Shown here piece by piece: positions 1 through 64,000 of a stretch of 64,000 nucleotides of DNA (positions are counted from its first letter, which is position 1; every line of letters starts with the position of its first letter). Source of the stretch: Lachnospiraceae bacterium (GTDB taxonomy: Bacteria > Bacillota_I > Bacilli_A > RFN20 > CAG-449); the NCBI GenBank assembly GCA_963648895.1, contig CAVJGK010000001.1:26745-90744 (forward strand), in the 5' to 3' direction. Both the position numbers and the translations under genes were made by a program. Below the pieces are notes generated by a model. That model made no database searches. It saw only the letters and a list, made by a program, of their open reading frames with translations, and was not told where the DNA came from.

Positions 1-10
1 GCGATTTTAA

Positions 11-292
11 TTAAAACCAGTTCTCAAAGAACCAATCAAATAATGAATTACTGTTATTTACAGTTGTATGGAAACTTCCATATTTCTTTAAGAACTCATC
101 TAGCTTTGCTTTAGCGTCTTTGTATGCTTCATTAGCTTTGTTATAAGCTTCTTCAACCTCTTTTGCTGCTTTAGCTCTTTCTTCCTTAGCAACAAGGTCT
201 TTCTTCTTTTTTTCGTCTAAAGCTAATTCAGCTTTTTCAAGTTCTTCAGTTGTGTCATAAACTTTATTAAGTTTTTCAGAAAAGTATTTCAT
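11..292 (-). CDS. hypothetical K/E-rich coiled-coil protein
   Basis: 93 aa ORF from the track. Low-complexity charged sequence with no recognisable motif. Confidence 0.35.
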   Translation of the reverse strand: MKYFSEKLNKVYDTTEELEKAELALDEKKKKDLVAKEERAKAAKEVEEAYNKANEAYKDAKAKLDEFLKKYGSFHTTVNNSNSLFDWFFENWF

Positions 293-374
293 TTTTTAAT
301 CCTCCTATTGATTAATTTTCAGCTGATCCTGTTCAGCTTTTATCTATATTTAAAAATAGACACTGAGGCGCTAT

Positions 375-587
375 CTATTCTAAACCCTTGATATCTTTAT
401 AATATACATAGTAGTCTTCAAAAGTATTAAATTCTTTTTTTAAATTTTTACTATTATTATAGCATTCTAATAATTGTTCTCTACTAAAAAAATTAGGATT
501 ATTTGTACCGACTATCAATGTTTCTTTTGCCCTATTGTATACTCTTTTGTTGTCATTCTCAATATGTCCCCATGGTGTTTTCTTCAT
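375..587 (-). CDS. hypothetical protein
   Basis: 70 aa ORF. Preceded by a GGAGG RBS and an AGTTTACA-N17-TATTAT promoter at about 600-650. Confidence 0.4.
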   Translation of the reverse strand: MKKTPWGHIENDNKRVYNRAKETLIVGTNNPNFFSREQLLECYNNSKNLKKEFNTFEDYYVYYKDIKGLE

Positions 588-650
588 CTAAAGTACCTCC
601 ATTTAACATAATTATAATAACGTAAATAGTTTAAATTGTAAACTATGTTT

Positions 651-920
651 TTATGATAGCTTAAAATCTTTGCCTTCATTTCTAATAATTAAATTTGGGT
701 ATTGTTTTAAAACGGCGAGTCTTAGTAAGGCATTGTCCAAATTCTCTTCTGTATTGATGATAATTTCATGGTATGTTTTATGTCTAAATAAGCTAATAAT
801 AGATATTAATTCAGGTGTAGAACCTTTAACTGTTAGGTCAAAAATTTCTATACTATCGCCTTCATTATAGTTATCAACTAGATTGCGAATATTATTTAAA
901 TCTGTCGAAAATATTTTCAT
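651..920 (-). CDS. hypothetical protein
   Basis: 89 aa ORF on the coding strand, flush with its neighbours. Confidence 0.35.
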   Translation of the reverse strand: MKIFSTDLNNIRNLVDNYNEGDSIEIFDLTVKGSTPELISIISLFRHKTYHEIIINTEENLDNALLRLAVLKQYPNLIIRNEGKDFKLS

Positions 921-966
921 GCTGTTTTCCTCCTACAAAAAAAGAGCAGTACTGCTCTTTTAATTT

Positions 967-1593
967 CTATTCTTTGGCAAGATCCTCTATCATTTCTTCA
1001 AATGAATCATATGTGCGGTTCACTATGGTTCTGTGTAATGAACGGTCATAGACATAAAATTTATAAAATGAAATAGCTTGGTCTATTGCCGATTGTTCTA
1101 ATAAAATAATTCCAATTTCTTTTTTATCAGGAAATCCTGATGTTAATTGGTAGCTTAATTGGGATAGCGATGGTACATGCTCTAATCCCAATTCAAGGAG
1201 TTGTTTCTCTTCCTCGGCAAAGGGCTTAGCCTCAACATCAGCTTTGACCTTTTGTGCCGCTTTATAGCAAGTATCAAAAGCAGACAATAAGTCTTCACAT
1301 TCATTAGGTCGACACTGTGCTTTTAATAAATAAGACCCGGCAGCGTTTTTAGGAAGATACCAGTAATTACGCAGACGCGAATATTTATTATAAATTAAGC
1401 TATAGCGAGGTCCATTAGGAGTGCTATCTAAAGTAAGTGTCAATCTAGGAATTGCCACTGTAACCGGTCTAAGCGTATTTTTAACTTCTATTCCAAAATC
1501 AAATGTCCATTTATCTGGAGCGGAGCTGGCATAGCTAATCTCAAACTCTGGATATTTATGTTCTACTTCATCTAATAATTCATTTATTTCCAT
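967..1593 (-). CDS. hypothetical protein
   Basis: 208 aa ORF with tight spacing to flanking genes. Confidence 0.45.
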   Translation of the reverse strand: MEINELLDEVEHKYPEFEISYASSAPDKWTFDFGIEVKNTLRPVTVAIPRLTLTLDSTPNGPRYSLIYNKYSRLRNYWYLPKNAAGSYLLKAQCRPNECEDLLSAFDTCYKAAQKVKADVEAKPFAEEEKQLLELGLEHVPSLSQLSYQLTSGFPDKKEIGIILLEQSAIDQAISFYKFYVYDRSLHRTIVNRTYDSFEEMIEDLAKE

Positions 1594-1596
1594 CTT

Positions 1597-2133
1597 TTAC
1601 CTCACTAAATACACATCGAAATAACCGTTGTAGTTATCCGAATAAGTTTCCGCATGACTTCCAACGAAAATGTCTATATGATAGTTATTTATACCACCAC
1701 CAACATCTTCTGCCACATATTCTATTCCATTAATAATTACATGTGAACCTAATGGAATTATATTAGGATCCACTGCAATTGTGTGATTAACCTGTGGTGC
1801 AACTCCTAAAGCGGTTGTTCCTATAAACTCTTCTTGACACTCGTAACAGTCATCATAAGCGGTTATTAAAAATTCTCCAAGATATAATACAGAAGATTGC
1901 TTTTCTTCTAATTTAGCAATTTTTGAAAGAATATTATTTGTAAATTCTTTAATATTAGGCGTTTCTGTCGCTTCTGGCAAACAAATAGTATTTAGGTAAG
2001 TAAATTGCTTAGGCTCTTCTTTTCGTGCAAATATGAAGACGAAAACACTTCCTATAATAATAAAAGGAATTAAGAGTATAAATACATGAAACCAATTTAT
2101 TTTTCTTTTCTTTTTCATGTACTTATTATACAC
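1597..2133 (-). CDS. membrane-anchored 3D-domain (MltA-like) protein
   Basis: N-terminal hydrophobic segment (FHVFILLIPFIIIGSVFVFIF). C-terminal D..G..I.G..IDIF(VG) pattern typical of 3D domains. Confidence 0.45.
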   Translation of the reverse strand: MYNKYMKKKRKINWFHVFILLIPFIIIGSVFVFIFARKEEPKQFTYLNTICLPEATETPNIKEFTNNILSKIAKLEEKQSSVLYLGEFLITAYDDCYECQEEFIGTTALGVAPQVNHTIAVDPNIIPLGSHVIINGIEYVAEDVGGGINNYHIDIFVGSHAETYSDNYNGYFDVYLVR

Positions 2134-2408
2134 CTAATTCCTATTTTTGTAAATCGTCTATTAGATCTTTTTGCAATAATTCAATTCACTCATCTATAGT
2201 ATGAGGAGTTTCATTATTATCTTCTTCCTCTTTTTGAAGAAGCTTAATTACATTATTTACAATCTTTTCATAGTTTACCATTCTTCTTTTGGTCTCTCTT
2301 TCTTTCGTGCTACTCTCGCATTTATTTCATTCTCAAGTAATCGATTCATTTTAGAAAGTGTAGTAAGAGTTTTTAAATCAGTATTAGCATCACTTAATAA
2401 AGTCATAA

Positions 2409-2786
2409 TTATTCCTCTATCTCACAATCTGGCTCAAATACTATTTCATTATCAGTAGAGTATAAACCTGCACAGATAAGATTTGTATGAACATCATTAA
2501 ATAAAATTGTTAGCAAAGATGAATAGTTCGCCATAAAATCGCATAGAATTTCTTGTGAAAATTCTTGAATTTGGTCTAAACCGTACGAATAGATAATAGC
2601 GTGCGTTAGTTCATGCTTTAGTGTCCGTTTAAATGCTCCACTGGATAAATCTTCTTCAATTGTAATTGTTTGATGACGATAATCAGTCAGTCCAATGTTA
2701 TCTCCTTCTAGAGGTTGTACCTCTACCATCCATGAAAGTCCATTGATTTCACAACTAGTATTTAAAGTTGTTGTTTCAGGTGTCAT
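2409..2786 (-). CDS. HExxH zincin-like metallopeptidase-domain protein
   Basis: LKHELTHAII motif in a 125 aa ORF. A promoter motif lies upstream at about 2800-2840. Confidence 0.4.
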   Translation of the reverse strand: MTPETTTLNTSCEINGLSWMVEVQPLEGDNIGLTDYRHQTITIEEDLSSGAFKRTLKHELTHAIIYSYGLDQIQEFSQEILCDFMANYSSLLTILFNDVHTNLICAGLYSTDNEIVFEPDCEIEE

Positions 2787-2850
2787 TTATTTTAACCCTC
2801 CATTTACATAATTATTATAGAGCTTAAAATAAAAATAGTAAACTAAGAAA

Positions 2851-3417
2851 TTAGCTTACTATTTGTTCAATTACTTCTTGTAGGGTATCACCTGTTATTT
2901 CTGTAACCTTTCCATCAGCAGAGGTTATTAACATAAATTTAGAATACATAGCAAATTTATCAAATCCAGGCATATAGATACGTACAGATACTAATGGGAG
3001 TGCGCGTCTACCCTCACCAAATATATCCAGCTCAAACTGAGACTTTGACCGCTTATACTGGGTAAATCTGTAGTCTTGGAGAAATTTGATATCTTCCTTA
3101 TATTGATCTGACTCCAAATATTTAATCAAATTATTATAGGTAGGAATCAATTTATCTAAGTAATCTATAATATCATCTTCAGAGCATTGATTTTTGCTCT
3201 CTTTATTTATTATAAACGGATAAGAATATGTTTCTAGATAAGCATCTATTGTGTACGCAGGAAAATCATTTTTTGAACTATGATACTCTGAGATTGTGCA
3301 CAATTTTAAGTTTTTATATTCAAATTCTGCTTTTGGATCAAATGTTCCAGTTAAAGTAAATTCAGGGTAGTTATCACAAATAAATTGTAAAAAATCTTTT
3401 GAATCTTTATACGACAT
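2851..3417 (-). CDS. hypothetical protein
   Basis: 188 aa ORF. Confidence 0.45.
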   Translation of the reverse strand: MSYKDSKDFLQFICDNYPEFTLTGTFDPKAEFEYKNLKLCTISEYHSSKNDFPAYTIDAYLETYSYPFIINKESKNQCSEDDIIDYLDKLIPTYNNLIKYLESDQYKEDIKFLQDYRFTQYKRSKSQFELDIFGEGRRALPLVSVRIYMPGFDKFAMYSKFMLITSADGKVTEITGDTLQEVIEQIVS

Positions 3418-3464
3418 ATTTTACCTCTTATTATACTATACAAATTTATACGGTTAAAGTTTCT

Positions 3465-3704
3465 TTATGACATCAGTTTAGTTATTACTTCTTCTACTGA
3501 ACTTTCGTAAACTGACATTATAAGTAATCCATTTTTCAAAATTTCTCCACGCCATGGATGAAATTTTACTGCCTTAGATATTGTTATAATAAGTTCTTCT
3601 AGATTGAGTACATAGCAGTCTAATGGGTTTAGAGTACTTCCGGACCATACATAGACAAATCCTAAGCTGTTTAAGTACTCTCTTTCTTCTTGTGAACATT
3701 CCAT
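3465..3704 (-). CDS. small LGF-motif family paralog
   Basis: LNSLGF motif and C-terminal VEEVITKLMS, shared with the family at 7258-11666. Confidence 0.5.
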   Translation of the reverse strand: MECSQEEREYLNSLGFVYVWSGSTLNPLDCYVLNLEELIITISKAVKFHPWRGEILKNGLLIMSVYESSVEEVITKLMS

Positions 3705-3713
3705 ACTTTCTTC

Positions 3714-3950
3714 TTACTCCATAAGTTTAGTTACTACTTCTTCTACTGATATCCCACCAGTTGCTTTTATAACAGATAGATTTTTCCAAATTTGTCCAAA
3801 CCACATACCAGTATCCATTTCTTTTCTTATCTGTATATTAAGTTCACCTAAGTTAAACTCATAGCGATTATCTTGCCTTAAATAACCACCATAATATACA
3901 AACTCAAACCCTAAACTGTAGAGGAAGTCATTTTCTTCCTGCGTAATCAT
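3714..3950 (-). CDS. small LGF-motif family paralog
   Basis: LYSLGF motif and C-terminal VEEVVTKLME. Tandem to 3465-3704. Confidence 0.5.
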   Translation of the reverse strand: MITQEENDFLYSLGFEFVYYGGYLRQDNRYEFNLGELNIQIRKEMDTGMWFGQIWKNLSVIKATGGISVEEVVTKLME

Positions 3951-4447
3951 TATGCGTCTTTCTTTTTAAGAAGTTTGAATGTATTACTCATAATTGTTTC
4001 ATAGTCTGTAGATTCAAATAAGCATGCGGGACACATTTTAGTATTACCTTCGAAGTCTTTTTCTTCAACTTCTACTAGACCTGTTAATTTATATCCATTT
4101 TTATCAAATGCAAGCGCTAGATTTTGAAAACCTGAGAAACCAGAAGAAATTGTAAATTCATTAATATTTTGTTCTTTTAGTATTTCAGCGTATGCTTCAG
4201 CTTGATTATCAAATATTGCTTCCTTAAAATCTAAATATTTTGCTTCATTTCTGCGTTGCTGCTCGTAAGCTCTGTAGATAGCGCAAGCAGCAATCTTCTT
4301 TTCTTCAGTATTGTAACTATTTATTAAATCATTATACACTTTATTTACTTGTGCTTTTGCAGTTGTTGTATCTATTTTATTGGCATCAAAATCCTTTTGT
4401 GTTTGTGTTACGATTTCATAAATGTTTTCAAAAATATTCATCCTCAA
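3950..4447 (-). CDS. hypothetical protein
   Basis: 165 aa ORF. Promoter-like TAGTTTAT...TATAAT motif upstream at about 4455-4500. Confidence 0.45.
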   Translation of the reverse strand: MRMNIFENIYEIVTQTQKDFDANKIDTTTAKAQVNKVYNDLINSYNTEEKKIAACAIYRAYEQQRRNEAKYLDFKEAIFDNQAEAYAEILKEQNINEFTISSGFSGFQNLALAFDKNGYKLTGLVEVEEKDFEGNTKMCPACLFESTDYETIMSNTFKLLKKKDA

Positions 4448-4499
4448 TTTCCTCTTTTCTTTACGTATTTATTATACCATGAATGAATAAAAAATAAAC

Positions 4500-5266
4500 T
4501 AAAAAACTCCGTAAATTTAAAAAACCCCCGGACCCGAAGGACACCGGAGGATAAACTGGAAAAATTTATCCAATTTAATAAGAAAAGATAGGGTTTAAAT
4601 TTTTGAGCGTACCTTAAAAACCCTTATAAGAAAGTATATTTGAGTCTTCACCCTGCATACTGTTATATCGGAACTATATTCTGCCATACCGAGAACATAT
4701 GTGAGCTATAAGTAGCGATCTTATAACTATATGCCCCTTTCGAGCGGTAAGAGGATTGATTACCCCTAGCTTTCATCAATCATTCACTTTCTAAAATCTT
4801 GCAATTCTTTAACCAAAGAATAAACAGGTTTTACCCTATTAGATTTTTCCAAATTATGACTACTCGAACCGTAAACTCGTCTTATACCTAGATTGCTCTA
4901 GTTCAATTGGAAATCTCGTTATTCGCATTTCCTAGGTTTGTCAAGTTGCGAAGCTTAAACCTAACTAGGATTCGGCAATGCTGTTAACACTGCTTTCTAT
5001 TGCCGAGACGACAAGAATCGTGCCATTAATTTCGATATTGTATGTACCACCAACACCACAAAATTCTCATTTAAGAACCTGAATAACTATATCACTATAG
5101 AAACCCATTAACTATTATTAGCTATCGTTAATAAATTGCCAATTGTGTAACCAAAGTATTGTTGATGTCTCAGCTGTATAACCTTACATCTTCACTGAGT
5201 TAAAATACTTTCTTATAAGAATTTTCAAAGAACTTTAAATAATATACAGGAAAATTTGTTTTCCTT
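4500..5266 (-). ncRNA. candidate structured stable RNA(s) downstream of the tRNA cluster
   Basis: About 770 nt with no ORF in any frame, even allowing TGA read-through. Locally GC-rich, with several perfect stems. CCGG..(12 nt)..CCGG near 4528-4547. AGGGTTT..(20 nt)..AAACCCT near 4580-4625. TCGGCAAT..(19 nt)..ATTGCCGA near 4971-5005. Co-oriented with, and immediately 3' of, the tRNA genes. Confidence 0.25.
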
Positions 5267-5356
5267 TGGCGTCCGTGGCAGGGTTTGAACCTGCGCACCG
5301 ATTGCTCGATCTAACAGTTTAGCAAACTGTCCTCTTAACCACTTGAGTACACGGAC
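5267..5356 (-). tRNA. tRNA-Ser (anticodon GCT)
   Basis: Cloverleaf folded by hand. Acceptor GTCCGTG/CACGGAC, anticodon loop TTGCTAA, long variable arm, T loop TTCAAAC, encoded GCCA 3' end. Confidence 0.8.
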
Positions 5357-5362
5357 ATTTTT

Positions 5363-5439
5363 TGGTAGGCGTAGCAGGAATTGAACCTACGATCTTACCC
5401 TTATCAGGGGCATATTCTAACCAACTGAACTATACGCCT
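5363..5439 (-). tRNA. tRNA-Ile (anticodon GAT)
   Basis: Acceptor AGGCGTA/TACGCCT, anticodon stem TGCCC/GGGTA with loop CTGATAA, T loop TTCAATT, ACCA 3' end. Confidence 0.8.
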
Positions 5440-5443
5440 ATAA

Positions 5444-5469
5444 TTTGACAGTTACATGTAACTGTCAAA
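5444..5469. repeat. perfect 26-nt palindrome TTTGACAGTTACATGTAACTGTCAAA
   Basis: Self-complementary over its whole length. Sits between tRNA-Ile and tRNA-Pro. Confidence 0.9.
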
Positions 5470-5498
5470 TAACGATTGATTCATTTCAATTGCTTCCA

Positions 5499-5576
5499 TG
5501 GTCTGGATAATAGGATTTGAACCTATAACCTCCTGATCCCAGGCCAGGCGCTCTACCAAGTTGAGCTATATCCAGA
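5499..5576 (-). tRNA. tRNA-Pro (anticodon TGG, less likely GGG)
   Basis: Acceptor CTGGATA/TATCCAG plus discriminator A and CCA. D arm GCTC..GAGC, anticodon arm CCTGG-CCTGGGA-TCAGG, T loop TTCAAAT. Confidence 0.7.
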
Positions 5577-5787
5577 TAATTGAAGGGGTTTTCAGTCTCC
5601 CTTCTCGACCTCTCGGATATGTTTTCAGTCTCTATCCCGACCAGCGTACGCTGCTGTTACGTCAGCGAATTGCTCATTTGTCTAATTGGCATTTTTTGAG
5701 CCTGACCTTATTTGAGTTGCATATCAGGTAGCAACATGCATTTGTGCGCGTAACTTTGCTAATGCGAACATGTCCTTACGCAGGACT

Positions 5788-5861
5788 GGTGCTGATTGAG
5801 AGAATCGAACTCCCACTAGATGCTTACAAGACAACTGTTCTACCATTAAACTAAATCAGTA
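5788..5861 (-). tRNA. tRNA-Thr (anticodon TGT), slightly irregular
   Basis: Acceptor ACTGATT/AATCAGC with an A1:C72 mismatch. D arm GTTT-AATGGTA-GAAC. Anticodon arm GTTGT-CTTGTAA-GCATC with one U:U mismatch. T arm GGGAG-TTCGATT-CTCTC, then ACCA. Confidence 0.5.
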
Positions 5862-5905
5862 TATGGCAGGGACTAAATAATATACAGAAAATAAATTTAT
5901 AATTT

Positions 5906-6799
5906 TTAGACCCTTCCCTTAGTAAACCCCGCAGGGCATGTATTAGCTAAAATATTAACTTTACCATCAGTATACCAATGCTTTCCATACGCGGGATTAG
6001 CACTTCCAGCATTCCAAGAAGTCATTTTTGGTTTTTCGTGTAGTTTGTGGTATTCTTCCGTTGACATAGTCAAGCGCTCATAGAAATCACGAGGGGATTT
6101 TACATTATAAGTTGTTTTGCAATATAATCACATATCTTCTAAATCGTAACCATATAATAACTTATATGAAAAGTCTTTAGGAACAGAATTAGCTTTTGCT
6201 TCAACTAAGTTTTTATCTGCGCGTTCTGATTTTAATTCTACAATAGTATTAGTATCAGGAAGATAAAAATCAGGAATATACACATGTGGACTATTTTGCC
6301 ACACATACTCAAAAGTAAATTTACAGCGCTCTATTTTAATGTCATGGTCTAAGCAATACACCAAAAAGATCAATTCATAACTAGATTGAAATGGCAAATC
6401 TTTGTAATAACCGTGATAACTGGAACTGCAATTTGTACTTCCACAAGCGATAGCAATTTTTTGTTTAGTTTCTAGCGAGTGTGGGCGTGAGCTCGAACAA
6501 GAACGAGAGCAATAAATACCGGTTCCAATTTTTTTATAAAATTGTTTACCGCAAGTCTTGCAAAAATGCTGCTCGCTATCCCACTGCGCTTGTTTTGCAT
6601 CTCGTACTGCTTTACACTTCGCTTTATAAGCTGCAGTTGCTAATGCCAGGTTCTGTTTAGCACATCTCATTCGTGCTTCCCATTTTTCATCCCCAAGATT
6701 AACTCGGCAATTAGATTTGTGGGCATTGAAACTCTGAGCATTTGTATAAGTTTTTCCGCATTTACATGTGTAAATGCCTGCGTATTTAGATGTCTTCAT
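5906..6799 (-). CDS. homing-endonuclease-like protein inside the tRNA cluster, read through one in-frame TGA
   Basis: Starts MKTSKYAGIYTCKCGK at 6799, 10 nt after the suppressor tRNA. Zn-finger-like CKCGK..HKSNC, a NUMOD-like SLETKQKIAIA element, and a PD-(D/E)XK-like IPDFYLPDTNTIVELK. TGA at 6128-6130 is followed in frame by 74 more codons ending in the conserved homing-endonuclease C-terminal motif SWNAGS..HWYTDGKVNILANTCPAGFTKGR. The track N-terminus MCSVMVAH... is a translation of the tRNA and is spurious. Confidence 0.55.
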
Positions 6800-6809
6800 A
6801 GTTAAAATC

Positions 6810-6903
6810 TGGCAAGTGTGATAGGACTCGAACCTACTCCCGCGGTTGTGGGCGCCGCTACCCGGTTTTGAAGACCGGTGTGCTACCATTACACTACACA
6901 CTT
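6810..6903 (-). tRNA. suppressor tRNA with anticodon UCA (reads UGA), class II with long variable arm
   Basis: Hand-folded. Acceptor AAGTGTG/CACACTT with G73 and encoded CCA. D arm GTGT-AATGGTA-GCAC. Anticodon stem CCGGT/ACCGG with loop CUUCAAA (U33, anticodon UCA, A37). Roughly 24-nt variable arm with GCGG/CCGC stem. T arm GTAGG-TTCGAGT-CCTAT. Confidence 0.8.
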
Positions 6904-7018
6904 ATTAATGCTGGATTCACTATTTATGATACCAGCTAGACCCAAACAGTTCCTAGCTCTCTCCACAGAACATGACTCCGATCCCGAGACGTCACTGATA
7001 ACCGAGTGCGTACGCTTT

Positions 7019-7093
7019 TGGTTGCGGATGGAAGATTCGAACTTCCGACCTCCAGGTTATGAGCCTAGCGAACTACCTCTGTTCTAATCCGCG
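7019..7093 (-). tRNA. tRNA-Met (anticodon CAT), initiator-like
   Basis: C1:A72 mismatch (CGCGGAT...ATCCGCA-ACCA). Anticodon loop CTCATAA, T loop TTCGAAT. Shows the bacterial initiator features. Confidence 0.8.
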
Positions 7094-7122
7094 ATATTAA
7101 GAAGTTCCTTAACTTCTTCTTT

Positions 7123-7151
7123 ATTATAATATACGACTTTAAATTTGTAAA
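7123..7151 (-). promoter_or_regulatory. sigma-70-type promoter TAGTTTACA-N17-TATAAT driving the tRNA cluster
   Basis: Coding-strand reading gives TTTACA (7151-7146), a 17-nt spacer and TATAAT (7128-7123). It is about 30 nt upstream of tRNA-Met. Confidence 0.5.
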
Positions 7152-7257
7152 CTATTTTTTACTTATTTTTTCGTATATTTTTCGTGCTTTACCTTAAGCA
7201 CATAAATATAATAACATGAAAGAATAAAAAAAGAAACTAGTTTTTAACTAATTTCTT

Positions 7258-7611
7258 CTATTTAGTTATTTGCTCAATTAATTCCTTAAGTGTCTTGTAG
7301 AAAGCATAATCATCTTTAGGAATTTGTATTGACTTATTTTCAGTATCAATAGTTGCAGTATATTGAGTTGGGAATCCATTATTAAATACTGTAATATTAA
7401 TAGTTACTACTATCCATTTTCCAAATTCTTTTTCAAATCTACCATTATCGATGACCGCAATATTCATAAACTCATGAGGTTCGTAGTACCCTGATGAATC
7501 CATAACATCCCATTTAGTAAAACCTAAATCATCTAATAAAGATAAATCTTCAGTAAAATCAATTTTTAGATAGTCACTTATTTGTTTTGAAATTTCTTCT
7601 GATATTTTCAT
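7258..7611 (-). CDS. small LGF-motif family paralog
   Basis: Likely start MKISEEISKQ (the track ORF is extended upstream). LDDLGF motif and C-terminal LKELIEQITK. Confidence 0.5.
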   Translation of the reverse strand: MKISEEISKQISDYLKIDFTEDLSLLDDLGFTKWDVMDSSGYYEPHEFMNIAVIDNGRFEKEFGKWIVVTINITVFNNGFPTQYTATIDTENKSIQIPKDDYAFYKTLKELIEQITK

Positions 7612-7613
7612 AT

Positions 7614-7917
7614 TTACTTCATTAACTCCTCTAATGCCTGTTCCAGCGTATCTGCATAGCAAAATTCAGCACCATTAACCCAGATCGCTATATGCGCAGT
7701 ACCTTGTATAAACCTCTCCTTATTTCGTATACGTATAGTTATAAAAAGAGGAACATCCTCAGTTAGGAGTATTTTTTTTACGATAGTCCAGCGAATGTGA
7801 AAACGCATATTCTAGGGCAAACCCTAGTTCGGACATGGTAGTGATTTCTTTTTCTGCTTGCTTCTTCTTGTCATCAGTAGATAAATTTTCTATATATTTA
7901 AGTTCGGTTTTGGTCAT
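7614..7917 (-). CDS. LGF-motif family paralog interrupted by a +1 frameshift at an A8 tract
   Basis: N-terminal frame MTKTELKYIENL...MSELGFALEYAFSHSLDYRKK runs to the A8 run at 7772-7779. C-terminal frame ILLTEDVPLFITIRIRNKERF...HIAIWVNGAEFCYADTLEQALEELMK follows it. Removing one A restores a full-length family member that aligns to 9859-10161 and 10771-11070. Confidence 0.4.
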
Positions 7918-7919
7918 AT

Positions 7920-8243
7920 TTATTTAATTAATTCCTCTATTACTTTATCTAATGAGTCTTTTTCTATATGATGTTGACTCCCATTAATAAATCCATGATA
8001 GCGCTCTATGTCATTGGCATAGTCATAGTCGAAGTAGATATTAATTCTAATCCTTTGTAGTTTTTTACCAAAACCCATAATGCATTCGCCAGTGTCTGGG
8101 TCTAGCCCACGCAATCCTGATTCGTCGATACCCAAATTTTCTAGTTCTTCTCCAAACTCAATGAATTCATTTATAATTTCTTTGCTAACACCAGCATTCA
8201 CAAGCGCTTCCATAAAAGATTTTTGAGTTGTGTAATACATCAT
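7920..8243 (-). CDS. small LGF-motif family paralog (subtype B)
   Basis: ENLGIDES motif and C-terminal LDKVIEELIK. Aligns with 8247-8582. Confidence 0.5.
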   Translation of the reverse strand: MMYYTTQKSFMEALVNAGVSKEIINEFIEFGEELENLGIDESGLRGLDPDTGECIMGFGKKLQRIRINIYFDYDYANDIERYHGFINGSQHHIEKDSLDKVIEELIK

Positions 8244-8246
8244 AAT

Positions 8247-8582
8247 CTAAGCTTCTCCTACATCAGTTAACACTTTTATTAATTCGTCAAGGGTGTCTCT
8301 TTCAAATCTCTGATAATGCCCAATAATTCCTACATAATATGTTCTATTATTAATACTTCCGGAATCATAGACACACTGGAGTTTAACTCTGATCCCTTGT
8401 ATATATTTAGAGTACCCTAGAAAAAATTCTCCTGTATGATCGTTAGAGGTTAGGTCAATCAAACCATCCATACCGAGGTATTTTATTTCGCGCTGAAAAT
8501 CAAGAAAATTATTTATAACTTCATCATCCGCGCCTGCACTTACTGCTGCATTTAAAAAAGCTCCTCCATCTTTATAAATCAT
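8247..8582 (-). CDS. small LGF-motif family paralog (subtype B)
   Basis: YLGMDGL motif and C-terminal LDELIKVLTD. Confidence 0.5.
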   Translation of the reverse strand: MIYKDGGAFLNAAVSAGADDEVINNFLDFQREIKYLGMDGLIDLTSNDHTGEFFLGYSKYIQGIRVKLQCVYDSGSINNRTYYVGIIGHYQRFERDTLDELIKVLTDVGEA

Positions 8583-8585
8583 ATT

Positions 8586-8915
8586 TTAATCTCCTGTCTC
8601 ATCAGTTAACACTTTTATTAATTCGTCAAGGGCGCTTCTTTTGAATCGTTGGAAATTTCAAATAATTCTCTCATAATATGTTGTATTGTTTGCAGAATCA
8701 TAGACACACTGGAGTTTAACTCTGATCCCTTGTATATAGTTAGAGAATCTAAGCAAAAATTCACCTGTACGATCGTTAACGGTCAAGCTTATGTAACCCT
8801 CCATGCCAAGGTCCTTCATTTCACCCTCAAAATTGGTGAATTGCTGTATAGTATCTTCATTAGCGCCCGCCTTCCGTGCTGCTTCAAAAAAAGACGCTTT
8901 ATCTCAATATATCAT
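8586..8915 (-). CDS. subtype-B paralog containing two in-frame TGA codons
   Basis: Starts MIY[TGA]DKASFFEAARKAG... Second TGA at 8658-8660. The full-length alignment to 8247-8582 continues through both TGAs to a conserved C-terminus ALDELIKVLTDETGD and a TAA stop. Identical 34-40 nt stretches are shared with the neighbouring copy. Confidence 0.5.
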
Positions 8916-8918
8916 ATT

Positions 8919-9269
8919 TTAACCCCCTAAAACTTGGTTCATCAGTTCATCAAAAGTATTCGTGGTATATCCTTCTATAACTTCATATACTCCATCTTCG
9001 TCCTCTTTATAAATCCCACACATAAATGGAGAGTAATCCTCAGGAATTTCATCCGGCGTAACAAAAATTACTTCTATATAGGTTGATTCTATCTGAGTGC
9101 TAAAAATTGCACAATGACTATTGAACTCATTATAATCGCCCATATCGGGTTCTTGTAGTGATTCTTGAACATTATCGAAACCTAGATTAAGTAAAGTATC
9201 CCGATAGTAAGAATATTCTTTTATTTGATTAGCATCTTTTAACTTTTCACAAAATTCATTAAATTTCAT
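8919..9269 (-). CDS. small LGF-motif family paralog
   Basis: LLNLGFDNV motif and C-terminal FDELMNQVLGG. Confidence 0.5.
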   Translation of the reverse strand: MKFNEFCEKLKDANQIKEYSYYRDTLLNLGFDNVQESLQEPDMGDYNEFNSHCAIFSTQIESTYIEVIFVTPDEIPEDYSPFMCGIYKEDEDGVYEVIEGYTTNTFDELMNQVLGG

Positions 9270-9273
9270 TAGT

Positions 9274-9579
9274 TTACTCCATTAGTTGTCGTAAGAGCGA
9301 GTCTAGATCGTCTGCCATGAATTCAGCAGCATCATGGGATGTAAATGCGACAAATCGTTTCTCACGGGGAATCAGCCTCAACTCGTCGTTTGTATTTATG
9401 TATACTTTTAATGGAGGGTAGTGATAGGAGATCCAGTAACTTTGTGAGTTGCTGATACTAGCATCTGAATATACAAACCCCAGATCATGTAACTGATTGA
9501 TAGCATCTTCTATCTCTTTTCTAGCAGATTCATCTTTAAAAGTTTGCACAAACTTAACTTCTATTTCATTAAATTCCAT
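9274..9579 (-). CDS. small LGF-motif family paralog
   Basis: QLHDLGF motif and C-terminal LDSLLRQLME. Confidence 0.5.
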   Translation of the reverse strand: MEFNEIEVKFVQTFKDESARKEIEDAINQLHDLGFVYSDASISNSQSYWISYHYPPLKVYINTNDELRLIPREKRFVAFTSHDAAEFMADDLDSLLRQLME

Positions 9580-9580
9580 A

Positions 9581-9856
9581 TTATTTCATTACCTCAGCGA
9601 TCATCTCTTCAAAATTTTTGCTTGAGCTAATAAGCACACCCTTAAACGAAGCAGAATACACTATACCAGTTGCAAAGGAGTCAATTTTTATAGCTAACCA
9701 ATTATCACCGAGATCATATAAATAACCTAGATAGTCTGGTCTACCGCATTGAAATTTAACCCCAAATTCATGCAAAGTTTTTATGTTTTGCTTAACTATA
9801 TTTCTTTGTGCTTCATCGGGAAGACGATCTAGAAAATCTAATTCTATTAAGTTCAT
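9581..9856 (-). CDS. small LGF-motif family paralog (subtype A1)
   Basis: TLHEFGV motif and C-terminal NFEEMIAEVMK. Confidence 0.5.
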   Translation of the reverse strand: MNLIELDFLDRLPDEAQRNIVKQNIKTLHEFGVKFQCGRPDYLGYLYDLGDNWLAIKIDSFATGIVYSASFKGVLISSSKNFEEMIAEVMK

Positions 9857-9858
9857 AA

Positions 9859-10161
9859 TTACTTCGTAAGCAACTCCAATGCTTGTTTTAATGTGTTTGT
9901 TTTACAAAAGTCAGTTCCGTTAACCATAACTGCTATATGACTACATTTAGGGTAAGGGTATCTCTCACGATTACCTAAATATATGTCCACCAGAAATGTT
10001 TTATCCCCGCCTCGCACCATTCTATGATATTCTATCCCGTATGGGTCACTATACTTAAGCTTGAATCCAAGTGAGCGCAAAGTAGTTATCTCTTCTTCTG
10101 CCTCTTCGAGCGCTCCAGTATTAGGTAGGTTTTTTGCATATATAAGTTCACGACTATTCAT
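9859..10161 (-). CDS. small LGF-motif family paralog (subtype A2)
   Basis: TLRSLGF motif, then HIAVMVNGTDFCKTNTLKQALELLTK. Confidence 0.5.
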   Translation of the reverse strand: MNSRELIYAKNLPNTGALEEAEEEITTLRSLGFKLKYSDPYGIEYHRMVRGGDKTFLVDIYLGNRERYPYPKCSHIAVMVNGTDFCKTNTLKQALELLTK

Positions 10162-10163
10162 AT

Positions 10164-10469
10164 TTAGTTTATTAGCTCCTCGAGCATTTCTTCAAAATTT
10201 TGCCCTTTATAAATAAGTTTTGCGGTAAAAAAAGCATCAGGTTTTGTATTAAGAAAAGCAGTATATGATATATGGGAATTGTCCAATGCTGCAATGATCA
10301 CCTGTAAATAAGTGTTTTCTACAACGTCAAAGTCATAAAATAGATTACTTTCATCGCCTATCCCAAATGTAAATCCAAATTCAGTCAGTCTTTCTATGTT
10401 AGCTTTAGTTGTATTTCTTAATTCCTCACCACGAAGACTATCTAAAAAATCTAATTCTATTCCATTCAT
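10164..10469 (-). CDS. small LGF-motif family paralog (subtype A1)
   Basis: RLTEFGF motif and C-terminal NFEEMLEELIN. Confidence 0.5.
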   Translation of the reverse strand: MNGIELDFLDSLRGEELRNTTKANIERLTEFGFTFGIGDESNLFYDFDVVENTYLQVIIAALDNSHISYTAFLNTKPDAFFTAKLIYKGQNFEEMLEELIN

Positions 10470-10472
10470 ACT

Positions 10473-10768
10473 TATTTTGTTATCTCCTCAAGTGCCTGTT
10501 CTAAATTATTTGCATCGCAAAATCTTGTTCCATTCACCATGACTTTTATATGAGGACCAAGTGAGTCATACTCACAATTTCTTACGCGTATAACGATAGG
10601 AAATCCTCTTCCATCCACTTGTATCCTTCTGATGTAATCGATTCAGTACGTACCACTGTATCTAAATTGAAACCCTAAATCGTACAAAGTAGTTATTTCT
10701 TCTTCTACCTGTTTTCTCATTTCTTTATTAGAGAAATCTTTTATAAATTTACGTTCATCATTATTCAT
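10473..10768 (-). CDS. subtype-A2 paralog containing one in-frame TGA
   Basis: MNNDERKFIKDFSNKEMRKQVEEEITTLYDLGFQFRYSGTY[TGA]IDYIRRIQVDGRGFPIVIRVRN...VMVNGTRFCDANNLEQALEEITK. Full-length alignment to 9859-10161 passes through the TGA at 10643-10645. Confidence 0.5.
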
Positions 10769-10770
10769 AT

Positions 10771-11070
10771 TTAGTCCACCAGTTCCTCCAGTGCTTGATC
10801 CAACGTGTCAGTGTTACAAACAGCATTTCCATTAATCCAGACTGCTATATGTTGAACGCCAGGTTTATATAGTACAGGATTTCTCAAAAAAATAATTACA
10901 GGTTGTATTCTGTTGTCACCATATACTACCTTGGTATATTTTAATACGTTAGGAGTATAATTTTTAAGTGCAAACCCAAGTTCAGATAAAGTAAGTATTT
11001 CGTCTTCTACCTGTGTCTTTAATTCCTCGCCATCCAGGTTTTTTGTAAATTCTAGTTCATTTTTATTCAT
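10771..11070 (-). CDS. small LGF-motif family paralog (subtype A2)
   Basis: TLSELGF motif, then HIAVWINGNAVCNTDTLDQALEELVD. Confidence 0.5.
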   Translation of the reverse strand: MNKNELEFTKNLDGEELKTQVEDEILTLSELGFALKNYTPNVLKYTKVVYGDNRIQPVIIFLRNPVLYKPGVQHIAVWINGNAVCNTDTLDQALEELVD

Positions 11071-11071
11071 T

Positions 11072-11347
11072 TTAATTCATCAGCTCCTTCAATACTTGCG
11101 CTAAGTCAGCGCCTTCACAAATAGTATTGTCGAAGTGCTGCACTTGAATGCGAGAGTCTTTATTAAAACTATAAATAGCAAGTTCTAGTTGTGCTTTGGG
11201 ATAAGCATAAAATACTACGTAAAAATTTGCACTATAACCAGCATAGTTAAAACCAAGCTCATGCAAAAGGGTAATCTCTTCTTCTGCCTGATGCTTCATT
11301 TCATCAGTGGGCATCTTTTTTATAAACTCTAGCTCATCTTTATTCAT
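11072..11347 (-). CDS. small LGF-motif family paralog (subtype A1)
   Basis: LLHELGF motif and C-terminal LAQVLKELMN. Confidence 0.5.
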   Translation of the reverse strand: MNKDELEFIKKMPTDEMKHQAEEEITLLHELGFNYAGYSANFYVVFYAYPKAQLELAIYSFNKDSRIQVQHFDNTICEGADLAQVLKELMN

Positions 11348-11348
11348 C

Positions 11349-11666
11349 TTAGTTCATTACCTCCTGGAGTACTTGGGTTAAATCATTGCCTTCACCAATG
11401 ATAGTAAAAAAGTGTGCTAGTTCAATGCGAGCTTTTTGACCTGTTACTTTCTCTAAATTATAAATATAAAGTGCTATATTAGGCACTTTTGGATATTTAT
11501 AGTGTATCATGCTAAATAGTATAGTACTGCCACCATACACAAAACCAAGTTCATGCAAAAGGTCCATGTCTTCTATTGTTTGTTCTTGCATTTTTTTCGA
11601 TTGAAATCCCTCTATAAATTTGATTTCATTATAATCATAACTTTTCTTCATACATTTATTATACAA
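11349..11666 (-). CDS. small LGF-motif family paralog (subtype A1)
   Basis: LLHELGF motif and C-terminal LTQVLQEVMN. Confidence 0.5.
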   Translation of the reverse strand: MYNKCMKKSYDYNEIKFIEGFQSKKMQEQTIEDMDLLHELGFVYGGSTILFSMIHYKYPKVPNIALYIYNLEKVTGQKARIELAHFFTIIGEGNDLTQVLQEVMN

Positions 11667-11670
11667 TAAA

Positions 11671-11710
11671 AATAAAAATATGTAAAATAAAAAGCTGATT
11701 GCTCAGCTTT
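11671..11710 (-). terminator. rho-independent terminator
   Basis: Hairpin AAAGCTGA-(GCAA)-TCAGCTTT (11691-11710), followed on the coding strand by TTATTTTACATATTTTTATTTT. Confidence 0.55.
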
Positions 11711-11722
11711 GTTAAATAGTTT

Positions 11723-12073
11723 TTAGCTTAATTTTTCTATTAAGTAAACAGTTACACTTGCGTTTTTGGTCTCTGAGCCCATTACAGCACCATTATATTT
11801 ACCATATGCAGTTACGCCGTAATAGCAACTTAATACTCCTGTTGAAGCATTATATGATTTTGTGAAGGAACCCTTGCCATAAGGGTGTTCCTGAATACCT
11901 GAAACACTTACTTCAAAATCACCAACACCACTTACGGATTTAATAAAGAAATTATCAGCAGTTAGCTTTGTATAGTCTACATTAGGCACTAATGTTTTTA
12001 CATTAAAAGATGTTGCTGTTCCTAATAATATTGGGATATTTCCCCCCCCCTTGATCTTAATTAAATTTTTCAT
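11723..12073 (-). CDS. small MKNLIK-family protein (fibre-tip/receptor-binding candidate) with G9 tract
   Basis: 116 aa. Shares the N-terminus MKNLIK with the next gene. Codons 8-11 (KGGGN) are encoded by a G9 homopolymer. Confidence 0.5.
   Translation of the reverse strand: MKNLIKIKGGGNIPILLGTATSFNVKTLVPNVDYTKLTADNFFIKSVSGVGDFEVSVSGIQEHPYGKGSFTKSYNASTGVLSCYYGVTAYGKYNGAVMGSETKNASVTVYLIEKLS
12042..12050 (-). repeat. G9 homopolymeric tract (C9 on the plus strand)
   Basis: tccccccccc at 12041-12050. A 9-nt G/C run inside a coding region of a roughly 30% GC genome. Confidence 0.9.
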
Positions 12074-12084
12074 TTTTTCTCCTT

Positions 12085-12417
12085 TTATTCAAGTACTATC
12101 TTCGAACAACTCATTGAGGTTGTCCAGTTATTTTGACCAAAATATACATTCGCAGTTTGCCCTTTTTCACATATTGCAATTAAATTACCAGTATAACCAT
12201 AAGAAGTGGTATTAATACGTCTTAATAAGGTGACTCCTGTGCTTTCAAGCGTTTGTGCTATAGCACCACTACCAGTCGAAGTTACATTTACGAACACAAT
12301 ACATTTTTCAGTCGCTGTATAAGTGTAACTGTAAACGTAGTTTTGGGTAGCACCAGTTGAAACAAGTGTTGCATTTCCTAGATCTAAACCATTATCATTT
12401 TTAATTAAATTTTTCAT
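12085..12417 (-). CDS. small MKNLIK-family protein, paralog of 11723-12073
   Basis: 110 aa with N-terminus MKNLIKNDNG. The S/T/G/Y-rich composition is typical of fibre-tip proteins. Confidence 0.5.
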   Translation of the reverse strand: MKNLIKNDNGLDLGNATLVSTGATQNYVYSYTYTATEKCIVFVNVTSTGSGAIAQTLESTGVTLLRRINTTSYGYTGNLIAICEKGQTANVYFGQNNWTTSMSCSKIVLE

Positions 12418-12436
12418 TTATTTTTACTCCATTACT

Positions 12437-13150
12437 TTATACAGGTCCACTGCTATAGGTGAAATATCCAGGTGTGCTTGCTGTATCAATTCTAGCATAA
12501 GTTTTATCAATATAGCTTGAATTGTATGTAGTACCATTCTCTCCAACTAGGGATGTGCAACCATAGAACATATTACTTGACGTTGTTACGTTAGTTGTTA
12601 CAAAGCTTGACTTTACATAGATTGCTGTTAAACTTGAGCAATCACCAAACATATAAAACATATTAGTAACATCGCTAGTATCAAAGGTAGACAAATTCAA
12701 GGTTGTTAATTTTGAGCAATAATCGAACATATAGCTCATGCCAGTAACTTTGCCTGTGCTAGTGCTGGACAGATCTAGTGATGTTAAGCCTGAGCACCTA
12801 TAGAACATACCTTGCATATTAGTAACATTGCTTGTATCAAGGTTGGATAAATTTAATGCTACTAAATTGCTACGGTTATAGAACAAATGACTTAAATTAG
12901 TGGCACAAACCACGCCCGCTTCAAAGTTTAAACTAGTGATTGTTCCGGTTGCTAACTGAACAGAATAATTGTCAGCCCAATTACCGATTTTTGTTATATA
13001 AGTCTTACCTACAATCGTTGCTGAAGCAGGTACTGTATAGGAAGTTGAAGAACCGTTATATGCATGTAACCAAATATATCTATCATCTGTTAATTCATAA
13101 TCCCAATCATTTTGTCATGTTGTAGTTGGGAGTCATGTATCCCAATACAT
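12437..13150 (-). CDS. BspA/DUF285-type leucine-rich-repeat protein with two in-frame TGA codons near the N-terminus
   Basis: ATG at 13150-13148 overlaps the TAA of the upstream gene. Reads MYWDT[TGA]LPTTT[TGA]QNDWDYELTDDRYIWLHAYNGSS... into the track ORF. Repeats of the MFxxCxxLTxLDLSxFDTSxVTNM type. Confidence 0.55.
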
Positions 13151-14154
13151 TAGCTTACCTCCGTAGTTACTAAAGTATAAATAGTACCACTTAGTGCCGT
13201 TGCATCTTCTGTATAGAAGGTTAAGCTATTAGCACCAGTATCAACCACATGTGCTACGCTGTCCAGTAGCGCATCATTCATAACTAGATTTTGAACCATT
13301 GAATTAGCAGTTAAACCACTTATGGTAACAGTAGCAGAATATCCATATTTACTATCACTATCCCATTCGCAATAAGAACTCATTTGTGTAGGTGTAACAG
13401 ATACTGTAATATTTGAATGGATAACTGATTTATTTTGCTTAGCTTCTAATGCAGTATTAATTACTTTATTTTGCACTGGGTTAGTCGAGGAACTGCTTAA
13501 TGCACTATCGACAGTTACTTTAGTAGCGCCACTAGCAATACCATCTAGCTTAGATTTATCGCTCGAAGACATCAAACCATTAGCGCTTGTAGTCGCTACG
13601 CTTGAAGTAGGTGGTGTATAGCCTAAAGCGGAGGTAACGTTTGTCTTAGAGACGCTGATTGTTCCGCTTGAGTTTGTTATATTAGAACCTGTTTTCACGC
13701 CACCTAATATGCTTGATGTTGCAGTAGGCAATGAGTAATTATTTGCATTTGCTGCCACACCATCCAACTTAGATTTATCCGATGCTGACATCAATCCAGC
13801 GGCACTAGTAGTTGCATTTGAATAAGTTGTATCCGGTGTAACAATATTACCACTACCTAGGATTGAAGTACCATTAACAGTTTTGATATTAGTTCCTGAT
13901 ACCAATGTAGCTTGCTTACCATTTAAAGTATTAGTAATTACTTTATTCTGAACAGGATTAGTAGAGGATGTACTTAGCGCATCATCAACTGTCACAGTAA
14001 CCGCAATATCCCCACTTCCTAATAATGATTCACCACTAATAGTTTTTATATTAGTTCCACTAACTAATTTATCTTGTTTATTGCCTAAAGTAGACTCAAC
14101 TCATTCTTTGGTTATGAGATCTTTGGTATCTGAAATTTTACCTAAATATTTCAT
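13150..14154 (-). CDS. tail-fibre repeat protein with one in-frame TGA
   Basis: AAGGAG RBS 9 nt upstream of ATG at 14154. MKYLGKISDTKDLITKE[TGA]VESTLGNKQDKLVSGTNIKTISGESLLGSGDIAV joins the track ORF. Reiterated L.NKQ..LVSGTNIKT..G.S.LGSG and SSTNPVQNKVI motifs resemble phage tail-fibre repeats. Confidence 0.55.
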
Positions 14155-14241
14155 TAGCTTTTTCTCCTTATTTAGTGCACAAAATAAAAATGTGCTTATT
14201 ATACACTATATTATATAGATTTAGTAATCTAATTAGGTTTC

Positions 14242-14559
14242 TTAGTACACCTGCATTATTTGATTCAGTAGCTCATCTAAAGTATCAGCATAATACTCTG
14301 CAATACACTCATAGTTTTTGTTAATATAACCTGTATACTGCATTCGGGGCGAGAAATAGATAGCAATATGAAATGCTTTTTTTGGATCCAAATCCAAGTC
14401 AAACCATATACATAAATCCCTATCATTCAAGTATGTCCCTTGTGGTTCAAATCCTAAATCATGTAATGTCTGTATATCTGCCTCATACCTGGACTTATTA
14501 TTTTCAGACACACAATTGTTTAAAAACCCCTGCTCAATTTTACTGTGCGCTACATCCAT
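14242..14559 (-). CDS. small LGF-motif family paralog
   Basis: TLHDLGFEP motif and C-terminal LDELLNQIMQVY. Confidence 0.5.
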   Translation of the reverse strand: MDVAHSKIEQGFLNNCVSENNKSRYEADIQTLHDLGFEPQGTYLNDRDLCIWFDLDLDPKKAFHIAIYFSPRMQYTGYINKNYECIAEYYADTLDELLNQIMQVY

Positions 14560-14562
14560 ATG

Positions 14563-14877
14563 TTACACTCCTTTTTGCATTAGTTGGTCTAGTAGACTCT
14601 CCAGTGTATTGGTGCTAACATTCAACACTATATCTCTGCCATTATAAGCAGTAGCGTCACACATTAAGGTATCATGTAGGTCAATGACAACATCAATTGA
14701 GTCATTCACTTTTAAATAAGTAATCAAACCACGCTGCGGTCCACACCACTTGTCATTAATCATAAACGTCTGACCGGGTTTAAATCCTAAGTCACGCAAT
14801 GTTTGAATATTTGCTTTTTGCTGAGGTTTGTCTTTCTCTGCAGTCCAATCTAGTAAAGCTTGCTCATTTACATCCAC
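14563..14877 (-). CDS. small LGF-motif family paralog
   Basis: TLRDLGFKP motif and C-terminal LESLLDQLMQKGV. Confidence 0.5.
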   Translation of the reverse strand: MDVNEQALLDWTAEKDKPQQKANIQTLRDLGFKPGQTFMINDKWCGPQRGLITYLKVNDSIDVVIDLHDTLMCDATAYNGRDIVLNVSTNTLESLLDQLMQKGV

Positions 14878-15317
14878 GGAATACTCTCCTTATATTTTTT
14901 AAAGCAATAATCACATATTGGAAATCCAACTTCTCTGTGAACTACCGCTTGCTCTCCGCATAATATACAATATTTTTCTGAGCACATTTCATACTTTCTT
15001 ATAATTGCATCGATGTTATCATCTGTGCGGTAATAATCATACATACCATATATACGTAGTTGTCCGTATTTCTCTTTAACTTCTAAAATTTTATAATTAT
15101 TTAAATTACCTTGCTTAATTAGTTCTTGACTAAGCTCTTCGCACAGTTGTATACCAAAAGCGATTCTCCAACCAACAGGCATATCATCTAATTGAGTCCA
15201 AGAATTATCATCACGAATTTTTAAAAATGGGAACTTAGAGCATAATTCATCATTATATACTTTAACTTCTTCTTCAGATAATTCAAATCTTTTTTCTATA
15301 AACTCTTTATCAGTCAT
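14868..15317 (-). CDS. hypothetical protein with C-terminal CxxC...CxxC zinc ribbon
   Basis: YCILCGEQ...ICDYCFKKY. Promoter motif at about 15330-15362. Confidence 0.4.
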   Translation of the reverse strand: MTDKEFIEKRFELSEEEVKVYNDELCSKFPFLKIRDDNSWTQLDDMPVGWRIAFGIQLCEELSQELIKQGNLNNYKILEVKEKYGQLRIYGMYDYYRTDDNIDAIIRKYEMCSEKYCILCGEQAVVHREVGFPICDYCFKKYKESIPWM

Positions 15318-15384
15318 ATATATAGGTACTCCTTATAATAATATTATACTATAATTAATCTAAAAAGTAAATAAAAAGATGAAC

Positions 15385-16281
15385 CTAAAATAGCTCATCT
15401 TTTAGTACTTCCTTAACTCGCATATCAGAAGATTTCCTCATCTTCACAAAGTTGATTGCACAATTCTTATTTTTACGAACGACTGTAATCAAATCTTCTT
15501 CAATAAAAGTATCATACACTGAATTTAAAAGTCTTCCAATTAATTCATTACGTTTAGCGTCAGGAAATTCATTAAGAATTTTAGCATACTCTTTTCTAAT
15601 AACTGAATCAGTTATATACTCAAGTGCAACTTTTAACTCAAAATCATCCTTTGCTTCATGATTTTGTACTCTTAGATTACTCTTCTTATTAAAGAACTCT
15701 TCGCTAATTACTTTACCCCATACAGCATGACCCCATTTATTTTTATAATTATAGTTTTTAACTACAACTCCTTCTGGTGTGCAACCTTCAGGCATTAAAT
15801 AATGAGTTTTATTAATATAAGTAGCAACCTCTTCAATTGTTGGATTTTCTAACCTAGCAATCTCTGGAATGTAAGTTAGGTTAAACTCTTCTAGCATTGG
15901 AACATACTCATCGTAAGATAGGTATCTTTCTTCCACTGCGTCAAATACATCAAAGATGTAGAACTTTCTCCAAGCGTCTTCGTTGTATGACTTAATTGAA
16001 TGTGGTACTAACCATTCTCCATACACTAAGTGGGTAGGATGTTTTAATAAATATGCTTTAATATTTTCATCCTTTTCTATTGTATTATAGAAACCTGCAT
16101 TGTCATCATGCAAAGATAATTCTCTTTTTCTAGAACCGGCATGAACTAATCCATCATCTCCTAAAAAGACTACAGAATTAGTTCCATCAATTTTAGGTTG
16201 GATAGTAACGGTTCCATTTAAAATGCCATCGCACTCATTTCTTCCTAGTTTCTCTATGTGTTGATAACTCTTATATTGCAT
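15385..16281 (-). CDS. ATP-dependent RNA/DNA ligase (Rnl2-like nucleotidyltransferase)
   Basis: Motif I KIDGTN (compare KIHGTN in T4 Rnl2). 298 aa, with GEW and EG(V)V(V)K-like downstream motifs. Confidence 0.55.
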   Translation of the reverse strand: MQYKSYQHIEKLGRNECDGILNGTVTIQPKIDGTNSVVFLGDDGLVHAGSRKRELSLHDDNAGFYNTIEKDENIKAYLLKHPTHLVYGEWLVPHSIKSYNEDAWRKFYIFDVFDAVEERYLSYDEYVPMLEEFNLTYIPEIARLENPTIEEVATYINKTHYLMPEGCTPEGVVVKNYNYKNKWGHAVWGKVISEEFFNKKSNLRVQNHEAKDDFELKVALEYITDSVIRKEYAKILNEFPDAKRNELIGRLLNSVYDTFIEEDLITVVRKNKNCAINFVKMRKSSDMRVKEVLKDELF

Positions 16282-16290
16282 ATTATCCTC

Positions 16291-16512
16291 CTAATCACTA
16301 TTGCATACCTGATCCTGTAAGCGTTCTATTTCTTCGTATAACCACGTATTATCGTAGACTTTGTCTGCTATTACTTCACAATCTGCTTCTATACTATCAA
16401 GCAGCTCAGAAATAGAGTTTAGTAAATTTCTTATAGTATTGTCATCCATCGCTATTATATACAAGTCTTCTAAGTTTGACCTAATTTGATTAAGTTTAGT
16501 ATTTATTGCCAT
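16291..16512 (-). CDS. hypothetical protein
   Basis: 73 aa ORF. Confidence 0.35.
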   Translation of the reverse strand: MAINTKLNQIRSNLEDLYIIAMDDNTIRNLLNSISELLDSIEADCEVIADKVYDNTWLYEEIERLQDQVCNSD

Positions 16513-16934
16513 AAATCTAAGTCCTCCAAATCGTATGCCATATACAGTTCCATTTCCTTATACATAGTGCCTTTGGCAAACATAGGCAATTTTATTGGAT
16601 CATTCAGAAAGTCACCGCATATTGTAATTACTATATATTCATCCTTATAATCAATACCACCACTTTTCTTTTCAATCAGAATATGATTTTTTTTGTTCTG
16701 TCTAAATGGTGCAATAATATTTCTTAAATATTCTCTTTCTACATCATCTAATATCGATTCTTTGTGCTCCTCATACAGCCAATCTAATATAGATATATCT
16801 TCATTATGGTACTTTGCCCAAATCTTATATAAAGTGTTTGCTATGTCCTCTACGTATGAAGTATAATTTGACGAATATTGTCTGTAGGCAAATGTCGTTT
16901 TAATTTCATCTTTATAGAATTCAAAATTGTTCAT
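16503..16934 (-). CDS. hypothetical protein
   Basis: 143 aa ORF. Promoter motif at 16975-17010. Confidence 0.4.
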   Translation of the reverse strand: MNNFEFYKDEIKTTFAYRQYSSNYTSYVEDIANTLYKIWAKYHNEDISILDWLYEEHKESILDDVEREYLRNIIAPFRQNKKNHILIEKKSGGIDYKDEYIVITICGDFLNDPIKLPMFAKGTMYKEMELYMAYDLEDLDLWQ

Positions 16935-17015
16935 CTGTTTTTCTCCTGTTATTTACATATTTATTATACCGTGTATAAATTAGAAGTAAACTAAAAAAGA
17001 TATTTTTCAGTATCT

Positions 17016-17711
17016 TTAATAATCGCATTCTTCAAGAATTACAATTTCATATTTATTTCTATCTTCCCAATTATATAGGTAATAGAGCATGTCCTCAAAA
17101 GAACTTCCTAGTGTGCTCAGCTCAAAGTTTAAATACTCTTTACTATTGTAATCTGGGAAAGCATAGTAAGAATAATCCTCATAACCGTGCTTTGTATACT
17201 CATAACCTTCCTCATCTTTTGCAGTAGTTGTTTTAATTTTCTTTGCGCACATATTGGCATAGGAAACAGCGCTTATAGGATTATAAAATATTCCTTCTGT
17301 ATCTTTATATTCTGAATTTTCGTACTCATCAATTTCATCTACTAAGTAGTATCCTTTTTTGATAAAGTCTAAACCTAGCTTTCTTAAATCAGATAAAGAA
17401 ATTAAATTTACATCAGCAAAGCTTGTTTCACCACGCCAGTCTGTTCCTGTAAAAGTTTCTTTAATTACATCGTCTACATCAGTTTTATTCAAGTGATACC
17501 AATCGTCAATATAACCTTCAGGCATAAAACTTCCTGTACGATATAAAATACAATTCATTACTGTTTTAAGCTCAAGAGTGTCTTCTTCTTTATCCGGTTT
17601 AACTGTGTGTGTTAACCCAGGGAAGTGAACTACTTTACCTGTTTCTTTTTCTCTAATTGCTACATAAAAATTATAATAAGTTGACATTTTATTTTTCCTT
17701 TCTACCACCAC
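17016..17711 (-). CDS. hypothetical protein
   Basis: 231 aa ORF. Confidence 0.45.
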   Translation of the reverse strand: MVVERKNKMSTYYNFYVAIREKETGKVVHFPGLTHTVKPDKEEDTLELKTVMNCILYRTGSFMPEGYIDDWYHLNKTDVDDVIKETFTGTDWRGETSFADVNLISLSDLRKLGLDFIKKGYYLVDEIDEYENSEYKDTEGIFYNPISAVSYANMCAKKIKTTTAKDEEGYEYTKHGYEDYSYYAFPDYNSKEYLNFELSTLGSSFEDMLYYLYNWEDRNKYEIVILEECDY

Positions 17712-18049
17712 ATAGCTGGTAATACCTTAAACCACCATTTACCAAATTCTTCAAGAGTTTCCATATATTTTTTGTTAGCTTCTTTATAATCTATGTTTTC
17801 CCCCCATAGCTCAAGGTCTACCATCTTTTGGATTTTCTCTACCAACTCAATCATATGAATAATTGCTTCTTTCTGGGTCAAGGTAGTACCATCAACAGTA
17901 AATTTTTGATAGTCTAAATCAACTATACTGTTTGCATCTTTTAGATAAGTTTTTAGATGCTCATCTGCCCACTTATAAAATGCGCAATCCATACTCCAAC
18001 AATCTTCTGAAACTTTCTTCTTATGCTTTAAATATTGCCTGTGCTTCAT
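17702..18049 (-). CDS. hypothetical protein
   Basis: 115 aa ORF. Confidence 0.4.
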   Translation of the reverse strand: MKHRQYLKHKKKVSEDCWSMDCAFYKWADEHLKTYLKDANSIVDLDYQKFTVDGTTLTQKEAIIHMIELVEKIQKMVDLELWGENIDYKEANKKYMETLEEFGKWWFKVLPAMWW

Positions 18050-18276
18050 GTGGTGTCTTCCTCCTTACATTTATATTATAATAAATAACCGTTAAAAAGT
18101 AAACCTAAAATTCATCTGGAAAAAACCAATCGAAAATTTCAGTTAATAGGAAAACAAATAAAAATGCTGCAGTAAGTATTCCAATAGAAACTAACATATT
18201 TGGTATATCTGTACCAAATCCCAAAATAATTATAATGTAGAATGGCAACCAAGTAAGATAATATTTTCTTTTCATA

Positions 18277-18771
18277 TTAGTCCTCAGGTAATTTTTCTAT
18301 TTCTGAAACTATTTCATTAACCATATCATTTAAGCTAGGGATTTTTCTTAGCGAATTTACTTCAAACTTTATTTTATTAATTAATTCTCTAACTTCGCGA
18401 TTACCCACATCATCTAAACAAAGTCTTTCTGCAAGGGCAGTTAATAAAGTATATAATTCCCGTATATCACAAATATTTTCAATTGATAACTCTCGCATAG
18501 CTAGAACTGTCTCACCAAGTAATTCTGAAAGGCGCTCTAAGCGATAGTAAACTTTAATAAAATTACTTGCAGTACATTCCATATTTCTAACATCTGAAAG
18601 TCCGTCTACGCTCTCAGCATCTTTGCTATAATCAGCGCATAACCAATCAACTACAAGTTCGTCCTTAAGAGGTTGACATATATCATAATGATTTACTAAG
18701 CAATAAACTTTATAAAATCCTAATGATTTAATTTCATCTTTGTAAAATTCTAAGTTTGTCATAGGAAGCAC
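18277..18771 (-). CDS. hypothetical protein
   Basis: 164 aa ORF. Confidence 0.4.
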   Translation of the reverse strand: MLPMTNLEFYKDEIKSLGFYKVYCLVNHYDICQPLKDELVVDWLCADYSKDAESVDGLSDVRNMECTASNFIKVYYRLERLSELLGETVLAMRELSIENICDIRELYTLLTALAERLCLDDVGNREVRELINKIKFEVNSLRKIPSLNDMVNEIVSEIEKLPED

Positions 18772-18780
18772 TTCCTTTCT

Positions 18781-19044
18781 TTATAATTCGATGCTTTCGA
18801 TAAATGCTCTTTGTTGTAATAAATTTAAATAATATCTCATGTTATCTAACTGTTCTATTAACATTCCTACAGGACAGTCATGAGCTGGCATTCGATCTTC
18901 AGTTTCGAAATACTGACATGCTTTAATCTTATTTACAAATTTCTCCAACTTGTCATATCTTATTTTTGTTTGATAATATTCAGCCTTAAAACGTTCCTTA
19001 TAATCAGAACTGTTCATCATTTCAACTGTATCTTTTAGTTCCAT
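18781..19044 (-). CDS. hypothetical protein
   Basis: 87 aa ORF. Confidence 0.35.
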   Translation of the reverse strand: MELKDTVEMMNSSDYKERFKAEYYQTKIRYDKLEKFVNKIKACQYFETEDRMPAHDCPVGMLIEQLDNMRYYLNLLQQRAFIESIEL

Positions 19045-19049
19045 TTAAT

Positions 19050-19304
19050 TTAATCTCCTAATCTATATTTTGCAATATCTTTACGAATGTATCTAAAATC
19101 TTTATCAATATATCCATCTGATTCTAATGCTGCACCCAAGTCATCTTTTAGCGTTTGAACATCATCTAGAAGAGTACCTAAATATTCATTACCGGTTAAA
19201 TCAGATGCTTCTAATTCGGTAACAATACTATCAATATCCGCTAAAGCATTTTCTAGGGTATCTTTAATAGTATCTATTTTGGTTTCAAGTTCAGTAATAG
19301 TCAT
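19050..19304 (-). CDS. hypothetical protein
   Basis: 84 aa ORF. Confidence 0.35.
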   Translation of the reverse strand: MTITELETKIDTIKDTLENALADIDSIVTELEASDLTGNEYLGTLLDDVQTLKDDLGAALESDGYIDKDFRYIRKDIAKYRLGD

Positions 19305-19627
19305 TATGCTGTATACCTCGTTCCTTCTTCTTTAAATGCTTCTATGGTCTCATCAAAAAATTCCATTAGCGTTTCTGCTGTACCTATTGCACTCTTTAAT
19401 AATGCTGGATTTAATTTCTTGAATTCTTTTTGATATGCTTGTAGAACCATAAGATAGATAGTAGCGGAACTTAACTTATCAGCACCAGCTTCTAACTGTG
19501 CCTGCGCATAGTCCATAATGGCATTAAATGCGTTATCAGCAATTTTTGTCACACTTGCGAGCGTTTTCTCAAAGTCTTCGGTCGCTTCATCCATCATATC
19601 ATCAGTAAGTTTTAAGCTAATATTCAT
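19304..19627 (-). CDS. hypothetical protein
   Basis: 107 aa ORF. Promoter motif at 19660-19695. Confidence 0.4.
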   Translation of the reverse strand: MNISLKLTDDMMDEATEDFEKTLASVTKIADNAFNAIMDYAQAQLEAGADKLSSATIYLMVLQAYQKEFKKLNPALLKSAIGTAETLMEFFDETIEAFKEEGTRYTA

Positions 19628-19691
19628 AATTTTCAGTCTCCTTTACGTATTTTTATTATAAGCCAATAGTTTGTATTTGTAAACTAAATTA

Positions 19692-20093
19692 TTATTGACC
19701 TGCATACCAATTAGTTATTCTGAAATAATCGAAGTCTCCAAAGGATGACTTCTTATAACACTTTTCCTTAGGGTCATACTCTGATAGTGTATACATCCCG
19801 AATAATGCTATACCAATGTCATCCTGTTCTGTATACGCATGCGCTCTCAACGACACAGTATCACTTTTAAATCGGTCATAGATTTCTTCGTCATTTAGTC
19901 CACGCACACTGGAGTCATCTAATATAAAAGACTTACATAATTCTCTTGAATTGAAATATTTCAAAAATGTATCAAGATCAGCAACATGCTCTCTAAAATC
20001 CTCTGGTAAATCATCTTTAAAATCTTCAAAGCAAACCGGATTCGCTCTTAATCTCTCTATTGCATACCAGTCGGTATCATACCATTCTCGCAT
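19692..20093 (-). CDS. hypothetical protein
   Basis: 133 aa ORF. Promoter TAGTTTACC-N17-TATAAT at about 20105-20140. Confidence 0.4.
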   Translation of the reverse strand: MREWYDTDWYAIERLRANPVCFEDFKDDLPEDFREHVADLDTFLKYFNSRELCKSFILDDSSVRGLNDEEIYDRFKSDTVSLRAHAYTEQDDIGIALFGMYTLSEYDPKEKCYKKSSFGDFDYFRITNWYAGQ

Positions 20094-20308
20094 ATTTTAC
20101 CTCCTATAATAATTATAAACTAACTTTTATCTAAGGTAAACTAGAATCTAGTACTTGAGATGCCAGTTTGGCGTTTCAAGTTTAAACTTGGGATCACAAT
20201 TTGTTGCATCAAGTTCAGCTCCGTAAAATAAAAAGTCCCACCGGGTTGCGCATAACTATCAAAGATAGACCTAGGCGTGGTGGGTTCTATTATAATTAGT
20301 ATACAGTT

Positions 20309-20893
20309 TTAAATTCTACCGGGGACAAATCCCTCTGGACAAATCTCTTTGCGCACATTTATAGTTCCATTATTAAACCATTTTAATTTGTGCATTGTTT
20401 CTTTTCTTTTATCTTTCGTCACCTGCGTTTGTTTTTTGCCTAAATTAGCAGCACGTAGTTTTTCTTTGGTTTCTTCTGAAACAGATTTTCCTTTATTTCA
20501 TGGAACTTTTCCTTTATGTGCTTCGCTCATTTTCTGTCTTGCTTCTGTAGATCGCTTTTGACCTTTTAAGCTATTATTCATCTTTTCCTGTGTCTCAGCA
20601 GACCTTTTATACTGGACATTTCTTACTTTTTCTTTAAAGTCATTAGTTCTGTAAACAGATGGAAACTTAATATAATCAGGATGTTCAATATTAAGGCTTA
20701 CGCACTCTAACGAGTTATATTCTATCAAATTTCTCTGCCATTTATCTGGAGAACATCGCCATAATAGGTAATTGCATCTAAGGTGCTCTTCTAAAGGTAA
20801 TTCATCCACAAGCTTAAAATAAGATTCTAGCACATCAGGTAATTCCATTTTAGTGATAAGTTGTTTATAACATGCGTTATACTCAAGTTTCAT
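20309..20893 (-). CDS. NUMOD-repeat homing-endonuclease-like protein with one in-frame TGA
   Basis: The track ORF ends with TGA at 20498-20500. In-frame continuation NKGKSVSEETKEKLRAANLGKKQ (another NUMOD3-like repeat) ends in the conserved C-terminal motif WFNNGTINVRKEICPEGFVPGRI and TAA. Confidence 0.5.
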
Positions 20894-22048
20894 TTATACT
20901 TTCTCCCATACATATATTTTATTACCTGCGCCATAAATCTTGCTCACTGCTTCTTCAGCATATTCTGAAACAATATCTTTATTAGGTAGCATATACCATA
21001 CATTAGGTTCTGTATAACCTACAAGGCGCATTCCTAATACTTCATATTCATGCCCAGCAAACTTATTAAAATCGCAGTAAGCAGTTATTTTATTCGGGCG
21101 ATGCTGTTGTATAAAGTAATTAAACAACTTAGACATTCCACCAGTGACCAAAATGCTATTCTTAGTAGTGTTTTGTGTCAGTTCCCAATCATCATTAACT
21201 TTGCCAAAAGACATTGTCTGAACTAATTCATTATTATAAAATAACCCATAAGTAATCAGCACGCCTGGAATTTCTCGTATTGCGCATTCACTTGCATCTA
21301 TACGCGTTTCCACTTTATTTAAAACAGCACGCAATAACGACTTTATAGTTTCCCTAGTAGCATCATCATTTCATTCCCATTCATAAATATGAATTAAATG
21401 TATTCCTTTATTAGCACATTTTATACTTTTATTTAAGTGATAATACTTATCTGTTCCTGCAATATCGCTATGATAGTACTGCCCATTAAACTCTATTGCA
21501 ACTTGGGCACCAGGAATATAAATATCTAATTCTTGTGGCGGAATAACATTTCTTACATGTGTTAAAACTTCCCCATCATAAATACTTTGTACATAGTTAA
21601 ATATTTCTTGTTCCGGATGTGAACCAGTATGAGTAATTCCGTTGTTAAGATCATCAAAAGAATCCTTTAGTCTTTCGTAATCGTCCTTAGAAATATAAGC
21701 AATATTGCCATTTTTATATGTTTTGATATTCCGATTATTAAGTGTAGCAGCTAATCTACATCGCTTTATCTTATCATTATAATCTACAATATCTTTTAGT
21801 ACTACTATATCAGGATTACTGTGTAATTCATTTATTATTGCCTGCTTATTCTTCTCGGTTGTTATTTTATTAAATAGCGTAGCACAGTTGTGTGTATCAT
21901 AAAATTGTTTTACTTTAGGTAAAGAATCTATAGGAAATTCTCCATTAGCGTTAGGTGCTATTTCCAAGTATTCAAAAATATTCTTTACTGTTCCTTTTGA
22001 TATTCTGAGAGCATCAGAAAACCACCTAACCTTTTTATAAACCATCAT
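20894..22048 (-). CDS. DUF559/Vsr-like (PD-(D/E)XK) endonuclease-domain protein, two track ORFs fused through an in-frame TGA
   Basis: ELDIYIPGAQVAIEFNGQYYH motif. The track ORF ends at TGA 21371-21373. The next 12 codons NDDATRETIKSL run straight into ORF 20894-21334 in the same frame. Confidence 0.5.
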
Positions 22049-22052
22049 AATT

Positions 22053-22084
22053 ATTATAAATTAATTATCGGGTATTGTAAACTA
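22053..22084 (-). promoter_or_regulatory. early promoter TAGTTTACA-N17-TATAAT
   Basis: -35 TTTACA at 22081-22076, 17-nt spacer, -10 TATAAT at 22058-22053. Sits immediately after a terminator hairpin. Confidence 0.5.
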
Positions 22085-22109
22085 AAAAGAGAACTTTTAC
22101 AAGTTCTCT
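22084..22109 (-). terminator. rho-independent terminator
   Basis: AGAGAAC-(7 nt)-GTTCTCT hairpin, followed by TTTTT on the coding strand. Overlaps the nrdD stop. Confidence 0.55.
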
Positions 22110-22614
22110 AAATAAAATTATCTATGTGGGTTACGCGATCCCATATCTCGTCGGTACGCCCGCGGTTCCAGAAGTTGCTTCCTATATAACCGCAAGTGCG
22201 ACGAGCTATGTTTAATCGCTTATGATCTCTGTTACCACAAATAGGACACTGCCAATCTTTTACCCCATTTTCATCCTCAGCATATCCAATTTCGCCTTCA
22301 TATCCGCAATTCATACAATAATCAGATTTAATATTTAATTCAGCATACATAATTGTATTATAAATAAATTTAATTACTTCTAGAACTGCTTCTATGTTCT
22401 TTTCTAGGTTAGGACACTCTATATAAGAGATTGCTCCGCCTGGACTTAATCTTTGAAATTCTGCTTCAAATGATAATTTATCAAAAGCATCTATAGGTTC
22501 TGTTACATGGATGTGGTAACTGTTTGTAATATAATCTTTATCAGTTATTCCTTTTATTACGCCAAATCTTTTCTTTAAGCATTTAGCAAATTTAAATGTT
22601 GTGGATTCCAACAT
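22108..22614 (-). CDS. nrdD: anaerobic ribonucleoside-triphosphate reductase NrdD, C-terminal segment (Zn ribbon plus glycyl-radical domain)
   Basis: CMNCGYEGE...WQCPICGN zinc ribbon followed by the glycyl-radical motif RRTCGYIGSNFWNRGRTDEIWDRVTH. GGAISYIE segment upstream. Confidence 0.7.
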   Translation of the reverse strand: MLESTTFKFAKCLKKRFGVIKGITDKDYITNSYHIHVTEPIDAFDKLSFEAEFQRLSPGGAISYIECPNLEKNIEAVLEVIKFIYNTIMYAELNIKSDYCMNCGYEGEIGYAEDENGVKDWQCPICGNRDHKRLNIARRTCGYIGSNFWNRGRTDEIWDRVTHIDNFI

Positions 22615-23637
22615 TGATACCCTCGGTTTCCCGATATTTTCTGTATTTGCAATCAGATGTCATTATTTGACAGGGGATTAGACTATATTTTAAGCTTGAT
22701 ATCTGTTACCAATATCAAGTCAATCCGTCTTTCCGCCCTTTGATGGGCGTACATACATTTTTTATAAAATGCGTTACTGTTAATTCAGTCTACTTGCTGA
22801 AATATCGTATTTCTCGAATATTTCAGTTTTGGATAGTCGTTAGAGATTTAAGTATCTTGAAATTCGAAATAGTAACCAGTTCTGGTTTTTGTTTTTATTT
22901 CGTGGTTACAATGTCTAAATATAGTGCTTTTACTAATTCCCAATGCTTTGCTACATTCAGATGCTGAACCAAACCTTGCAATTTCATGATGGTTTTTGTC
23001 ATATGCAATTACAGGTATTGATTGTGAGTCCACATATCCTTTGTCGTTTTTCAAAAGACCATCGTTCACCGCTTTTTGAATATTTTCTGAATTGGTTGTC
23101 CAATATAGATTTTCAACATTACAGTGTGTTTTGATGTTGTCTTTGTGTCCGACAATTGGATAATTGTTTGGATTTGGAATGTATGCTTTTGCAACAAGTC
23201 GATGAAGTCGATGCGATACCTTGTGACCATTCGATTCAACAATTGTTATATATACATATCCATTTTTCTTATCCGTATGTGTTTTTCGAGGTAGATACCC
23301 ATTCGGATATTCTCGATATACATTTCCAGAGGGTGTGATGAAATAATCATCAGTTACATCTATTATTTTTAGAGGTTCTGTTATTTGAGATTTGTCAATT
23401 AACAGATGTTTTCGTTTCGGTGCAAATTTTGAAATCATTTATCTCCTTTCATGATTTCAAGATACTATTTACTACGGGATTTGCAATGTCCATATGTGTG
23501 GATTTAGCATTCCTTACCGATATGATTCGTCTATGATTGATAATCATCTGAGGTTCACATTTGACTTTTAGTCACGCAGTGAACAGTCTTATTTTTATCA
23601 GCCCGTTTAGCGGATTTAATTTTTCGCAATATTGCTA
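22615..23637 (-). mobile_element. intervening sequence splitting nrdD (group I intron candidate) carrying an HNH homing endonuclease
   Basis: About 1 kb sits between the two NrdD segments, which are in different frames. The 5' portion contains GACUAAAAGUCAAAUGUGAACC, reminiscent of a group I core. No splicing has been demonstrated. Confidence 0.4.
22849..23438 (-). CDS. HNH homing endonuclease (I-HmuI-like, with C-terminal HTH)
   Basis: GYVYITIVESNGHKVSHRLHRLVAKAYIPNPNNYPIVGHKDNIKTHCNVENLYWTTNSEN (NUMOD4/HNH) and C-terminal ..FGSASECSKALGISKSTIFRHCN. Confidence 0.65.
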
Positions 23638-25365
23638 TTACGCCACCCTTGAACTCTTAGGTGTGCCATACAAACTATAACCTATATTTTCTGCTGCTCT
23701 CCATTGCTCACATTTATCATTAAGTTTTTGCATTATTTGTAAACCGAATACTTTGCCCTCATCAGTAGTAAGCTTTTTACCTATTACTGCTAAGACGCAT
23801 TCCCACAAACCTGCGTATCCTAATGATAATGTAGAGTAATTATCAAATAATAATTTATCTATTGTTTCACCAGATTTTAATCTAGCTAAACCTCCATATT
23901 GCCAATGGATAGGAGAAATATCTGACTTAGTACCTCTTAATCTTTCATGTCTGCACTTTAATGCTTTATGGCATAATTCTGTTCGCTCTTCAAATAATTC
24001 CCAGAACTTCTCTATGTCGTGACCTGCAGATAAACCTAAATCAACTAGATTTAAAGTAACCACTCCAGCATTCCAGCGTCCATAATATTTCTTACCTTTG
24101 ACCCAGTTATCGGCATTTGCCAGATTTTCAGTTGTAGTATCTGGTGTTAAGAAACTTCTACAACCCATGCAAGGATAACAATCCCCTTTTAATTCTAACA
24201 TTATCTTTTCGGAAATATAATCTGGTACCATTCTTTTAGCAGTGCATTTTGCTGCTAATTCAGTTAACCACCAATATTCCGAACCTTCTGTTATATTATC
24301 TTCTTCAAGGACATAAAGCAATTTAGGGAATGCCGGTGTTATATATGCGCCAACTTCATTCTTTGTGCCCTGAATTCTTTGATTTAATACTTCTGCAATA
24401 AACATTGCTAAATCATCTTTTTCTTGTTTTGATTTAGCTTCATTTAAATACATAAATAAAGATGAAAATGGAGTTTGTCCATTACTTGTATTTAATGTAT
24501 TTATTTGATATTGCATTATTTGTACACCACGCTCAATTTCTTTCTTTAAGCGCTTCTCAACAATTTCATCTATGCGTTCTTCAGAAACTTGAATACCATC
24601 AAACTCTTCCAGCGTTTCTTTCTTTATCTTTTGTCGTGAAATATCTATAAAAGGTGCTAGGTGCGCTAATGACATAGTTTGTCCACCATATTGCCCGCTT
24701 GCAATGCATGCCATTATTTGTGTCGCGATGTTACAAGCAGTACTGAACGAATGCGGTTTCTCTATTAATGTGCCATTAATAACCGTTCCGTTCTGTAGCA
24801 TATCTTCCAGATTAACTAAACAGCAGTTACCGATGCGCTCAATGAAGTAATCAATGTCATGGAAATGAATAATTCCCTCATCATGCGCTTTAACTACGTC
24901 TGTGGGTAATAGTTGTCTACGCGAAATATCTTCTGAAATACAACCTGCTAAATAGTCTCTTTGAGTACTCGCTAGCATTGCATTTTTATTAGAATTCTCT
25001 GAGGTCCAATATTCGCTAGCACCATTAACAATTTCATTAACAGTTTTATCTGTAGTATTACCTCTGGTTCGCGTGCGCTCGTCACGATACAAGATATATT
25101 GTTTGGCAACTTTCTTATAATCGCCCTTAAGATTCATTAGTCCTTTTTCTACGAGATTGCTTATCTCTTCTGCGGATACCTTATTATTATCTTTTGTTTG
25201 CTCTTCTACATAATCAGCAATCTTAGCTATTTTATCATTTACATAATTATCTAATGTAATTTCTGACGCTTCGAAAGTACGTTCTAATGAATCAATTAAT
25301 TTTTCTCGTTTATATTTTTGGCGTCTTCCGTCTAATTTAATAATCCATAATTTATTAGAATCCAT
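23638..25365 (-). CDS. nrdD: anaerobic ribonucleoside-triphosphate reductase NrdD, N-terminal segment
   Basis: 575 aa with N-terminal ATP-cone-like region. Class III RNR body. Ends abruptly with TAA before the glycyl-radical domain, which is encoded at 22108-22614. Confidence 0.65.
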   Translation of the reverse strand: MDSNKLWIIKLDGRRQKYKREKLIDSLERTFEASEITLDNYVNDKIAKIADYVEEQTKDNNKVSAEEISNLVEKGLMNLKGDYKKVAKQYILYRDERTRTRGNTTDKTVNEIVNGASEYWTSENSNKNAMLASTQRDYLAGCISEDISRRQLLPTDVVKAHDEGIIHFHDIDYFIERIGNCCLVNLEDMLQNGTVINGTLIEKPHSFSTACNIATQIMACIASGQYGGQTMSLAHLAPFIDISRQKIKKETLEEFDGIQVSEERIDEIVEKRLKKEIERGVQIMQYQINTLNTSNGQTPFSSLFMYLNEAKSKQEKDDLAMFIAEVLNQRIQGTKNEVGAYITPAFPKLLYVLEEDNITEGSEYWWLTELAAKCTAKRMVPDYISEKIMLELKGDCYPCMGCRSFLTPDTTTENLANADNWVKGKKYYGRWNAGVVTLNLVDLGLSAGHDIEKFWELFEERTELCHKALKCRHERLRGTKSDISPIHWQYGGLARLKSGETIDKLLFDNYSTLSLGYAGLWECVLAVIGKKLTTDEGKVFGLQIMQKLNDKCEQWRAAENIGYSLYGTPKSSRVA

Positions 25366-25431
25366 TAATTTTTTTCCTTTCTCAAGTAAATATATAGGTC
25401 TGAGAATAAATTGGAAAATTAGTATTGTAGT

Positions 25432-25905
25432 TTAGAAATTATCTACAACGTAATACTTCTTATCAAATTTAACCAAATTATATGCAATCAAATCAGGATG
25501 CTTTTCTTTTATTTGGTTGATAAGCTGATCAAAAGTTCTAAATGTTGTTACAGTATTATAGTCTACCTTATAGTAAACATTTTTATTCTTTGCAACAAGA
25601 ATTGTATGACAATCATTTATATTAGGTACCATGTATGTTAATAAAACACAATCGATATCTGATTCCTTTAATATTTGCATAATGCAAGCATGGAATCCAT
25701 CACAGTCATCTTCTAATGTACCTTGGGCATAATCAAAATAACACTCAGCAGGTGTTCTCATACAATCAAATAGATCTTCTGCTTTATCCATCGTCCAAGT
25801 AAATTTTGAGTATACCTGTTTAGTTAATGTTCTAAGATTAGTTAAAAATGAAGTACTATTCTTATCTATTGTTTCTGTTGGAACTATAGATGTCATATGA
25901 TTCAA
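25432..25905 (-). CDS. hypothetical protein
   Basis: 157 aa ORF. Confidence 0.4.
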   Translation of the reverse strand: MNHMTSIVPTETIDKNSTSFLTNLRTLTKQVYSKFTWTMDKAEDLFDCMRTPAECYFDYAQGTLEDDCDGFHACIMQILKESDIDCVLLTYMVPNINDCHTILVAKNKNVYYKVDYNTVTTFRTFDQLINQIKEKHPDLIAYNLVKFDKKYYVVDNF

Positions 25906-25971
25906 ATTTCTAAAATTAGACCAGCTAACTCTTCATGCTAACCATTTTTTCAAAAACCATTTCATAATTTG

Positions 25972-26220
25972 CTATTCCTTTTCTCTATCTCTTACTAAGC
26001 TGACTGTTCCATCCCCATAGCAATAAATACGACCATTATGGTCTAACGTGATATCGGTATTCTTATTATAGTAACCGGCGTACCCTTTTTTGTAATTAAT
26101 TGCTTGGATTTGCGAACCAACATCCCTAATTACGCCAATAGCAATTCTGTTTTTATTATAAACAATTATATCAGGCATAAAAGCATAGGTCTCCTTTCTT
26201 TGATTATTATAATTATACAA
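25972..26220 (-). CDS. hypothetical protein
   Basis: 82 aa ORF. A terminator-plus-promoter unit lies at 26221-26270. Confidence 0.35.
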   Translation of the reverse strand: MYNYNNQRKETYAFMPDIIVYNKNRIAIGVIRDVGSQIQAINYKKGYAGYYNKNTDITLDHNGRIYCYGDGTVSLVRDREKE

Positions 26221-26272
26221 TAAAAAAAGGTCTATGTAAACCTAATTACATAGACCAGAGGGGAGAGTCAAT

Positions 26273-26611
26273 TTATTTCTTTTTCTTTTTCTTAGCAGGT
26301 GTTTCTTCCGCTGTTTCTTCATGAACTTCTTCTACAGGTTCACATGCTTCTTCTTCGCACTCAATAACAGGTTCTTCATGCGCAACCTCAGCGGCAGGTT
26401 CTTCTTCTTTAATCGCTTCGACAACTTCTGCTACTGCAGGCTCTTTACCTGCTTCTCTAACAAAAATTGCGTGATAACCATTTCTACCTGAAAGAACTTC
26501 AAATCTACTATCAGTACATTCAAATAATACACCCGCAGGAACGATTCTTCCTAATTCTGCAATAACAACACCTAATACTTGTGATTGCTCAGTAGTTACA
26601 ACTTGTTTCAT
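26273..26611 (-). CDS. acidic protein with C-terminal poly-lysine tail
   Basis: 112 aa with an E/A/V-rich C-terminal half ending PAKKKKKK. Confidence 0.4.
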   Translation of the reverse strand: MKQVVTTEQSQVLGVVIAELGRIVPAGVLFECTDSRFEVLSGRNGYHAIFVREAGKEPAVAEVVEAIKEEEPAAEVAHEEPVIECEEEACEPVEEVHEETAEETPAKKKKKK

Positions 26612-27312
26612 TATTTTCTTCCTCCGATTTTCTTTAATGATTTTAAAAACTTATTTAATTTTTTCTTTTTTCTATTACTTAGTTCTGGTTTTTCTAATTC
26701 TACAGTTCCTTCAGAAATACCTTTAAGGAACTTAGCACCATTCCATTGATCTCTTGTTTCAGCGTCCTCAGATAATTCTTTATCTAATTCTTCAGATGTT
26801 TTCATTAAGCTCTTAGTATACGCTTCTAATACTTCAGCTTTTTCATCTTCAGTTGCTTCATCAAATTCTGGTAATATTTCTAAACCATAATCTGCAACAA
26901 GGATTCCATTTAGAGCATCCATTGCTTCACACATTATAATACTTGCTGCTTCATTCATTTTTAATGCTTTAGGTTTTGCTTCTATATCTTGATATGTAAT
27001 TGTTATATCTGTAAATCTAGGTATAAAATATTCTTTACCTGTTAACCAATCTTTTTCTCTGAAAATAATCATTGTATTTCTTTCAGTAATCGCTGGATTA
27101 AACATAACAACTACTCTATCTTTAAACTTAATTGCGATTGCTCTTTCTGAGTAACCAATTTGATTTGATGTTAGATATAGTCTATCGTCCTTTGCTTGGA
27201 GCGTATCGCATAGGTCTTCCATAATTTGAAGAGATTTATCTGTATCTTTTACATCAAATTCTCTCGCTCTTTCTGAAAGTTTTGTAACACTTCTTATTAT
27301 TCTTTTCTTCAT
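26611..27312 (-). CDS. hypothetical protein
   Basis: 233 aa with a basic C-terminus. Confidence 0.45.
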   Translation of the reverse strand: MKKRIIRSVTKLSERAREFDVKDTDKSLQIMEDLCDTLQAKDDRLYLTSNQIGYSERAIAIKFKDRVVVMFNPAITERNTMIIFREKDWLTGKEYFIPRFTDITITYQDIEAKPKALKMNEAASIIMCEAMDALNGILVADYGLEILPEFDEATEDEKAEVLEAYTKSLMKTSEELDKELSEDAETRDQWNGAKFLKGISEGTVELEKPELSNRKKKKLNKFLKSLKKIGGRK

Positions 27313-27321
27313 ATTGTCTGT

Positions 27322-27591
27322 CTATCTCTCCTCTACAGAAATACTATACTGATTTGTTTCGAAGTTACCTTTAAGGACTACTTCAAATTCACCATCTGTA
27401 TATCTATATAAACTCTCTGTAGAATCTATATCATCTTCTAATAGTTCTAGCTCTCTGTTATTGCTCCATAAAGCAAGTATATCAGCAAATTCATCACTAG
27501 AATCTAAACTAACTGTAAATTGATTATTATTAAATGTTCCAGAGTCAAAATCAATTGCTAAGACATTTTCTATAAATTCTCTGATTGACAT
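27322..27591 (-). CDS. hypothetical protein
   Basis: 89 aa ORF. Confidence 0.35.
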   Translation of the reverse strand: MSIREFIENVLAIDFDSGTFNNNQFTVSLDSSDEFADILALWSNNRELELLEDDIDSTESLYRYTDGEFEVVLKGNFETNQYSISVEER

Positions 27592-27953
27592 TCTTCATGC
27601 TCCTCTGGAAGAGTATCCTTAATTTTAGCTAATGTTTCTTCATTTTCTTCTAGCACTTGATCTAGTGTAGCATTTTTAGCTTCAAACTCTTTTAATGCTT
27701 TTTGTTGATCTCTTAATGCTTTCTCATTCCTTAAGTTTTGAATAAATTTAGGTGGTTGATACATTAAATGTACTATATAAGCAACCCTATCGTAATTTGC
27801 TTTTACATTCATGTAATAGTTTTCAAAATTAGTTTTTTGCTCTTCTGAAACTAAACCTTGCTCAATTTCTTTGTTTACTTTGTCCAGCATCTTATTCAGT
27901 TCGTTATACTGTTTTTGGAGTTGAACAAAATAATTTTGTACATCTTTCTTCAT
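27570..27953 (-). CDS. hypothetical coiled-coil protein
   Basis: 127 aa ORF. Confidence 0.4.
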   Translation of the reverse strand: MKKDVQNYFVQLQKQYNELNKMLDKVNKEIEQGLVSEEQKTNFENYYMNVKANYDRVAYIVHLMYQPPKFIQNLRNEKALRDQQKALKEFEAKNATLDQVLEENEETLAKIKDTLPEEHEECQSENL

Positions 27954-27954
27954 C

Positions 27955-28479
27955 TTAGTTCTCCTCTTTCTTAACTGCTTCTACATCTATTGCATCTGTC
28001 TCATTATTTATATTACCTAATATATCTTGTACTGCTGCTAATACTTTTCTTCTAGATTCTCTATTTAAACCCATACTAGAAGCATCTACAGAAATATTAG
28101 GACCTTGATTTATATTGATTTGTGTTATTTGTGTACCAGCTTGTTCACCAACATTTATTGCTTCTTGTGCTGCTTGCATATACTTAACTAAGTCTTGGTC
28201 TTTGATTAAATCAGGAGTTGATGCCATTCTATTAATGATTTCATCATCTATCATAGTTAACATGTTAGATAATTTATTTGCCCTAACGATATCTTTCTTA
28301 CGCCTGTTCAACTCAAAGAGTTTAGTTAAATCGTTTAATTCATTTGCATCAGTTGCACCTATGATTTTATCGGTTAATTGATTTCCTTCTCTAGCTAATT
28401 TTGCTGTTGTAGATAACTCTTCTGTTTTTGTAAGCTCTAACGCTTTATCTTGTTCTTCTTGTAATTCAATATCTGCCAT
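27955..28479 (-). CDS. hypothetical protein
   Basis: 174 aa ORF. Confidence 0.4.
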   Translation of the reverse strand: MADIELQEEQDKALELTKTEELSTTAKLAREGNQLTDKIIGATDANELNDLTKLFELNRRKKDIVRANKLSNMLTMIDDEIINRMASTPDLIKDQDLVKYMQAAQEAINVGEQAGTQITQININQGPNISVDASSMGLNRESRRKVLAAVQDILGNINNETDAIDVEAVKKEEN

Positions 28480-28808
28480 TAGAAGAACTCCTTATATACA
28501 TTAGTTATCTTATCTGCTAGAGATTGCTCTAGAGCTAATTGTAATGGATTCTGTTCATCTACAATTGCTTTATTAATACTATTTTCAAATGTTGGTTTAG
28601 GCACAAACCTGTATCTAACCCCTTCATTATCAAATTTAATCTTTAGAATACCAAATCCAAAATCAATATCAACTTGATCATCTTTATTTTGTACTGCATT
28701 TTCTACTGCATCACAAATAATCCACATCGCTTGTTTTGCCAATCTATTAATAGAAGCAAGTTGAATTGTGGTTAATTGAGATAAATCTTCTGCTAAGTTA
28801 ACTCGCAC
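28479..28808 (-). CDS. hypothetical protein
   Basis: 109 aa ORF. Confidence 0.4.
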   Translation of the reverse strand: MRVNLAEDLSQLTTIQLASINRLAKQAMWIICDAVENAVQNKDDQVDIDFGFGILKIKFDNEGVRYRFVPKPTFENSINKAIVDEQNPLQLALEQSLADKITNVYKEFF

Positions 28809-28993
28809 TTTGTAATCCTCCTTGCTACATATGTAATATTTTCTTTTGCTTTAATTTCAGTTCTTTCAACTGAATTATTTAAATTGTGTACGTAATTAAT
28901 TAATGTCTTATCTAGTCTATCTTTTATACTGTCTGTTAATTTATAATTCTCAAATTTATATATATCTGCTCTAACAGATTCTAAGCTAGTCAT
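28793..28993 (-). CDS. hypothetical protein
   Basis: 66 aa ORF. Confidence 0.3.
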   Translation of the reverse strand: MTSLESVRADIYKFENYKLTDSIKDRLDKTLINYVHNLNNSVERTEIKAKENITYVARRITKCELT

Positions 28994-29348
28994 ATTCTTC
29001 TAGAATTTCTGAAAAAGCTTGATACCTATCAAATAGTTCCTTCTTACCGTCTACTGTAATATCAACTTCTTGATACGCTTTTTCAAAAGACATTCCTTCA
29101 TGAACTTTCTGATAAACTAATAAAACATTAATCATTTTCTTTAACTCGGTCATAGTAGGCACTGTAATTGTTGTACCCCCATATACAGAACATAACTTAA
29201 ATAAACTTTCTTTATCTAGCACATAAATTAATTCGCATAGAGAACTATATTCAGGTTTATCACTTAATTTATATATGCCATATAACAATAAGTTTATTAA
29301 ATCAGTATCTGCCAAGTTATTTAAATCTTTTGTTAATTGTCTTTGCAT
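28986..29348 (-). CDS. hypothetical protein
   Basis: 120 aa ORF. Confidence 0.4.
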   Translation of the reverse strand: MQRQLTKDLNNLADTDLINLLLYGIYKLSDKPEYSSLCELIYVLDKESLFKLCSVYGGTTITVPTMTELKKMINVLLVYQKVHEGMSFEKAYQEVDITVDGKKELFDRYQAFSEILEEYD

Positions 29349-30157
29349 AAATCATTATTATCCCCATAGGTAGAATTCATTATGGCATTAAAATCATCTA
29401 CATTAATGCTTTCATCAACTATAATTTCTTTAATCTCTTCTAGCATTGCATTTTTAGCTTTGTTAATTGTTACCTGTACAATAGTTGCATAAGACTCATC
29501 TAAATGCCATAAAATAATATCTTTGTCTCTATACTTATTTAAAAACTTTGCCTCATCGAAAGATTCTTTATTTTGTCTTTCTGTATAATCAGCTTGTTTA
29601 CGCCTATCTAATGTAATTTGATTTACAAATGTTAATAAGCAAGAAGTATATAAATTTTGATATATAGCATCATGTTGCAAAGATTTGGGAATACTTCTTT
29701 TAACTATTTTAGGCGTAGCACGTAGTAGTTCTTCCATTAGATCTACAGTACGTTGATGATTTGCTTTTTCCAATGTTGCTCTACAAGTTTCTAAATATTT
29801 ATCATTATCCCAGTCAACATACTCATTCAGCAATTCTTGATGACGCTCTTTTTCATATGCCATACGTCTAAAAGAGGCAACTGATTTAATATAATTAAGA
29901 CTTGACTTTAAGTTAGATAATTCTTCATTATGTCGTCTTTTAAATACATCATATGCCATAAAAGATGCAAATCCTTCATAGTCTTTAGATGATCTAAAAT
30001 ATCTTCTTTTACATGCAACCATATAAGACAAGCACCACAAATAAACATATGCTTTTTCTAAATCACAATCTTCTTTGTAGAAATTAGCATCAAGTCATAT
30101 GCTCATTTGTGTGTAAGTTACATCTTTAGGTTTAGTTATTAATTGTGGTATTGCCAT
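29333..30157 (-). CDS. hypothetical regulator-like protein with one in-frame TGA in the N-terminal extension
   Basis: ATG at 30157, directly after TAA-TGA. Reads MAIPQLITKPKDVTYTQMSI[TGA]LDANFYKEDCDLEKAYVYL, then joins the track ORF (WCLSYMVACKRR...). The true start is uncertain because no SD is visible. Confidence 0.35.
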
Positions 30158-30173
30158 TCATTATAATATACAA

Positions 30174-32045
30174 CTAATGAGCAGTAATATGTGAAATTCC
30201 ATCCTCTCCCTTTTCAACAATTAATTTACTATCATAAGAAATAGATAAATCATTAATATGGTGGGAAATAATAAATACACTTTCAATATTAGATAAATTG
30301 GTTATAACTGATAAAATCTTTTGGCAACCCTTAGCATCTAAAAAGTCGAAAATTTCATCAATAACTAATATATTGCTTGTAATACCTAACTGAGAGCTTA
30401 ATAAATCACGTAAAGCAAGCTGGATAATAATGTCTACCTTTTGTTTTTCACCGCCTGATAATGCTTCGTAATATTTATTATCATAAATAATATCTATATA
30501 GTTCTCATTTAAACTAAATGATAAAGCATCAGAATCAAATACTTCTTTTGAATAAAAACCTACTCGCTGATTTATATAATTAATTACATTTTCTAGAAGT
30601 ATTCCTCTAAACTCACGCTTAGCTAATGAAATCAAATTGGTGATAACCTGTATATGCTCATTGTCTACTACAATAGAAGACTCAATATTTTTTAGTTCTT
30701 TCTTTAACTTAGCAATATTTACCTCTAGTTCGTCTTTAGCACTTATAAGTTTATTATAGTTATCAGCTAATGTTTTTAATCTTACTTGTTCTTGTAGTTG
30801 TTGTTGCTGCTCTTTAGTTAATTGCTTTAAATCAGAGTCTAACTTTTTTAAAGTGTCATTTTTTTGTTTTTTATCTGCTAGATAATCGGCGTCTGCACTT
30901 TTTTGCTTTTCTGTATATTGAGACTCTATTTCTTTTATATTAGCACGCAAGCTCGTGATTTCCTTTTGCTTCTCCGTAATTGCTAGACTCTTAACCCGAG
31001 TCTCTTCCCATGCAGCACTGGTATCTATTTTAGTAACATTTAATAATTTTTGACCACAGGTTGGACAAATATCTGTAACTGCATCTAATTTCATTAATCT
31101 ATTAATTTCTGTAGTAAGCTCAGCTTTCCATGCAATATATTCATTATTGGCGAGTTCTACTGCTTTCTTTGGTTCTATCAATGCTTCTCGCAAACTGCTT
31201 TGTAGGTCTACTTTTGCTTGGTTATAACTTTCGTCCAATACCTGTAAACTATCCTTTTCTCTATTTAGTTGTTCTTTGATATTCGTGCAATCTGAAGAAA
31301 GTTGTTTAATATCAGTGTCTAAAACATTTAAAAAATCATTTAAAGAACCATTTCGAGCGTACTTATCAAATTCTTTTAAATCTGCTTTAGCTACTTTTAA
31401 TTGGTCCTGATATATAGATAATTGTGTATTTAAACTTACTTTAGAATCTTCATGTGCTCTTAATTGTCCTGCAAGCTCTAGCTTACGGTCATCTAGTTTA
31501 GTTCTTACCGACTGAATCATATAATCTGACTTAGTTAACTTTTCTAGCTTTTCTTTTCGTAACCCTGGATGACCTTCCGTAAATTTACATGGTAAACCTT
31601 GACCTAGAATGATAACGCTTCCTAATAGCATTGAGGTTAAATCAGGTACATATTTTGCTAAGATTTGATTTGATTCTTTAATGCCTTTGCCAGATTTGTC
31701 TATACCATTAATATAGATTTTTAATTCTTGCTTTGGAGTTTTTACTCTTTTGATAACAAATTGATCATCATTAATATTAAACTCTAATTCTACCCAGCAA
31801 TCATTTGGATCAGCATAAATATTTTCTAAATTCTTAGATAATCCTTGAATTGTTTCTCCAGTTAAAGCAAAACTGATAGCATTGAAAACAGAAGATTTTC
31901 CTGACCCATTCGAAATAGCGTTATCTATTGTCCTATTATTTTTACCAGAAACAATCGTATACCCTAAACTATCGAGCAATACTTCTGCATGGTCAAAGCA
32001 AAGAAAATTGTGCATTGTTGCTTTTTTAAATTTGATATTAATCAT
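30174..32045 (-). CDS. sbcC: SbcC/Rad50-like ATPase
   Basis: Walker A SNGSGKSSVFNAI, long coiled coils with a CPTCGQ zinc hook, signature LSGGEKQKVDII, Walker B LVIDEIFDFLD. Confidence 0.75.
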   Translation of the reverse strand: MINIKFKKATMHNFLCFDHAEVLLDSLGYTIVSGKNNRTIDNAISNGSGKSSVFNAISFALTGETIQGLSKNLENIYADPNDCWVELEFNINDDQFVIKRVKTPKQELKIYINGIDKSGKGIKESNQILAKYVPDLTSMLLGSVIILGQGLPCKFTEGHPGLRKEKLEKLTKSDYMIQSVRTKLDDRKLELAGQLRAHEDSKVSLNTQLSIYQDQLKVAKADLKEFDKYARNGSLNDFLNVLDTDIKQLSSDCTNIKEQLNREKDSLQVLDESYNQAKVDLQSSLREALIEPKKAVELANNEYIAWKAELTTEINRLMKLDAVTDICPTCGQKLLNVTKIDTSAAWEETRVKSLAITEKQKEITSLRANIKEIESQYTEKQKSADADYLADKKQKNDTLKKLDSDLKQLTKEQQQQLQEQVRLKTLADNYNKLISAKDELEVNIAKLKKELKNIESSIVVDNEHIQVITNLISLAKREFRGILLENVINYINQRVGFYSKEVFDSDALSFSLNENYIDIIYDNKYYEALSGGEKQKVDIIIQLALRDLLSSQLGITSNILVIDEIFDFLDAKGCQKILSVITNLSNIESVFIISHHINDLSISYDSKLIVEKGEDGISHITAH

Positions 32046-33088
32046 TATAGAACTCCTCGTAATCTCATTAATTCATCAGATAAAGCTGGACTTGCCTCAA
32101 ACTTAGTATTTGCTAAATCAATAAATTGTTGAATATGGTCTACTTTTGTAGAAAGTATTGAATCTTCGCTTGAAAATTCCGTACTGCTATAAATTGAATT
32201 TAACCTATATTCTAAAATGTTAGGCGCATTATAAATTTTATTTAAAGTAGTCTCTTTTAAATTATTACTGCAAATAATTGAAACAACTGCATTTTGTTTT
32301 AAATTATCGAGAATAGTTAAATCTTTTTCTTCATTTAAAGTTAGCTTATAAAAATTAATAGCATGTGGATTTTCAACTGCATCTAAAATAATTGCGCCAT
32401 CATCTGTTACGGTTAATAAATACGCTAAATGTTCATATTTTAAAGCATCTTCATTAAAATTTTGACCAGTTAAATTTCCTATTAATACTATTTTCTTTTC
32501 TATTGTTTGTCCATTATGTAAATGTCCATCTAAGAATAAAGTACAATTCTCTAGAATATCTTTGATATCCATGCCTGTTTGACTGGTATATTTCCCGTAT
32601 TGAAGACCTGCAATATCTAAATGTGCAAAAACTACATTCTTTTTATTCTTATCCACAATAATGTCTGCTAATTTAGGTAATCTATCATCTGTTAAATAAG
32701 GAATAAAGTAAAAATCCACATAATTATTTATTATTCTTCTTTGAATTGTGCTATAAACATTAGCACCAATACTTTCAAAAAACTTTGTAGAAGAGAACTC
32801 TAAACTACTCACATTTGATTCATGGTTACCTACAATAAATGAATGATGATTTTTAGACCAATTTACATCTTGTAACGCTGAAATCTCTTCGCAATTTAAC
32901 GACTCTTTATCAAAAAAATCTCCTGCTGAAATAACATCTTCGCATCCTGTTTGACACGCTAAGTCTTCAACCCAGTTCATAGAATCTATTAAATTTTCTA
33001 GACGAACTGAATACTTATTACCTCTTCGTCTTAAAATAGAACTATATTGAGACCAATGAGGATCTGTATATACTAAGAACTTATGCAT
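32045..33088 (-). CDS. sbcD: SbcD/Mre11-like nuclease
   Basis: Calcineurin-like phosphoesterase motifs DPHW, GDFFD, GNHES and GHLH. Confidence 0.7.
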   Translation of the reverse strand: MHKFLVYTDPHWSQYSSILRRRGNKYSVRLENLIDSMNWVEDLACQTGCEDVISAGDFFDKESLNCEEISALQDVNWSKNHHSFIVGNHESNVSSLEFSSTKFFESIGANVYSTIQRRIINNYVDFYFIPYLTDDRLPKLADIIVDKNKKNVVFAHLDIAGLQYGKYTSQTGMDIKDILENCTLFLDGHLHNGQTIEKKIVLIGNLTGQNFNEDALKYEHLAYLLTVTDDGAIILDAVENPHAINFYKLTLNEEKDLTILDNLKQNAVVSIICSNNLKETTLNKIYNAPNILEYRLNSIYSSTEFSSEDSILSTKVDHIQQFIDLANTKFEASPALSDELMRLRGVL

Positions 33089-33413
33089 CTATATCACACC
33101 ACTCTTCTATATTTAAACCTAATGCGGTAAAAAATGTTAGATAATCTTTTTCTTTTTCTTTAAATGCTTCTGTGTGTTTTGCTGCTGCCAAATTAAGAAG
33201 AAAATTTAGGTCTTTTAGGGGCATATCGTCAGTTCTAAGCGCTTGATTCATTAAATCTTCCGGTTCTTGATAATAATTATGATTTAATAATTTTTCTCCT
33301 AATCTATAATAGTTATCTACATCATACCCTGCTTCAAGCATACTCCTTAATTCATTAACAATTACTGCTAATAATCTTTCACCGCATGGGTCTTGTTTTG
33401 TTCTGTCTAGCAT
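33081..33413 (-). CDS. hypothetical protein
   Basis: 110 aa ORF. Confidence 0.4.
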   Translation of the reverse strand: MLDRTKQDPCGERLLAVIVNELRSMLEAGYDVDNYYRLGEKLLNHNYYQEPEDLMNQALRTDDMPLKDLNFLLNLAAAKHTEAFKEKEKDYLTFFTALGLNIEEWCDIDA

Positions 33414-34282
33414 ATATAATTAACCTCCAATACTTTGCAGACAATATAATCAATAATGTCTTCTACTTCTAACTCTCCGAATTTAAATTTATTTTCAATA
33501 CTACATAGCATTTTATATATCTTTATTAATTGTTCTTGTGAGTAAAATCCACAATTATATTTTTTTATTACCCATAACTGCTTATCGCTAATTCCTAAAC
33601 TTTGTGCTGTAGCATGTGTGTCTAACTGTACCCTGATAACATTTTTAAAATTATTTAGTGTAATTGTCCAAAAGTGCATAGGGGTTAAATCTATATAGGG
33701 TTTTACTTTTAGAACTTCATTTATCTTCTTTATATCTTTTTTAACCAAAGCACCTGTTAAATCAAATACTGTTGCATCTGATAAGGTATCGTAACAACCA
33801 TCTTTTACAGTTTGCTCCAAAATACTTAGTTGTTCATCTGAATTAAAAATACTTATCTTTTCCATATCAGAAATAAATCTAGCGTAATTAGTTGTATACT
33901 GTGTTATTAATGCTTCCAGATATGATTCAGGAATACCCGGTAATTTGGTAGCAACATAATCTATAACTTGCCATCTTTCTAATTTAGGAAATACAACTGC
34001 ATCCTTATTTTTAGATTCTTCACAAATCACAATGCAATTATCATGTGTATCTTCGCTTGCCCATTTTTTGATTTTTACTATATATAAGTTTGGGTCTTGA
34101 ATAAATGATTCATCAGGAATAGCGCTTAATTGGTCAATAAACTTAATATCTAAGTGTTTGTTCTCACTAATAGACTTAAGGTATTGATCAACTATTATAT
34201 TATCCTCGGTAGCAACCCAAATCATAAATGAATTATCTAAAGTATTATTTTCTATTTGTGATTTTAGTTTCTTAATATCCAT
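33407..34282 (-). CDS. hypothetical protein
   Basis: 291 aa ORF. Confidence 0.4.
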   Translation of the reverse strand: MDIKKLKSQIENNTLDNSFMIWVATEDNIIVDQYLKSISENKHLDIKFIDQLSAIPDESFIQDPNLYIVKIKKWASEDTHDNCIVICEESKNKDAVVFPKLERWQVIDYVATKLPGIPESYLEALITQYTTNYARFISDMEKISIFNSDEQLSILEQTVKDGCYDTLSDATVFDLTGALVKKDIKKINEVLKVKPYIDLTPMHFWTITLNNFKNVIRVQLDTHATAQSLGISDKQLWVIKKYNCGFYSQEQLIKIYKMLCSIENKFKFGELEVEDIIDYIVCKVLEVNYIC

Positions 34283-34307
34283 ATTTATATTATAACACTT
34301 TCTAATA

Positions 34308-35069
34308 CTATTGTAAACAGTTACATGCTTGCCACATCTCTGTTAGTAAATAATCAATCTGTATCTTTTTATTATTCATTTGCCAGATAACTTTATCTAC
34401 TTCTAAAATTTTCTTATATAATGATAAATTAGATTTTTCTAATAATACTAAACGCATCATCTTAAGAAATAAATATAAATCATACTTACTGTATTCATCG
34501 CTATAATTAATCTTCTCTGAAATTGATAGTGTGTTAGTATAGGACGCTTGAGACATTGAATCTACAATAGCATTACATAATCCATATAATTTTTGAATAT
34601 CAGTATGAGATGCAAGCTCAAGCTGACCTGGAGTATGACAAATCTTATATGCTAACGGATCAATATTACTATTATAATTGTATAAAACAGAATCAGTATA
34701 GGTATCCATTTTTAATGTATACGACCTAGTTAAGATAGTATCTAAGACTAAGCTCTCATTTTCAGCAAACAATAGAATATAAGTATATGGGGTAGGTTCT
34801 TCAAAGAATTTTAATAAAATATTCTGTTGTACTAAGTTCACCTTTAGAATATTAACAGTATATAAAGACATTGTATGACTTTCATATATTTGGTCTATAA
34901 ACTCTTTACTCAATACATCTGTTAACTCAAACGGAGTTAAATTAAATTTTTTTGTGATATAATCAATAACTTCAGATTCCTCACTACCTCTTTCACCTAT
35001 TAAAAGCAAAGAATGTGGTAAAGTTTTAAAGTTATCAATTGTTTTTAATAACTTCTCTTGTCCAATCAT
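34308..35069 (-). CDS. clamp-loader small subunit candidate (delta-prime-like)
   Basis: LLLIGERGSEESEV near the N-terminus. Lies adjacent to the clamp-loader ATPase. Confidence 0.35.
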   Translation of the reverse strand: MIGQEKLLKTIDNFKTLPHSLLLIGERGSEESEVIDYITKKFNLTPFELTDVLSKEFIDQIYESHTMSLYTVNILKVNLVQQNILLKFFEEPTPYTYILLFAENESLVLDTILTRSYTLKMDTYTDSVLYNYNSNIDPLAYKICHTPGQLELASHTDIQKLYGLCNAIVDSMSQASYTNTLSISEKINYSDEYSKYDLYLFLKMMRLVLLEKSNLSLYKKILEVDKVIWQMNNKKIQIDYLLTEMWQACNCLQ

Positions 35070-35078
35070 TTAATGCTC

Positions 35079-36098
35079 CTATTGCGAAATTAATGCAACC
35101 TCAATAGTTGTCTTTATATCGCTATCATTTTTAATCATACACTTCAAGTCTAAAATTTTATCAAGATACTTACTAAACCATTGCGCATTATTTTCAATAC
35201 CCACAGTATACTTAACTTTTTCCTCGAAGTAAACAGGAATATCAATAGCACTCATTGATTTTAATAAAATGTATTTATCTAATTGTAAAATAAATTTTAG
35301 ATAGTTAGCAATAAATAATTTTAAGTCTGTACCTTGGTTGTAGCAATATTCTATAGTCTTAATTACTTGCTCTTTATTCCCATCAATTACATAATTAGTT
35401 AAAGCAAAGTATATATCAAAACTATAATTCCCTAAACAGGCAACAACCGAATCCATATTTAATGCATTTGAATAATCTTTGCATTTATCTAAATAAGAAA
35501 TTGCTTGGCGTAATGATCCATCAGCTAACTTTGCAATATAATCAAGAGATGCTTCGTCAGCTTGTATACTTTCTTTTAAGCATATAAGGTCTAATCTTTT
35601 CTTAATTGACTCAACAGAAATTCTACCAAATGTATAAATTTGGCATCTATTCTGAACGGTCATAGGAATCTTTTGGGGATCTGTTGTACAGAAAATAAAA
35701 ATAGAATACTTAGGTGGTTCTTCTACTAGCTTTAATAAAGCGTTCCATGCTGAATTGGAAAGTAAATGACATTCATCAATAATAAAAACTTTATATTCGC
35801 TATCTAAGGATCTTTCTTGCGCTTGGTCAATAATTAAACGAACATTATCTACGCCATTATTACTAGCAGCATCTATTTCTATTGGTGTTCCAAGACCACC
35901 ATTAATTTTATTTGCAACTATTCTGGCAAGTGTAGTTTTACCAGAACCTGTAATACCTGCAAAAATTAAACAATTCTTAATTGCTTTTAATTCTATTTGT
36001 TTCTTTAAAATTGTAACTACTGATGATTGTTCTACAACATCTTCAAACTCAGTAGGTCTATATTTTGTCGCTAAACTCATATTCTTATCTCTCCTCAA
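35079..36098 (-). CDS. clamp-loader ATPase (DnaX/RFC-like AAA+)
   Basis: Walker A GITGSGKTTLARI, Walker B/sensor IIDECHLLS...LLKLVEEPP. Confidence 0.65.
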   Translation of the reverse strand: MRRDKNMSLATKYRPTEFEDVVEQSSVVTILKKQIELKAIKNCLIFAGITGSGKTTLARIVANKINGGLGTPIEIDAASNNGVDNVRLIIDQAQERSLDSEYKVFIIDECHLLSNSAWNALLKLVEEPPKYSIFIFCTTDPQKIPMTVQNRCQIYTFGRISVESIKKRLDLICLKESIQADEASLDYIAKLADGSLRQAISYLDKCKDYSNALNMDSVVACLGNYSFDIYFALTNYVIDGNKEQVIKTIEYCYNQGTDLKLFIANYLKFILQLDKYILLKSMSAIDIPVYFEEKVKYTVGIENNAQWFSKYLDKILDLKCMIKNDSDIKTTIEVALISQ

Positions 36099-36141
36099 TA
36101 ATTATTATAACAAAAAAAGGTTACAAAGTAAACTGTAACCT

Positions 36142-36510
36142 TTATAGCTCTTTTAATACTTTTATATGTTCAAACGGTAACCAACCAAAGAATTGCTCAC
36201 CTTGCGCTTCGCCATTTACAATGCCAACCCCTATAACTTTTATCATTTTGTTCATTACCGATTGTAACTCAATATTGTAATGCTTACACTGCGGTAATTT
36301 TCCACCATTCCAATTAGCAGCAAGCGCATCATTAGACGCAGGATTTAATAAGCAATCATCTAACTCTATTAAATAGCAATGCTCTACTTTTAATGATGTT
36401 AAATTATAGGAAGTAGTTTTAGGGATAAATATTGATTTTGTATCATCATTATACTCTAAATCAACTGCAGTAATTTTTTCTAATTCTTTTTTAATCTTCT
36501 GACTTAGCAT
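36142..36510 (-). CDS. hypothetical protein
   Basis: 122 aa ORF. Confidence 0.4.
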   Translation of the reverse strand: MLSQKIKKELEKITAVDLEYNDDTKSIFIPKTTSYNLTSLKVEHCYLIELDDCLLNPASNDALAANWNGGKLPQCKHYNIELQSVMNKMIKVIGVGIVNGEAQGEQFFGWLPFEHIKVLKEL

Positions 36511-37135
36511 AATCCTTCATTAAGTATTGGTTTTCAGATAAATATACCGCGTGCATATCAGCAGTGTGCAATAAATAAGCTAACGGATATCTTGACATAA
36601 TCTCAGAAATATTACCTTGATTCGGAGTACCCCCTAAAGCAAAATGGTGGTTCATAATTGCGATTTGTTCTTCTTCAGTTAATTTAATAAAGCGACTTGC
36701 AATAAGTACAGAATCTACACAGTGTTCTAATCCCATAAAGCGATCTTGAGCATCCTTTACTCGGTATCCTGCAACTGATTGCCAATCATAATTACCAAGT
36801 TCATCCCATTTACTGCCTGTTGGTGAATACACCTTCTTATTTTGAACATAAGTTTCATAATAGTTTGTCTTTGAAAGATCGTGTAATAACCCACAAATAA
36901 TAACAGAATCTTGAGGAATATTAATATTATAATTTTTATACTGCTCCACTAATTCAAATAAATGATAATACACATTTAAACTATGCGCGCATAATCCGCC
37001 CTCAAAAGCAAAATGATACTTTGTTGACGCTGGTGCAATAAAAAAATCTGAGCTCTCTAAAAAATTAACAAGTTCCGGAATACCTTCTCTATCAACTGAT
37101 TCTAATACATCTAAAAATAATTGTTTGTTATCCAT
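36491..37135 (-). CDS. HD-domain phosphohydrolase
   Basis: H...HD motif (HSLNV...GLLHDLSK) with downstream MNHHF. 214 aa. Confidence 0.55.
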   Translation of the reverse strand: MDNKQLFLDVLESVDREGIPELVNFLESSDFFIAPASTKYHFAFEGGLCAHSLNVYYHLFELVEQYKNYNINIPQDSVIICGLLHDLSKTNYYETYVQNKKVYSPTGSKWDELGNYDWQSVAGYRVKDAQDRFMGLEHCVDSVLIASRFIKLTEEEQIAIMNHHFALGGTPNQGNISEIMSRYPLAYLLHTADMHAVYLSENQYLMKDYAKSED

Positions 37136-37144
37136 AGTTACTCC

Positions 37145-37339
37145 TTATTTAAATAGGCAATTGCAGTGGTTAGGATATTTTTCCCTATACCTATCTGCTA
37201 ACTTGTTTGCTTCTTCAAGCTCCAAATTTGTATTTACTTCATACTTCTTATAAGTCTTAAATCCTTGAACTTCTACATTGTACCTATTCCATTTTTCAGG
37301 CGTAGGCATGATACTAATACTTACTTTCTCGTCTGTCAT
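37145..37339 (-). CDS. hypothetical protein
   Basis: 64 aa ORF. A terminator hairpin GGAACCTTGTACGAGGACGCGAGGTTCC plus promoter lie at 37372-37440. Confidence 0.35.
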   Translation of the reverse strand: MTDEKVSISIMPTPEKWNRYNVEVQGFKTYKKYEVNTNLELEEANKLADRYREKYPNHCNCLFK

Positions 37340-37578
37340 CGTTTTTTAGTCTCCTTTTACATTAATAATTATAAGTCAATACATTATAAAAGTAAACTAA
37401 AAAAGGAACCTCGCGTCCTCGTACAAGGTTCCCAAAAGGAGTTACACTTGAAGCGCCTGCAACACTTCAAGCATATATTATGAAAAACCGTCATTTATTA
37501 GAAAGAAGAAAGTATATGATTTTAGCAGGTTTTGCTTTATTGTCCTACCTAAAACGGTTCAACATATTATACACCTTT

Positions 37579-38397
37579 TTAAATTTTTAAGCAAGCACTC
37601 TCAAGTGTATTCTCTAATAGTGCCAACCTAGTAAGCAACCCTACACCCCCAGGAACAGGAGTTACTCTATTTTTATCTAATGGATTAACATCTACGTCTC
37701 CACAGAGTTTACCATTTTCGTCAAAATTAATACCAACGTCTACAATAAATGCATTTAATGCGTCTTGACTGGAAATAAAATTTCTTTTACCAACAGCGCA
37801 GATAACAAGATCAGCATTCCTTAATAATCTGTCTCTAAGCTCTTTAGGTGTATGCGAGTTACATAAGGTAGTAGTACAATTACCTAATTGAAGCATTTTT
37901 GCCATCGGTCTTCCTACAATATCAGACCTTCCTAGAATAACTGCGTGCTTACCATCTAAATCAAATTTAATCCATTGTAAATATTCAAGGATACCCAAAG
38001 GTGTACATGGTTCAAATTCAGTTTCTGGACCAAATCCATCTACATCTAGTTCAGGTGGAATATGTTTAATTATTACATCTTTATCTATATGCTTAGGAAG
38101 TGGTAATTGCACAATAATCCCGTCAGCACCTTCATTTGCTACTTTATCAATATAATTACAAATAGTCTCTGTGGTAGTTGCTTCAGGCAAAGCGATTAAA
38201 TTAGCTTTAAAACCAACTTCTTCACAATCTTTTATTTTATTGCGTACATACCTAGTAGATGCTTCATTTTGACCTACTTGAATTATATATAATGTTGGGA
38301 TAAGTGGTTTCCTTGCAGTTGTAATTGCCTCTTTAATTAGCTCTTTTTTGAGCTTAACAAATGTCTTTATTGATTGTGTTTCTGGATTAATCTGCAT
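37579..38397 (-). CDS. folD: bifunctional methylenetetrahydrofolate dehydrogenase/cyclohydrolase FolD
   Basis: YVRNKIKDCEEVGF, IIVQLPLPKHID, GRSDIVGRPMAKML, NSHT and VGINF blocks, colinear with FolD. 272 aa. Confidence 0.7.
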   Translation of the reverse strand: MQINPETQSIKTFVKLKKELIKEAITTARKPLIPTLYIIQVGQNEASTRYVRNKIKDCEEVGFKANLIALPEATTTETICNYIDKVANEGADGIIVQLPLPKHIDKDVIIKHIPPELDVDGFGPETEFEPCTPLGILEYLQWIKFDLDGKHAVILGRSDIVGRPMAKMLQLGNCTTTLCNSHTPKELRDRLLRNADLVICAVGKRNFISSQDALNAFIVDVGINFDENGKLCGDVDVNPLDKNRVTPVPGGVGLLTRLALLENTLESACLKI

Positions 38398-38602
38398 TTA
38401 AACCCACCCATTGGTCTTTTGGAAGCGCTTTTAGCAGTTGTTTTTCTTCGTCACCTTCAGCAGTATAAGTATATACATCTGATTCATCTGTTAATGGACC
38501 TGCTTTTAAATCTTCTTTGATTGCATAGAATTTCTTTCTTGCCTTCTTAGGAATTAAAATATAGGTAATACCTTCTGATTTTAGCTGTTCAAACATGTTC
38601 AT
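38387..38602 (-). CDS. hypothetical protein
   Basis: 71 aa ORF. Confidence 0.35.
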   Translation of the reverse strand: MNMFEQLKSEGITYILIPKKARKKFYAIKEDLKAGPLTDESDVYTYTAEGDEEKQLLKALPKDQWVGLNAD

Positions 38603-38617
38603 AATTTCGTTTCTCCT

Positions 38618-39109
38618 TTATTTTACTACAGCATATAATGTGTGCTGTCCTCGTTTTTCTCCATTTTCCCAATAAACTTTTACCACTTTATACTTAGACA
38701 TTAATTCTGCCACGTCATCTGCCGAAGAAATCGGAAAACTTTTCATTTTATGCCTTTTAATATAATCAGACTTTCTTGGTTCTACCATTCGTCTACTGCG
38801 GTCATCACCACGTTTAAATTCCTGTAAAGCATTTGTAATAAATTTATTGGTTGTCTTAGTAATCTTTTTTGTGTCTTTTTTAGCACTCTTTTTGGGTGCT
38901 TCTTCTACATAAGACTTATGCAATGTATAACCAAAATTATCTGTTTCATCATACTCTCTAATAAGAATAATTTCTTCTTTTGTTAACCCATACATTTCTG
39001 CAATTCTTCTAAAGAAAGCAGATTTAGAGTCCGCTGATAATAGCATTGTTTTTACTTTCTTATTGTTAAATACTTGAAATTCATAAATCATATTATACCC
39101 TCTTTGCAT
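38618..39109 (-). CDS. hypothetical basic protein
   Basis: 163 aa ORF. Confidence 0.4.
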   Translation of the reverse strand: MQRGYNMIYEFQVFNNKKVKTMLLSADSKSAFFRRIAEMYGLTKEEIILIREYDETDNFGYTLHKSYVEEAPKKSAKKDTKKITKTTNKFITNALQEFKRGDDRSRRMVEPRKSDYIKRHKMKSFPISSADDVAELMSKYKVVKVYWENGEKRGQHTLYAVVK

Positions 39110-39283
39110 TAATTATAATAACATAAATAGGTTAAATTGTAAACTAACTCCAACTCGCTTTCGCTGCTTTTACCAAAAAATCAATTTCGTCCTCGCTACT
39201 AGGCATATCTAATGTATCTCTAGTATACACTTGCTCTTTTTCAGATTCAGCTTGCTTTTCAGTAGTTTTAGAAGTTTCTTCTT

Positions 39284-40075
39284 TTACCACAGACTAATTT
39301 CCTCCACGTGTTCTTCTTTTTTATCTTCGACAATTTGTTTCTTTTTTAGCTCAGATGTGTCCGCTCCATTTGTTTCACAAAACCTTCTGTATTCACAAAA
39401 ATAACATAACTTATTTTGTTTCTTTGGAAATTCAGTAGCATTAAGCATTAATTTTTTATGCGCTAAAAAGAAAGCGACTTGTTGAGGATCAAACTCTATT
39501 GGAATAAATTGAATATGACTATCTTTTAGCTTTTCAATAGATTCCCTTAATTGTATTTCAGATTTTGTTTTTAAAGTATCTGTACATTTTGGCACTAAGG
39601 CATAATACATATTACGTATGGTATTTCCTGTTGCCTTTTCATAATAATATTTATATAGATGAACTTGACCTGATTGCATATAATGCTCTACATTATTAGA
39701 ATACTTAAAATCATAAAGATCATACGTGGTATCATCTATTTTAACTAAAAGATCGATAAATCCAATAAAATCGTCTATTAATAGTTTGTGCTCGTATTCT
39801 CCTTCTGGGATTTCTTTAAAAGCAACAGGTAAAATAGTTTCTAATTTTAATACTTCTACTTCATTATCCCTTAACCAAATTGAATAATTTTCTTTATAAG
39901 AATTTACTGCTTCCTCAATAGATCTTGTTTCAATTCCTGTATGAATACTAGTTCCTAAATACAAAGGATTTGTTGGGCGTGTATCAGGTTTTGTTTCTAG
40001 CTTGTCCAGATATCTTAGTTTATACTTATATGGGCAAGTATGATATGTGTCTACTCTTGAATAACTTACTAACAT
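39284..40075 (-). CDS. Cas4/RecB-like PD-(D/E)XK exonuclease with C-terminal Cys cluster
   Basis: N-terminal CPYKYKLRY, DLLVKIDDTTYDLYDFKYS (D..ExK-like) and C-terminal CYFCEYRRFC. Confidence 0.5.
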   Translation of the reverse strand: MLVSYSRVDTYHTCPYKYKLRYLDKLETKPDTRPTNPLYLGTSIHTGIETRSIEEAVNSYKENYSIWLRDNEVEVLKLETILPVAFKEIPEGEYEHKLLIDDFIGFIDLLVKIDDTTYDLYDFKYSNNVEHYMQSGQVHLYKYYYEKATGNTIRNMYYALVPKCTDTLKTKSEIQLRESIEKLKDSHIQFIPIEFDPQQVAFFLAHKKLMLNATEFPKKQNKLCYFCEYRRFCETNGADTSELKKKQIVEDKKEEHVEEISLW

Positions 40076-40116
40076 AAATATATTATAATAAAAAAAGTAG
40101 TCTTTGTAAACTACTT

Positions 40117-41028
40117 TTATTTTTGGTATTTTCCTGAATCAAAGAGTCCCCTACGAATAGTTGTCCTACTGCAATTAAAATGATCTGCGCATTGGTACAG
40201 ACTTTGTGTATGACTTAAACCTGTAGCACGACCTTCTTGGTACATGGCATAAACGTCCACCCAAGGTAGTTCTAGTTTGCGATGAATATCAGAATTTGGA
40301 CTGCCTATTTGATACTGTACTAGGCGTTTAAAAATCACTGTTCTAGAACAACTAAAATGTTTTGCACATTGGTCCACTGCCTGTGTATGACTTAAAGTGG
40401 CGCGGTACTCTAAATAGTATTTGCACAGGTCATCTTTGTCAATTTTAATTGACACTGAGCGCTTTCTCTTCTTACTTTGATAAATATTATATTCTCGTAA
40501 AAAAGACAACATTGTATATGAGCTGCAATTAAAATGTTTTGCGCTTAATTCTAATGCCTCTAAGTGTGAATACGAAAGGCGCAATTGGGTGTAATACTCT
40601 TCTAATTCTTCCTTGCTTATGTGTTTTTGGCGCGCCCTATGCAATTCATCACCGGGTACCCTGATACCATTTGCTTTAAGCTGCTTTTGTATAACGCTAA
40701 CGCTACAATTGAAATAGTCTGCACACTCAGTATACACTTCACATTTAGACCTGGACTGCCGTAAATCTATATACATAGTAGCTAGCTTTGACACATCTAT
40801 GCTACACTTTCTGCTGTTTGTTAGGTCAAGTTCTTTCAGGCGCGAATAAATTGTACTTACACTGCAATTAAAATGATCTGCACATTGTTGTTGGGTCCAG
40901 CGACACTCACAGTACAAATATTGAAGTTCTTCACTTGAAATATTTAATAAACTTGGTTTACAAGTATCACCACCTGGAGTTAAATTAAATCCCTTATCAC
41001 TATCCATTGTATGAAATTCAGCGATCAA
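40117..41028 (-). CDS. protein with five tandem HTH repeats (xCAxHFNCSxxTIxxxL)
   Basis: QCADHFNCSVSTIYSRL, ECADYFNCSVSVIQKQL, AKHFNCSSYTMLSFL, CAKHFSCSRTVIFKRL and QCADHFNCSRTTIRRGL repeats. Confidence 0.5.
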   Translation of the reverse strand: MIAEFHTMDSDKGFNLTPGGDTCKPSLLNISSEELQYLYCECRWTQQQCADHFNCSVSTIYSRLKELDLTNSRKCSIDVSKLATMYIDLRQSRSKCEVYTECADYFNCSVSVIQKQLKANGIRVPGDELHRARQKHISKEELEEYYTQLRLSYSHLEALELSAKHFNCSSYTMLSFLREYNIYQSKKRKRSVSIKIDKDDLCKYYLEYRATLSHTQAVDQCAKHFSCSRTVIFKRLVQYQIGSPNSDIHRKLELPWVDVYAMYQEGRATGLSHTQSLYQCADHFNCSRTTIRRGLFDSGKYQK

Positions 41029-41260
41029 TTCTTGTTCTTTACTGCATGCTTCAGCTCGAGTTAAATTTTCGTATAGAATTTTATGCTCAAAAGCGTCCCA
41101 CCCATATTTTTTAATTGTATTTCAAAAATAAGTATTATCTTGGTAACCTCGACCGTGATTTCATCTTTTCTTTGGATTCACACTAGTTATGCCAAAATAT
41201 TTTCTTCCGTCTTGTATTAAAGTATGGCAATAGACACAATATTTCTTTTCAGAGTTCATA

Positions 41261-41830
41261 CTATTTTTGATATTTTCCTGAAACTCCAAATGCTTGTAAG
41301 CTCGCGATTTCGCTTGAAAGTATTTTAGATAATACTTTTAGCAATTCCTGTCCTGCCTCTACTTTAGCTTTCAGCACAGATGTAGCGTGAGAATAAATAA
41401 ACTTAATTAAATTCTCAGATAATGCTTCTTGGTCCGAGTGCGCTTTTAGTTGGTCTATAGTATATTTCTTATCTGCCACTGTAGTAGTCCCCTGCTTTGC
41501 TAAATATGCCTCATTATATCTATCTTTGTATCTCAGGTTAGCACAATCAGATAATAAATCAAGTTCTTCTACTCGTTCTTCTGTGTAATACAATGTGGTA
41601 CTTAGGTCTACACACATTCTTTGAAGTGAAGGAATATCAAAATTCAATTTATATTCTTGAATTTGTGCCAGATAACTTTTAATCTGCGACACTTTTGTAT
41701 CTAAATCTTGAGCAAACTCATCTACAACCGGTTTTCCTAATCTATTATAATAATCTAAATTACTTTTTAATTCTTCAGATTGCTTATTTAATTCATTGTC
41801 ATTAATAATTAAACTCATTACTGATTCCAA
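41261..41830 (-). CDS. hypothetical protein
   Basis: 189 aa ORF. Confidence 0.4.
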   Translation of the reverse strand: MESVMSLIINDNELNKQSEELKSNLDYYNRLGKPVVDEFAQDLDTKVSQIKSYLAQIQEYKLNFDIPSLQRMCVDLSTTLYYTEERVEELDLLSDCANLRYKDRYNEAYLAKQGTTTVADKKYTIDQLKAHSDQEALSENLIKFIYSHATSVLKAKVEAGQELLKVLSKILSSEIASLQAFGVSGKYQK

Positions 41831-42027
41831 TACTCCTTTAATTTATTAAAATCTTCATTTGTTATATAAACCTGATCCTTATTAATTAATTGAACAATTT
41901 TAAATCCTGGTCTTGTAAGTAAGAAACTTTCATGCACTGGCATTAATCCTACAATACAATTAGGCATTGCCATCCCAGCAGGAACCATTTTTTCATCTTC
42001 CACACTATATAATTTAATTATTGGCAT
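41818..42027 (-). CDS. hypothetical protein
   Basis: 69 aa ORF. Confidence 0.3.
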   Translation of the reverse strand: MPIIKLYSVEDEKMVPAGMAMPNCIVGLMPVHESFLLTRPGFKIVQLINKDQVYITNEDFNKLKEYWNQ

Positions 42028-42403
42028 CTTCGCTTATTCTCCTTATAAAATCAGAATAATTAGTTCTTAAAAAAGTTCTTAACTTTTCGCTCTCAATTTC
42101 AAAACTATAATAATTTGGATCATTTAACATTTTTATATGATAAGATTTTCCATCTTCCTTTTTAATCTTTTCTAATGTTTCTATAGGTATCCATACAATT
42201 TTATCATTTTTTACTGACCACCAAATAACACCAACATATAATCCCGGAACACCTTTTAATTCTAACATTCTTGGATATTGCCGGATATCTGCAAAGTTTA
42301 ATGTATTGCCACTCTTTGTTGATTTACAATCGATAATAAAACAATAAGGTTCTTTATAACAAATAAAATCGCCAGCATTTCCTACCGCATGGTATCCACC
42401 CAT
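42014..42403 (-). CDS. hypothetical protein
   Basis: 129 aa ORF. Confidence 0.4.
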   Translation of the reverse strand: MGGYHAVGNAGDFICYKEPYCFIIDCKSTKSGNTLNFADIRQYPRMLELKGVPGLYVGVIWWSVKNDKIVWIPIETLEKIKKEDGKSYHIKMLNDPNYYSFEIESEKLRTFLRTNYSDFIRRISEDANN

Positions 42404-42500
42404 CGTATCATATAACCTATAACATAAAGATTCAGGGACTGATTCTAGTCAGTCCTTCTTAAATCTTTCCTCAAACTTTTTTCCTTGTGATTGTGCCATA

Positions 42501-43604
42501 TTAGCTTGACACCTTCATTTCTGGAAGAATATCTGTAATTGTTTGTTTCTTAATTACAATCGCTTTATGGTCGCCAAAACACATTGTAATATAGTCTTCT
42601 TTGCTGCCCGCTAGAATTAAATTTAAATTATTCATATTAATAATCGCTGAGTAAGGCGTATTAACATTATCATTTTCTACCCTTAATTCTTCTATATTAT
42701 TACTAGACCAGTCACTAATAATTAATTTATTGGATTGGAACTCTATTCTTCCATAGTTCTTATCTTCGTTGAATAGCATTAATCTTCCTAAAGATTCCAT
42801 TAATTCTACCACATTTATTACAACCGAGTATCCGTAATCTTTTGCCGCCATGCCTCTAATTGCTTGTACAGGCACAGTAGAAATTAAATTACAATCAGCT
42901 AATATTGCAGATAGTGTAACATTATTAGATTTAAATCTTACTTTAGTTTGAATGATCTCATCAGAAATAGGGTCTTGCGCCATTTCAAACTCTACATTAG
43001 TTACATCCTTAAATAGTTTAAATAATTTAACTACCTTTTCACTTAATAGCATCTTTACTGGTTTCTCTAGTGTAAATGAATTAACACATGCTCCAGAAGT
43101 AAATGTAATAGCGCCACTTTCATCTATATAATAATAAGTTTGTACAGGTTTAGCAGCAATACCTCTTAATAATTCTTTACTATTGTGAGTTAAGATGCTC
43201 TGTAAAATATCACTATCAACTGAAAAATTATTTGTAATATTGTATAGCTCAATCTTAGGCAATTCTAGTATTGAATCCCCATTATAAATAATAGGTAGTT
43301 TATATTCACCATTACCCTTAACACAAACAAATCTCTCTTTAATTACTAAGCTAATAGTTTCTGAGGTCATTCTGCTAATTAAGTCTAAAAATAATTTTGC
43401 ATTTACCGCTGCTTTAAAATTAGTATCTTCCTCTAAGGGAAATTCTACATCTACTTTATATTCTCTATTAGTTACAGATAAAGTTAAAGTTGAGTCATGT
43501 GTTACGAGTTCTAGTGTTTCAGTATATAAGGAAACATTTTTAGAATCAATTGCATTTTTAATAATTGTGCAATTATTTTTAAATTCTTCTGTCTTTAATA
43601 TCAT
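42501..43604 (-). CDS. putative DNA polymerase sliding clamp
   Basis: 367 aa, a size and position compatible with a beta-clamp-like protein alongside the clamp-loader genes. No strong motif is visible. Confidence 0.3.
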   Translation of the reverse strand: MILKTEEFKNNCTIIKNAIDSKNVSLYTETLELVTHDSTLTLSVTNREYKVDVEFPLEEDTNFKAAVNAKLFLDLISRMTSETISLVIKERFVCVKGNGEYKLPIIYNGDSILELPKIELYNITNNFSVDSDILQSILTHNSKELLRGIAAKPVQTYYYIDESGAITFTSGACVNSFTLEKPVKMLLSEKVVKLFKLFKDVTNVEFEMAQDPISDEIIQTKVRFKSNNVTLSAILADCNLISTVPVQAIRGMAAKDYGYSVVINVVELMESLGRLMLFNEDKNYGRIEFQSNKLIISDWSSNNIEELRVENDNVNTPYSAIINMNNLNLILAGSKEDYITMCFGDHKAIVIKKQTITDILPEMKVSS

Positions 43605-44044
43605 TATTTATCTCCTGTACTTCCAAAACCACCAGCGCCACGCAAAGTATCTTTATCTAAAGACTTGACTTCTTCTAAAGCACCCATCCAAACTTCTCGC
43701 ATTACTAATTGGGAAATCTTATCACCTTTGTTAAAATGTACATCTTCATCTGAAAAATTGAAAAAGTGAATATGAACATTACCTGTGTAATCGCTGTCAA
43801 TCAATTCAGCACCTTTGAATAGTTTCTTTTTAGTTGATACTCCTGATTTATTATAAACTGCTAAATCCCAACCAAAAGGGATATCAAATGCAACATCAAT
43901 TGGAATTAAAGCATCCTGCCATGCTGGAACTGTAATATCTATTGGCGAAAATACATCTAATCCTGACGATCCCGGTGTTCCTCTCACCGGTGCTTTAGCA
44001 TCTTTACTTAATAATTTATACTTTAAATTTGGGTAATTCTTCAT
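43604..44044 (-). CDS. dut: dUTP diphosphatase
   Basis: GSSGLDV (motif I), IDSDYTGNVHI (motif III) and C-terminal RGAGGFGSTG (motif V). Confidence 0.75.
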   Translation of the reverse strand: MKNYPNLKYKLLSKDAKAPVRGTPGSSGLDVFSPIDITVPAWQDALIPIDVAFDIPFGWDLAVYNKSGVSTKKKLFKGAELIDSDYTGNVHIHFFNFSDEDVHFNKGDKISQLVMREVWMGALEEVKSLDKDTLRGAGGFGSTGDK

Positions 44045-44395
44045 CTAATCCTCCATGTCTAATATCTTATCCGTCTGTCTATTTACGTATTCTTGCTCTA
44101 GTTTATTCGCGATAACTCGTAATTCATCTATCCAGCTAGGGCAGTCATCTTTCAGTGTCTTATAGTCTATCTTAATAAAAGGAATTCCTTTTCCTAATGT
44201 CCAAAATTCCATCTCTCTAAAATAACCGTAATAAGGCATACCTTGGGCGCGTACCATTACTACCACGTCAACCTTTTTAGCATCTTCATCAAGGCAGACA
44301 AACTTAACCGGATGACCTTGCACAAAAATAGTTACTCCAGGAAAGTATTCTGTAATTTTATCCGCTATTTTTTGTTCATCTGTTAATACGTACAT
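44045..44395 (-). CDS. hypothetical protein
   Basis: 116 aa ORF. Confidence 0.4.
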   Translation of the reverse strand: MYVLTDEQKIADKITEYFPGVTIFVQGHPVKFVCLDEDAKKVDVVVMVRAQGMPYYGYFREMEFWTLGKGIPFIKIDYKTLKDDCPSWIDELRVIANKLEQEYVNRQTDKILDMED

Positions 44396-44683
44396 AATTT
44401 ATTTCATCTTTTTATAAAAATCTGCGCTATCATAAGCATCGTCTCGCTTTTTAGAGGCAACACATAAAGATGTAATTGATATACCACATAAGGTCCCAAC
44501 AATAAATCCTGTAAAAAAGTATAGCATAATTTTTATCTCTCCTTCTTTAATAATATTATAGCGCTTATTAGTGATAAAGTAAATAAAATTGGAATAACTA
44601 AATCAACTTTTCCTAAATTATCTAACCACTTTGTTCTTTTTACATTATATCGACGCTGTGGTTGATCTACTGCTTTGTATCTT

Positions 44684-44890
44684 CTAATCATTTCTTGTGC
44701 ATCCATTTATAATCCTATCTATTACAGCGTTTGATACACCAACCAGTATAATTGTCCAAAATGCTTTGCATGCAATATCCCAATTATACGCTGTTGCTGA
44801 AAAAATACTCACTATAGATGCAAAAGCTAACGCAAATAGCATAGCGATGCCAATATATAGCAAGCTTTTAAAAAATTTATCTGACATCAT
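44684..44890 (-). CDS. small membrane protein
   Basis: 68 aa with two hydrophobic helices. Two further small TM ORFs of 41 and 57 aa lie at about 44404-44706. Confidence 0.4.
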   Translation of the reverse strand: MMSDKFFKSLLYIGIAMLFALAFASIVSIFSATAYNWDIACKAFWTIILVGVSNAVIDRIINGCTRND

Positions 44891-45110
44891 ATAACTCCTT
44901 TAAATATTCTAATCTTAATTCTTTTAATGAGTATAAATTATCTTTATACATAAATAATCGATAATCTGTTGCTGGGTCAACAAATCTAGTTACAACTACT
45001 TTATTCTTTAAAACAGAATTAGGTGCTGTAAATTCACAAATATACGAAAGTACATCATCGTCATTAAGTTTACCAAAACCTAGTTCAAACTTTCCTTCAT
45101 TCTTTAACAT
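44877..45110 (-). CDS. hypothetical protein
   Basis: 77 aa ORF. Confidence 0.35.
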   Translation of the reverse strand: MLKNEGKFELGFGKLNDDDVLSYICEFTAPNSVLKNKVVVTRFVDPATDYRLFMYKDNLYSLKELRLEYLKELYDVR

Positions 45111-45118
45111 AATTCCTC

Positions 45119-45355
45119 CTAGTTCTTCCTAAATAAACTGCCGAGTACATTAAGTACTATCATTGCTGCTAATACCTTTTTAAATAGTAAAGCAGTATAA
45201 GTTAGATTAAAAATAAAACTTATTAAATGTGCAACTATAAACGCTTCTAATAAAGCAAGTCCAAATGCAAATAATAATAATCCTAAATATATTCCAGCGA
45301 CTGATAAGGTCTCTTTCCATTTCTCACTCATTATTAATTTATCCTCCCAAATCAA
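45119..45355 (-). CDS. small membrane protein
   Basis: 78 aa with two hydrophobic helices. Confidence 0.4.
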   Translation of the reverse strand: MIWEDKLIMSEKWKETLSVAGIYLGLLLFAFGLALLEAFIVAHLISFIFNLTYTALLFKKVLAAMIVLNVLGSLFRKN

Positions 45356-45584
45356 GTAAATTGCCTAATTGTTCTAAAGCGGCGATTGCGTCTGCTTTTG
45401 TTTTATACTTACCATACTGGATTACCTCATTAGTAATTGTATATATAGTTACATTTTTTATGAATCCAGAGTCTGCAGGATTTAAAGAAGGCAAACATTG
45501 CTCTACATATGCACATTGAATATGGTCAGCATTAACTAATACTGGGTAATCTCTTGAGGTTGTCTCTACCATTATACTCCGCAT
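45339..45584 (-). CDS. hypothetical protein
   Basis: 81 aa ORF. Confidence 0.35.
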   Translation of the reverse strand: MRSIMVETTSRDYPVLVNADHIQCAYVEQCLPSLNPADSGFIKNVTIYTITNEVIQYGKYKTKADAIAALEQLGNLLDLGG

Positions 45585-45585
45585 T

Positions 45586-45825
45586 TTATTCTGTCTCCTT
45601 TTTTATGATTATGCAAGTCCCATTTAAAATCTTTTGTAAATTGAATATTTTAGAACTTAACCAAATAATCTTACTCTCTTTATTTGGATTTCTATATAAA
45701 ACATGTCCTTGACTGTCAATACAATACTCAACTAAATCACCATCATTACTTCTGCATTTTTTAATATAAAATGGTTCATTGACATGTAAATCTAATAATT
45801 CTAATACTTTCTCAATATAATTCAT
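45586..45825 (-). CDS. hypothetical protein
   Basis: 79 aa ORF. Confidence 0.35.
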   Translation of the reverse strand: MNYIEKVLELLDLHVNEPFYIKKCRSNDGDLVEYCIDSQGHVLYRNPNKESKIIWLSSKIFNLQKILNGTCIIIKKETE

Positions 45826-46289
45826 TATTCAATACCTAAATCTGTGGACCAATACACTACACCTAATTTCATATTGTCGTACATATGATCTTCTGCCATG
45901 AATGGTGGTAAATCGATATTATGAGTAAAGTTAAATTCGGATGTTACCCTAATTCTAATGAAGAAGTATCCAGTAAGTGAATTAGGCATTTTTTGAACAT
46001 TAACTTTATAACCTTTGTTTAAATAAGGCAATACAATAGTTTTTAGATATTTTCTTTCGATATCGTCTAAAATAGGTTCTTCATAAGGAGCTGCTAACCA
46101 CTTAATTAAATCTTCGCTTGAAGTATAAGATTGTTTAGTAAATCCTTTCGCACGCATAAAGTTTTCCACTGCGATATCAATGTAACTTAAGTAATCTGGA
46201 TAATCCAACTGTTCACACTTAATCTGTCTTATAATCTCATTTTTGTAATGTGTCAGATTAGTTTCACATACTGCTGTTTTTGTTTTCAT
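45825..46289 (-). CDS. hypothetical protein
   Basis: 154 aa ORF. Confidence 0.4.
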   Translation of the reverse strand: MKTKTAVCETNLTHYKNEIIRQIKCEQLDYPDYLSYIDIAVENFMRAKGFTKQSYTSSEDLIKWLAAPYEEPILDDIERKYLKTIVLPYLNKGYKVNVQKMPNSLTGYFFIRIRVTSEFNFTHNIDLPPFMAEDHMYDNMKLGVVYWSTDLGIE

Positions 46290-46347
46290 AGATATTCTCC
46301 TTTTATATGATTAATTATAGCGCAGAATAAAAAAAGAGTAAACTAAT

Positions 46348-47097
46348 TTACTCTTTATAAATCTTAGGAAAATCCTTCTTTAAGATTTCTGTTGGTGTCA
46401 TTGCTTTATCAATAATACTACCACAGGTCATCTTACCTTCAGTACAGTGGTCTTTTTGACAAGGTGCACCACAATTACCAAATAAAATAGGATTTTCATT
46501 ATATAATGCTTCCCAAATCTTTAACATCACATATCTGGTTTCCTTCGAGTTTCTTCTACAAATTCTTTGAGAAATCATATGTTTAAATTGATAAGGTGTT
46601 GCAGAAATAATAAGAATATTTCTTAAACCTTGTGGAGCTAAGAAACCGGCATCATCATGGTTAACACCACGATCTACCAAATTTTTATATTCAGTCATTG
46701 CTTTTTTGCATCCGTCTAAATAAGCGTTAGTCAAATCCTCATGCCCCAAAATGTCATAAGGAACTGTAAAATCATTAGAATCTGAATAGTCACTATATTG
46801 TAAGCTAGCGGACATAAATTTTACTTCATTTTGGTGTCTAGTAATTTGAGCTAAGAATCTTCGTGATGCTCCAACAATGACCACATTAATTACACCAAAC
46901 TTTTGAATAGTTGGATGTGGCAAATTAGTCATTACTTTTGCTGTAGACTCTTTATAATCTTTATTATACAAATCCATAAAATCATCCATATTTTTAATGG
47001 CGTGCCCGCGTTGTGTTAACCTTGCAGCACATACCATCATTTTTTCTGATTCTTTAATAACTTCTGGATTTAAAATTTTAACTTCTATCTTATTCAC
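46348..47097 (-). CDS. thyX: flavin-dependent thymidylate synthase (ThyX-like, divergent)
   Basis: 249 aa. ITRHQNEVKFMSASLQY resembles the ThyX RHRxxSxxxxSxRY signature with substitutions. Confidence 0.5.
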   Translation of the reverse strand: MNKIEVKILNPEVIKESEKMMVCAARLTQRGHAIKNMDDFMDLYNKDYKESTAKVMTNLPHPTIQKFGVINVVIVGASRRFLAQITRHQNEVKFMSASLQYSDYSDSNDFTVPYDILGHEDLTNAYLDGCKKAMTEYKNLVDRGVNHDDAGFLAPQGLRNILIISATPYQFKHMISQRICRRNSKETRYVMLKIWEALYNENPILFGNCGAPCQKDHCTEGKMTCGSIIDKAMTPTEILKKDFPKIYKE

Positions 47098-47431
47098 TTG
47101 TTAGTTCCTCCAGCTCTTGCTCCTTTCCCTCTTCTACACTTGCTCTTAAAATACATAGATAATTAATTGCATCTGTAATTTTCTCATTCCAACGATCCAT
47201 ATCATATGTATCCTCTGTAACACACATATCACTAATTGATACTAAATGTTTTGCCATCATAGTAAATACAGCATAGTTTTGGGGTTCTCCTATTAAATTC
47301 GCTACTTTTTTAAAATGAGAAAGTCTGTCATCTTCGGCACCTACATTGTATTCCTCTTTTTTACGTAATAAAACAGATTTACATCTATCCATCTGTTCTT
47401 CAACAATTTTGTTAAACTTATCACTCGTCAT
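47090..47431 (-). CDS. hypothetical protein
   Basis: 113 aa ORF. Confidence 0.4.
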   Translation of the reverse strand: MTSDKFNKIVEEQMDRCKSVLLRKKEEYNVGAEDDRLSHFKKVANLIGEPQNYAVFTMMAKHLVSISDMCVTEDTYDMDRWNEKITDAINYLCILRASVEEGKEQELEELTSE

Positions 47432-47450
47432 AATATTACCTCCTTTTGTA

Positions 47451-47804
47451 TTATTCGTCTCCAGTCATTTCATTCATATATCGAATGTTCATTGCAATTT
47501 TATTCACCGCAGCAACACCTTGAAGATCTTTACTTTGAATTTCATTTGTGCTGAATGTAAAATTTAGTGGAATATATTCCTCACTATGTCCTAACAAATA
47601 ATCTTCAGTACATCCAAACAAACTGCATAACTTATCAATCATAGTTACACTTAAAACTCTTGTGCCATTCTCAATTTTTGTTATCAAACTCTGATCAACA
47701 CCCATGTATTTTGCCATTTGTTCTTGTGTTAAATTGTTGTTTTTTCTCAATTCCTTTAACCTTGAGCTAACCTCCATTTGCTCTATTCGTTCCTCCTTTT
47801 GCAT
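47451..47804 (-). CDS. XRE-family helix-turn-helix transcriptional regulator
   Basis: LTQEQMAKYMGVDQSLITKIENG is a Cro/C1-type HTH. The gene appears leaderless because the -10 ends 5 nt before the ATG. Confidence 0.6.
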   Translation of the reverse strand: MQKEERIEQMEVSSRLKELRKNNNLTQEQMAKYMGVDQSLITKIENGTRVLSVTMIDKLCSLFGCTEDYLLGHSEEYIPLNFTFSTNEIQSKDLQGVAAVNKIAMNIRYMNEMTGDE

Positions 47805-47809
47805 CTATT

Positions 47810-47838
47810 ATTATAAACCAAACATATTAAAAAGTAAA
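47810..47838 (-). promoter_or_regulatory. promoter TTTACT-N17-TATAAT producing a leaderless mRNA for the XRE regulator
   Basis: -35 at 47838-47833, 17-nt spacer, -10 at 47815-47810. The start codon lies at 47804. Confidence 0.45.
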
Positions 47839-48036
47839 TTACTTTTTTAAATCATTACTAACATTTAGAATATCTTCTATAATGTCTTGTTCAAACTTTT
47901 CTCCTTTATCTGCATAAAGGTGTCTATCTGTTTCGCCATCAGTTATTATAATGTGTTCAGGCGAAAAATATTTCAAATACAGCATATTTAGTTTCTCCTT
48001 TATATTTATAATAGCGTAAAATAAAAGGAAAGTAAA

Positions 48037-49020
48037 CTACTTTCCTAAATAATATTTTGGTCCATAAATTAAACTATCAACACCTATTTCATACTCTTTA
48101 TTACATATTAATTTAATACTGTCAGGATTAAACATTGAATAAGTATCTTGAGCTAACTTTAGTGCTTCCTCTTCAGTTTTACCCTTTTTAATTGCCTTCT
48201 CATAAGTTTCATGAATCTTAGATTGGTTCTCATCTTCATACCAACCATCACATACAATATAAGGGTCGACTGACCATGGAGTAAAAGAACATTTTTCATT
48301 TGCTGCTTGTACCATTAATTCGCAAAGACGCTCTGCAACTCTTTCTTGATTCTGTAGAGGTGCTTCACAGAAAACTTCATCATGGATGGTAACCAGCAAT
48401 CTAGCACCTAACTGTTTTAATTCTTCGTCATTATTAATTAAAATCATTGCAGATTTTGTCATTGTAGCAGCAGAAGATTGAATTCTAGCATTTAATGTTT
48501 GTCTTAATGCTCTACTAATAAACGCACTATTATTACGTACTTTTAATCCATCTGTCTCTGCACGCTCCTGAACACTTTGCCTTGCTATTTTAGTTTTAGC
48601 TTTTTCGAGTTCTTTTGTATATTTTTTAATCTTTACTTCTAACTGCTTATCTTGATGCTCCCGTGCGCCAATAAAAGGATTAAAATAATCTTTCTTAACT
48701 TTTTCTTCTATTGTATATAGGGGTAATTGCGCATCAGGTAAATGTCTTCTTCTACCATAGATATTAGTGACGTATCCAAGTTTCTTTGCCATTTCCTGTG
48801 AATCTTTTGTAAATTTATCAACTGCTTTAAATCCATCATAATACGCATCAATAATAGAATTTGCTTCAGTTACAGGTAATTGCATTCTTTTTGCAAGTGT
48901 TGGTGCAGACATTCCATAGTTAACACCGAGGAATACCTGTTTCGCTTTTGATCTTCGCTCCTTACCTTCTTGTGATTGTATTACTGTAACATTTGAATGT
49001 CGTTTTACTTTTATTTGCAT
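48037..49020 (-). CDS. DNA polymerase I (family A), C-terminal segment (motifs B and C)
   Basis: RSKAKQVFLGVNYGMS (motif B, R..K...FG..YG) and LLVTIHDEVFCEAP (motif C). Confidence 0.7.
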   Translation of the reverse strand: MQIKVKRHSNVTVIQSQEGKERRSKAKQVFLGVNYGMSAPTLAKRMQLPVTEANSIIDAYYDGFKAVDKFTKDSQEMAKKLGYVTNIYGRRRHLPDAQLPLYTIEEKVKKDYFNPFIGAREHQDKQLEVKIKKYTKELEKAKTKIARQSVQERAETDGLKVRNNSAFISRALRQTLNARIQSSAATMTKSAMILINNDEELKQLGARLLVTIHDEVFCEAPLQNQERVAERLCELMVQAANEKCSFTPWSVDPYIVCDGWYEDENQSKIHETYEKAIKKGKTEEEALKLAQDTYSMFNPDSIKLICNKEYEIGVDSLIYGPKYYLGK

Positions 49021-49039
49021 ACATATCCTACTTTCTTCT

Positions 49040-50089
49040 TCATATACAATTATACACTGTTTTATCCGTATTTAACACATTAATTATCTTTTTGCCCACA
49101 TTTCTATAATGAATATTATCTAAACCTAAACTTAAGATATATTTAGCAGCTTGATTAACAGAAACAAATTCCATCTGGTCGTTATTTTCATCTATCATAA
49201 TAATATGATATCCATGAATGCCTGCTACAACGCTTTTAATTTTCTTCATACTATCTTCAGAATACTCTTTTGATTTCTTGGTACTTTCTTCAATCTGTCA
49301 AGTATATCCATTGAGTAGTAATTCGTTTTTAGATGCTCTCTTTAAAGTTTCAGGACTTGTTTTTATACACTGACACACGCTTTTAATTGAATTAAATTCT
49401 AGTACCTCTGTTTCGTTGTATGCTTTAACCTTAAGACTATTCTTTGATGCAATACTATTTTTAGTTTCTATTGAATGAGACTTACCATAAAATCCATTCT
49501 TTTTGCCTATTCTCTGCTTACTTATTTCAGACAGTTTAGCTCTAGTTTCTTTAGAAGGACAATAACCTTTTTTACCCTCACTAATATGTTGACACCAAGA
49601 CTTATAAGAATCTGATTCCTTATCAATATCCTTATAATAAGCTAATAATGACTGTTTTTGTTTATTTCTACATTCTTCTGTGGAAGTAACCTGCAATATC
49701 ATTTCTCTATATTCTAAATAATATTGTTCAATGTTATCTAATAAGCTAATAAATTCTTCATATTCAGGTAAGTTATTGAGCTGTTTATTTCTTAAAATGT
49801 ATTGAATACTAGCATAGTTCTTGCCTTTATATTGGTCGGTACTGCACCTACAAAGAAAATAATGAGCTAAAATATGGTCTTTAATGCTAAGATTTACTAA
49901 ATTATTAGCTGAATTATCGACTGCTAAGTTATTAAGTTTATAATAAAATCTAGGTACAATATGATGCTTTTGAGTTTTATTAACACAATGCTCTGTATAT
50001 CTATTATTTTCTATTAGATTTGCATATTTGTCGAGTCATTCATTATCTATTACTAAACCAATAGTGATTAATTTTTCTTTTGTCTGCAT
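49040..50089 (-). CDS. HNH homing endonuclease with NUMOD repeats and C-terminal HTH, containing two in-frame TGA codons
   Basis: MQTKEKLITIGLVIDNE[TGA]LDKYANLIENNRYTEHCVNKTQKHHIVPRFYY...NLVNLSIKDHILAH (HNH). NUMOD-like SKETRAKLSEISKQRIGKKNGFYGKSHSIETKNSIASKNS. The TGA at 49298-49300 links in frame to QIEESTKKSKEYSEDSMKKIKS...FVSVNQAAKYILSLG (IENR-type HTH). Confidence 0.55.
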
Positions 50090-50490
50090 TTCTCTATTTC
50101 AAATTCTACATTTGCTGCTTTGCCTGGATGCACCAATGCGATAAAATAAGGTTCATCCTCAACTAATATCTCATCATTTACTGATAAATCCTTTGCATAT
50201 TTCCAACCATTAGGAGTTTCTAATTCATCATCAAGATTTACTGTAAAAGCATGGTCTATGATATCAACAGCAGCATCACAAGGTTCTATCGACTCTTTAA
50301 CCGGTTTAAATTCTAGATTATCCTCATACTCATTGTGATAACATTTTGATGCAATCTTTGCGTACAAGTCTTGTTGTTGCTGATATGCTTCCTGCATATC
50401 TTTATCTTGCGCAAAAGCGCACAAAGAGCGGGGTTCCTGACCACTAAAATCCCCACCAATAATCGCATATCGTTTTCTTACTCTAATCAT
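50068..50490 (-). CDS. DNA polymerase I (family A), middle segment (motif A)
   Basis: IIGGDFSGQEPRSLCAFAQDKD matches the polA motif A DYSQIELR...HLS.D. The C-terminal 60 aa are Hint-like (see findings). Confidence 0.6.
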   Translation of the reverse strand: MIRVRKRYAIIGGDFSGQEPRSLCAFAQDKDMQEAYQQQQDLYAKIASKCYHNEYEDNLEFKPVKESIEPCDAAVDIIDHAFTVNLDDELETPNGWKYAKDLSVNDEILVEDEPYFIALVHPGKAANVEFEIEKCRQKKN

Positions 50491-51118
50491 CTACTTTCTC
50501 CCATTTAATATAATCTATTATAACATCTTTATATGTTGGTTGCGAACCCTTTAAAAATTGTTTTATCTTTCTTTGATACATTGCTTCATTGAATGGATAA
50601 CCTGGTTTTAATGGACGTGTATTATACCACCAAATAGCGCCTTCTCTGATAGAATCGAAATAATATTCTTTTCCTTCGTAATAGCATTTAACTTTTATAG
50701 ACCTTGTAGCATATTGTTGATTTTGACCGCATTCACCATTTTCTCTAATCTTGGTACCATAATAGTTTAATCCTTGAGCTTTATTATCTTCTAAACGTTT
50801 TTCTCTAGAATCTTTTATCTTTTGTTTATGCTCTTCGCTAAAACCATTTTCTTTTCTATAATCCGATAAACTTTGCGAAATTTTATCTCGTACCTCTTGC
50901 GAAGCAACTTTTGCATCATGTTTTGCTTTCCACACAGGGTCCCACATAGGATTAACTGGATTATCACTCAAATATCCATAAGCAACTTTGAGCTTAAAAT
51001 TATCTGGGTATTTTTCACAAAGTAATCTATGCGCTTCTACGTGTTCTTCATGAGTCAACCTAATAATATTTTTATCTTTTTGCCGAGATTTACCTTCACC
51101 ACCCATACATTTCGGCAC
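50483..51118 (-). CDS. HNH homing endonuclease within polA intervening sequence 1
   Basis: IIRLTHEEHVEAHRL (HNH) and a NUMOD-like SEEHKQKIKDSREKR. Confidence 0.5.
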   Translation of the reverse strand: MPKCMGGEGKSRQKDKNIIRLTHEEHVEAHRLLCEKYPDNFKLKVAYGYLSDNPVNPMWDPVWKAKHDAKVASQEVRDKISQSLSDYRKENGFSEEHKQKIKDSREKRLEDNKAQGLNYYGTKIRENGECGQNQQYATRSIKVKCYYEGKEYYFDSIREGAIWWYNTRPLKPGYPFNEAMYQRKIKQFLKGSQPTYKDVIIDYIKWEKVDD

Positions 51119-51209
51119 TATATGGTGTCCTTCCCAGTTACATTTTAAATTAGCTCATTGTCCCCGTTCTCTTTTAATACTATTTATGTATTCATCATAA
51201 TTCATTAAG

Positions 51210-52916
51210 TTAAACCTCCAACAAATAATAATTATCTTGCTTTATTATATTTTTAATAGTCTCAACATTATCTTCTGATTCCAGCTTATCACCAACTTTT
51301 AATTGATTTACAAATACCCAACCATTATCAGTTAGTACTTCTTCTGTATCCTCAATCTTATAAGTAGAATCTACGCTTTCTACTTGACGCTCATCTATAG
51401 TTGGTTCAAAAATCATTCTAACTGTTTTATCATGAGATGGAATATTTTGTAAGTTAGGATTTGATGACGCAAATCTTCCTGTAACAGTACCAATAGGGTC
51501 AAATCTACCATGTACTCTGTGATTTTTATCTACGCCCGCAGGAATAGCATCAATGAATGTAGTAATAAGAATGTCTACCGCTCTTTTTTCTTTAATTAAT
51601 TCACAAACTTTAATATGCTCTTCTTCAGCTAATTGGTCTAAGATTTCTTTACCTGTTCCGCGTGGTTTATCCTTATTAACACTTGGTGCTTTAAGAATGT
51701 CATATAAAAATATTGCTAATTGAGTATCTGAATTTAAATCAATAGGATCAGATAATTTTTCTGCGGGAGTTTTACTTGCCCACTTATACCTCTTCTTTAA
51801 TTTTTGGTCATAATAAGGGTATTGCTTTTCAATCTCTGCTTCTGATAATTTAGTCTTCTTTGGAGCATACACGGGTTGTCTAGTGTTTGCTTCAGGAGTT
51901 AACTTCCAATCATCAATTAATTTTTGATTTGCTTTTACTTCTTCATCAATCTCTCTTTGTTTCTCATCAGACTTTGCATGATAAATAGTAGACATCTTAT
52001 CTGCATACTCTGTGTTAACATAAACACCTGCTGTTTCCATATCGACTACAACATCTAAAATTGGGATTTCTACTTTATATAATAAATCTAATAGTTCTTT
52101 ATTTTCAGGTCTAGTTAAAATCTCAAATTGATATTCTTGTAATTTAAAAGTATCATAACTATCTGTAGCAGCATATAGTGCAAATAGTTCAGGGTCAAAC
52201 ATAGCATAAGGAAAACCTGCAAATAAATGCTCTATGTCGTATCTTTCTTGCGTTGGATCAATATGTAATCTGTATTGTGCTTTTAAACCTTTAAGCTCAT
52301 TTTCATTTATTAGATGTGCACCTACTTGAGTATCCCAATCAACATGTACTCTTGTTCCAGTTGTTTGCTGAAGAACTTCAATATCAAATATTGCGTTATG
52401 AAATATAGTATAAGTATTACCTAAACGTTTAAGTTGTTCTGCTATTTGTGATTCTGTAAGTTGTCCTTCTACTAAATCACCCATAATAACTTGCTCTTTA
52501 CCTTTTTCATCATATTCAACTGTAAATTTTCTATGATTAACAGGAACATATGCTGCTTTCATGCCTGGAGTATATAAACAAAGACCCATCAATTTACAAT
52601 CTTTAAAAACTTCTAATGTATTATTAGTTTCGGTATCTATTGCAATCTTTCCGTTTTCTAACGCTTTATCAATATACTTTTTATAATCTTCATAAGTTCT
52701 AATTACAATAGTATTTTCGGCATATCTTCCTAAAATCTGATACACTTGTTCCCTAATTAATTGCATCTTATCATAGATAGAAATATAAGAAGATTTTAGT
52801 TTTTGTTGAACTGTTAAATTTTCTAACTTTTTAGGTGCTCTCGCTTTTTTAAGAATAGACTGAGTATCTTCTTCTTTTAAAGTAAATTCTTCACCCCACA
52901 GAGATAATTGTTCCAT
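51210..52916 (-). CDS. DNA polymerase I (family A), N-terminal segment (3'-5' exonuclease plus N-terminal polymerase domain)
   Basis: 568 aa. Conserved SSNPNLQNIPSHDKTVRMIF block just before the expected position of motif A. Ends with a TAA. Confidence 0.7.
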   Translation of the reverse strand: MEQLSLWGEEFTLKEEDTQSILKKARAPKKLENLTVQQKLKSSYISIYDKMQLIREQVYQILGRYAENTIVIRTYEDYKKYIDKALENGKIAIDTETNNTLEVFKDCKLMGLCLYTPGMKAAYVPVNHRKFTVEYDEKGKEQVIMGDLVEGQLTESQIAEQLKRLGNTYTIFHNAIFDIEVLQQTTGTRVHVDWDTQVGAHLINENELKGLKAQYRLHIDPTQERYDIEHLFAGFPYAMFDPELFALYAATDSYDTFKLQEYQFEILTRPENKELLDLLYKVEIPILDVVVDMETAGVYVNTEYADKMSTIYHAKSDEKQREIDEEVKANQKLIDDWKLTPEANTRQPVYAPKKTKLSEAEIEKQYPYYDQKLKKRYKWASKTPAEKLSDPIDLNSDTQLAIFLYDILKAPSVNKDKPRGTGKEILDQLAEEEHIKVCELIKEKRAVDILITTFIDAIPAGVDKNHRVHGRFDPIGTVTGRFASSNPNLQNIPSHDKTVRMIFEPTIDERQVESVDSTYKIEDTEEVLTDNGWVFVNQLKVGDKLESEDNVETIKNIIKQDNYYLLEV

Positions 52917-52997
52917 AATTAAGCTCCTTTTCTTTACTTTACTATTGTAACATATAAAATAAAAAAAAGAAACTAAAAAAGAGACATTTAAGTCTCT

Positions 52998-53834
52998 TTA
53001 ATAAGTAACTCTTCTAACTGGATTTCCTGCGTTAGGAACCGCAGCTGAATAATTTTCAGCAGCGAATACTGGTGAAGTTTGCTCTTCATATGCAGGAATT
53101 GGTGTTCTAGGCACTTCTTGGTAAACTTCTCCATATTGATTTGCAGTTGCTGTAGAATTAACAGTACTCGTATTTGTAGTAGTATTTGCCAACGGTGCTT
53201 TACCATTAGCGATTAATAATTGATTTGCTAAGTCAGCAACTTCATTATAAGGTTTATCTAAAATAAATTTCATTGGATTGAAATTTTCAAATAGCTTAAA
53301 ATCAGCTGGATATGCTTGTTTATTAAAAATAGTAGCATTCTTTATTAGTAAATTATATCTAGTATCTTGTGTTGTTGAACCAATTCTTTCTAAAGTAAAC
53401 ACTTGGTCTGCTAGATTTCCGTACTCTGTGTAGCAACTTTTTAATGTGTTTAAGAATCCTGATGGTCTTTCAAATACTACTGAATGAGTTTCTTTTAATT
53501 GTCCATTTTCATCAACAACATATTTTAAAGCAGGAATAAATACTGTTTGCTTATATCGCTCGCCTGCTGCACACAATGGGCATGCCGCAATAGGATCATA
53601 AAAACCTCTTAAACAGTTAACTTTTCTAAATTTTCCACCAATATTAATTCCATGAACTGTATATCTAGGTAATTCATCTGGCGAATTAAAAGCAAATCTA
53701 ATTAATACTTTTTCCCCTGGATTTAATTTTAGAAATGAAACTGAATTTGTGTGATCATACTTAGTTACTGCACCAGTTGGTTGTGCTTGTCGTTCTGCTT
53801 GCATTTTTAAAAATTCTTCGTGTGTAAATTGCAT
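52998..53834 (-). CDS. single-stranded DNA-binding protein candidate (gp32-like zinc-containing)
   Basis: H...C..CPLC zinc-site-like spacing (HGIN...CLRGF...CPLCAAGE). Low-complexity T/N/S-rich tail and acidic C-terminus. Sits between the primase and the polymerase. Confidence 0.4.
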   Translation of the reverse strand: MQFTHEEFLKMQAERQAQPTGAVTKYDHTNSVSFLKLNPGEKVLIRFAFNSPDELPRYTVHGINIGGKFRKVNCLRGFYDPIAACPLCAAGERYKQTVFIPALKYVVDENGQLKETHSVVFERPSGFLNTLKSCYTEYGNLADQVFTLERIGSTTQDTRYNLLIKNATIFNKQAYPADFKLFENFNPMKFILDKPYNEVADLANQLLIANGKAPLANTTTNTSTVNSTATANQYGEVYQEVPRTPIPAYEEQTSPVFAAENYSAAVPNAGNPVRRVTY

Positions 53835-53902
53835 AAAATAAAATTTTCTCCTTAAATAACGTGCATACTACTTTTCGTGGGATGCTACCACTTTATATTT
53901 AC

Positions 53903-53931
53903 ATTATACTATACAACAATTCATTTGTAAA
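53903..53931 (-). promoter_or_regulatory. early promoter TAGTTTACA-N17-TATAAT
   Basis: -35 at 53931-53926, -10 at 53908-53903. Lies upstream of the SSB-like gene. Confidence 0.45.
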
Positions 53932-54872
53932 CTATCAAATTCCTCTTTTGTAAGGTCTGCCACATCTTTTCCGTTTGGCATAGTAATATCAGTTACAAAT
54001 TTAGAACTGCCTATATATTTTTTAAAACGTTCTGCGCCCGTTCTTCCCGCAGAATCACCATCATAACATAACTTAAAACTTATAATATTAGATTCTCTTA
54101 ATTCTTTTAATTGCCCGGGTGTAGTACCTGCGCCTAATAATGCAACTGCAGGATATCCCCAAGACCACAATACTAAACAATTTATTTGTGACTCAACCAC
54201 ATATACTTCAGAATAGTTTTGCGCTTTATCTAAAGCGTAAACAATATCTTTATTAGCACCCGCATCAATATAAAATTGTTTGCTATCAACAGATCTTCTT
54301 GTTAAAAATGATAGTTGATGCCTAGTATTATAAACAGGAAATACAATTGACCTCTTGTTTTGGTCATATTTTAAATTAAAATCCTTAATTACTTGGTCTG
54401 AAATCCCACGCTTTGTCATGTATGGGTGATAAGATTCAAATTTATCTAAGATAGATTCATCTAATATTTTAGGTTTTTCTACTATGTTTTCGCTTAAATC
54501 AATTGGTTTTAGGTTAAATTTGTTATCTATAATAACATCAGCATACTTTGATAACAACCAATGTTGCCCAAATGATTCATTTTTATTAAAACATGCACCT
54601 ACGAATTTACTAAATGACCCTTTAAAACCACATGTAAAACAGTGCGCTGTTCCATAAGAAATTTGTTTATTTGGATTTATACTTATAAAACATGAAGGAT
54701 GTGATTCTTGACCATGTGCATGTACAGGGCAGGTAACTTGAATATTGTCACCTGATTTGTGCATATCTTTTAATTTATCAGGATTCTGAGTCTTTACTTC
54801 CTCTAAAATCTGAAAAATATCTTTTTGAATTACTTGGTCATTAATAGTTATCATAAGGATTGCTTCCTTCAC
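53904..54872 (-). CDS. DNA primase (DnaG-like: zinc-binding plus Toprim)
   Basis: CPVHAHGQESHPSCF...CFTCGFKG zinc ribbon. Toprim-like ESQINCLVLWSWGYPAVALLGAG and DGDSAG. Confidence 0.65.
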   Translation of the reverse strand: MKEAILMITINDQVIQKDIFQILEEVKTQNPDKLKDMHKSGDNIQVTCPVHAHGQESHPSCFISINPNKQISYGTAHCFTCGFKGSFSKFVGACFNKNESFGQHWLLSKYADVIIDNKFNLKPIDLSENIVEKPKILDESILDKFESYHPYMTKRGISDQVIKDFNLKYDQNKRSIVFPVYNTRHQLSFLTRRSVDSKQFYIDAGANKDIVYALDKAQNYSEVYVVESQINCLVLWSWGYPAVALLGAGTTPGQLKELRESNIISFKLCYDGDSAGRTGAERFKKYIGSSKFVTDITMPNGKDVADLTKEEFDSLQMNCCIV

Positions 54873-56142
54873 TTACTTGTGGTGCATATTGGTATTCAGC
54901 GGGTTCTTCTGCTTGATATCCTGAATTCAAATCATCTTCATCAGGTATATAATTAAAAATACCTTTATCATAATCAACTTCATAAGAAAGCTCATATTTC
55001 TTTGCACCATCTCTTGCTTTTGCAATATTAAATGTCATAATATTATCTTTCTTACTTATAAATAAAACTTCTGTAGCGTCTTGACCAATTCTATCTGACA
55101 ATGATAAATTTTGAGTTCCTGCCATTCCACCTTCTTCTACTGCAGTTCTATTTTGTTGAGATGCAACAACAATAGGAATATGTTTTTGTACCTGTAAATT
55201 CTTTAACGCTTTACTTATTTCTGCTGCTTGCTCAAATGATTTTGAATAACTTTTAGTACTATCTAATAATGAAATTTGGTCAACAAATAGCATATCTAAC
55301 TCATATTTATCAACAAAAGTTCTTAATGTATCTACTGTTACTTTATCTTCTTTGATCATATCCCGAGTTAAAACAAATAGTTTACCTTTAGAATTTTTTA
55401 AGTTTTCTAAATACATTTTATATTGGTTAGCAATATTCATGCCACCCCGAGAAATGGCAGTGTTAGAAATATGACTAACTAAAGTATCGTAACGACCTGC
55501 AATCTTATTAGCAGTCATTTCACCTTCGTAAAAACCTACTCTTAATCCTTTTTGGACTGCTGCAGTAGCAAATTTAATCATTACTAATGTTTTGCCTATG
55601 CCTGCTCTAGCTGAAATTACAAAATAAGCATTATCCCTGTCAATTCCACCACCAAATGAATTATCTAGCTCTTTAAAACCAGTGCTTACAAAGTGATCTT
55701 CAAAGTTATTACATTTGTCAACATACTCATTATAACGTGAGATATCTTGAAATATATCAACTGCTTCTAAATTCTTTGAAACTGTAATATTAGCGGCAGA
55801 TTTATTTAAAACATTTATTGCTTCATCTGTTTTACCATTAATTAGTAACTCTCTAATTCTATTAAAGGATTTCGCTAACGCATTGGCATTAAATTCTTTA
55901 TAGAGTTCATTTAGCAAATAATCAATAGACTCATCTACTTCGATGACCTCAAATTCAGGAAATACTTTTAAAAATGTTGTTAAATCAGGTAATTGGTTAT
56001 AAGTATTATAATGATTAACTAAAAATTCAAATTCTGCTTTATATTTAGGAAAATAGGCACTTGTTAATCCTTTAGATAATAATGTATTAGTATCTTTTTT
56101 TGCAATGATTCTATTTATTATCTGTAATTGTATTAATGACAT
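54841..56142 (-). CDS. replicative DNA helicase (DnaB-like)
   Basis: Walker A SARAGIGKTLVM, Walker B LFVDQISLL. RecA-like core with an N-terminal DnaB-type domain. Confidence 0.7.
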   Translation of the reverse strand: MSLIQLQIINRIIAKKDTNTLLSKGLTSAYFPKYKAEFEFLVNHYNTYNQLPDLTTFLKVFPEFEVIEVDESIDYLLNELYKEFNANALAKSFNRIRELLINGKTDEAINVLNKSAANITVSKNLEAVDIFQDISRYNEYVDKCNNFEDHFVSTGFKELDNSFGGGIDRDNAYFVISARAGIGKTLVMIKFATAAVQKGLRVGFYEGEMTANKIAGRYDTLVSHISNTAISRGGMNIANQYKMYLENLKNSKGKLFVLTRDMIKEDKVTVDTLRTFVDKYELDMLFVDQISLLDSTKSYSKSFEQAAEISKALKNLQVQKHIPIVVASQQNRTAVEEGGMAGTQNLSLSDRIGQDATEVLFISKKDNIMTFNIAKARDGAKKYELSYEVDYDKGIFNYIPDEDDLNSGYQAEEPAEYQYAPQVSEGSNPYDNY

Positions 56143-56732
56143 CTAGCGTCTCCTCCTTTGATTTCTTTAGAAATAGAATAGTTAATTACTCTAGAAAAAA
56201 CTCTAGGGTCTAGAATAGATTGTAATTGTTTTGGAGCAAGATTTGAAGTATAAATACTGCTCTTCACATTACTTGTTCTTTCATCAATCCAATAGTATAA
56301 GCTATTCATTTCATAGGGAGATATATCCTTAACACCTAAGTCATCAAAAACTACTAAGTTTGCATGTAAAATTTTCTGCTCAGTATCATGCACTTCATCT
56401 AATAAAGAAGGATTAGAAATAGCTAATTTTTTCTTATTTAAAAAATTACTAACATTAATAAATAATCCTGGACATGCGTTAGCAAACATTACTTTACTAT
56501 TTAAATTAATATATTCTAGTAGAATTTTAGTTGCCCAACTAGTTTTACCATTGCCTGTATGTGCTGAATAAATCAACAAGTTATCTCCATTTGTTACAAA
56601 TTGATTTACGTTTAATTTTATTTGATTTAGTTCTGCAAAAGTTTGTTCATCTTCTGAAGAAGGACTTAATCTATTTTCACTTTGATACCTTTTAGGAATA
56701 TTTGAATTACGTAAATATGTGTCAATTAGCAT
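56133..56732 (-). CDS. DnaC/IstB-like helicase-loader ATPase
   Basis: Walker A HTGNGKTSWA, Walker B LVVFDDLG. Confidence 0.5.
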   Translation of the reverse strand: MLIDTYLRNSNIPKRYQSENRLSPSSEDEQTFAELNQIKLNVNQFVTNGDNLLIYSAHTGNGKTSWATKILLEYINLNSKVMFANACPGLFINVSNFLNKKKLAISNPSLLDEVHDTEQKILHANLVVFDDLGVKDISPYEMNSLYYWIDERTSNVKSSIYTSNLAPKQLQSILDPRVFSRVINYSISKEIKGGDARCH

Positions 56733-56934
56733 AATAACCCTCTTTCTTTCACACTAATATATTAGCTTATTTATGTCAGAAAGTAAACTATCTTTTTAAA
56801 TTTTACCTAAGAAACTATCATAAAACTCCATCATAAGTAAATAAAGGTACCAAATTTGAACGTTTACACTTTTTAAGTATATTTATACTCTTTTTACAAA
56901 TTCTCGAATACGGTACCTTAAAACACTTCTGGGA

Positions 56935-57810
56935 CTAATACACTATATCTAATACCTTTGAAGGGTCTCGTTTTTCTGAAACAATACCAAATTCATTACT
57001 ACATCTAGTAACTGTAGTTGTTTTATTTGCTTGTTGTAAATACTCGTCCATCTTATCTCCAAATAAAATAGAGGGTCTTAATAAGCTTACTGTAGTATCT
57101 CCACTTGATAAACGTCTAGGATTAATTCCCCATTCATTATATTTATAATCTATTATCTTAATAAAGTCATTTTCAGTGAATCCTTCTTTTAGTTTAGAAT
57201 AAATCACCTTCTGCAACCCTTTGGAATTTCGGTAGGCAGTTCCGCACACCTCATTGAAGTGCCCTACTACGCGCCCCAGAATTTCCGCATTATTTTTATT
57301 TTGTGCATATCTATTGATATGCACTTTATTATCTAAAGTATCTATTACCTTAGATGTATCAAGCGCATGCGCTTCTATATTATCTTCTTTAGTATTATTA
57401 GATATATATTCTATATTATTGTGTAAACTATCTTTACATGCATGTAAACTTTCTTTACATTGATGTAAAGTATCTTTACGCTCTTGTAAACTTTCTTTAC
57501 ACTCTTCTGTATCATCTTTTTTAGTATTTTTAGTAGGATCATCTGCAAAAACAATATAATATTTGTTATTAGGATATCCTTTTTCTTTTCTAATTAGTCC
57601 CATTTCACAAAGTTGTGCTAAGCAACCACTGACAGATTGTCTAGTACTTTGTGTCCATTCTGCTAAATAAGCGATACTTCCATGATAATTACTTTCTCTA
57701 TCTTGACAAAAACCATAAATAATAGAGTAAATTAAAAGCATATTACCTTTTAGTTGTAATTTGTTTAATACCCAACCAGGTATTACCACATAAGAATCAT
57801 CTCTAATCAT
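56935..57810 (-). CDS. phage replisome organizer / replication initiator with internal iterons
   Basis: N-terminal winged-helix-like LAEWTQSTRQSVSGCLAQLCEMGLIRKE. The central protein repeats KESLH/KDSLH correspond to a DNA iteron array. Confidence 0.5.
   Translation of the reverse strand: MIRDDSYVVIPGWVLNKLQLKGNMLLIYSIIYGFCQDRESNYHGSIAYLAEWTQSTRQSVSGCLAQLCEMGLIRKEKGYPNNKYYIVFADDPTKNTKKDDTEECKESLQERKDTLHQCKESLHACKDSLHNNIEYISNNTKEDNIEAHALDTSKVIDTLDNKVHINRYAQNKNNAEILGRVVGHFNEVCGTAYRNSKGLQKVIYSKLKEGFTENDFIKIIDYKYNEWGINPRRLSSGDTTVSLLRPSILFGDKMDEYLQQANKTTTVTRCSNEFGIVSEKRDPSKVLDIVY
57423..57501. repeat. four 17-bp inverted-repeat iterons TGTAAAnnnnnTTTACA at about 21-bp spacing (candidate origin of replication)
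   Basis: Copies at 57423-57439, 57443-57459, 57464-57480 and 57485-57501, all inside the replisome-organizer gene. Confidence 0.6.
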
Positions 57811-58366
57811 TGTTCATAAACTCCTTTGTTCTTAGATTATATAATAATTTTTTTAATTGTACATTTAAATATTTTGAAGACATATTAGCGATATCATTTA
57901 GTGTTTTAATAAATACTTGTTTATCAGCGCCATAATCATGTTTATAGTACTCATAGTCTCTTAGTGAAACATCTCTAATAAAAGCAATTACCTGCTTCTT
58001 ATCATAGGTTCTACTATTAGAATAACAGATAGCGTCTAGCATTATTCCTTCTAGATAAGATTCTCCAGTAAAATAAGATGAAATAAAATAATACAACTTA
58101 TCTTGTTTTTCAGTTTCGTGGATATCTACTAACCAACCTTCCCCTGCATCATTATAATCATCTCTATATCCATCTAGACTTAAAGTATTAAAATTAGATT
58201 GTCTTCTATAAGCATTATATCTAGATAGCATTACGTTTTTTTGTCTTTTTAGCGCCATGTGCATTGCTTTATCTGGACCCTTAGGATCATTATATAAAGA
58301 ACTTTTAGGATCTTCCCAAACTCTTTTATCCAAGGTATATTTCATAGCGTCCATTACTACGTCCAT
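57803..58366 (-). CDS. hypothetical protein
   Basis: 187 aa ORF. Promoter at 58601-58629. Confidence 0.4.
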   Translation of the reverse strand: MDVVMDAMKYTLDKRVWEDPKSSLYNDPKGPDKAMHMALKRQKNVMLSRYNAYRRQSNFNTLSLDGYRDDYNDAGEGWLVDIHETEKQDKLYYFISSYFTGESYLEGIMLDAICYSNSRTYDKKQVIAFIRDVSLRDYEYYKHDYGADKQVFIKTLNDIANMSSKYLNVQLKKLLYNLRTKEFMNND

Positions 58367-58635
58367 ACATTCTTCAAAACTTACATGCCTATTACATTGG
58401 TTATATATTCTTCCAGAATGTCCCCAGAAACGACATACAATCGCTGCTATTCAGTTCTCATATTCTGCGTCATTTTCATGCTCTATACAATTAAAAAAGA
58501 GTTCACTATTGGAAAAGTCTTTCCAGTGAACTGCATCCGCATATTGTCTATAGTGTTGATAATTTAATTCTAACATAAAATTTCTCCTTTTACATTAGAT
58601 ATTATAGCACAACAAAAAGGGGTTGTAAACTAAAT

Positions 58636-60303
58636 TTACATTACCCCTAATAAATATTTTAATTCTTCTGTTTGGTCTGTATCACCATCTACTAGATAAT
58701 CAGACATACCTTTTTTAGTATCAATTAGGTATTGAACTCTTTCATCTATAGTTCCTTTAGCAATTAGATTATAAATAATAACAGGTTTTTCTGCCGATAT
58801 TCTCCAGATTCTGCTAAAACTTTGTTCATAATCCGACCAAGTCCAAGGGGTATCTAAGAATATTGCGTAAGAAGCAGCAGTTAATGTAAATCCCGTACCT
58901 GTTTTTTGTGCAGTACCTAATAATATAGGATAATTAGGATCATTTTGAAATAGATCCCTATTACGTGCTGCTACCGCATCTGCTAAATCACCTGATGATA
59001 CTAAAGGTTTGTATTCCGCTAACTCTTTTTCTAACTCTCTTAAAGGTTCTTTAAATTGTGAGAAGATGATAACTTTTTCACCTGAGTCTACAATTTCTGC
59101 GACTAAATCTTTTGCTCTTTCTAGCTTACAAGAAATTCCTTGCGTACTTGATAATACAGAAGGACAAGTTGCTGCTTGCCTTAATCTAGTAATTAAACCC
59201 AACATGCTTGTTGTTTTAATATTAACTCTATCTGCTTCTTCAACTACACCATTAGCAATATTTTCATAAAACTTAGCTTGATCATTCTCCATCTCCAGAT
59301 ATTCAGGAATAATTGTTAGCGGTGGAAGTTTAATCATACTCTTAGGTCTTCTTAGCATGAATTCCTGAAGAGTTTCTCTTAAAGTATTCATATTCTTAAA
59401 AGACACTATCTGGTTATGACCAAATTTCTTTTCAAATACACAATAATAATTTTTAAAATTAGTTAGTGTACCTTTCTCTGCCCCTACAAATTTTAAAGGT
59501 AAAAATGAATCTAACGGGTTATTAATTAATAATGTACCAGTTAATCCCCAATGATAAGAACCAACCTTAGCTAATTTTAGTAAGTTCTTACCACGTTGAG
59601 AAGTAACAGATTTACATTTATGAACTTCGTCTACACAAATGATATCAAACTTATTTTGAGATTCTCTTATTGCATCAACAACTAAATCACTTGTTAACAT
59701 TTCTACATTCATGATAACAAAAAATTCTTTAATTGGTTGATATAATTGCTCTGCTCTTTCCGCTATTGAAGCATATTTAACAGTACCTTTTGAATTAACT
59801 TGCTTACCGATAACGACACAATCTAAATCTGAGTGTTTCTTTATTTCATTTTCCCAGTTCGCTTTTAGTGAATTAATTCCGCAAATAATCAAGCAATGTT
59901 CCATATTTAGTTGTGCCTTTAGTTCTTCTGCGGCATAAGTAGTCATTAAAGTCTTTCCAAGCCCCGGTGGATCGCCTAAGATACCACTAGGATGATTTAT
60001 TAACCACGATATTCCATCTTTTTGATAATCGAATGGTTTTGTTTTATACTCTAGAGAACTTTCCAATAGGGTACCTTTATTTGCGTCTAGGAACGACATT
60101 TGAATATCATCTAGATAAGTTAATTTATCTACTAAATTAGCTAATTCTCCAAGAGGTAATTCCCACACTAAGTCTTTCTTATGCCAAATAGCATTTCCAG
60201 TATCTTTAACTGCGGTAACTATTAATGGATTATAATCAAAAGAAACAAATAAAGAAGTTTTTCCTATACTTTTCTTAGCAATATCTTCTTTAATAGTAAT
60301 CAT
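58636..60303 (-). CDS. SNF2/Rad54-family helicase
   Basis: GLGKTLMTT (motif I), VDEVHKCK (DEAH), C-terminal helicase domain with IIFSQF and QKTGTGFTLT. Confidence 0.65.
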   Translation of the reverse strand: MITIKEDIAKKSIGKTSLFVSFDYNPLIVTAVKDTGNAIWHKKDLVWELPLGELANLVDKLTYLDDIQMSFLDANKGTLLESSLEYKTKPFDYQKDGISWLINHPSGILGDPPGLGKTLMTTYAAEELKAQLNMEHCLIICGINSLKANWENEIKKHSDLDCVVIGKQVNSKGTVKYASIAERAEQLYQPIKEFFVIMNVEMLTSDLVVDAIRESQNKFDIICVDEVHKCKSVTSQRGKNLLKLAKVGSYHWGLTGTLLINNPLDSFLPLKFVGAEKGTLTNFKNYYCVFEKKFGHNQIVSFKNMNTLRETLQEFMLRRPKSMIKLPPLTIIPEYLEMENDQAKFYENIANGVVEEADRVNIKTTSMLGLITRLRQAATCPSVLSSTQGISCKLERAKDLVAEIVDSGEKVIIFSQFKEPLRELEKELAEYKPLVSSGDLADAVAARNRDLFQNDPNYPILLGTAQKTGTGFTLTAASYAIFLDTPWTWSDYEQSFSRIWRISAEKPVIIYNLIAKGTIDERVQYLIDTKKGMSDYLVDGDTDQTEELKYLLGVM

Positions 60304-60617
60304 TAGAATAACTCTTCTTCATTTAATTTAATCTTTTCAGGTTTATTTATCTTAGAAACATATTCTTCTTCAAAAGTATCTTTAGCTTCTTCTACTTTAA
60401 ATGATAATTTTGCTTCAATCTTTAATTTAGTTCCACAGTTATCGCAAGTATAGATTTCTTCTAAATCTGGGTCAGTACCATCATAAAACTCAATTTGTCC
60501 ATCAACTGTTTTAAAAATTTCTTTTTGTTTACCAAAAAATGATTCTGGCATAAATATTTCTGATAATAAGTATTGCTGACCGCATTTAGGACAACAAATA
60601 ATTGGTAAATCTTTCAT
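60303..60617 (-). CDS. zinc-ribbon protein
   Basis: CCPKCGQQ...CDNCGTKL in 104 aa. Confidence 0.4.
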   Translation of the reverse strand: MKDLPIICCPKCGQQYLLSEIFMPESFFGKQKEIFKTVDGQIEFYDGTDPDLEEIYTCDNCGTKLKIEAKLSFKVEEAKDTFEEEYVSKINKPEKIKLNEEELF

Positions 60618-60668
60618 TATTAAACTCCTTCATAATTATAATAACATACTCTATTTTATTTGTAAACT

Positions 60669-60696
60669 AAAAAAGAGAACCTTTTACAGTTCTCTT
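60669..60696 (-). terminator. rho-independent terminator overlapping an early promoter
   Basis: AGAGAACC-(7 nt)-GGTTCTCT plus T6 on the coding strand. A TTTACA-N17-TATTAT promoter follows at 60638-60666. Confidence 0.55.
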
Positions 60697-60697
60697 A

Positions 60698-62914
60698 TTA
60701 AATTTCATGCTTCCAACCAGATGATGTTTTTACCCACACATCAGTAACACGCTTCCAACCCGCATCCACTTTAATATATGCTGATTGAATGTCTACCCAT
60801 GCAGGGACATCTGTAGAAGATTTTTGTATTTTTATTTTCTTACCTGTTTTTACCCAAACACCATAATACTTAGGAATATTATCTTTGTTATCCCAAGGCA
60901 AATAGCGCTCTTTATCAGTAATAGAAACAGTATAAGAAGGAATTAAATTATTAGTAACACTTGCTTCAATATCATCTATTGACTCGTATACACCATAAGT
61001 ATTCCAGAAATCATTTGGTAATTGGGAAGTCCAACCTACGAATGAATGATCTTCCCATACTGGCGCATTCATTTTCCAAACAGAACTACTGGTAATCATT
61101 GAAGCGTCATACCACTGTCTGTCTGGATTTTTCCAAACACCATTATAATAAATAAAATCTACATAGTGCGGAACTTCTGACCAAGAAGCAACTAATTCAT
61201 ACTTAGTTTGTCCAGTAGCATAGAATGCATCATCTAAAGTTGCGCCTGGCGCATATGATAATCCATTGATTGTCCATGCTTTAAATAATCTACTATTATC
61301 ATTATAAGTAGGAGTTATAGTAGGCAAAGTTGCTGCAGTGCCATAAGTCTTACTAATAGAATCTATCTTAGTTGGTGTTATTGCACTTGATGTTGCATTT
61401 AAATTAAATGAAACTGTGTATGTAACAGGTGCCCATATCGCAATTAAAGTAGAATCTGCTTTAAACTTAGTCGTTGATGTAACCTTTATTCCATTATATT
61501 GCCATTCTTTAAATGTATAACCTGTTCTTGTAGGTGTTGGTAAGGTTCCTATCGCAGTTTCTGTTATTGAGCTTCCACTTTGTGCCCATTGAGCAATAAA
61601 TGAACCTGGTCTAACTACCCCGCTTCCACCAATTTGAACACCAGTATCTCCCCCAGAAGTGGTGTACCAATTACTTTTTGCAGTATAAGACGTTTTAGAA
61701 TTACAAGAAATAATTGAGTCCGAACAAGCAGAACCTCCATCACTATTATAATGAATAGTAACATTTGTTTTACCTGAAACATCATAAGTTAATTTATATA
61801 AACTTGGTCAAGAGGTGGAATTATTTTCTAGAACATTACTAATTTCCGCCTTAGTTGGTCTTGTTTGATCTGTGCCAGCACTAAATGTCATAATTGGATA
61901 CCATTTAGCATATAAGGTCATATTAGAATCAGTAGAAACAGAAGTAACTTTTGTTCCGTCCTCTTTATACCAACCAGCAAATTTATAACCATCTCTTGTT
62001 GGTGTTGGAAAACCTGAAAAAGATGCTTTAGATGTTACATCAGTAGTAGAACCGCCATTAGACCAGTTTGCCCAAACTTCTTGATTTGCAATACTAACTG
62101 TATCTCCTGCATTCTTACCATTATTCCAACCAGTAAAATTATATACAGTTGTAGTTCTAGTACTCGCTGAACCGGTTAAAGAACTTACCGAACTTCCACC
62201 ATTTGAATTAAAATATAAATAAACAGTTTTAGTTCCAGTAGAGGTCTCATTAATTGAAGAACTTGAGACACCTGGGCAAGTTACAGTTTTTCCGGTCCAT
62301 CCTGTGTAAGTTGATGTTCCAGAAACAGAACTTCTAGACGTTTTAAACGTCATTGTCATTTTATTACTGTCTGTAAAAGGTGATATAAGAGAAACTGTTG
62401 GGGTGCCGATTGTCATTGTGCCACTAGATGATGTGACTCCTTTATACATAGTTACATTGCCTGTCCAACTTTCAGTTGTTTTAGCACCTAGGGTAAATGT
62501 GTAAGAGTAGTAGGCATCACCTAGACCTCATTCTTGTTTTAAATCATTATAGCTACGAATACCAATATACCCGGATGTATAGGCATTACCCCCCTCAGAG
62601 GTTCCTCTTCTAAGTGTTATCGACGGTATTACCATTCGCAAGTCATACGCAAACGAGGCGCTACTATTCTTAGCAAGACATATATAGACGGTTACTGTAG
62701 TATTACCCGATCCATCACTTTGTGGGGAACACCTAACAGCTAATTGTGGTTGAATATAGCTGGGATTTGACACTTTTCCTGTTCCACCATACTCTGAAAA
62801 GGAAATGGTACAGTTATTATAAGCGAGGAACTGATCTCCATTAGTGCATGTTCATGATGTACTGCCACCACCATAGACTGATGAGTAATTGCCATTAGGA
62901 TAATAAACTGCCAT
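60698..62914 (-). CDS. receptor-binding/tail-fibre protein with Flg_new-type (Y.F.GW) repeats, containing three in-frame TGA codons
   Basis: AGGAG RBS 8 nt upstream of ATG at 62914. TGA at 62852-62854, 62528-62530 and 61808-61810 join track ORFs 62528-62773, 61808-62449 and 60698-61327 into one 738-codon frame. Repeats GFPTPTRDGYKFAGWYKEDGTKVTS, GTLPTPTRTGYTFKEWQYNGIKVTS and YNFTGWNNGKNAGDTVS. Confidence 0.55.
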
Positions 62915-62925
62915 AGGTTATTCTC

Positions 62926-63741
62926 CTATTCTGCATACTTTAACCATAGGTCACCAACATTTCCATCTGATGCTGTAGGATTTGTAGTACTTGCATACAT
63001 TGCTTGACCACCGGTTAAAATACCATTTTGAATAATCATTGCTTGTGATTTTACAACAGTTCCGCTAGTTTCGCCTTTACTACCGACAGTTGCGCCGCTG
63101 GCAGTTATTTTGCCTGAATCATTTGTATAGACAGGTTGAATAGCAGAACCGACACTTCTTTGTTCTGAATACTTAGGATAATCGCTTCCATCAAATGACA
63201 ATGCGCCATCATTTAATACTAATGGTTTTGAAACTTTTCCGGATAAACTATTTTGTTTACCGTCTAGAATTGTAGAAATAGTATCATCTGTTTCTTTATA
63301 TCTTACAGAGTCTGAAGAGAACTTAGCTTTATTTACTAAGCTTCCACTTGATAATAATTGTAATGAATAAATATTACAACCAGCAACAGAAATAGAAGTA
63401 GCAGACTCTGATAAATTTAAACCAGTAAATAATGATGCAACGTCTAACTCTATAGATCCAGAAGAGCAGTTAACTAAGCAACCAGTTTCTTTTTCTACCG
63501 CTATTGTTGCCCATAAATTATCATATGACTTATCTAAGGTTGCTTCAAAGTAATAACCATGTAAAATAAATTTAATTATGCTATTACTATAACTTAATGT
63601 ATACCCATCAGTTGTGCCTTTGTAGTCAACAAATGAATTAATGATATTGACAAAATTTTTCTCACTTGTGTACTTTCCAGATAGCTCACTTACACGATAA
63701 GTGGAAGGGAATACCTTTACACTATTTGAACTTAAATTCAT
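62926..63741 (-). CDS. tail-fibre/baseplate-associated structural protein
   Basis: 271 aa, S/T/G-rich and beta-rich. Directly upstream of the fibre gene. Confidence 0.45.
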   Translation of the reverse strand: MNLSSNSVKVFPSTYRVSELSGKYTSEKNFVNIINSFVDYKGTTDGYTLSYSNSIIKFILHGYYFEATLDKSYDNLWATIAVEKETGCLVNCSSGSIELDVASLFTGLNLSESATSISVAGCNIYSLQLLSSGSLVNKAKFSSDSVRYKETDDTISTILDGKQNSLSGKVSKPLVLNDGALSFDGSDYPKYSEQRSVGSAIQPVYTNDSGKITASGATVGSKGETSGTVVKSQAMIIQNGILTGGQAMYASTTNPTASDGNVGDLWLKYAE

Positions 63742-63762
63742 TTATTAAATCCTCCTAAAAAG

Positions 63763-64000
63763 CAATTCTTAAATTCCAACCAACACTTAAATTTGAATTT
63801 TGTACTAATTGGATTGGATCATTATGACAATCAACTTCCGCATAAAGTGTTTTGTCTTCATCTGCACTATATAATCTAAACCCATCGATTTGTTGTTTAC
63901 CTGATAAAACAATTGCAGGTATTAGAAATGTTAATGTATAATCTGCACCAGTTGAATCTTTATTTGTTTCAGATAAACCAGTATATAGAATACCATAACT
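63763..64000 (-). CDS. partial structural protein (C-terminal part; continues beyond the window)
   Basis: Open frame ...SVGWNLRIAF ends at a TAG at about 63763, with no start inside the window. Confidence 0.35.

Follow-up and report, generated by a model that had tools for sequence, protein, structure and literature searches.

A phage family-A DNA polymerase gene in three pieces, separated by two HNH endonuclease genes and with Hint-like tails on the upstream pieces

Analysis of the window (the whole 64,000-nt stretch of DNA under study) revealed a phage gene for a family-A DNA polymerase (Pfam DNA_pol_A) present as three consecutive open reading frames on the minus strand, where all features of the window given below also lie. 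Piece 1 (51210..52916, 568 aa) carries the 3'-5' exonuclease and the N-terminal polymerase region up to '...SSNPNLQNIPSHDKTVRMIF', followed by a C-terminal tail (CTE1) and a TAA stop codon at 51212-51210; it matched hundreds of homologues, DNA_pol_A_exo1 (E 4.5e-8) and positions 7-152 of DNA_pol_A (E 7.7e-23). Piece 2 (50068..50490, 140 aa) opens with a short leader, NTE1 ('MIRVRKR', 50470-50490), and contains motif A 'YAIIGGDFSGQEPR' and sequence to '...NLEF' before a second tail (CTE2) and its own TAA at 50070-50068; a TAG (50493-50491) stands directly 5' of its ATG, with GGGAG at 50502-50498, 7 nt upstream of this start codon. Piece 3 (48037..49020, 327 aa) is preceded by AGGA at 49029-49026, 5 nt upstream of its ATG. 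It starts with the leader NTE2 ('MQIKVKRHSN', 48991-49020), which has similar counterparts in L005 and L007, and goes on through motif B 'RRSKAKQVFLGVNYGMS' and motif C 'LLVTIHDEV' to the C-terminus. The DNA_pol_A ranges of pieces 2 (151-200) and 3 (200-362, E 4.5e-35) continue that of piece 1, and the exonuclease motifs and motifs A, B and C are all intact across the three pieces. The breaks fall in two loops, one immediately preceding motif A (site 1) and one preceding motif B (site 2). In the closest pairs, dN/dS was about 0.11 for the polymerase body and 0.24-0.34 for the CTE.

The headline claim of the original prediction holds in full: PolA is encoded in three segments, the two insertions contain HNH endonucleases, and the upstream segments bear Hint-like tails. 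The ORF coordinates and consecutive Pfam ranges bear out the distribution of polA motifs over three ORFs. The TAA closing the first segment and the TAG next to the second ATG were likewise seen in the sequence. Its statement that each ORF occupies a different frame was right for piece 1 only, since pieces 2 and 3 share one frame.

Each gap between polymerase pieces is occupied by a homing endonuclease gene. With the TGA at 51157-51155 read as sense, HNH1 (50483..51205) yields a 240-aa HNH homing endonuclease of the MobA type. Its ATG (51205) lies 4 nt past the piece 1 stop, with GGAGG at 51219-51215, and the gene closes with a TAG that overlaps the piece 2 start. The protein matched phrog_655 with an E-value of 7e-21 over residues 1-215, across the TGA, and aligned with MobA from residue 1 at 33-37% identity; L002, L005 and L007 conserve the 'RGQ-TGA' position. 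A GTG at 51118 was considered as the start of HNH1 and rejected, as the catalytic His would be lost. HNH2 (49028..50089) encodes an HNH/NUMOD3 homing endonuclease of 353 aa with the TGAs at 50038, 49300 and 49042 as sense codons; its start codon (ATG) overlaps the 3' end of piece 2, and its TAG stop (49030-49028) lies 7 nt before piece 3. It matched NUMOD3 (E 5.8e-7) and phrog_655 (E 2.4e-12 over residues 17-286), the latter being matched by HNH1, HNH2 and T4-type MobA alike. An HNH2 orthologue occupies the same site in L005, and an endonuclease of the same type lies within an intron-like insert of L006. The junctions between pieces and endonuclease genes thus measure, in order, 4 nt, an overlap, an overlap and 7 nt, leaving no non-coding space, and an SD-like sequence precedes each start codon.

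Both HNH genes encode full-length homing endonucleases once TGA is read as sense. HNH ORFs had been correctly placed between the segments by the original prediction, but the bounds it gave them (50483-51118 and 49040-50089) did not stand, as the genes contain in-frame TGAs and these ORFs are not clean under code 11. The in-frame stops of the locus are all TGA and align with Trp in homologues, and TGA never closes a long ORF anywhere in the window. TGA appears to be a sense codon throughout the window, probably meaning Trp. A tRNA with anticodon UCA (6810..6903), found with ARAGORN and scoring 59.4 bits with the Rfam tRNA model, has a long variable arm and an encoded CCA, and is a candidate decoder of the in-frame TGAs on which both HNH genes depend. 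The endonucleases would be translated only through the phage reading TGA as sense. This recoding, which keeps the HNH genes intact, had gone unmentioned in the original prediction.

CTE1 (51213..51407), in frame with piece 1, is a Hint-like all-beta tail of 65 aa ('EPTIDERQVES...YYLLEV'), and CTE2 (50071..50301) is a second copy ('VKESIEPCDAAVDIIDHAFTVNLDDELETPNGWKYAKDLSVNDEILVEDEPYFIALV...'). A profile built exclusively from the site-1 tails of 106 relatives matched CTE2 with 36.9 bits (E 6e-8, Z = 1e6), confirming the mutual resemblance proposed for the two tails, and site-2 tails homologous to CTE2 were found in P0122, P0043 and P0047. Both tails are copies of one conserved all-beta domain of about 60 aa. 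They do lie beyond the end of PolA conservation, as had been claimed: tblastn and Pfam matches end at about residue 505 of the 568 in piece 1, and uninterrupted relatives lack the tails.

The AF2 model of CTE1 showed seven strands (pLDDT 87.5). When searched with Foldseek, its top 18 PDB matches were almost all inteins or BIL domains, with E-values not individually significant (at least 0.085) and high rmsd, and the BFVD structure matches of the CTE were Hint proteins and intein hosts. At the sequence level, the CTE profile retrieved tandem Hint, PT-HINT and intein proteins from 1.84 billion proteins (E 1e-13 to 1e-7), and its best PDB sequence match was the gp41-1 intein (E 1.7e-4 to 4.7e-4), in an HMM alignment that ends before the NTE. 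The CTE and the N-terminal half of the Hint/intein fold are significantly related; the suspected Hint similarity is upheld by the profile searches and by a confident model with inteins as its best structural matches. Neither splicing residues nor a C-terminal intein half were found in the tails or downstream pieces of the window. We infer an intein origin for the CTE, as a degenerate N-terminal Hint half that carries no catalytic residues. Of the three origins suggested for the tails, intein remnants and a recurring module accompanying endonuclease insertion fit these data, whereas translated intron sequence does not.

More than 140 distinct relatives carry this tail at the end of their N-terminal polymerase piece, and 142 of the 145 distinct CTEs found form a protein C-terminus, the remaining three being in-frame insertions. 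CTE-bearing polymerases are only 40-75% identical to that of the window; the site-1 split is present in hundreds of clusters, and the three-piece layout recurs in the independent assembly L005. The split state is old and maintained. Many relatives are still split after loss of the endonuclease, their pieces being separated by 21-39 nt with a ribosome-binding site, a start codon and a conserved short leader. In L006, for instance, a TAA is followed by 21 nt including GAGG and then by GTG, and the gap of such endonuclease-less splits is 39 nt in L012 and 161 nt in L010. The leader (NTE consensus 'SIK-x-RT-x-Y') opens the downstream piece in all endonuclease-less splits; these short conserved leaders were absent from the original prediction. 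Re-fused 'hit-and-run' forms (P0006, P0265 and P0230) carry CTE and NTE in frame. The insert of P0006 has lost a near-invariant Trp and, in the AF2 model of this re-fused protein, was not folded (pLDDT <50), as expected for a relic. Parental forms (P0009, P0017, P0018 and others) read without interruption through 'RMIFKPSDGYAIVGSDYS', and a near-identical uninterrupted allele was not found among the relatives. The CTE and NTE types also occur at site 2 (in the window, L005, L007 and P0043), and either endonuclease type may accompany the pair. The CTE/NTE module follows the break, not the site.

Of the two explanations offered by the original prediction, these observations favour free-standing endonucleases as the invaders, with the polymerase left as three polypeptides, over group I introns: an intron core has no non-coding room, downstream ribosome-binding sites and start codons are kept even after endonuclease loss, and the tails are under protein-level purifying selection. 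The polymerase gene is a 'gene in pieces' containing two free-standing HNH genes of the T4 MobA type (phrog_655) that are presumably active in homing. Each endonuclease gene sits in a small cassette with three features: a CTE of about 60 aa and a stop codon closing the upstream piece in frame, a ribosome-binding site and start codon for the downstream piece, and a basic leader of 7-10 aa on the latter. Polypeptides of 568, 140 and 327 aa would then be translated separately; introns and protein splicing are unlikely.

We also considered that the module of about 75 aa could be an accessory domain already present in the polymerase lineage, with the endonucleases inserted into one of its loops; the tails would then belong to the polymerase and would not be cargo of a mobile element cassette. 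The endonuclease-free, in-frame module of P0006, P0265 and P0230, and the many lineages retaining a CTE without any endonuclease, are in line with this idea. It is nevertheless improbable, as in-frame insertions are so rare among the distinct CTEs, the rest of which close a protein, and the same CTE/NTE pair occurs at a second, unrelated polymerase site exactly at the gene break. The degraded insert of P0006 also speaks against it, and MobA-type elements are documented as bringing such tails and leaving fused relics.

Phage polA genes are classic intron hosts, and group I introns interrupt the polymerase genes of SPO1/SP82 (I-HmuI/II), Twort and T7-like phages (I-TslI); there, as here, HNH endonuclease ORFs are located within the gene of a family-A polymerase. 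Introns of this kind appear to be present at motif B in relatives of the window: an intron-like insert of L013 (4963-5180) matched RF00028 with 16.8 bits (E 0.099), and L006 (6911-8335) shows structured non-coding flanks around an HNH2-type ORF. If the insertions of the window were group I introns with HNH ORFs, the tails would be intron read-through and the mRNA would be spliced into one message. A scan of 47800-53100 with RF00028 gave no match at E <= 10, which is weak evidence since Rfam is insensitive here and likely introns in relatives were missed or barely detected too. However, the ORFs abut or overlap, so that a catalytic core would not fit, and the window, unlike the phage cases above, lacks non-coding flanks. 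The tail-coding RNA showed no excess of structure over shuffled sequence (z -0.61 and +0.32), and the 'intron' would have to encode a protein domain that is conserved, folds confidently and shows pS > pN. In addition, the downstream SD and start codon keep a fixed position even across gaps of 21-39 nt. On these grounds the intron alternative of the original prediction is very improbable.

The Hint-related CTE, with best matches including gp41-1, a split intein of the fractured genes (PMC2677866), and the identical order of N-part, endonuclease and C-part, would also suit tails acting as N-fragments of atypical split inteins, the three pieces being ligated by protein trans-splicing. This is highly improbable: at the position matching intein residue 1 neither Cys nor Ser is conserved, block B TxxH is absent, the downstream leader of only 7-10 aa lacks blocks F and G and the terminal His-Asn, and the +1 residue is Tyr or Val rather than Cys, Ser or Thr. 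Genuine inteins in the same protein family, detected by Pfam at another site, have canonical C...HN|T/C ends. Finally, a decaying or mis-assembled gene, an HNH intein or polymerase full of frameshifts and stops and giving no functional polymerase, is scarcely credible: the standard code does give in-frame stops in both HNH ORFs and an interrupted polymerase, but these stops are confined to TGA at Trp positions, and the independent layout of L005, the hundreds of split clusters and the low dN/dS of the polymerase body all contradict it.

Invasion by free-standing endonucleases has precedents. A T4-type MobA element reportedly splits the topoisomerase II large subunit into genes 39 and 60, as Bonocora et al. 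are said to have described in 2011. Split T4-like topoisomerases receive a conserved CTE and NTE from MobA elements, some lineages having lost the endonuclease or become re-fused; these elements have been stated to be exclusive to Topo2L, and their CTE has been termed 'unique' (Manning & Atkins, bioRxiv 10.1101/2022.08.31.505936). The polymerase locus resembles that system in the PHROG of its endonucleases (phrog_655), in endonuclease ORFs out of frame with the host pieces and abutting or overlapping them, in the in-frame conserved CTE upstream and the NTE with its own start downstream, and in having split lineages without endonuclease and 're-fused' lineages with CTE and NTE. PolA and topoisomerase CTEs aligned with an hhalign probability of 90-93% in pairwise comparison only, HMMER linked the T4 CTE with 17.8 bits, and the T4 CTE profile alone retrieved no Hint protein; the relationship between the two CTEs is only suggestive. 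On the other hand, the target here is a family-A DNA polymerase whose gene contains two elements, neither a 50-nt translational bypass cassette nor a 'homR' replacement is present, the NTE has 7-10 aa against about 45, the CTE is about 60 aa and demonstrably Hint-like against about 44 aa, and TGA serves as a sense codon in the endonuclease genes. The close precedents of T4 MobA and Aeh1 MobE were missing from the original prediction.

MobE is said to have been found inserted in nrdA of Aeromonas phage Aeh1 by Friedrich et al. in 2007. By layout the two cases are alike, with an essential replication-related enzyme split by a free-standing HNH endonuclease, although the host gene here is a polymerase. 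The split Aeh1 NrdA works without RNA or protein splicing, and the MobE-derived C- and N-terminal tails are needed for its activity and for holoenzyme assembly (Crona et al. 2011, PMC3045599), a role shown by experiment there and inferred for the polymerase tails. A 2009 article describes phage replication enzymes split into two parts, an endonuclease gene lying between them (PMC2677866). In the fractured genes covered there, which include gp41-1, the upstream piece also ends in Hint-type sequence. The polymerase differs from that set in lacking splicing nucleophiles, block B and a C-intein fragment, its Hint part being the N-terminal half only. Its endonucleases are of the HNH (MobA) type, and one endonuclease family described there is Vsr-related.

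Judging from the anatomy of the locus and these precedents, the three polypeptides quite probably assemble non-covalently via their Hint-derived tails. The CTE and NTE would form a protein-interaction module docking neighbouring pieces, in which the NTE strand would pair with the CTE, and the separately made polypeptides would reassemble into an active exonuclease-polymerase.

The family-A DNA polymerase (PolA) of this phage is encoded on the minus strand of the window by three open reading frames, as the original prediction proposed, and these cover consecutive stretches of the Pfam DNA_pol_A profile. Piece 1 (52916-51210, 568 aa) carries the 3'-5' exonuclease domain and profile positions 7-152, piece 2 (50490-50068, 140 aa) positions 151-200, and piece 3 (49020-48037, 327 aa) positions 200-362. 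We took a PolA to be defined by a 3'-5' exonuclease together with motifs A (DxSxxE), B (RRxxKxxxFGxxYG) and C (HDE), colinear with the DNA_pol_A profile. The three pieces together show this arrangement, with an exo1 domain, colinear profile positions, and exonuclease and polymerase motifs that are all intact in the translations. The pieces contain no TGA codon. The stop codon of piece 1 is TAA, and directly 5' of the ATG of piece 2 lies a TAG, both as read initially from the sequence; the claim that each segment lies in a different frame did not hold, pieces 2 and 3 being in the same reading frame.

Alignment with intact polymerases, which had been proposed as a check, revealed that piece 1 resembles polymerases only as far as '...VRMIF', and that uninterrupted relatives lack the tail that follows this point. 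The window carries its first homing-endonuclease gene (HNH1) before motif A and its second (HNH2) before motif B. A relative in which the pieces are re-fused, P0006, gave an AlphaFold2 model with a pLDDT of 86.7. A megablast search of phage records with the locus gave no match, a pattern-based locus search in IMG/VR recovered no relatives, looking up protein clusters yielded neither names nor accessions for proteins of the window, and a protein search with piece 2 returned six proteins only; no near-identical empty allele was found among the phage records, the IMG/VR locus patterns or the protein homologues.

With the standard code, both intervening HNH genes are interrupted by stops, and all four stops are TGA. 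One lies in HNH1, at 51157, and two interrupt HNH2, at 50038 and 49300; the third TGA of HNH2, at 49042, would end the frame four codons ahead of its TAG. When TGA is read as sense, HNH1 spans 51205-50483 (minus strand, 240 aa) and HNH2 spans 50089-49028 (minus strand, 353 aa). The catalytic motif of HNH1, 'EGHHIVP...N...EH..AH', is complete only in this reading, and the matches of both proteins to the homing endonucleases of PHROG 655 run across the TGA positions (E 7e-21 for HNH1 and 2e-12 for HNH2). Homologous endonuclease genes in three relatives (L002, L005 and L007) have further in-frame TGAs, mostly aligned with Trp in the window copy, and an 'RGQ-TGA' position near the endonuclease N-terminus is conserved among relatives. 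Across the window, 83 long minus-strand ORFs end with TAA (59), TAG (19) or TGA (5), and all five apparent TGA stops are followed by an in-frame continuation of 62-369 codons. The window also encodes a tRNA with anticodon UCA (6810-6903, minus strand), with a variable arm of ~22 nt, G73 and an encoded CCA. Because the HNH matches span the TGAs, the relatives agree, a tRNA(UCA) is present and the stop counts of the window fit, we conclude that this phage decodes TGA as sense and that both endonucleases are intact. The amino acid inserted at TGA may be Trp, with which the in-frame TGAs are mostly aligned in homologues, yet a class-II tRNA shape is not that of a tRNA-Trp.

Two adjacent minus-strand ORFs elsewhere in the window are likewise continuous only with TGA as sense. 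The first (20309-20893) contains a NUMOD3-like 'GKVP-TGA-NKGK', with Trp expected at the TGA, a motif typical of homing endonucleases, and the second (20894-22060) reads 'YEWE-TGA-NDD'; judged by sequence, both are probably further free-standing endonuclease-type genes. A large Ser/Thr/Gly-rich ORF (60698-62917, minus strand), tail-fibre-like by composition, has in-frame TGAs at 62854, 62530 and 61810, and recoding is thus not limited to endonuclease genes. A full-length ROOL RNA (4622-5223, minus strand; Rfam RF03087, 256 bits, E 2.5e-57) adjoins the phage tRNA cluster at 5267-7093.

Homologues of the polymerase were retrieved from 5.8 billion proteins and sorted into classes. Uninterrupted polymerases of ~820-875 aa, reading '...RMIFKPSDGYAIVGSDYS...', carry no C-terminal extension (CTE, the tail), whereas many proteins of ~520-580 aa end in a common tail of ~60 aa. 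In P0006 (955 aa) the tail runs in frame into '...KPIRARTQYAIIGGDFS', and P0043 and P0047 have a tail at the second site only. More than 140 distinct tails were read, and the tail is the protein C-terminus in 142 of 145. Their alignment has a beta-strand-like pattern in which Trp30, Gly39 and Asp40 are the only near-invariant residues. The predicted likeness of the two window tails was confirmed: a profile built only from site-1 tails, those preceding motif A, scored 36.9 bits on the second tail, which makes the two homologous. Against 1.84 billion representative proteins, the tail profile gave 706 matches (clusters) at E <= 0.001, not all of them polymerases, since Hint proteins are included; the single-domain matches whose sequences were read (60 of 60) were N-terminal PolA fragments ending in the tail. 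In the closest genome pairs, values for the tail (pS ~0.6, pN ~0.3, dN/dS 0.24-0.34) can be set beside those for the polymerase body (pS ~0.6, pN ~0.14, dN/dS 0.11). Selection on the tail acts on the protein, not on the RNA.

Downstream of each break, at both sites, the pieces start with leaders (N-terminal extensions, NTE) that are short, basic and similar to one another. At site 1 these read MIRVRKR-Y in the window, MKSIKARTSY in L002, MTIKTRTRY in L005, VSKSIKTRTKY in L006 and MSKSIKTRTRY in L010; at site 2 they read MQIKVKRHSN in the window, MQIRVKRKSK in L005 and MSSIKVTRVSR in L007. A Shine-Dalgarno (SD)-like sequence precedes every start in the window. The split is kept after loss of the endonuclease in L006, L010, L012 and others, where the remaining gap consists of TAA, 21 nt with GAGG and then GTG (L006), of 39 nt (L012) or of 161 nt (L010). 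In other relatives (P0006, P0265 and P0230) the pieces are re-fused, with tail and leader in frame. Endonuclease type and site are interchangeable, the HNH1 type being found in L007 at site 2. In relative L002 (7714-8130), two tandem endonuclease ORFs occupy the gap at site 1, an HNH_3-type followed by an HNH1-type, an arrangement that suggests one endonuclease invading beside another. In L013 (4640-5000), the reading frame changes within the piece that follows the tail, from 'MSKSITTRTCYNICGSDFS' to 'AQEPRSTASL...', either by a sequencing frameshift, in a pseudogene or through a programmed shift.

Group I introns with HNH ORFs, removed by splicing of the transcript, were one explanation offered initially for the insertions. 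Such an intron would be recognised by a catalytic core (P3-P9) detected with a covariance model, or by structured non-coding flanks around the ORF. The Rfam scan proposed for this purpose found no intron in the window, either at the gathering score or at E <= 10, and no RF00028 match in the locus. In control scans, the model gave no match to an intron-like insert in L006 and only 16.8 bits for one in L013, so that this negative result is weak evidence in an insensitive test. Three other observations make introns unlikely. The successive junctions between the ORFs (4 nt, overlap, overlap and 7 nt) offer no space in which a catalytic core could lie; the RNA coding for the two tails does not exceed shuffled sequence in stability (folding z -0.61 and +0.32); and the conserved order of stop, SD, start and leader is sensible only for separate translation. 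The intron-like inserts of the relatives lie at polymerase motif B, between '...LLG' and 'ITYGMS...'. That of L013 (~4963-5180) is an ORF-less insert of ~220 nt with a weak RF00028 match (16.8 bits, E 0.099), and in that of L006 (6911-8335) an HNH2-type ORF is flanked by structured non-coding sequence, with no Rfam match. The same endonuclease type therefore occurs both in an intron-like insert and in a cassette with tail and leader.

The resemblance of the tails to the Hint fold, noted originally by eye, was borne out by deeper profiles. Multi-domain proteins matched by the tail profile were all tandem Hint, PT-HINT or intein proteins (E 1e-13 to 1e-7), and among PDB sequences deeper tail profiles detected the gp41-1 intein (E 4.7e-4 and 1.7e-4) and a bacterial intein-like (BIL) domain (E 2.7e-3). 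Pfam searches with single tails gave scattered weak Hint matches only, significance coming only from the deeper profiles. The tail aligns with residues 9-56 of gp41-1, and the Hint similarity is confined to the N-terminal half of that fold, with no C-terminal subdomain. AlphaFold2, supplied with the window tail and 106 homologues, produced a seven-strand model with a pLDDT of 87.5. The best Foldseek matches of this model in the PDB were almost exclusively inteins and BIL domains (probability up to 0.99, TMq 0.53-0.56, E 0.085 or worse), and its matches among viral models were Hint proteins and classic intein hosts.

A splicing intein would be expected to have Cys, Ser or Thr at position 1, a block B TxxH, and a C-terminal fragment with blocks F and G whose last residues are His-Asn; the extein residue after this fragment would again be Cys, Ser or Thr. 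In alignments A1, A3 and A5, no invariant Cys or Ser occurs at the junction, and TxxH is absent, the leader reading 'RT-x-Y'. A C-terminal intein fragment with blocks F and G and His-Asn is also absent, the downstream pieces having 7-10 extra residues and then Tyr or Val at +1. A match between the leader and intein block B seen by eye was not recovered by HMMER. The tails were thus rejected as functional inteins. Fusion of the tail to the HNH protein, or of the HNH protein to the next piece, by a programmed frameshift was rejected as well, as there is no slippery context and the frame relationships are not conserved.

The polymerase family does include members with genuine inteins, which lie at another site and have canonical ends. 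Among homologues P0086-P0100, P0130, P0169, P0185, P0209, P0233, P0238 and P0250, and also P0069, P0074, P0083, P0101 and P0127, two further kinds of interruption are seen. One is a canonical intein, present besides the tail, with '...TGRFS' followed by 'C...HN' and then by 'C/T..PNLQ'. The other is a recurrent break between 'SSxPNL' and 'QNIPSH', where proteins end and pieces of ~80 aa starting with 'MQNIPSH...' begin. As a target of mobile elements from several classes, the polymerase gene is a hotspot. Elsewhere in the relatives, an IS605 OrfB/TnpB (Cas12f-like) gene lies beside the primase in L013 (249-1394), a GIY-YIG ORF follows the primase in L002 (4047-5033), and the DnaB helicase of L012 (503-2593) contains an intein (Hom_end_hint).

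The closest known parallel is provided by T4-type MobA elements, which split the large subunit of topoisomerase II while adding a conserved in-frame CTE and an NTE; the CTE overlaps the endonuclease gene and is read in a different frame from it (bioRxiv 10.1101/2022.08.31.505936). Some of these lineages are split without an endonuclease and others are re-fused, described as 'hit and run'; the authors propose that such tails may be a general strategy, with MobA found in topoisomerase only and its CTE considered 'unique' (bioRxiv 10.1101/2022.08.31.505936). In the nrdA gene of Aeh1, split by the endonuclease MobE, the tails are essential for activity (PMC3045599). The window likewise has Mob-family HNH genes between the host pieces, in another frame and abutting or overlapping them, and a conserved in-frame CTE and an NTE with its own start, both absent from the intact alleles of ~820-875 aa. 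Its family likewise includes splits without endonuclease and CTE-NTE fusions. The MobA proteins of HY03 and fHyAci03 belong to phrog_655, as do HNH1 and HNH2, and HNH1 is 33-37% identical to MobA from residue 1 (BLASTP). The PolA tails matched those of gp39, the upstream topoisomerase piece, from six T4-like clades with an hhalign probability of 90-93%, a link that is suggestive only, the HMMER score being 17.8 bits. The T4 CTE profile alone detected no Hint protein in the PDB, and T4 topoisomerase structures were absent among the best 50 Foldseek matches listed.

MobA proper targets the Toprim domain of the topoisomerase large subunit (Topo2L) and has a 50-nt bypass cassette downstream, whereas the target here is PolA and pieces 2 and 3 are read continuously; the window element is a relative of MobA and not MobA itself. 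A T4-like translational hop was rejected, the pieces being read continuously. 'Fractured genes' carry functional split inteins (PMC2677866); the window shares their layout and Hint connection, whereas its tails are not functional inteins.

Altogether, the framing originally preferred, of a split PolA with HNH insertions and Hint-like tails, is supported, and the data show the anatomy, the protein families, the conservation and the fold class. The three polypeptides most likely assemble non-covalently, aided by Hint-derived tail and leader modules that MobA-type cassettes would have brought in; the tails would serve in docking and may descend from an intein, and the endonucleases would act in homing. 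A more specific reading, which we hold only tentatively and consider rather doubtful, is that CTE and NTE form a catalytically dead half-Hint re-associating across the break, descended from a split intein but serving, without any splicing, purely as molecular velcro, that the MobA tails on gp39/gp60 are the same module, and that Mob cassettes arose from HNH inteins. In the AlphaFold2 model of the re-fused P0006, made to view the CTE-NTE domain in context, the insert in which strands of CTE and NTE might pair had a pLDDT below 50.

New in this locus are PolA as the host gene, the presence of two cassettes within it, the lack of any bypass cassette, the dependence of the endonuclease genes on TGA decoding, and tails whose fold can be identified as half-Hint. 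The 'tails instead of splicing' arrangement of MobA and MobE is extended from two T4-like cases to a large and diverse set of phage polymerases, and a single gene is shown to carry this type of cassette twice, at separate sites. The locus also provides a clean case of endonuclease genes readable only when TGA is decoded as sense, and it explains both the 'truncated' PolA calls of ~530-570 aa (some longer, if they also hold an intein) and the tiny fragments of PolA seen in phage metagenomes. A compact natural heterodimerisation tag could be made of the CTE/NTE pair. Recognising the tails as half a Hint domain gives them both a fold and a plausible origin, and this links inteins, fractured genes and free-standing endonucleases. 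If the split-intein descent is true, Mob-type cassettes would form an evolutionary link from inteins to free-standing homing endonucleases. They would also give selfish elements a third, widespread means of living in essential genes, next to RNA splicing and protein splicing.

What the first reader, a model, noticed from the sequence alone, without database searches (positions are those of the whole stretch)
57423..57501. Iteron array inside the replisome-organizer gene: candidate origin of replication
**Observation.** Four copies of the 17-bp inverted repeat TGTAAA-n5-TTTACA start at 57423, 57443, 57464 and 57485. The spacing of about 21 bp equals two helical turns. They lie within the coding sequence of the DnaD/organizer-like initiator and produce the KESLH/KDSLH peptide repeats.

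**Interpretation.** Origins embedded as iterons in the initiator gene are known for lambda O and SPP1 G38P-type systems. The genes for the loader, DnaB-like helicase and primase follow immediately.
Basis: partly seen in the sequence, partly recalled or inferred. Interest (0 to 1): 0.55.

Follow-up and report, generated by a model that had tools for sequence, protein, structure and literature searches.

The report
Replication origin inside phage initiator gene
Four evenly spaced palindromic DNA repeats followed by an easily melted AT-rich stretch sit inside the replication-initiator gene of an uncultured phage, which is the classic layout of a lambda-type replication origin; this is a well-supported but ordinary find.

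Summary
Four copies of TGTAAA-N5-TTTACA start at 57422, 57443, 57464 and 57485, exactly 21 bp apart. The first start is 57422, not 57423, and the third copy ends in TTTACG. They lie in the linker-coding part of a 291-aa initiator gene (56935-57810, minus strand). This protein has an N-terminal winged helix, a low-confidence linker and a C-terminal Phg_2220_C domain.

The conservation acts on the DNA, not the peptide:
- All 13 relatives (40-68% protein identity) keep 2-4 copies of GTAAA-N5-TTTAC.
- The copies occur in two reading frames (xKESLH or VNKVY).
- Synonymous-codon identity in the repeat columns is 0.94, against 0.55 expected.
- The least stable 40-mer of every gene directly follows the last repeat. 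In the window this is 57376-57415, the second least stable 40-mer in 64 kb.

DnaC-like loader, DnaB-like helicase, primase and SSB genes follow. The layout matches ori-lambda, pSK41 Rep and TP901-1 Rep, so I file it as a new member of a known kind.

Two further findings:
- One more copy of the palindrome overlaps the -35 element of the operon's own promoter (58624-58640). This suggests autoregulation.
- The same repeat-plus-AT cassette recurs in at least 31 diverse viral contigs.

Binding and initiation remain untested.

The parts
57422..57438 (.). Iteron 1, TGTAAACTATCTTTACA on the + strand. On the coding strand it reads TGTAAAGATAGTTTACA and encodes CKDSLH.
57443..57459 (.). Iteron 2, TGTAAACTTTCTTTACA (encodes CKESLH)
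57464..57480 (.). Iteron 3, TGTAAAGTATCTTTACG. The 15-nt core is perfect and the outer base differs. It encodes RKDTLH.
57485..57501 (.). Iteron 4, TGTAAACTTTCTTTACA (encodes CKESLQ)
57376..57421 (.). AT-rich candidate DNA-unwinding element next to the array. It lies downstream of the repeats in the coding direction and encodes NNIEYISNNTKEDNI.
   Evidence: 57376-57415 is the second least stable 40-mer of the 64-kb window (z = 3.1); the equivalent tract is the least stable 40-mer of the gene in all 13 relatives; an AAT-rich tract follows the arrays in other viral contigs.
57361..57374 (.). Perfect 14-nt palindrome AAGCGCATGCGCTT bordering the AT-rich tract. Its role is unknown and the encoded peptide here is not conserved in relatives. 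The GC-rich segment 57240-57280 (59% GC) lies about 80 nt further on (lower coordinates).
56935..57810 (-). Initiator (replisome-organizer) gene, 291 aa. The N-terminal winged-helix domain is aa ~16-90 (57541-57765). The low-confidence linker is aa 91-165 (57316-57540) and holds the iterons and the AT tract. The C-terminal Phg_2220_C domain is aa 181-259.
58624..58640 (-). Isolated fifth palindrome (minus strand TGTAAATTTAGTTTACA). Its TTTACA arm is the -35 hexamer of a sigma-70-type promoter: -35 at 58629-58624, a 17-nt spacer, TG-extended TATAAT at 58606-58601. It is a candidate operator for autoregulation.
57803..58576 (-). First gene of the operon, a 257-codon frame with one in-frame TGA at codon 42 (58451-58453). 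Its stop overlaps the initiator start by 8 nt (ATGATTAG). It is conserved upstream of the initiator in relatives. Function unknown.
56733..56934 (-). 200-bp gap between the initiator and loader genes. It holds a promoter-like site: TTTACT at 56787-56782, a 17-nt spacer, then TAATAT. It also holds a partial repeat (GTAAACTATCTTT, 56783-56795, + strand).
56133..56732 (-). DnaC/IstB-like helicase loader, 199 aa
54841..56142 (-). DnaB-like replicative helicase, 433 aa
53904..54872 (-). Primase (CHC2 zinc finger plus Toprim), 322 aa
52998..53834 (-). SSB-like protein, 278 aa (phrog_14578)
57504..57533 (.). Copy of a 30-nt direct repeat (87% identical to 57372-57401). The two copies flank the iteron array and are specific to this window. 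They are probably a trace of array expansion.

Best explanation
The array is the initiator-binding part of a lambda-type replication origin embedded in the initiator's own gene.

**Proposed mechanism.**
1. Early transcription from the promoter at 58629-58601 produces a 257-codon protein of unknown function. It also produces the translationally coupled 291-aa initiator.
2. Dimers of the initiator's N-terminal winged-helix domain bind the four dyad-symmetric 15-17-bp sites. The 21-bp (two-turn) phasing puts the dimers on one face of the helix, so they build a bent or wrapped nucleoprotein complex.
3. The strain opens the adjacent AT-rich tract (57376-57421).
4. The C-terminal Phg_2220_C domain recruits the DnaC-like loader with the DnaB-like helicase. 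The phage primase, SSB and family-A polymerase follow.
5. The single palindrome overlapping the -35 hexamer of the operon's own promoter would let accumulated initiator repress its own synthesis.

**Shown.**
- The sequence anatomy.
- DNA-level purifying selection on the repeats.
- The conserved order of repeats then AT tract.
- The domain layout of the protein.
- The gene neighbourhood.

**Inferred.** Who binds the repeats, where melting occurs, how the helicase is recruited, and whether autoregulation happens.
For: **1. Non-random, phased array.** There are 5 matches against 0.95 expected, and 0 of 100 shuffles reach 5. The period is exactly 21.

**2. DNA-level constraint.**
- In 13 relatives (40-68% protein identity) the core GTAAA-N5-TTTAC is kept in 2-4 copies, spaced 21-24 or 33-34 nt.
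- The copies lie in two reading frames (xK[EDQ]SLH against VNKVY/VKKVN).
- The residue before Lys is C, R, G or S, always from an NGT codon.
- Synonymous-codon identity is 0.941 observed against 0.545 expected in the iteron columns. For the whole linker it is 0.888 against 0.583.
- Ser is AGT in 32 of 33 iteron codons against 56 of 164 elsewhere. Lys is AAA in 29 of 29. Leu is TTA in 26 of 27.

**3. Adjacent unwinding element.** The tract 57376-57415 is the second least stable 40-mer of 64 kb. The equivalent position is the least stable 40-mer of the gene in all 13 relatives.

**4. Protein layout.**
- The AlphaFold model shows an N-domain (blocks covering aa 21-90) with pLDDT about 75-83.
- The linker (aa 91-165) has pLDDT about 30.
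- The C-domain has pLDDT about 65-84.
- Foldseek matches the N-domain to MarR-type winged helices and to plasmid initiator N-terminal domains 4pql, 4pt7 and 5kbj.
- Phg_2220_C scores 55.8 bits against a cutoff of 27.
- phrog_428 'replication initiation protein' scores E 2.5e-25.

**5. Generality.**
- More distant homologues carry different repeats in the same place followed by AT-rich DNA. These are L009 and L010, Lactobacillus phage phiPYB5 and C. difficile phage AR1074-1.
- An unbiased IMG/VR scan found the same cassette in 31 contigs of 26-50% GC. Most copies are in wHTH-initiator linkers and some are intergenic.

**6. Specificity of the fifth site.**
- Of about 25 TAG-TTTAC(A/T)-17-TATAAT promoters in the window, only the one heading the initiator operon has GTAAA exactly 5 nt upstream.
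- In relatives, the promoters between the SNF2 helicase gene and the initiator gene carry it; one nearby promoter lacks it and one relative has none. Promoters further downstream do not.

**7. Precedent.** See PMC7466680, PMC6316719, PMC8965321 and PMC5703833.
Against: - There are no binding, footprint or initiation data.
- GC skew is monotonic across the window because every gene is on one strand, so it gives no independent origin signal.
- Only 64 kb of a contig of about 117 kb is visible. A second or principal origin elsewhere cannot be excluded; SPP1 has two.
- The arms of the repeat equal the phage's general -35 hexamer (TTTACA). Their complement (TGTAAA) is common in the leaders of its promoters. 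A transcription-related binder is therefore conceivable.
- Pairs of the same palindrome also occur in contexts that are not origins. Examples are an Empedobacter chromosome between divergent non-replication genes, and L035 and L037.
- The AlphaFold alignment is shallow (11 sequences) and the Foldseek E-values are only 0.02-0.06.
Confidence: 0.75

Rival explanations
1. The palindromes are operators for a transcription regulator. This could be the initiator acting only as a repressor, or another phage or host winged-helix protein. The intragenic array would then be a regulatory cluster (roadblock, titration site or looping partner of the promoter site), and the origin would lie elsewhere.
For: - A single copy overlaps the -35 hexamer of the operon promoter.
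- The repeat arms equal the -35 hexamer and the leader motif TGTAAA of about 25 promoters.
- Pairs of the same palindrome sit in promoter-like, non-replication contexts in Empedobacter, L035 and L037.
Against: - The array is always coupled to a strongly AT-rich tract, even in genomes of 40-50% GC.
- It always sits in or beside initiator genes.
- Intergenic versions keep the AT tract (L028).
- Distant homologues have different repeats in the same layout.
- None of the intragenic repeats is followed by a -10 hexamer.
Confidence: 0.12
2. The repeat is selected at the protein level, as a heptad (KESLHxC) repeat forming a coiled-coil or flexible spacer in the initiator. On this view the DNA palindromy is incidental.
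For: - The period is 7 aa.
- AlphaFold draws a helix over aa 108-138, though with pLDDT about 30.
- There is a weak coiled-coil-type Pfam hit, Tmemb_cc2, E 0.0066.
Against: - The same DNA unit is encoded in two reading frames, even within one gene (CKQSLH alternating with VNKVY).
- The position before Lys varies among C, R, G and S but is always NGT.
- Synonymous identity is 0.94 against 0.55 expected.
- Copy number varies from 2 to 5.
- Intergenic copies exist.
Confidence: 0.03
3. The array is a cis site for another DNA transaction. Candidates are a packaging (pac) recognition site, a partition centromere or a site-specific recombination site.
For: Phased palindromic repeats are also typical of pac sites bound by small terminase and of centromeres bound by ParB or ribbon-helix-helix proteins (established knowledge, not tested here).
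Against: - The array lies in the replication module, next to no terminase, partition or recombinase gene within 6 kb.
- It is tied to initiator genes in more than 40 loci.
- An AT-rich unwinding tract is not a feature of pac or par sites.
Confidence: 0.05

Closest known systems
Bacteriophage lambda ori within gene O (and Stx-phage variants)
   Same: - Four phased repeats, each an imperfect inverted repeat bound by initiator dimers.
- They lie in the middle of the initiator gene.
- They are followed by an AT-rich tract.
- Copy number varies between relatives and changes the protein length (4 against 6 iterons, 13 extra residues) (PMC7466680).
- Here there are 4 dyad repeats with 21-bp phasing, an AT tract next to them, 2-5 copies in relatives and an indel-rich linker.
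   Different: - There is no Pfam-level homology to lambda O, only weak PHROG 'O-like' hits (E 4e-7 to 4e-4).
- The repeat is 15-17 bp rather than 19 bp and is unrelated in sequence.
- The partner is a DnaC/IstB-type ATPase loader plus the phage's own DnaB-like helicase, primase and polymerase, not lambda P plus host DnaB.
- One extra copy sits at the operon promoter.
pSK41 / RepA_N plasmid initiators (origin inside rep)
   Same: - The N-terminal winged-helix domain binds four Rep boxes placed centrally in rep.
[quoted passage not shown]
- The C-terminal domain contacts host replication proteins (PMC5703833).
- Foldseek places the N-domain of the model near 4pql, 4pt7 and 5kbj.
   Different: - Pfam RepA_N (PF06970) is not detected.
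- The Foldseek E-values are only 0.03-0.06.
- This is a phage, not a plasmid.
- The C-domain is Phg_2220_C.
Replisome organizers of SPP1 (G38P, oriL) and lactococcal P335 phages (TP901-1 ORF13, Tuc2009 Rep2009)
   Same: - The organizer binds repeats inside its own gene, and these serve as ori (PMC6316719, PMC8965321).
- The repeats are followed by AT-rich DNA. In TP901-1 the repeats are at 4048-4087 and the AT-rich repeats at 4100-4155 of L021.
- Loader and helicase genes lie downstream.
- SPP1 has a second site elsewhere in the genome.
   Different: - TP901-1 Rep is not detectably homologous (BLASTP E 5.8).
- TP901-1 Rep has an HTH_36 plus DnaB_2 architecture instead of Phg_2220_C.
- Their repeats are described as direct repeats, whereas here each unit is itself a palindrome.
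- SPP1 G38P was not compared.
Iteron plasmids with autoregulated Rep (F RepE, pSC101 RepA, pPS10 RepA)
   Same: From established knowledge: the same initiator binds phased repeats at ori and an inverted repeat overlapping its own promoter for autorepression. Here the same palindrome is found at the array and at the -35 hexamer of the operon promoter.
   Different: - No Rep_3 homology was detected.
- In those plasmids monomers bind direct iterons and dimers bind the operator. Here every unit is palindromic.
- Autoregulation here is an inference only.

Membership tests
Origin embedded in the initiator gene (lambda O type) | Three or more phased initiator-binding repeats, each with dyad symmetry | tested here: met
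   There are four 15-17-nt palindromes with a period of exactly 21 nt, and 0 of 100 shuffles reach the count.
Origin embedded in the initiator gene (lambda O type) | Repeats lie in the part of the gene that encodes the linker between the DNA-binding and recruiting domains | tested here: met
   The repeats encode aa 104-130. The winged-helix domain ends near aa 90 and Phg_2220_C starts at aa 181. The linker has pLDDT about 30 and is rich in indels.
Origin embedded in the initiator gene (lambda O type) | AT-rich unwinding tract directly beside the repeats | tested here: met
   The tract 57376-57415 is the second least stable 40-mer of 64 kb. The same position is the least stable 40-mer in all 13 relatives.
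Origin embedded in the initiator gene (lambda O type) | Repeats are conserved as DNA, independently of the encoded peptide | tested here: met
   The unit occurs in two reading frames, and the codon before Lys is always NGT. Synonymous identity is 0.94 against 0.55 expected, and intergenic copies exist.
Origin embedded in the initiator gene (lambda O type) | The initiator binds the repeats and replication starts there | not testable with these tools
   This needs EMSA or footprinting, marker-frequency analysis or a plasmid origin assay.
Lambda O protein family (Pfam Phage_rep_O) | Sequence homology of the initiator to lambda O | tested here: inconclusive
   There is no Pfam hit at E <= 0.01. 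PHROG 'replication initiation O-like' families match at E 4.2e-7, 2.7e-4 and 4.1e-4 over the N-domain and linker.
DnaD-like replisome organizer (Pfam DnaB_2 / DnaD_N) | DnaD N-terminal winged helix and a DnaB_2-type C-terminal domain | tested here: not met
   The window protein has no DnaB_2 or DnaD_N hit. Only phrog_186 'DnaD-like helicase loader' matches, at E 5.6e-8. Sub-threshold DnaD_N hits occur in two related proteins, L019 and L048. TP901-1 Rep, which has DnaB_2, is not similar.
Phg_2220_C phage replication proteins (PF09524 / TIGR02220) | C-terminal conserved domain above the Pfam gathering score | tested here: met
   The score is 55.8 bits against a cutoff of 27, over aa 181-259 and the full profile. 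The TIGR02220 score of 53.3 is below its own cutoff of 66.65.
RepA_N plasmid initiators | RepA_N domain (PF06970), and the fold of its winged helix | tested here: not met
   There is no PF06970 hit. Foldseek similarity to 4pql, 4pt7 and 5kbj reaches only E 0.03-0.06 and TM-score (target-normalised) of about 0.44. This is a resemblance in fold and layout, not membership.
Initiator-loader-helicase replication module | Helicase loader and replicative helicase genes downstream of the initiator | tested here: met
   IstB/DnaC-like loader, DnaB_C helicase, Toprim primase and SSB-like genes follow. The same order holds in relatives L014-L017.

The most novel reading that the evidence does not exclude
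The 15-bp palindrome GTAAA-N5-TTTAC together with an AAT-repeat unwinding tract is a portable, almost invariant origin cassette.
- It is shared by many otherwise unrelated uncultured phages, with genome GC from 26 to 50%.
- Their initiators are divergent and their C-terminal domains differ.
- It would be comparable to the DnaA box as a conserved initiator-DNA code.
- In this phage the cassette is also wired into transcription. Its arms are the phage's own -35 hexamer, and one copy sits on the initiator promoter.
- Initiator and RNA polymerase would therefore compete or cooperate at the same sequence, giving either autoregulation or polymerase-assisted origin opening.
Probability: 0.2. Interest if true: 0.6.

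Novelty: new member of a known kind. Interest (0 to 1): 0.4.

Why it matters
- It gives a precise, testable origin (57376-57501) and a candidate initiator for an uncultured phage lineage of about 117-150 kb that has no close cultured relative.
- Comparative sequence alone separated DNA-level from peptide-level constraint on an intragenic repeat. The tests were alternative reading frames, NGT codons and synonymous-site identity.
- The same repeat-plus-AT cassette can serve as a search pattern to annotate origins and initiators in many metagenomic phage contigs.
- The kind of system (an origin inside the initiator gene) is textbook, so the conceptual gain is small.

Tried and rejected
- **GC skew.** Skew and cumulative skew are monotonic because all genes are on the minus strand, so they are uninformative for the origin.
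- **Cultured relatives.** Megablast against cultured phages found no match.
- **DnaA boxes.** There are 18 sites against 22 expected and none is clustered.
- **Rfam.** No family matches in 55-60 kb.
- **PDB sequence search.** Only spurious low-complexity hits came back.
- **Source contig.** It could not be fetched: the exact-protein look-up found nothing and the cluster carries no name.
- **Internal promoters.** I considered that the repeats are promoters inside the gene. No repeat is followed by a -10 hexamer in any relative, and the + strand TTTACA-17-TACATT site is weak.
- **Homology to TP901-1 Rep.** None was found. The TP901-1 and r1t papers are not held.
- **Literature search for the motif string.** No paper holds it.
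- **Scan of bacterial genomes.** It gave only 4 hits (Spirochaetia and Treponema MAGs, Empedobacter). The one hit examined (Empedobacter) is not in a replication context, so no host could be assigned.
- **Other origin-like arrays in the window.** All other repeats are long coding duplications.
Full report
**1. The observation**

The sequence shows four copies of TGTAAA-N5-TTTACA on the + strand.
- They lie at 57422-57438, 57443-57459, 57464-57480 and 57485-57501.
- The third copy ends in TTTACG.
- Spacing is exactly 21 nt.
Position 57423 is where the 15-nt core GTAAA-N5-TTTAC begins.

The array is not a chance feature. With up to one mismatch the window has 5 matches, against 0.95 expected from dinucleotide shuffles, and 0 of 100 shuffles reach 5. 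Tandem Repeats Finder gives period 21, 3.8 copies and score 104. This is the only short-period array in 64 kb with a score above 50. Every other repeat in the window is a long coding duplication.

The repeats lie in the minus-strand ORF 56935-57810 and encode CKESLQE / RKDTLHQ / CKESLHA / CKDSLHN.

**2. The gene and its neighbours**

The 291-aa product has a Phg_2220_C domain at aa 181-259 (55.8 bits, cutoff 27). It also has weak winged-helix hits at aa 48-76. It matches phrog_428 'replication initiation protein' at E 2.5e-25. Weaker matches are to 'DnaD-like helicase loader' and to 'replication initiation O-like' families.

An AlphaFold model built on 11 homologues shows three parts:
- an N-domain (blocks covering aa 21-90) with pLDDT about 75-83;
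- a linker (aa 91-165) with pLDDT about 30;
- a helical C-domain (aa 166-260) with pLDDT about 65-84.

Foldseek against the PDB aligns the N-domain with MarR-type winged helices. It also aligns it with the N-terminal domains of plasmid initiators 4pql, 4pt7 and 5kbj, though only at E 0.02-0.06. The repeats therefore fall in the interdomain linker.

On the same strand downstream lie, in order:
- a 200-bp gap;
- a DnaC/IstB-like loader;
- a DnaB-like helicase;
- a zinc-finger/Toprim primase;
- an SSB-like protein;
- a family-A polymerase.

**3. Is the constraint on DNA or on peptide?**

Eleven homologous proteins (37-65% BLASTP identity to the query) all carry K[EDQ]SL[HQP] repeats, in 2 to 5 copies. 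I fetched DNA for 13 non-identical relatives.

Every one has 2-4 copies of GTAAA-N5-TTTAC in the linker, spaced 21-24 or 33-34 nt (about two or three helical turns). Four lines of evidence place the constraint on the DNA:
- **Variable residue, fixed codon type.** The residue before Lys varies among C, R, G and S, but the codon is always NGT. This keeps the G of GTAAA.
- **Two reading frames.** Several copies are read in the other frame and encode VNKVY, VNKIY or VKKVN instead of xKESLH.
- **Synonymous-codon identity.** I measured it among pairs with the same residue. It is 0.941 in the iteron columns and 0.888 in the whole linker. The expectations from the same amino acids elsewhere in the gene are 0.545 and 0.583.
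- **Codon choice.** In the repeats Ser is AGT in 32 of 33 codons, against 56 of 164 outside. Lys is AAA in 29 of 29. Leu is TTA in 26 of 27.

This excludes a purely peptide-level explanation.

**4. The adjacent AT-rich tract**

I computed a nearest-neighbour stability profile. The segment 57376-57415, which abuts the array, is the second least stable 40-mer of the whole window (z = 3.1), although it is coding.

In all 13 relatives the least stable 40-mer of the initiator gene starts within about 20 nt after the last repeat. It encodes an NNIxNN-type stretch.

In the window, two further features follow toward lower coordinates:
- A perfect 14-nt palindrome (57361-57374) directly follows the AT tract.
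- A segment of 59% GC (57240-57280) lies about 80 nt further on.

The encoded peptide around the palindrome is not conserved in relatives, and I give neither feature a role.

**5. Generality**

More distant homologues have different repeats in the same place.

| Locus | Relation to the window protein | Repeats | What follows |
|---|---|---|---|
| L009, L010 | N-domain 43-46% identical | 22-nt units with TGCAC-N7/8-GTGCA | AT-rich DNA |
| Lactobacillus phage phiPYB5 | 26.5% identical | 3.9 units of 23 nt with GTGAAG-N4-CTTCAC | Least stable 40-mer of the gene |
| C. difficile phage AR1074-1 | 25.8% identical | Three units at 22-23 nt | AT tract |
| Bacillus phage vB_BpsM-61 | 21.2% identical | Palindromic repeats upstream of the gene | AT-rich DNA |

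An unbiased IMG/VR scan for two adjacent units of the window's motif returned 31 contigs with locus GC of 26-50%.
- They hold 2-5 units spaced 20-24 or 32-35 nt.
- The units are nearly always followed by an AAT-rich tract.
- Most arrays lie in the linker of ORFs of 230-370 aa. These ORFs have an HTH_36/MarR-like N-domain and differing C-domains.
- The same DNA unit often alternates between two frames within one gene, as CKQSLH and VNKVY.
- The N-domain and linker of those proteins are remotely homologous to the window family. hhalign gives 96.9% probability and E 1.6e-10. Part of that score comes from the repeat-encoded peptide.
- Two arrays are intergenic but keep the AT tract (L028, L034).

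The repeats and the AT tract therefore travel together with the winged-helix domain, as an origin-initiator module would.

**6. The fifth copy and the promoters**

The only other perfect core site in 64 kb is at 58624-58640. On the minus strand it reads TGTAAATTTAGTTTACA. Its TTTACA arm is the -35 hexamer of the best sigma-70-type promoter in the region, with a 17-nt spacer and a TG-extended TATAAT at 58606-58601.

That promoter heads the operon, which consists of a 257-codon gene followed by the initiator. The two overlap by 8 nt.

The window has about 25 promoters of the form TAG-TTTAC(A/T)-17-TATAAT on the minus strand, often followed by TGTAAA before the ribosome-binding site. Only this one has GTAAA exactly 5 nt upstream of TTTAC.

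In relatives the picture is as follows:
- Most promoters between the SNF2 helicase gene and the initiator gene carry the full palindrome, with a conserved spacer (T/A/C)TTAG. One such promoter in L006 has a 4-nt spacer instead.
- Promoters further downstream do not carry it.
- One relative, L014, lacks it.

The simplest reading is an operator for the protein that binds the array, which would give autoregulation as in iteron plasmids. This is inference only.

The coincidence of the repeat arms with the general -35 hexamer is real. It keeps a transcription-related rival alive.

**7. Checks that gave nothing**

- GC skew is uninformative.
- There is no DnaA-box cluster.
- There is no Rfam family.
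- There is no PDB sequence relative.
- There is no close cultured phage.
- No paper holds the motif string.
- The scan of bacterial genomes gave only four hits. The Empedobacter hit lies between divergent non-replication genes. The palindrome is therefore not exclusive to origins.

**8. Comparison with known systems**

| System | Layout | Source |
|---|---|---|
| Lambda ori | In the middle of gene O. Four 19-bp imperfect inverted repeats bound by O dimers, next to an AT-rich tract. Stx phages have six iterons and 13 extra residues. | PMC7466680 |
| SPP1 G38P | Binds direct repeats next to an unwinding element inside gene 38. A second origin lies elsewhere. | PMC6316719 |
| TP901-1 ORF13 and Tuc2009 Rep2009 | Bind repeats inside their own genes, and these act as ori. 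| PMC8965321 |
| pSK41 Rep | Its winged-helix N-domain binds four Rep boxes centrally in rep. The linker encoded by the ori is dispensable. | PMC5703833 |

The window's locus works like these.

By sequence it is a member only of the Phg_2220_C family:
- The Pfam lambda-O, RepA_N and DnaB_2 models are not hit.
- TP901-1 Rep is not similar (BLASTP E 5.8). It has the same layout, however, with repeats at 4048-4087 and AT-rich repeats at 4100-4155 of L021.

**9. Verdict**

The origin interpretation is supported by strong comparative evidence but remains experimentally untested (confidence 0.75).
- It is a new member of a known kind.
- Two modest additions are the operator-like copy at the operon promoter and the wide recurrence of the same repeat-plus-AT cassette in uncultured phages.
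- Interest is 0.4.

Noticed in passing
window 57803-58576 (-), codon 42 = 58451-58453; L015 2238-3008; L011 352-1125: - The gene upstream of the initiator is one 257-codon frame broken by a single in-frame TGA. A relative (L011) has TGG (Trp) at that position.
- The L015 homologue has two in-frame TGAs, both aligned to Trp, and its public gene call reads through them.
- TGA is the rarest stop in the window: 6 of 90 minus-strand ORFs, against TAA 63 and TAG 21.
- Reading TGA as sense fuses several ORFs, for example 60698-62914 into 738 aa with 3 TGAs, as well as 20894-22048, 20309-20893 and 5906-6901.
- This suggests TGA=Trp recoding in this phage clade or its host.
   Followed up: partly
window, minus strand, about 25 sites (e.g. 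60666, 58629, 53931, 46342, 37396, 22081, 16990, 2842): The phage has a very regular promoter consensus: (T)TAG-TTTAC(A/T), 17 nt, TATAAT, about 5 nt, TGTAAA, then the AGGAG ribosome-binding site. It often lies directly after a terminator hairpin. The -35 hexamer and the leader TGTAAA are reverse complements of each other, and they are the two arms of the iteron.
   Followed up: partly
window 48037-52916 (-): The family-A DNA polymerase is in at least three pieces.
- 51210-52916 holds the exonuclease domain and the start of the polymerase domain.
- 50068-50490 holds the DFSGQEPR motif.
- 48037-49020 holds the C-terminal motifs.
- The pieces are separated by inserted ORFs (50483-51118 and 49298-49702) that look like homing-endonuclease-type insertions. 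Their identity was not checked.
   Followed up: no
window 56733-56934: An unusually long (200-bp) non-coding gap separates the initiator and loader genes. It is also 200 bp in the closest relatives (L011-L013) but only about 50-90 bp in L014-L017. It holds a promoter-like site (TTTACT-17-TAATAT), a partial repeat and a 28-nt imperfect inverted repeat (56832-56859 / 56904-56931).
   Followed up: partly
window 57372-57401 and 57504-57533: A 30-nt direct repeat (87% identical) flanks the iteron array on both sides. It is not present in the relatives examined and may be a trace of unequal recombination that expanded the array.
   Followed up: partly
window 8235-8928; 9751-11302; 40162-40898: There are long coding-type repeats: a 333-nt tandem duplication (76% identical), five units of about 61 nt spaced about 300 nt apart, and units spaced 177 nt apart. 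They probably reflect paralogous small genes or repeat domains.
   Followed up: no
L056 3634-3668 (Empedobacter tilapiae NZ_SRPE01000007.1): Two copies of GTAAACAAAGTTTAC, 20 nt apart, lie between divergent chromosomal genes that are not replication genes. The palindrome also occurs as a probable operator outside phage origins.
   Followed up: partly
L025 780-1271: The initiator homologue in this viral contig of 26% GC is split by an in-frame stop between two pieces, and both pieces match the same profile. This may be another case of stop-codon recoding.
   Followed up: no
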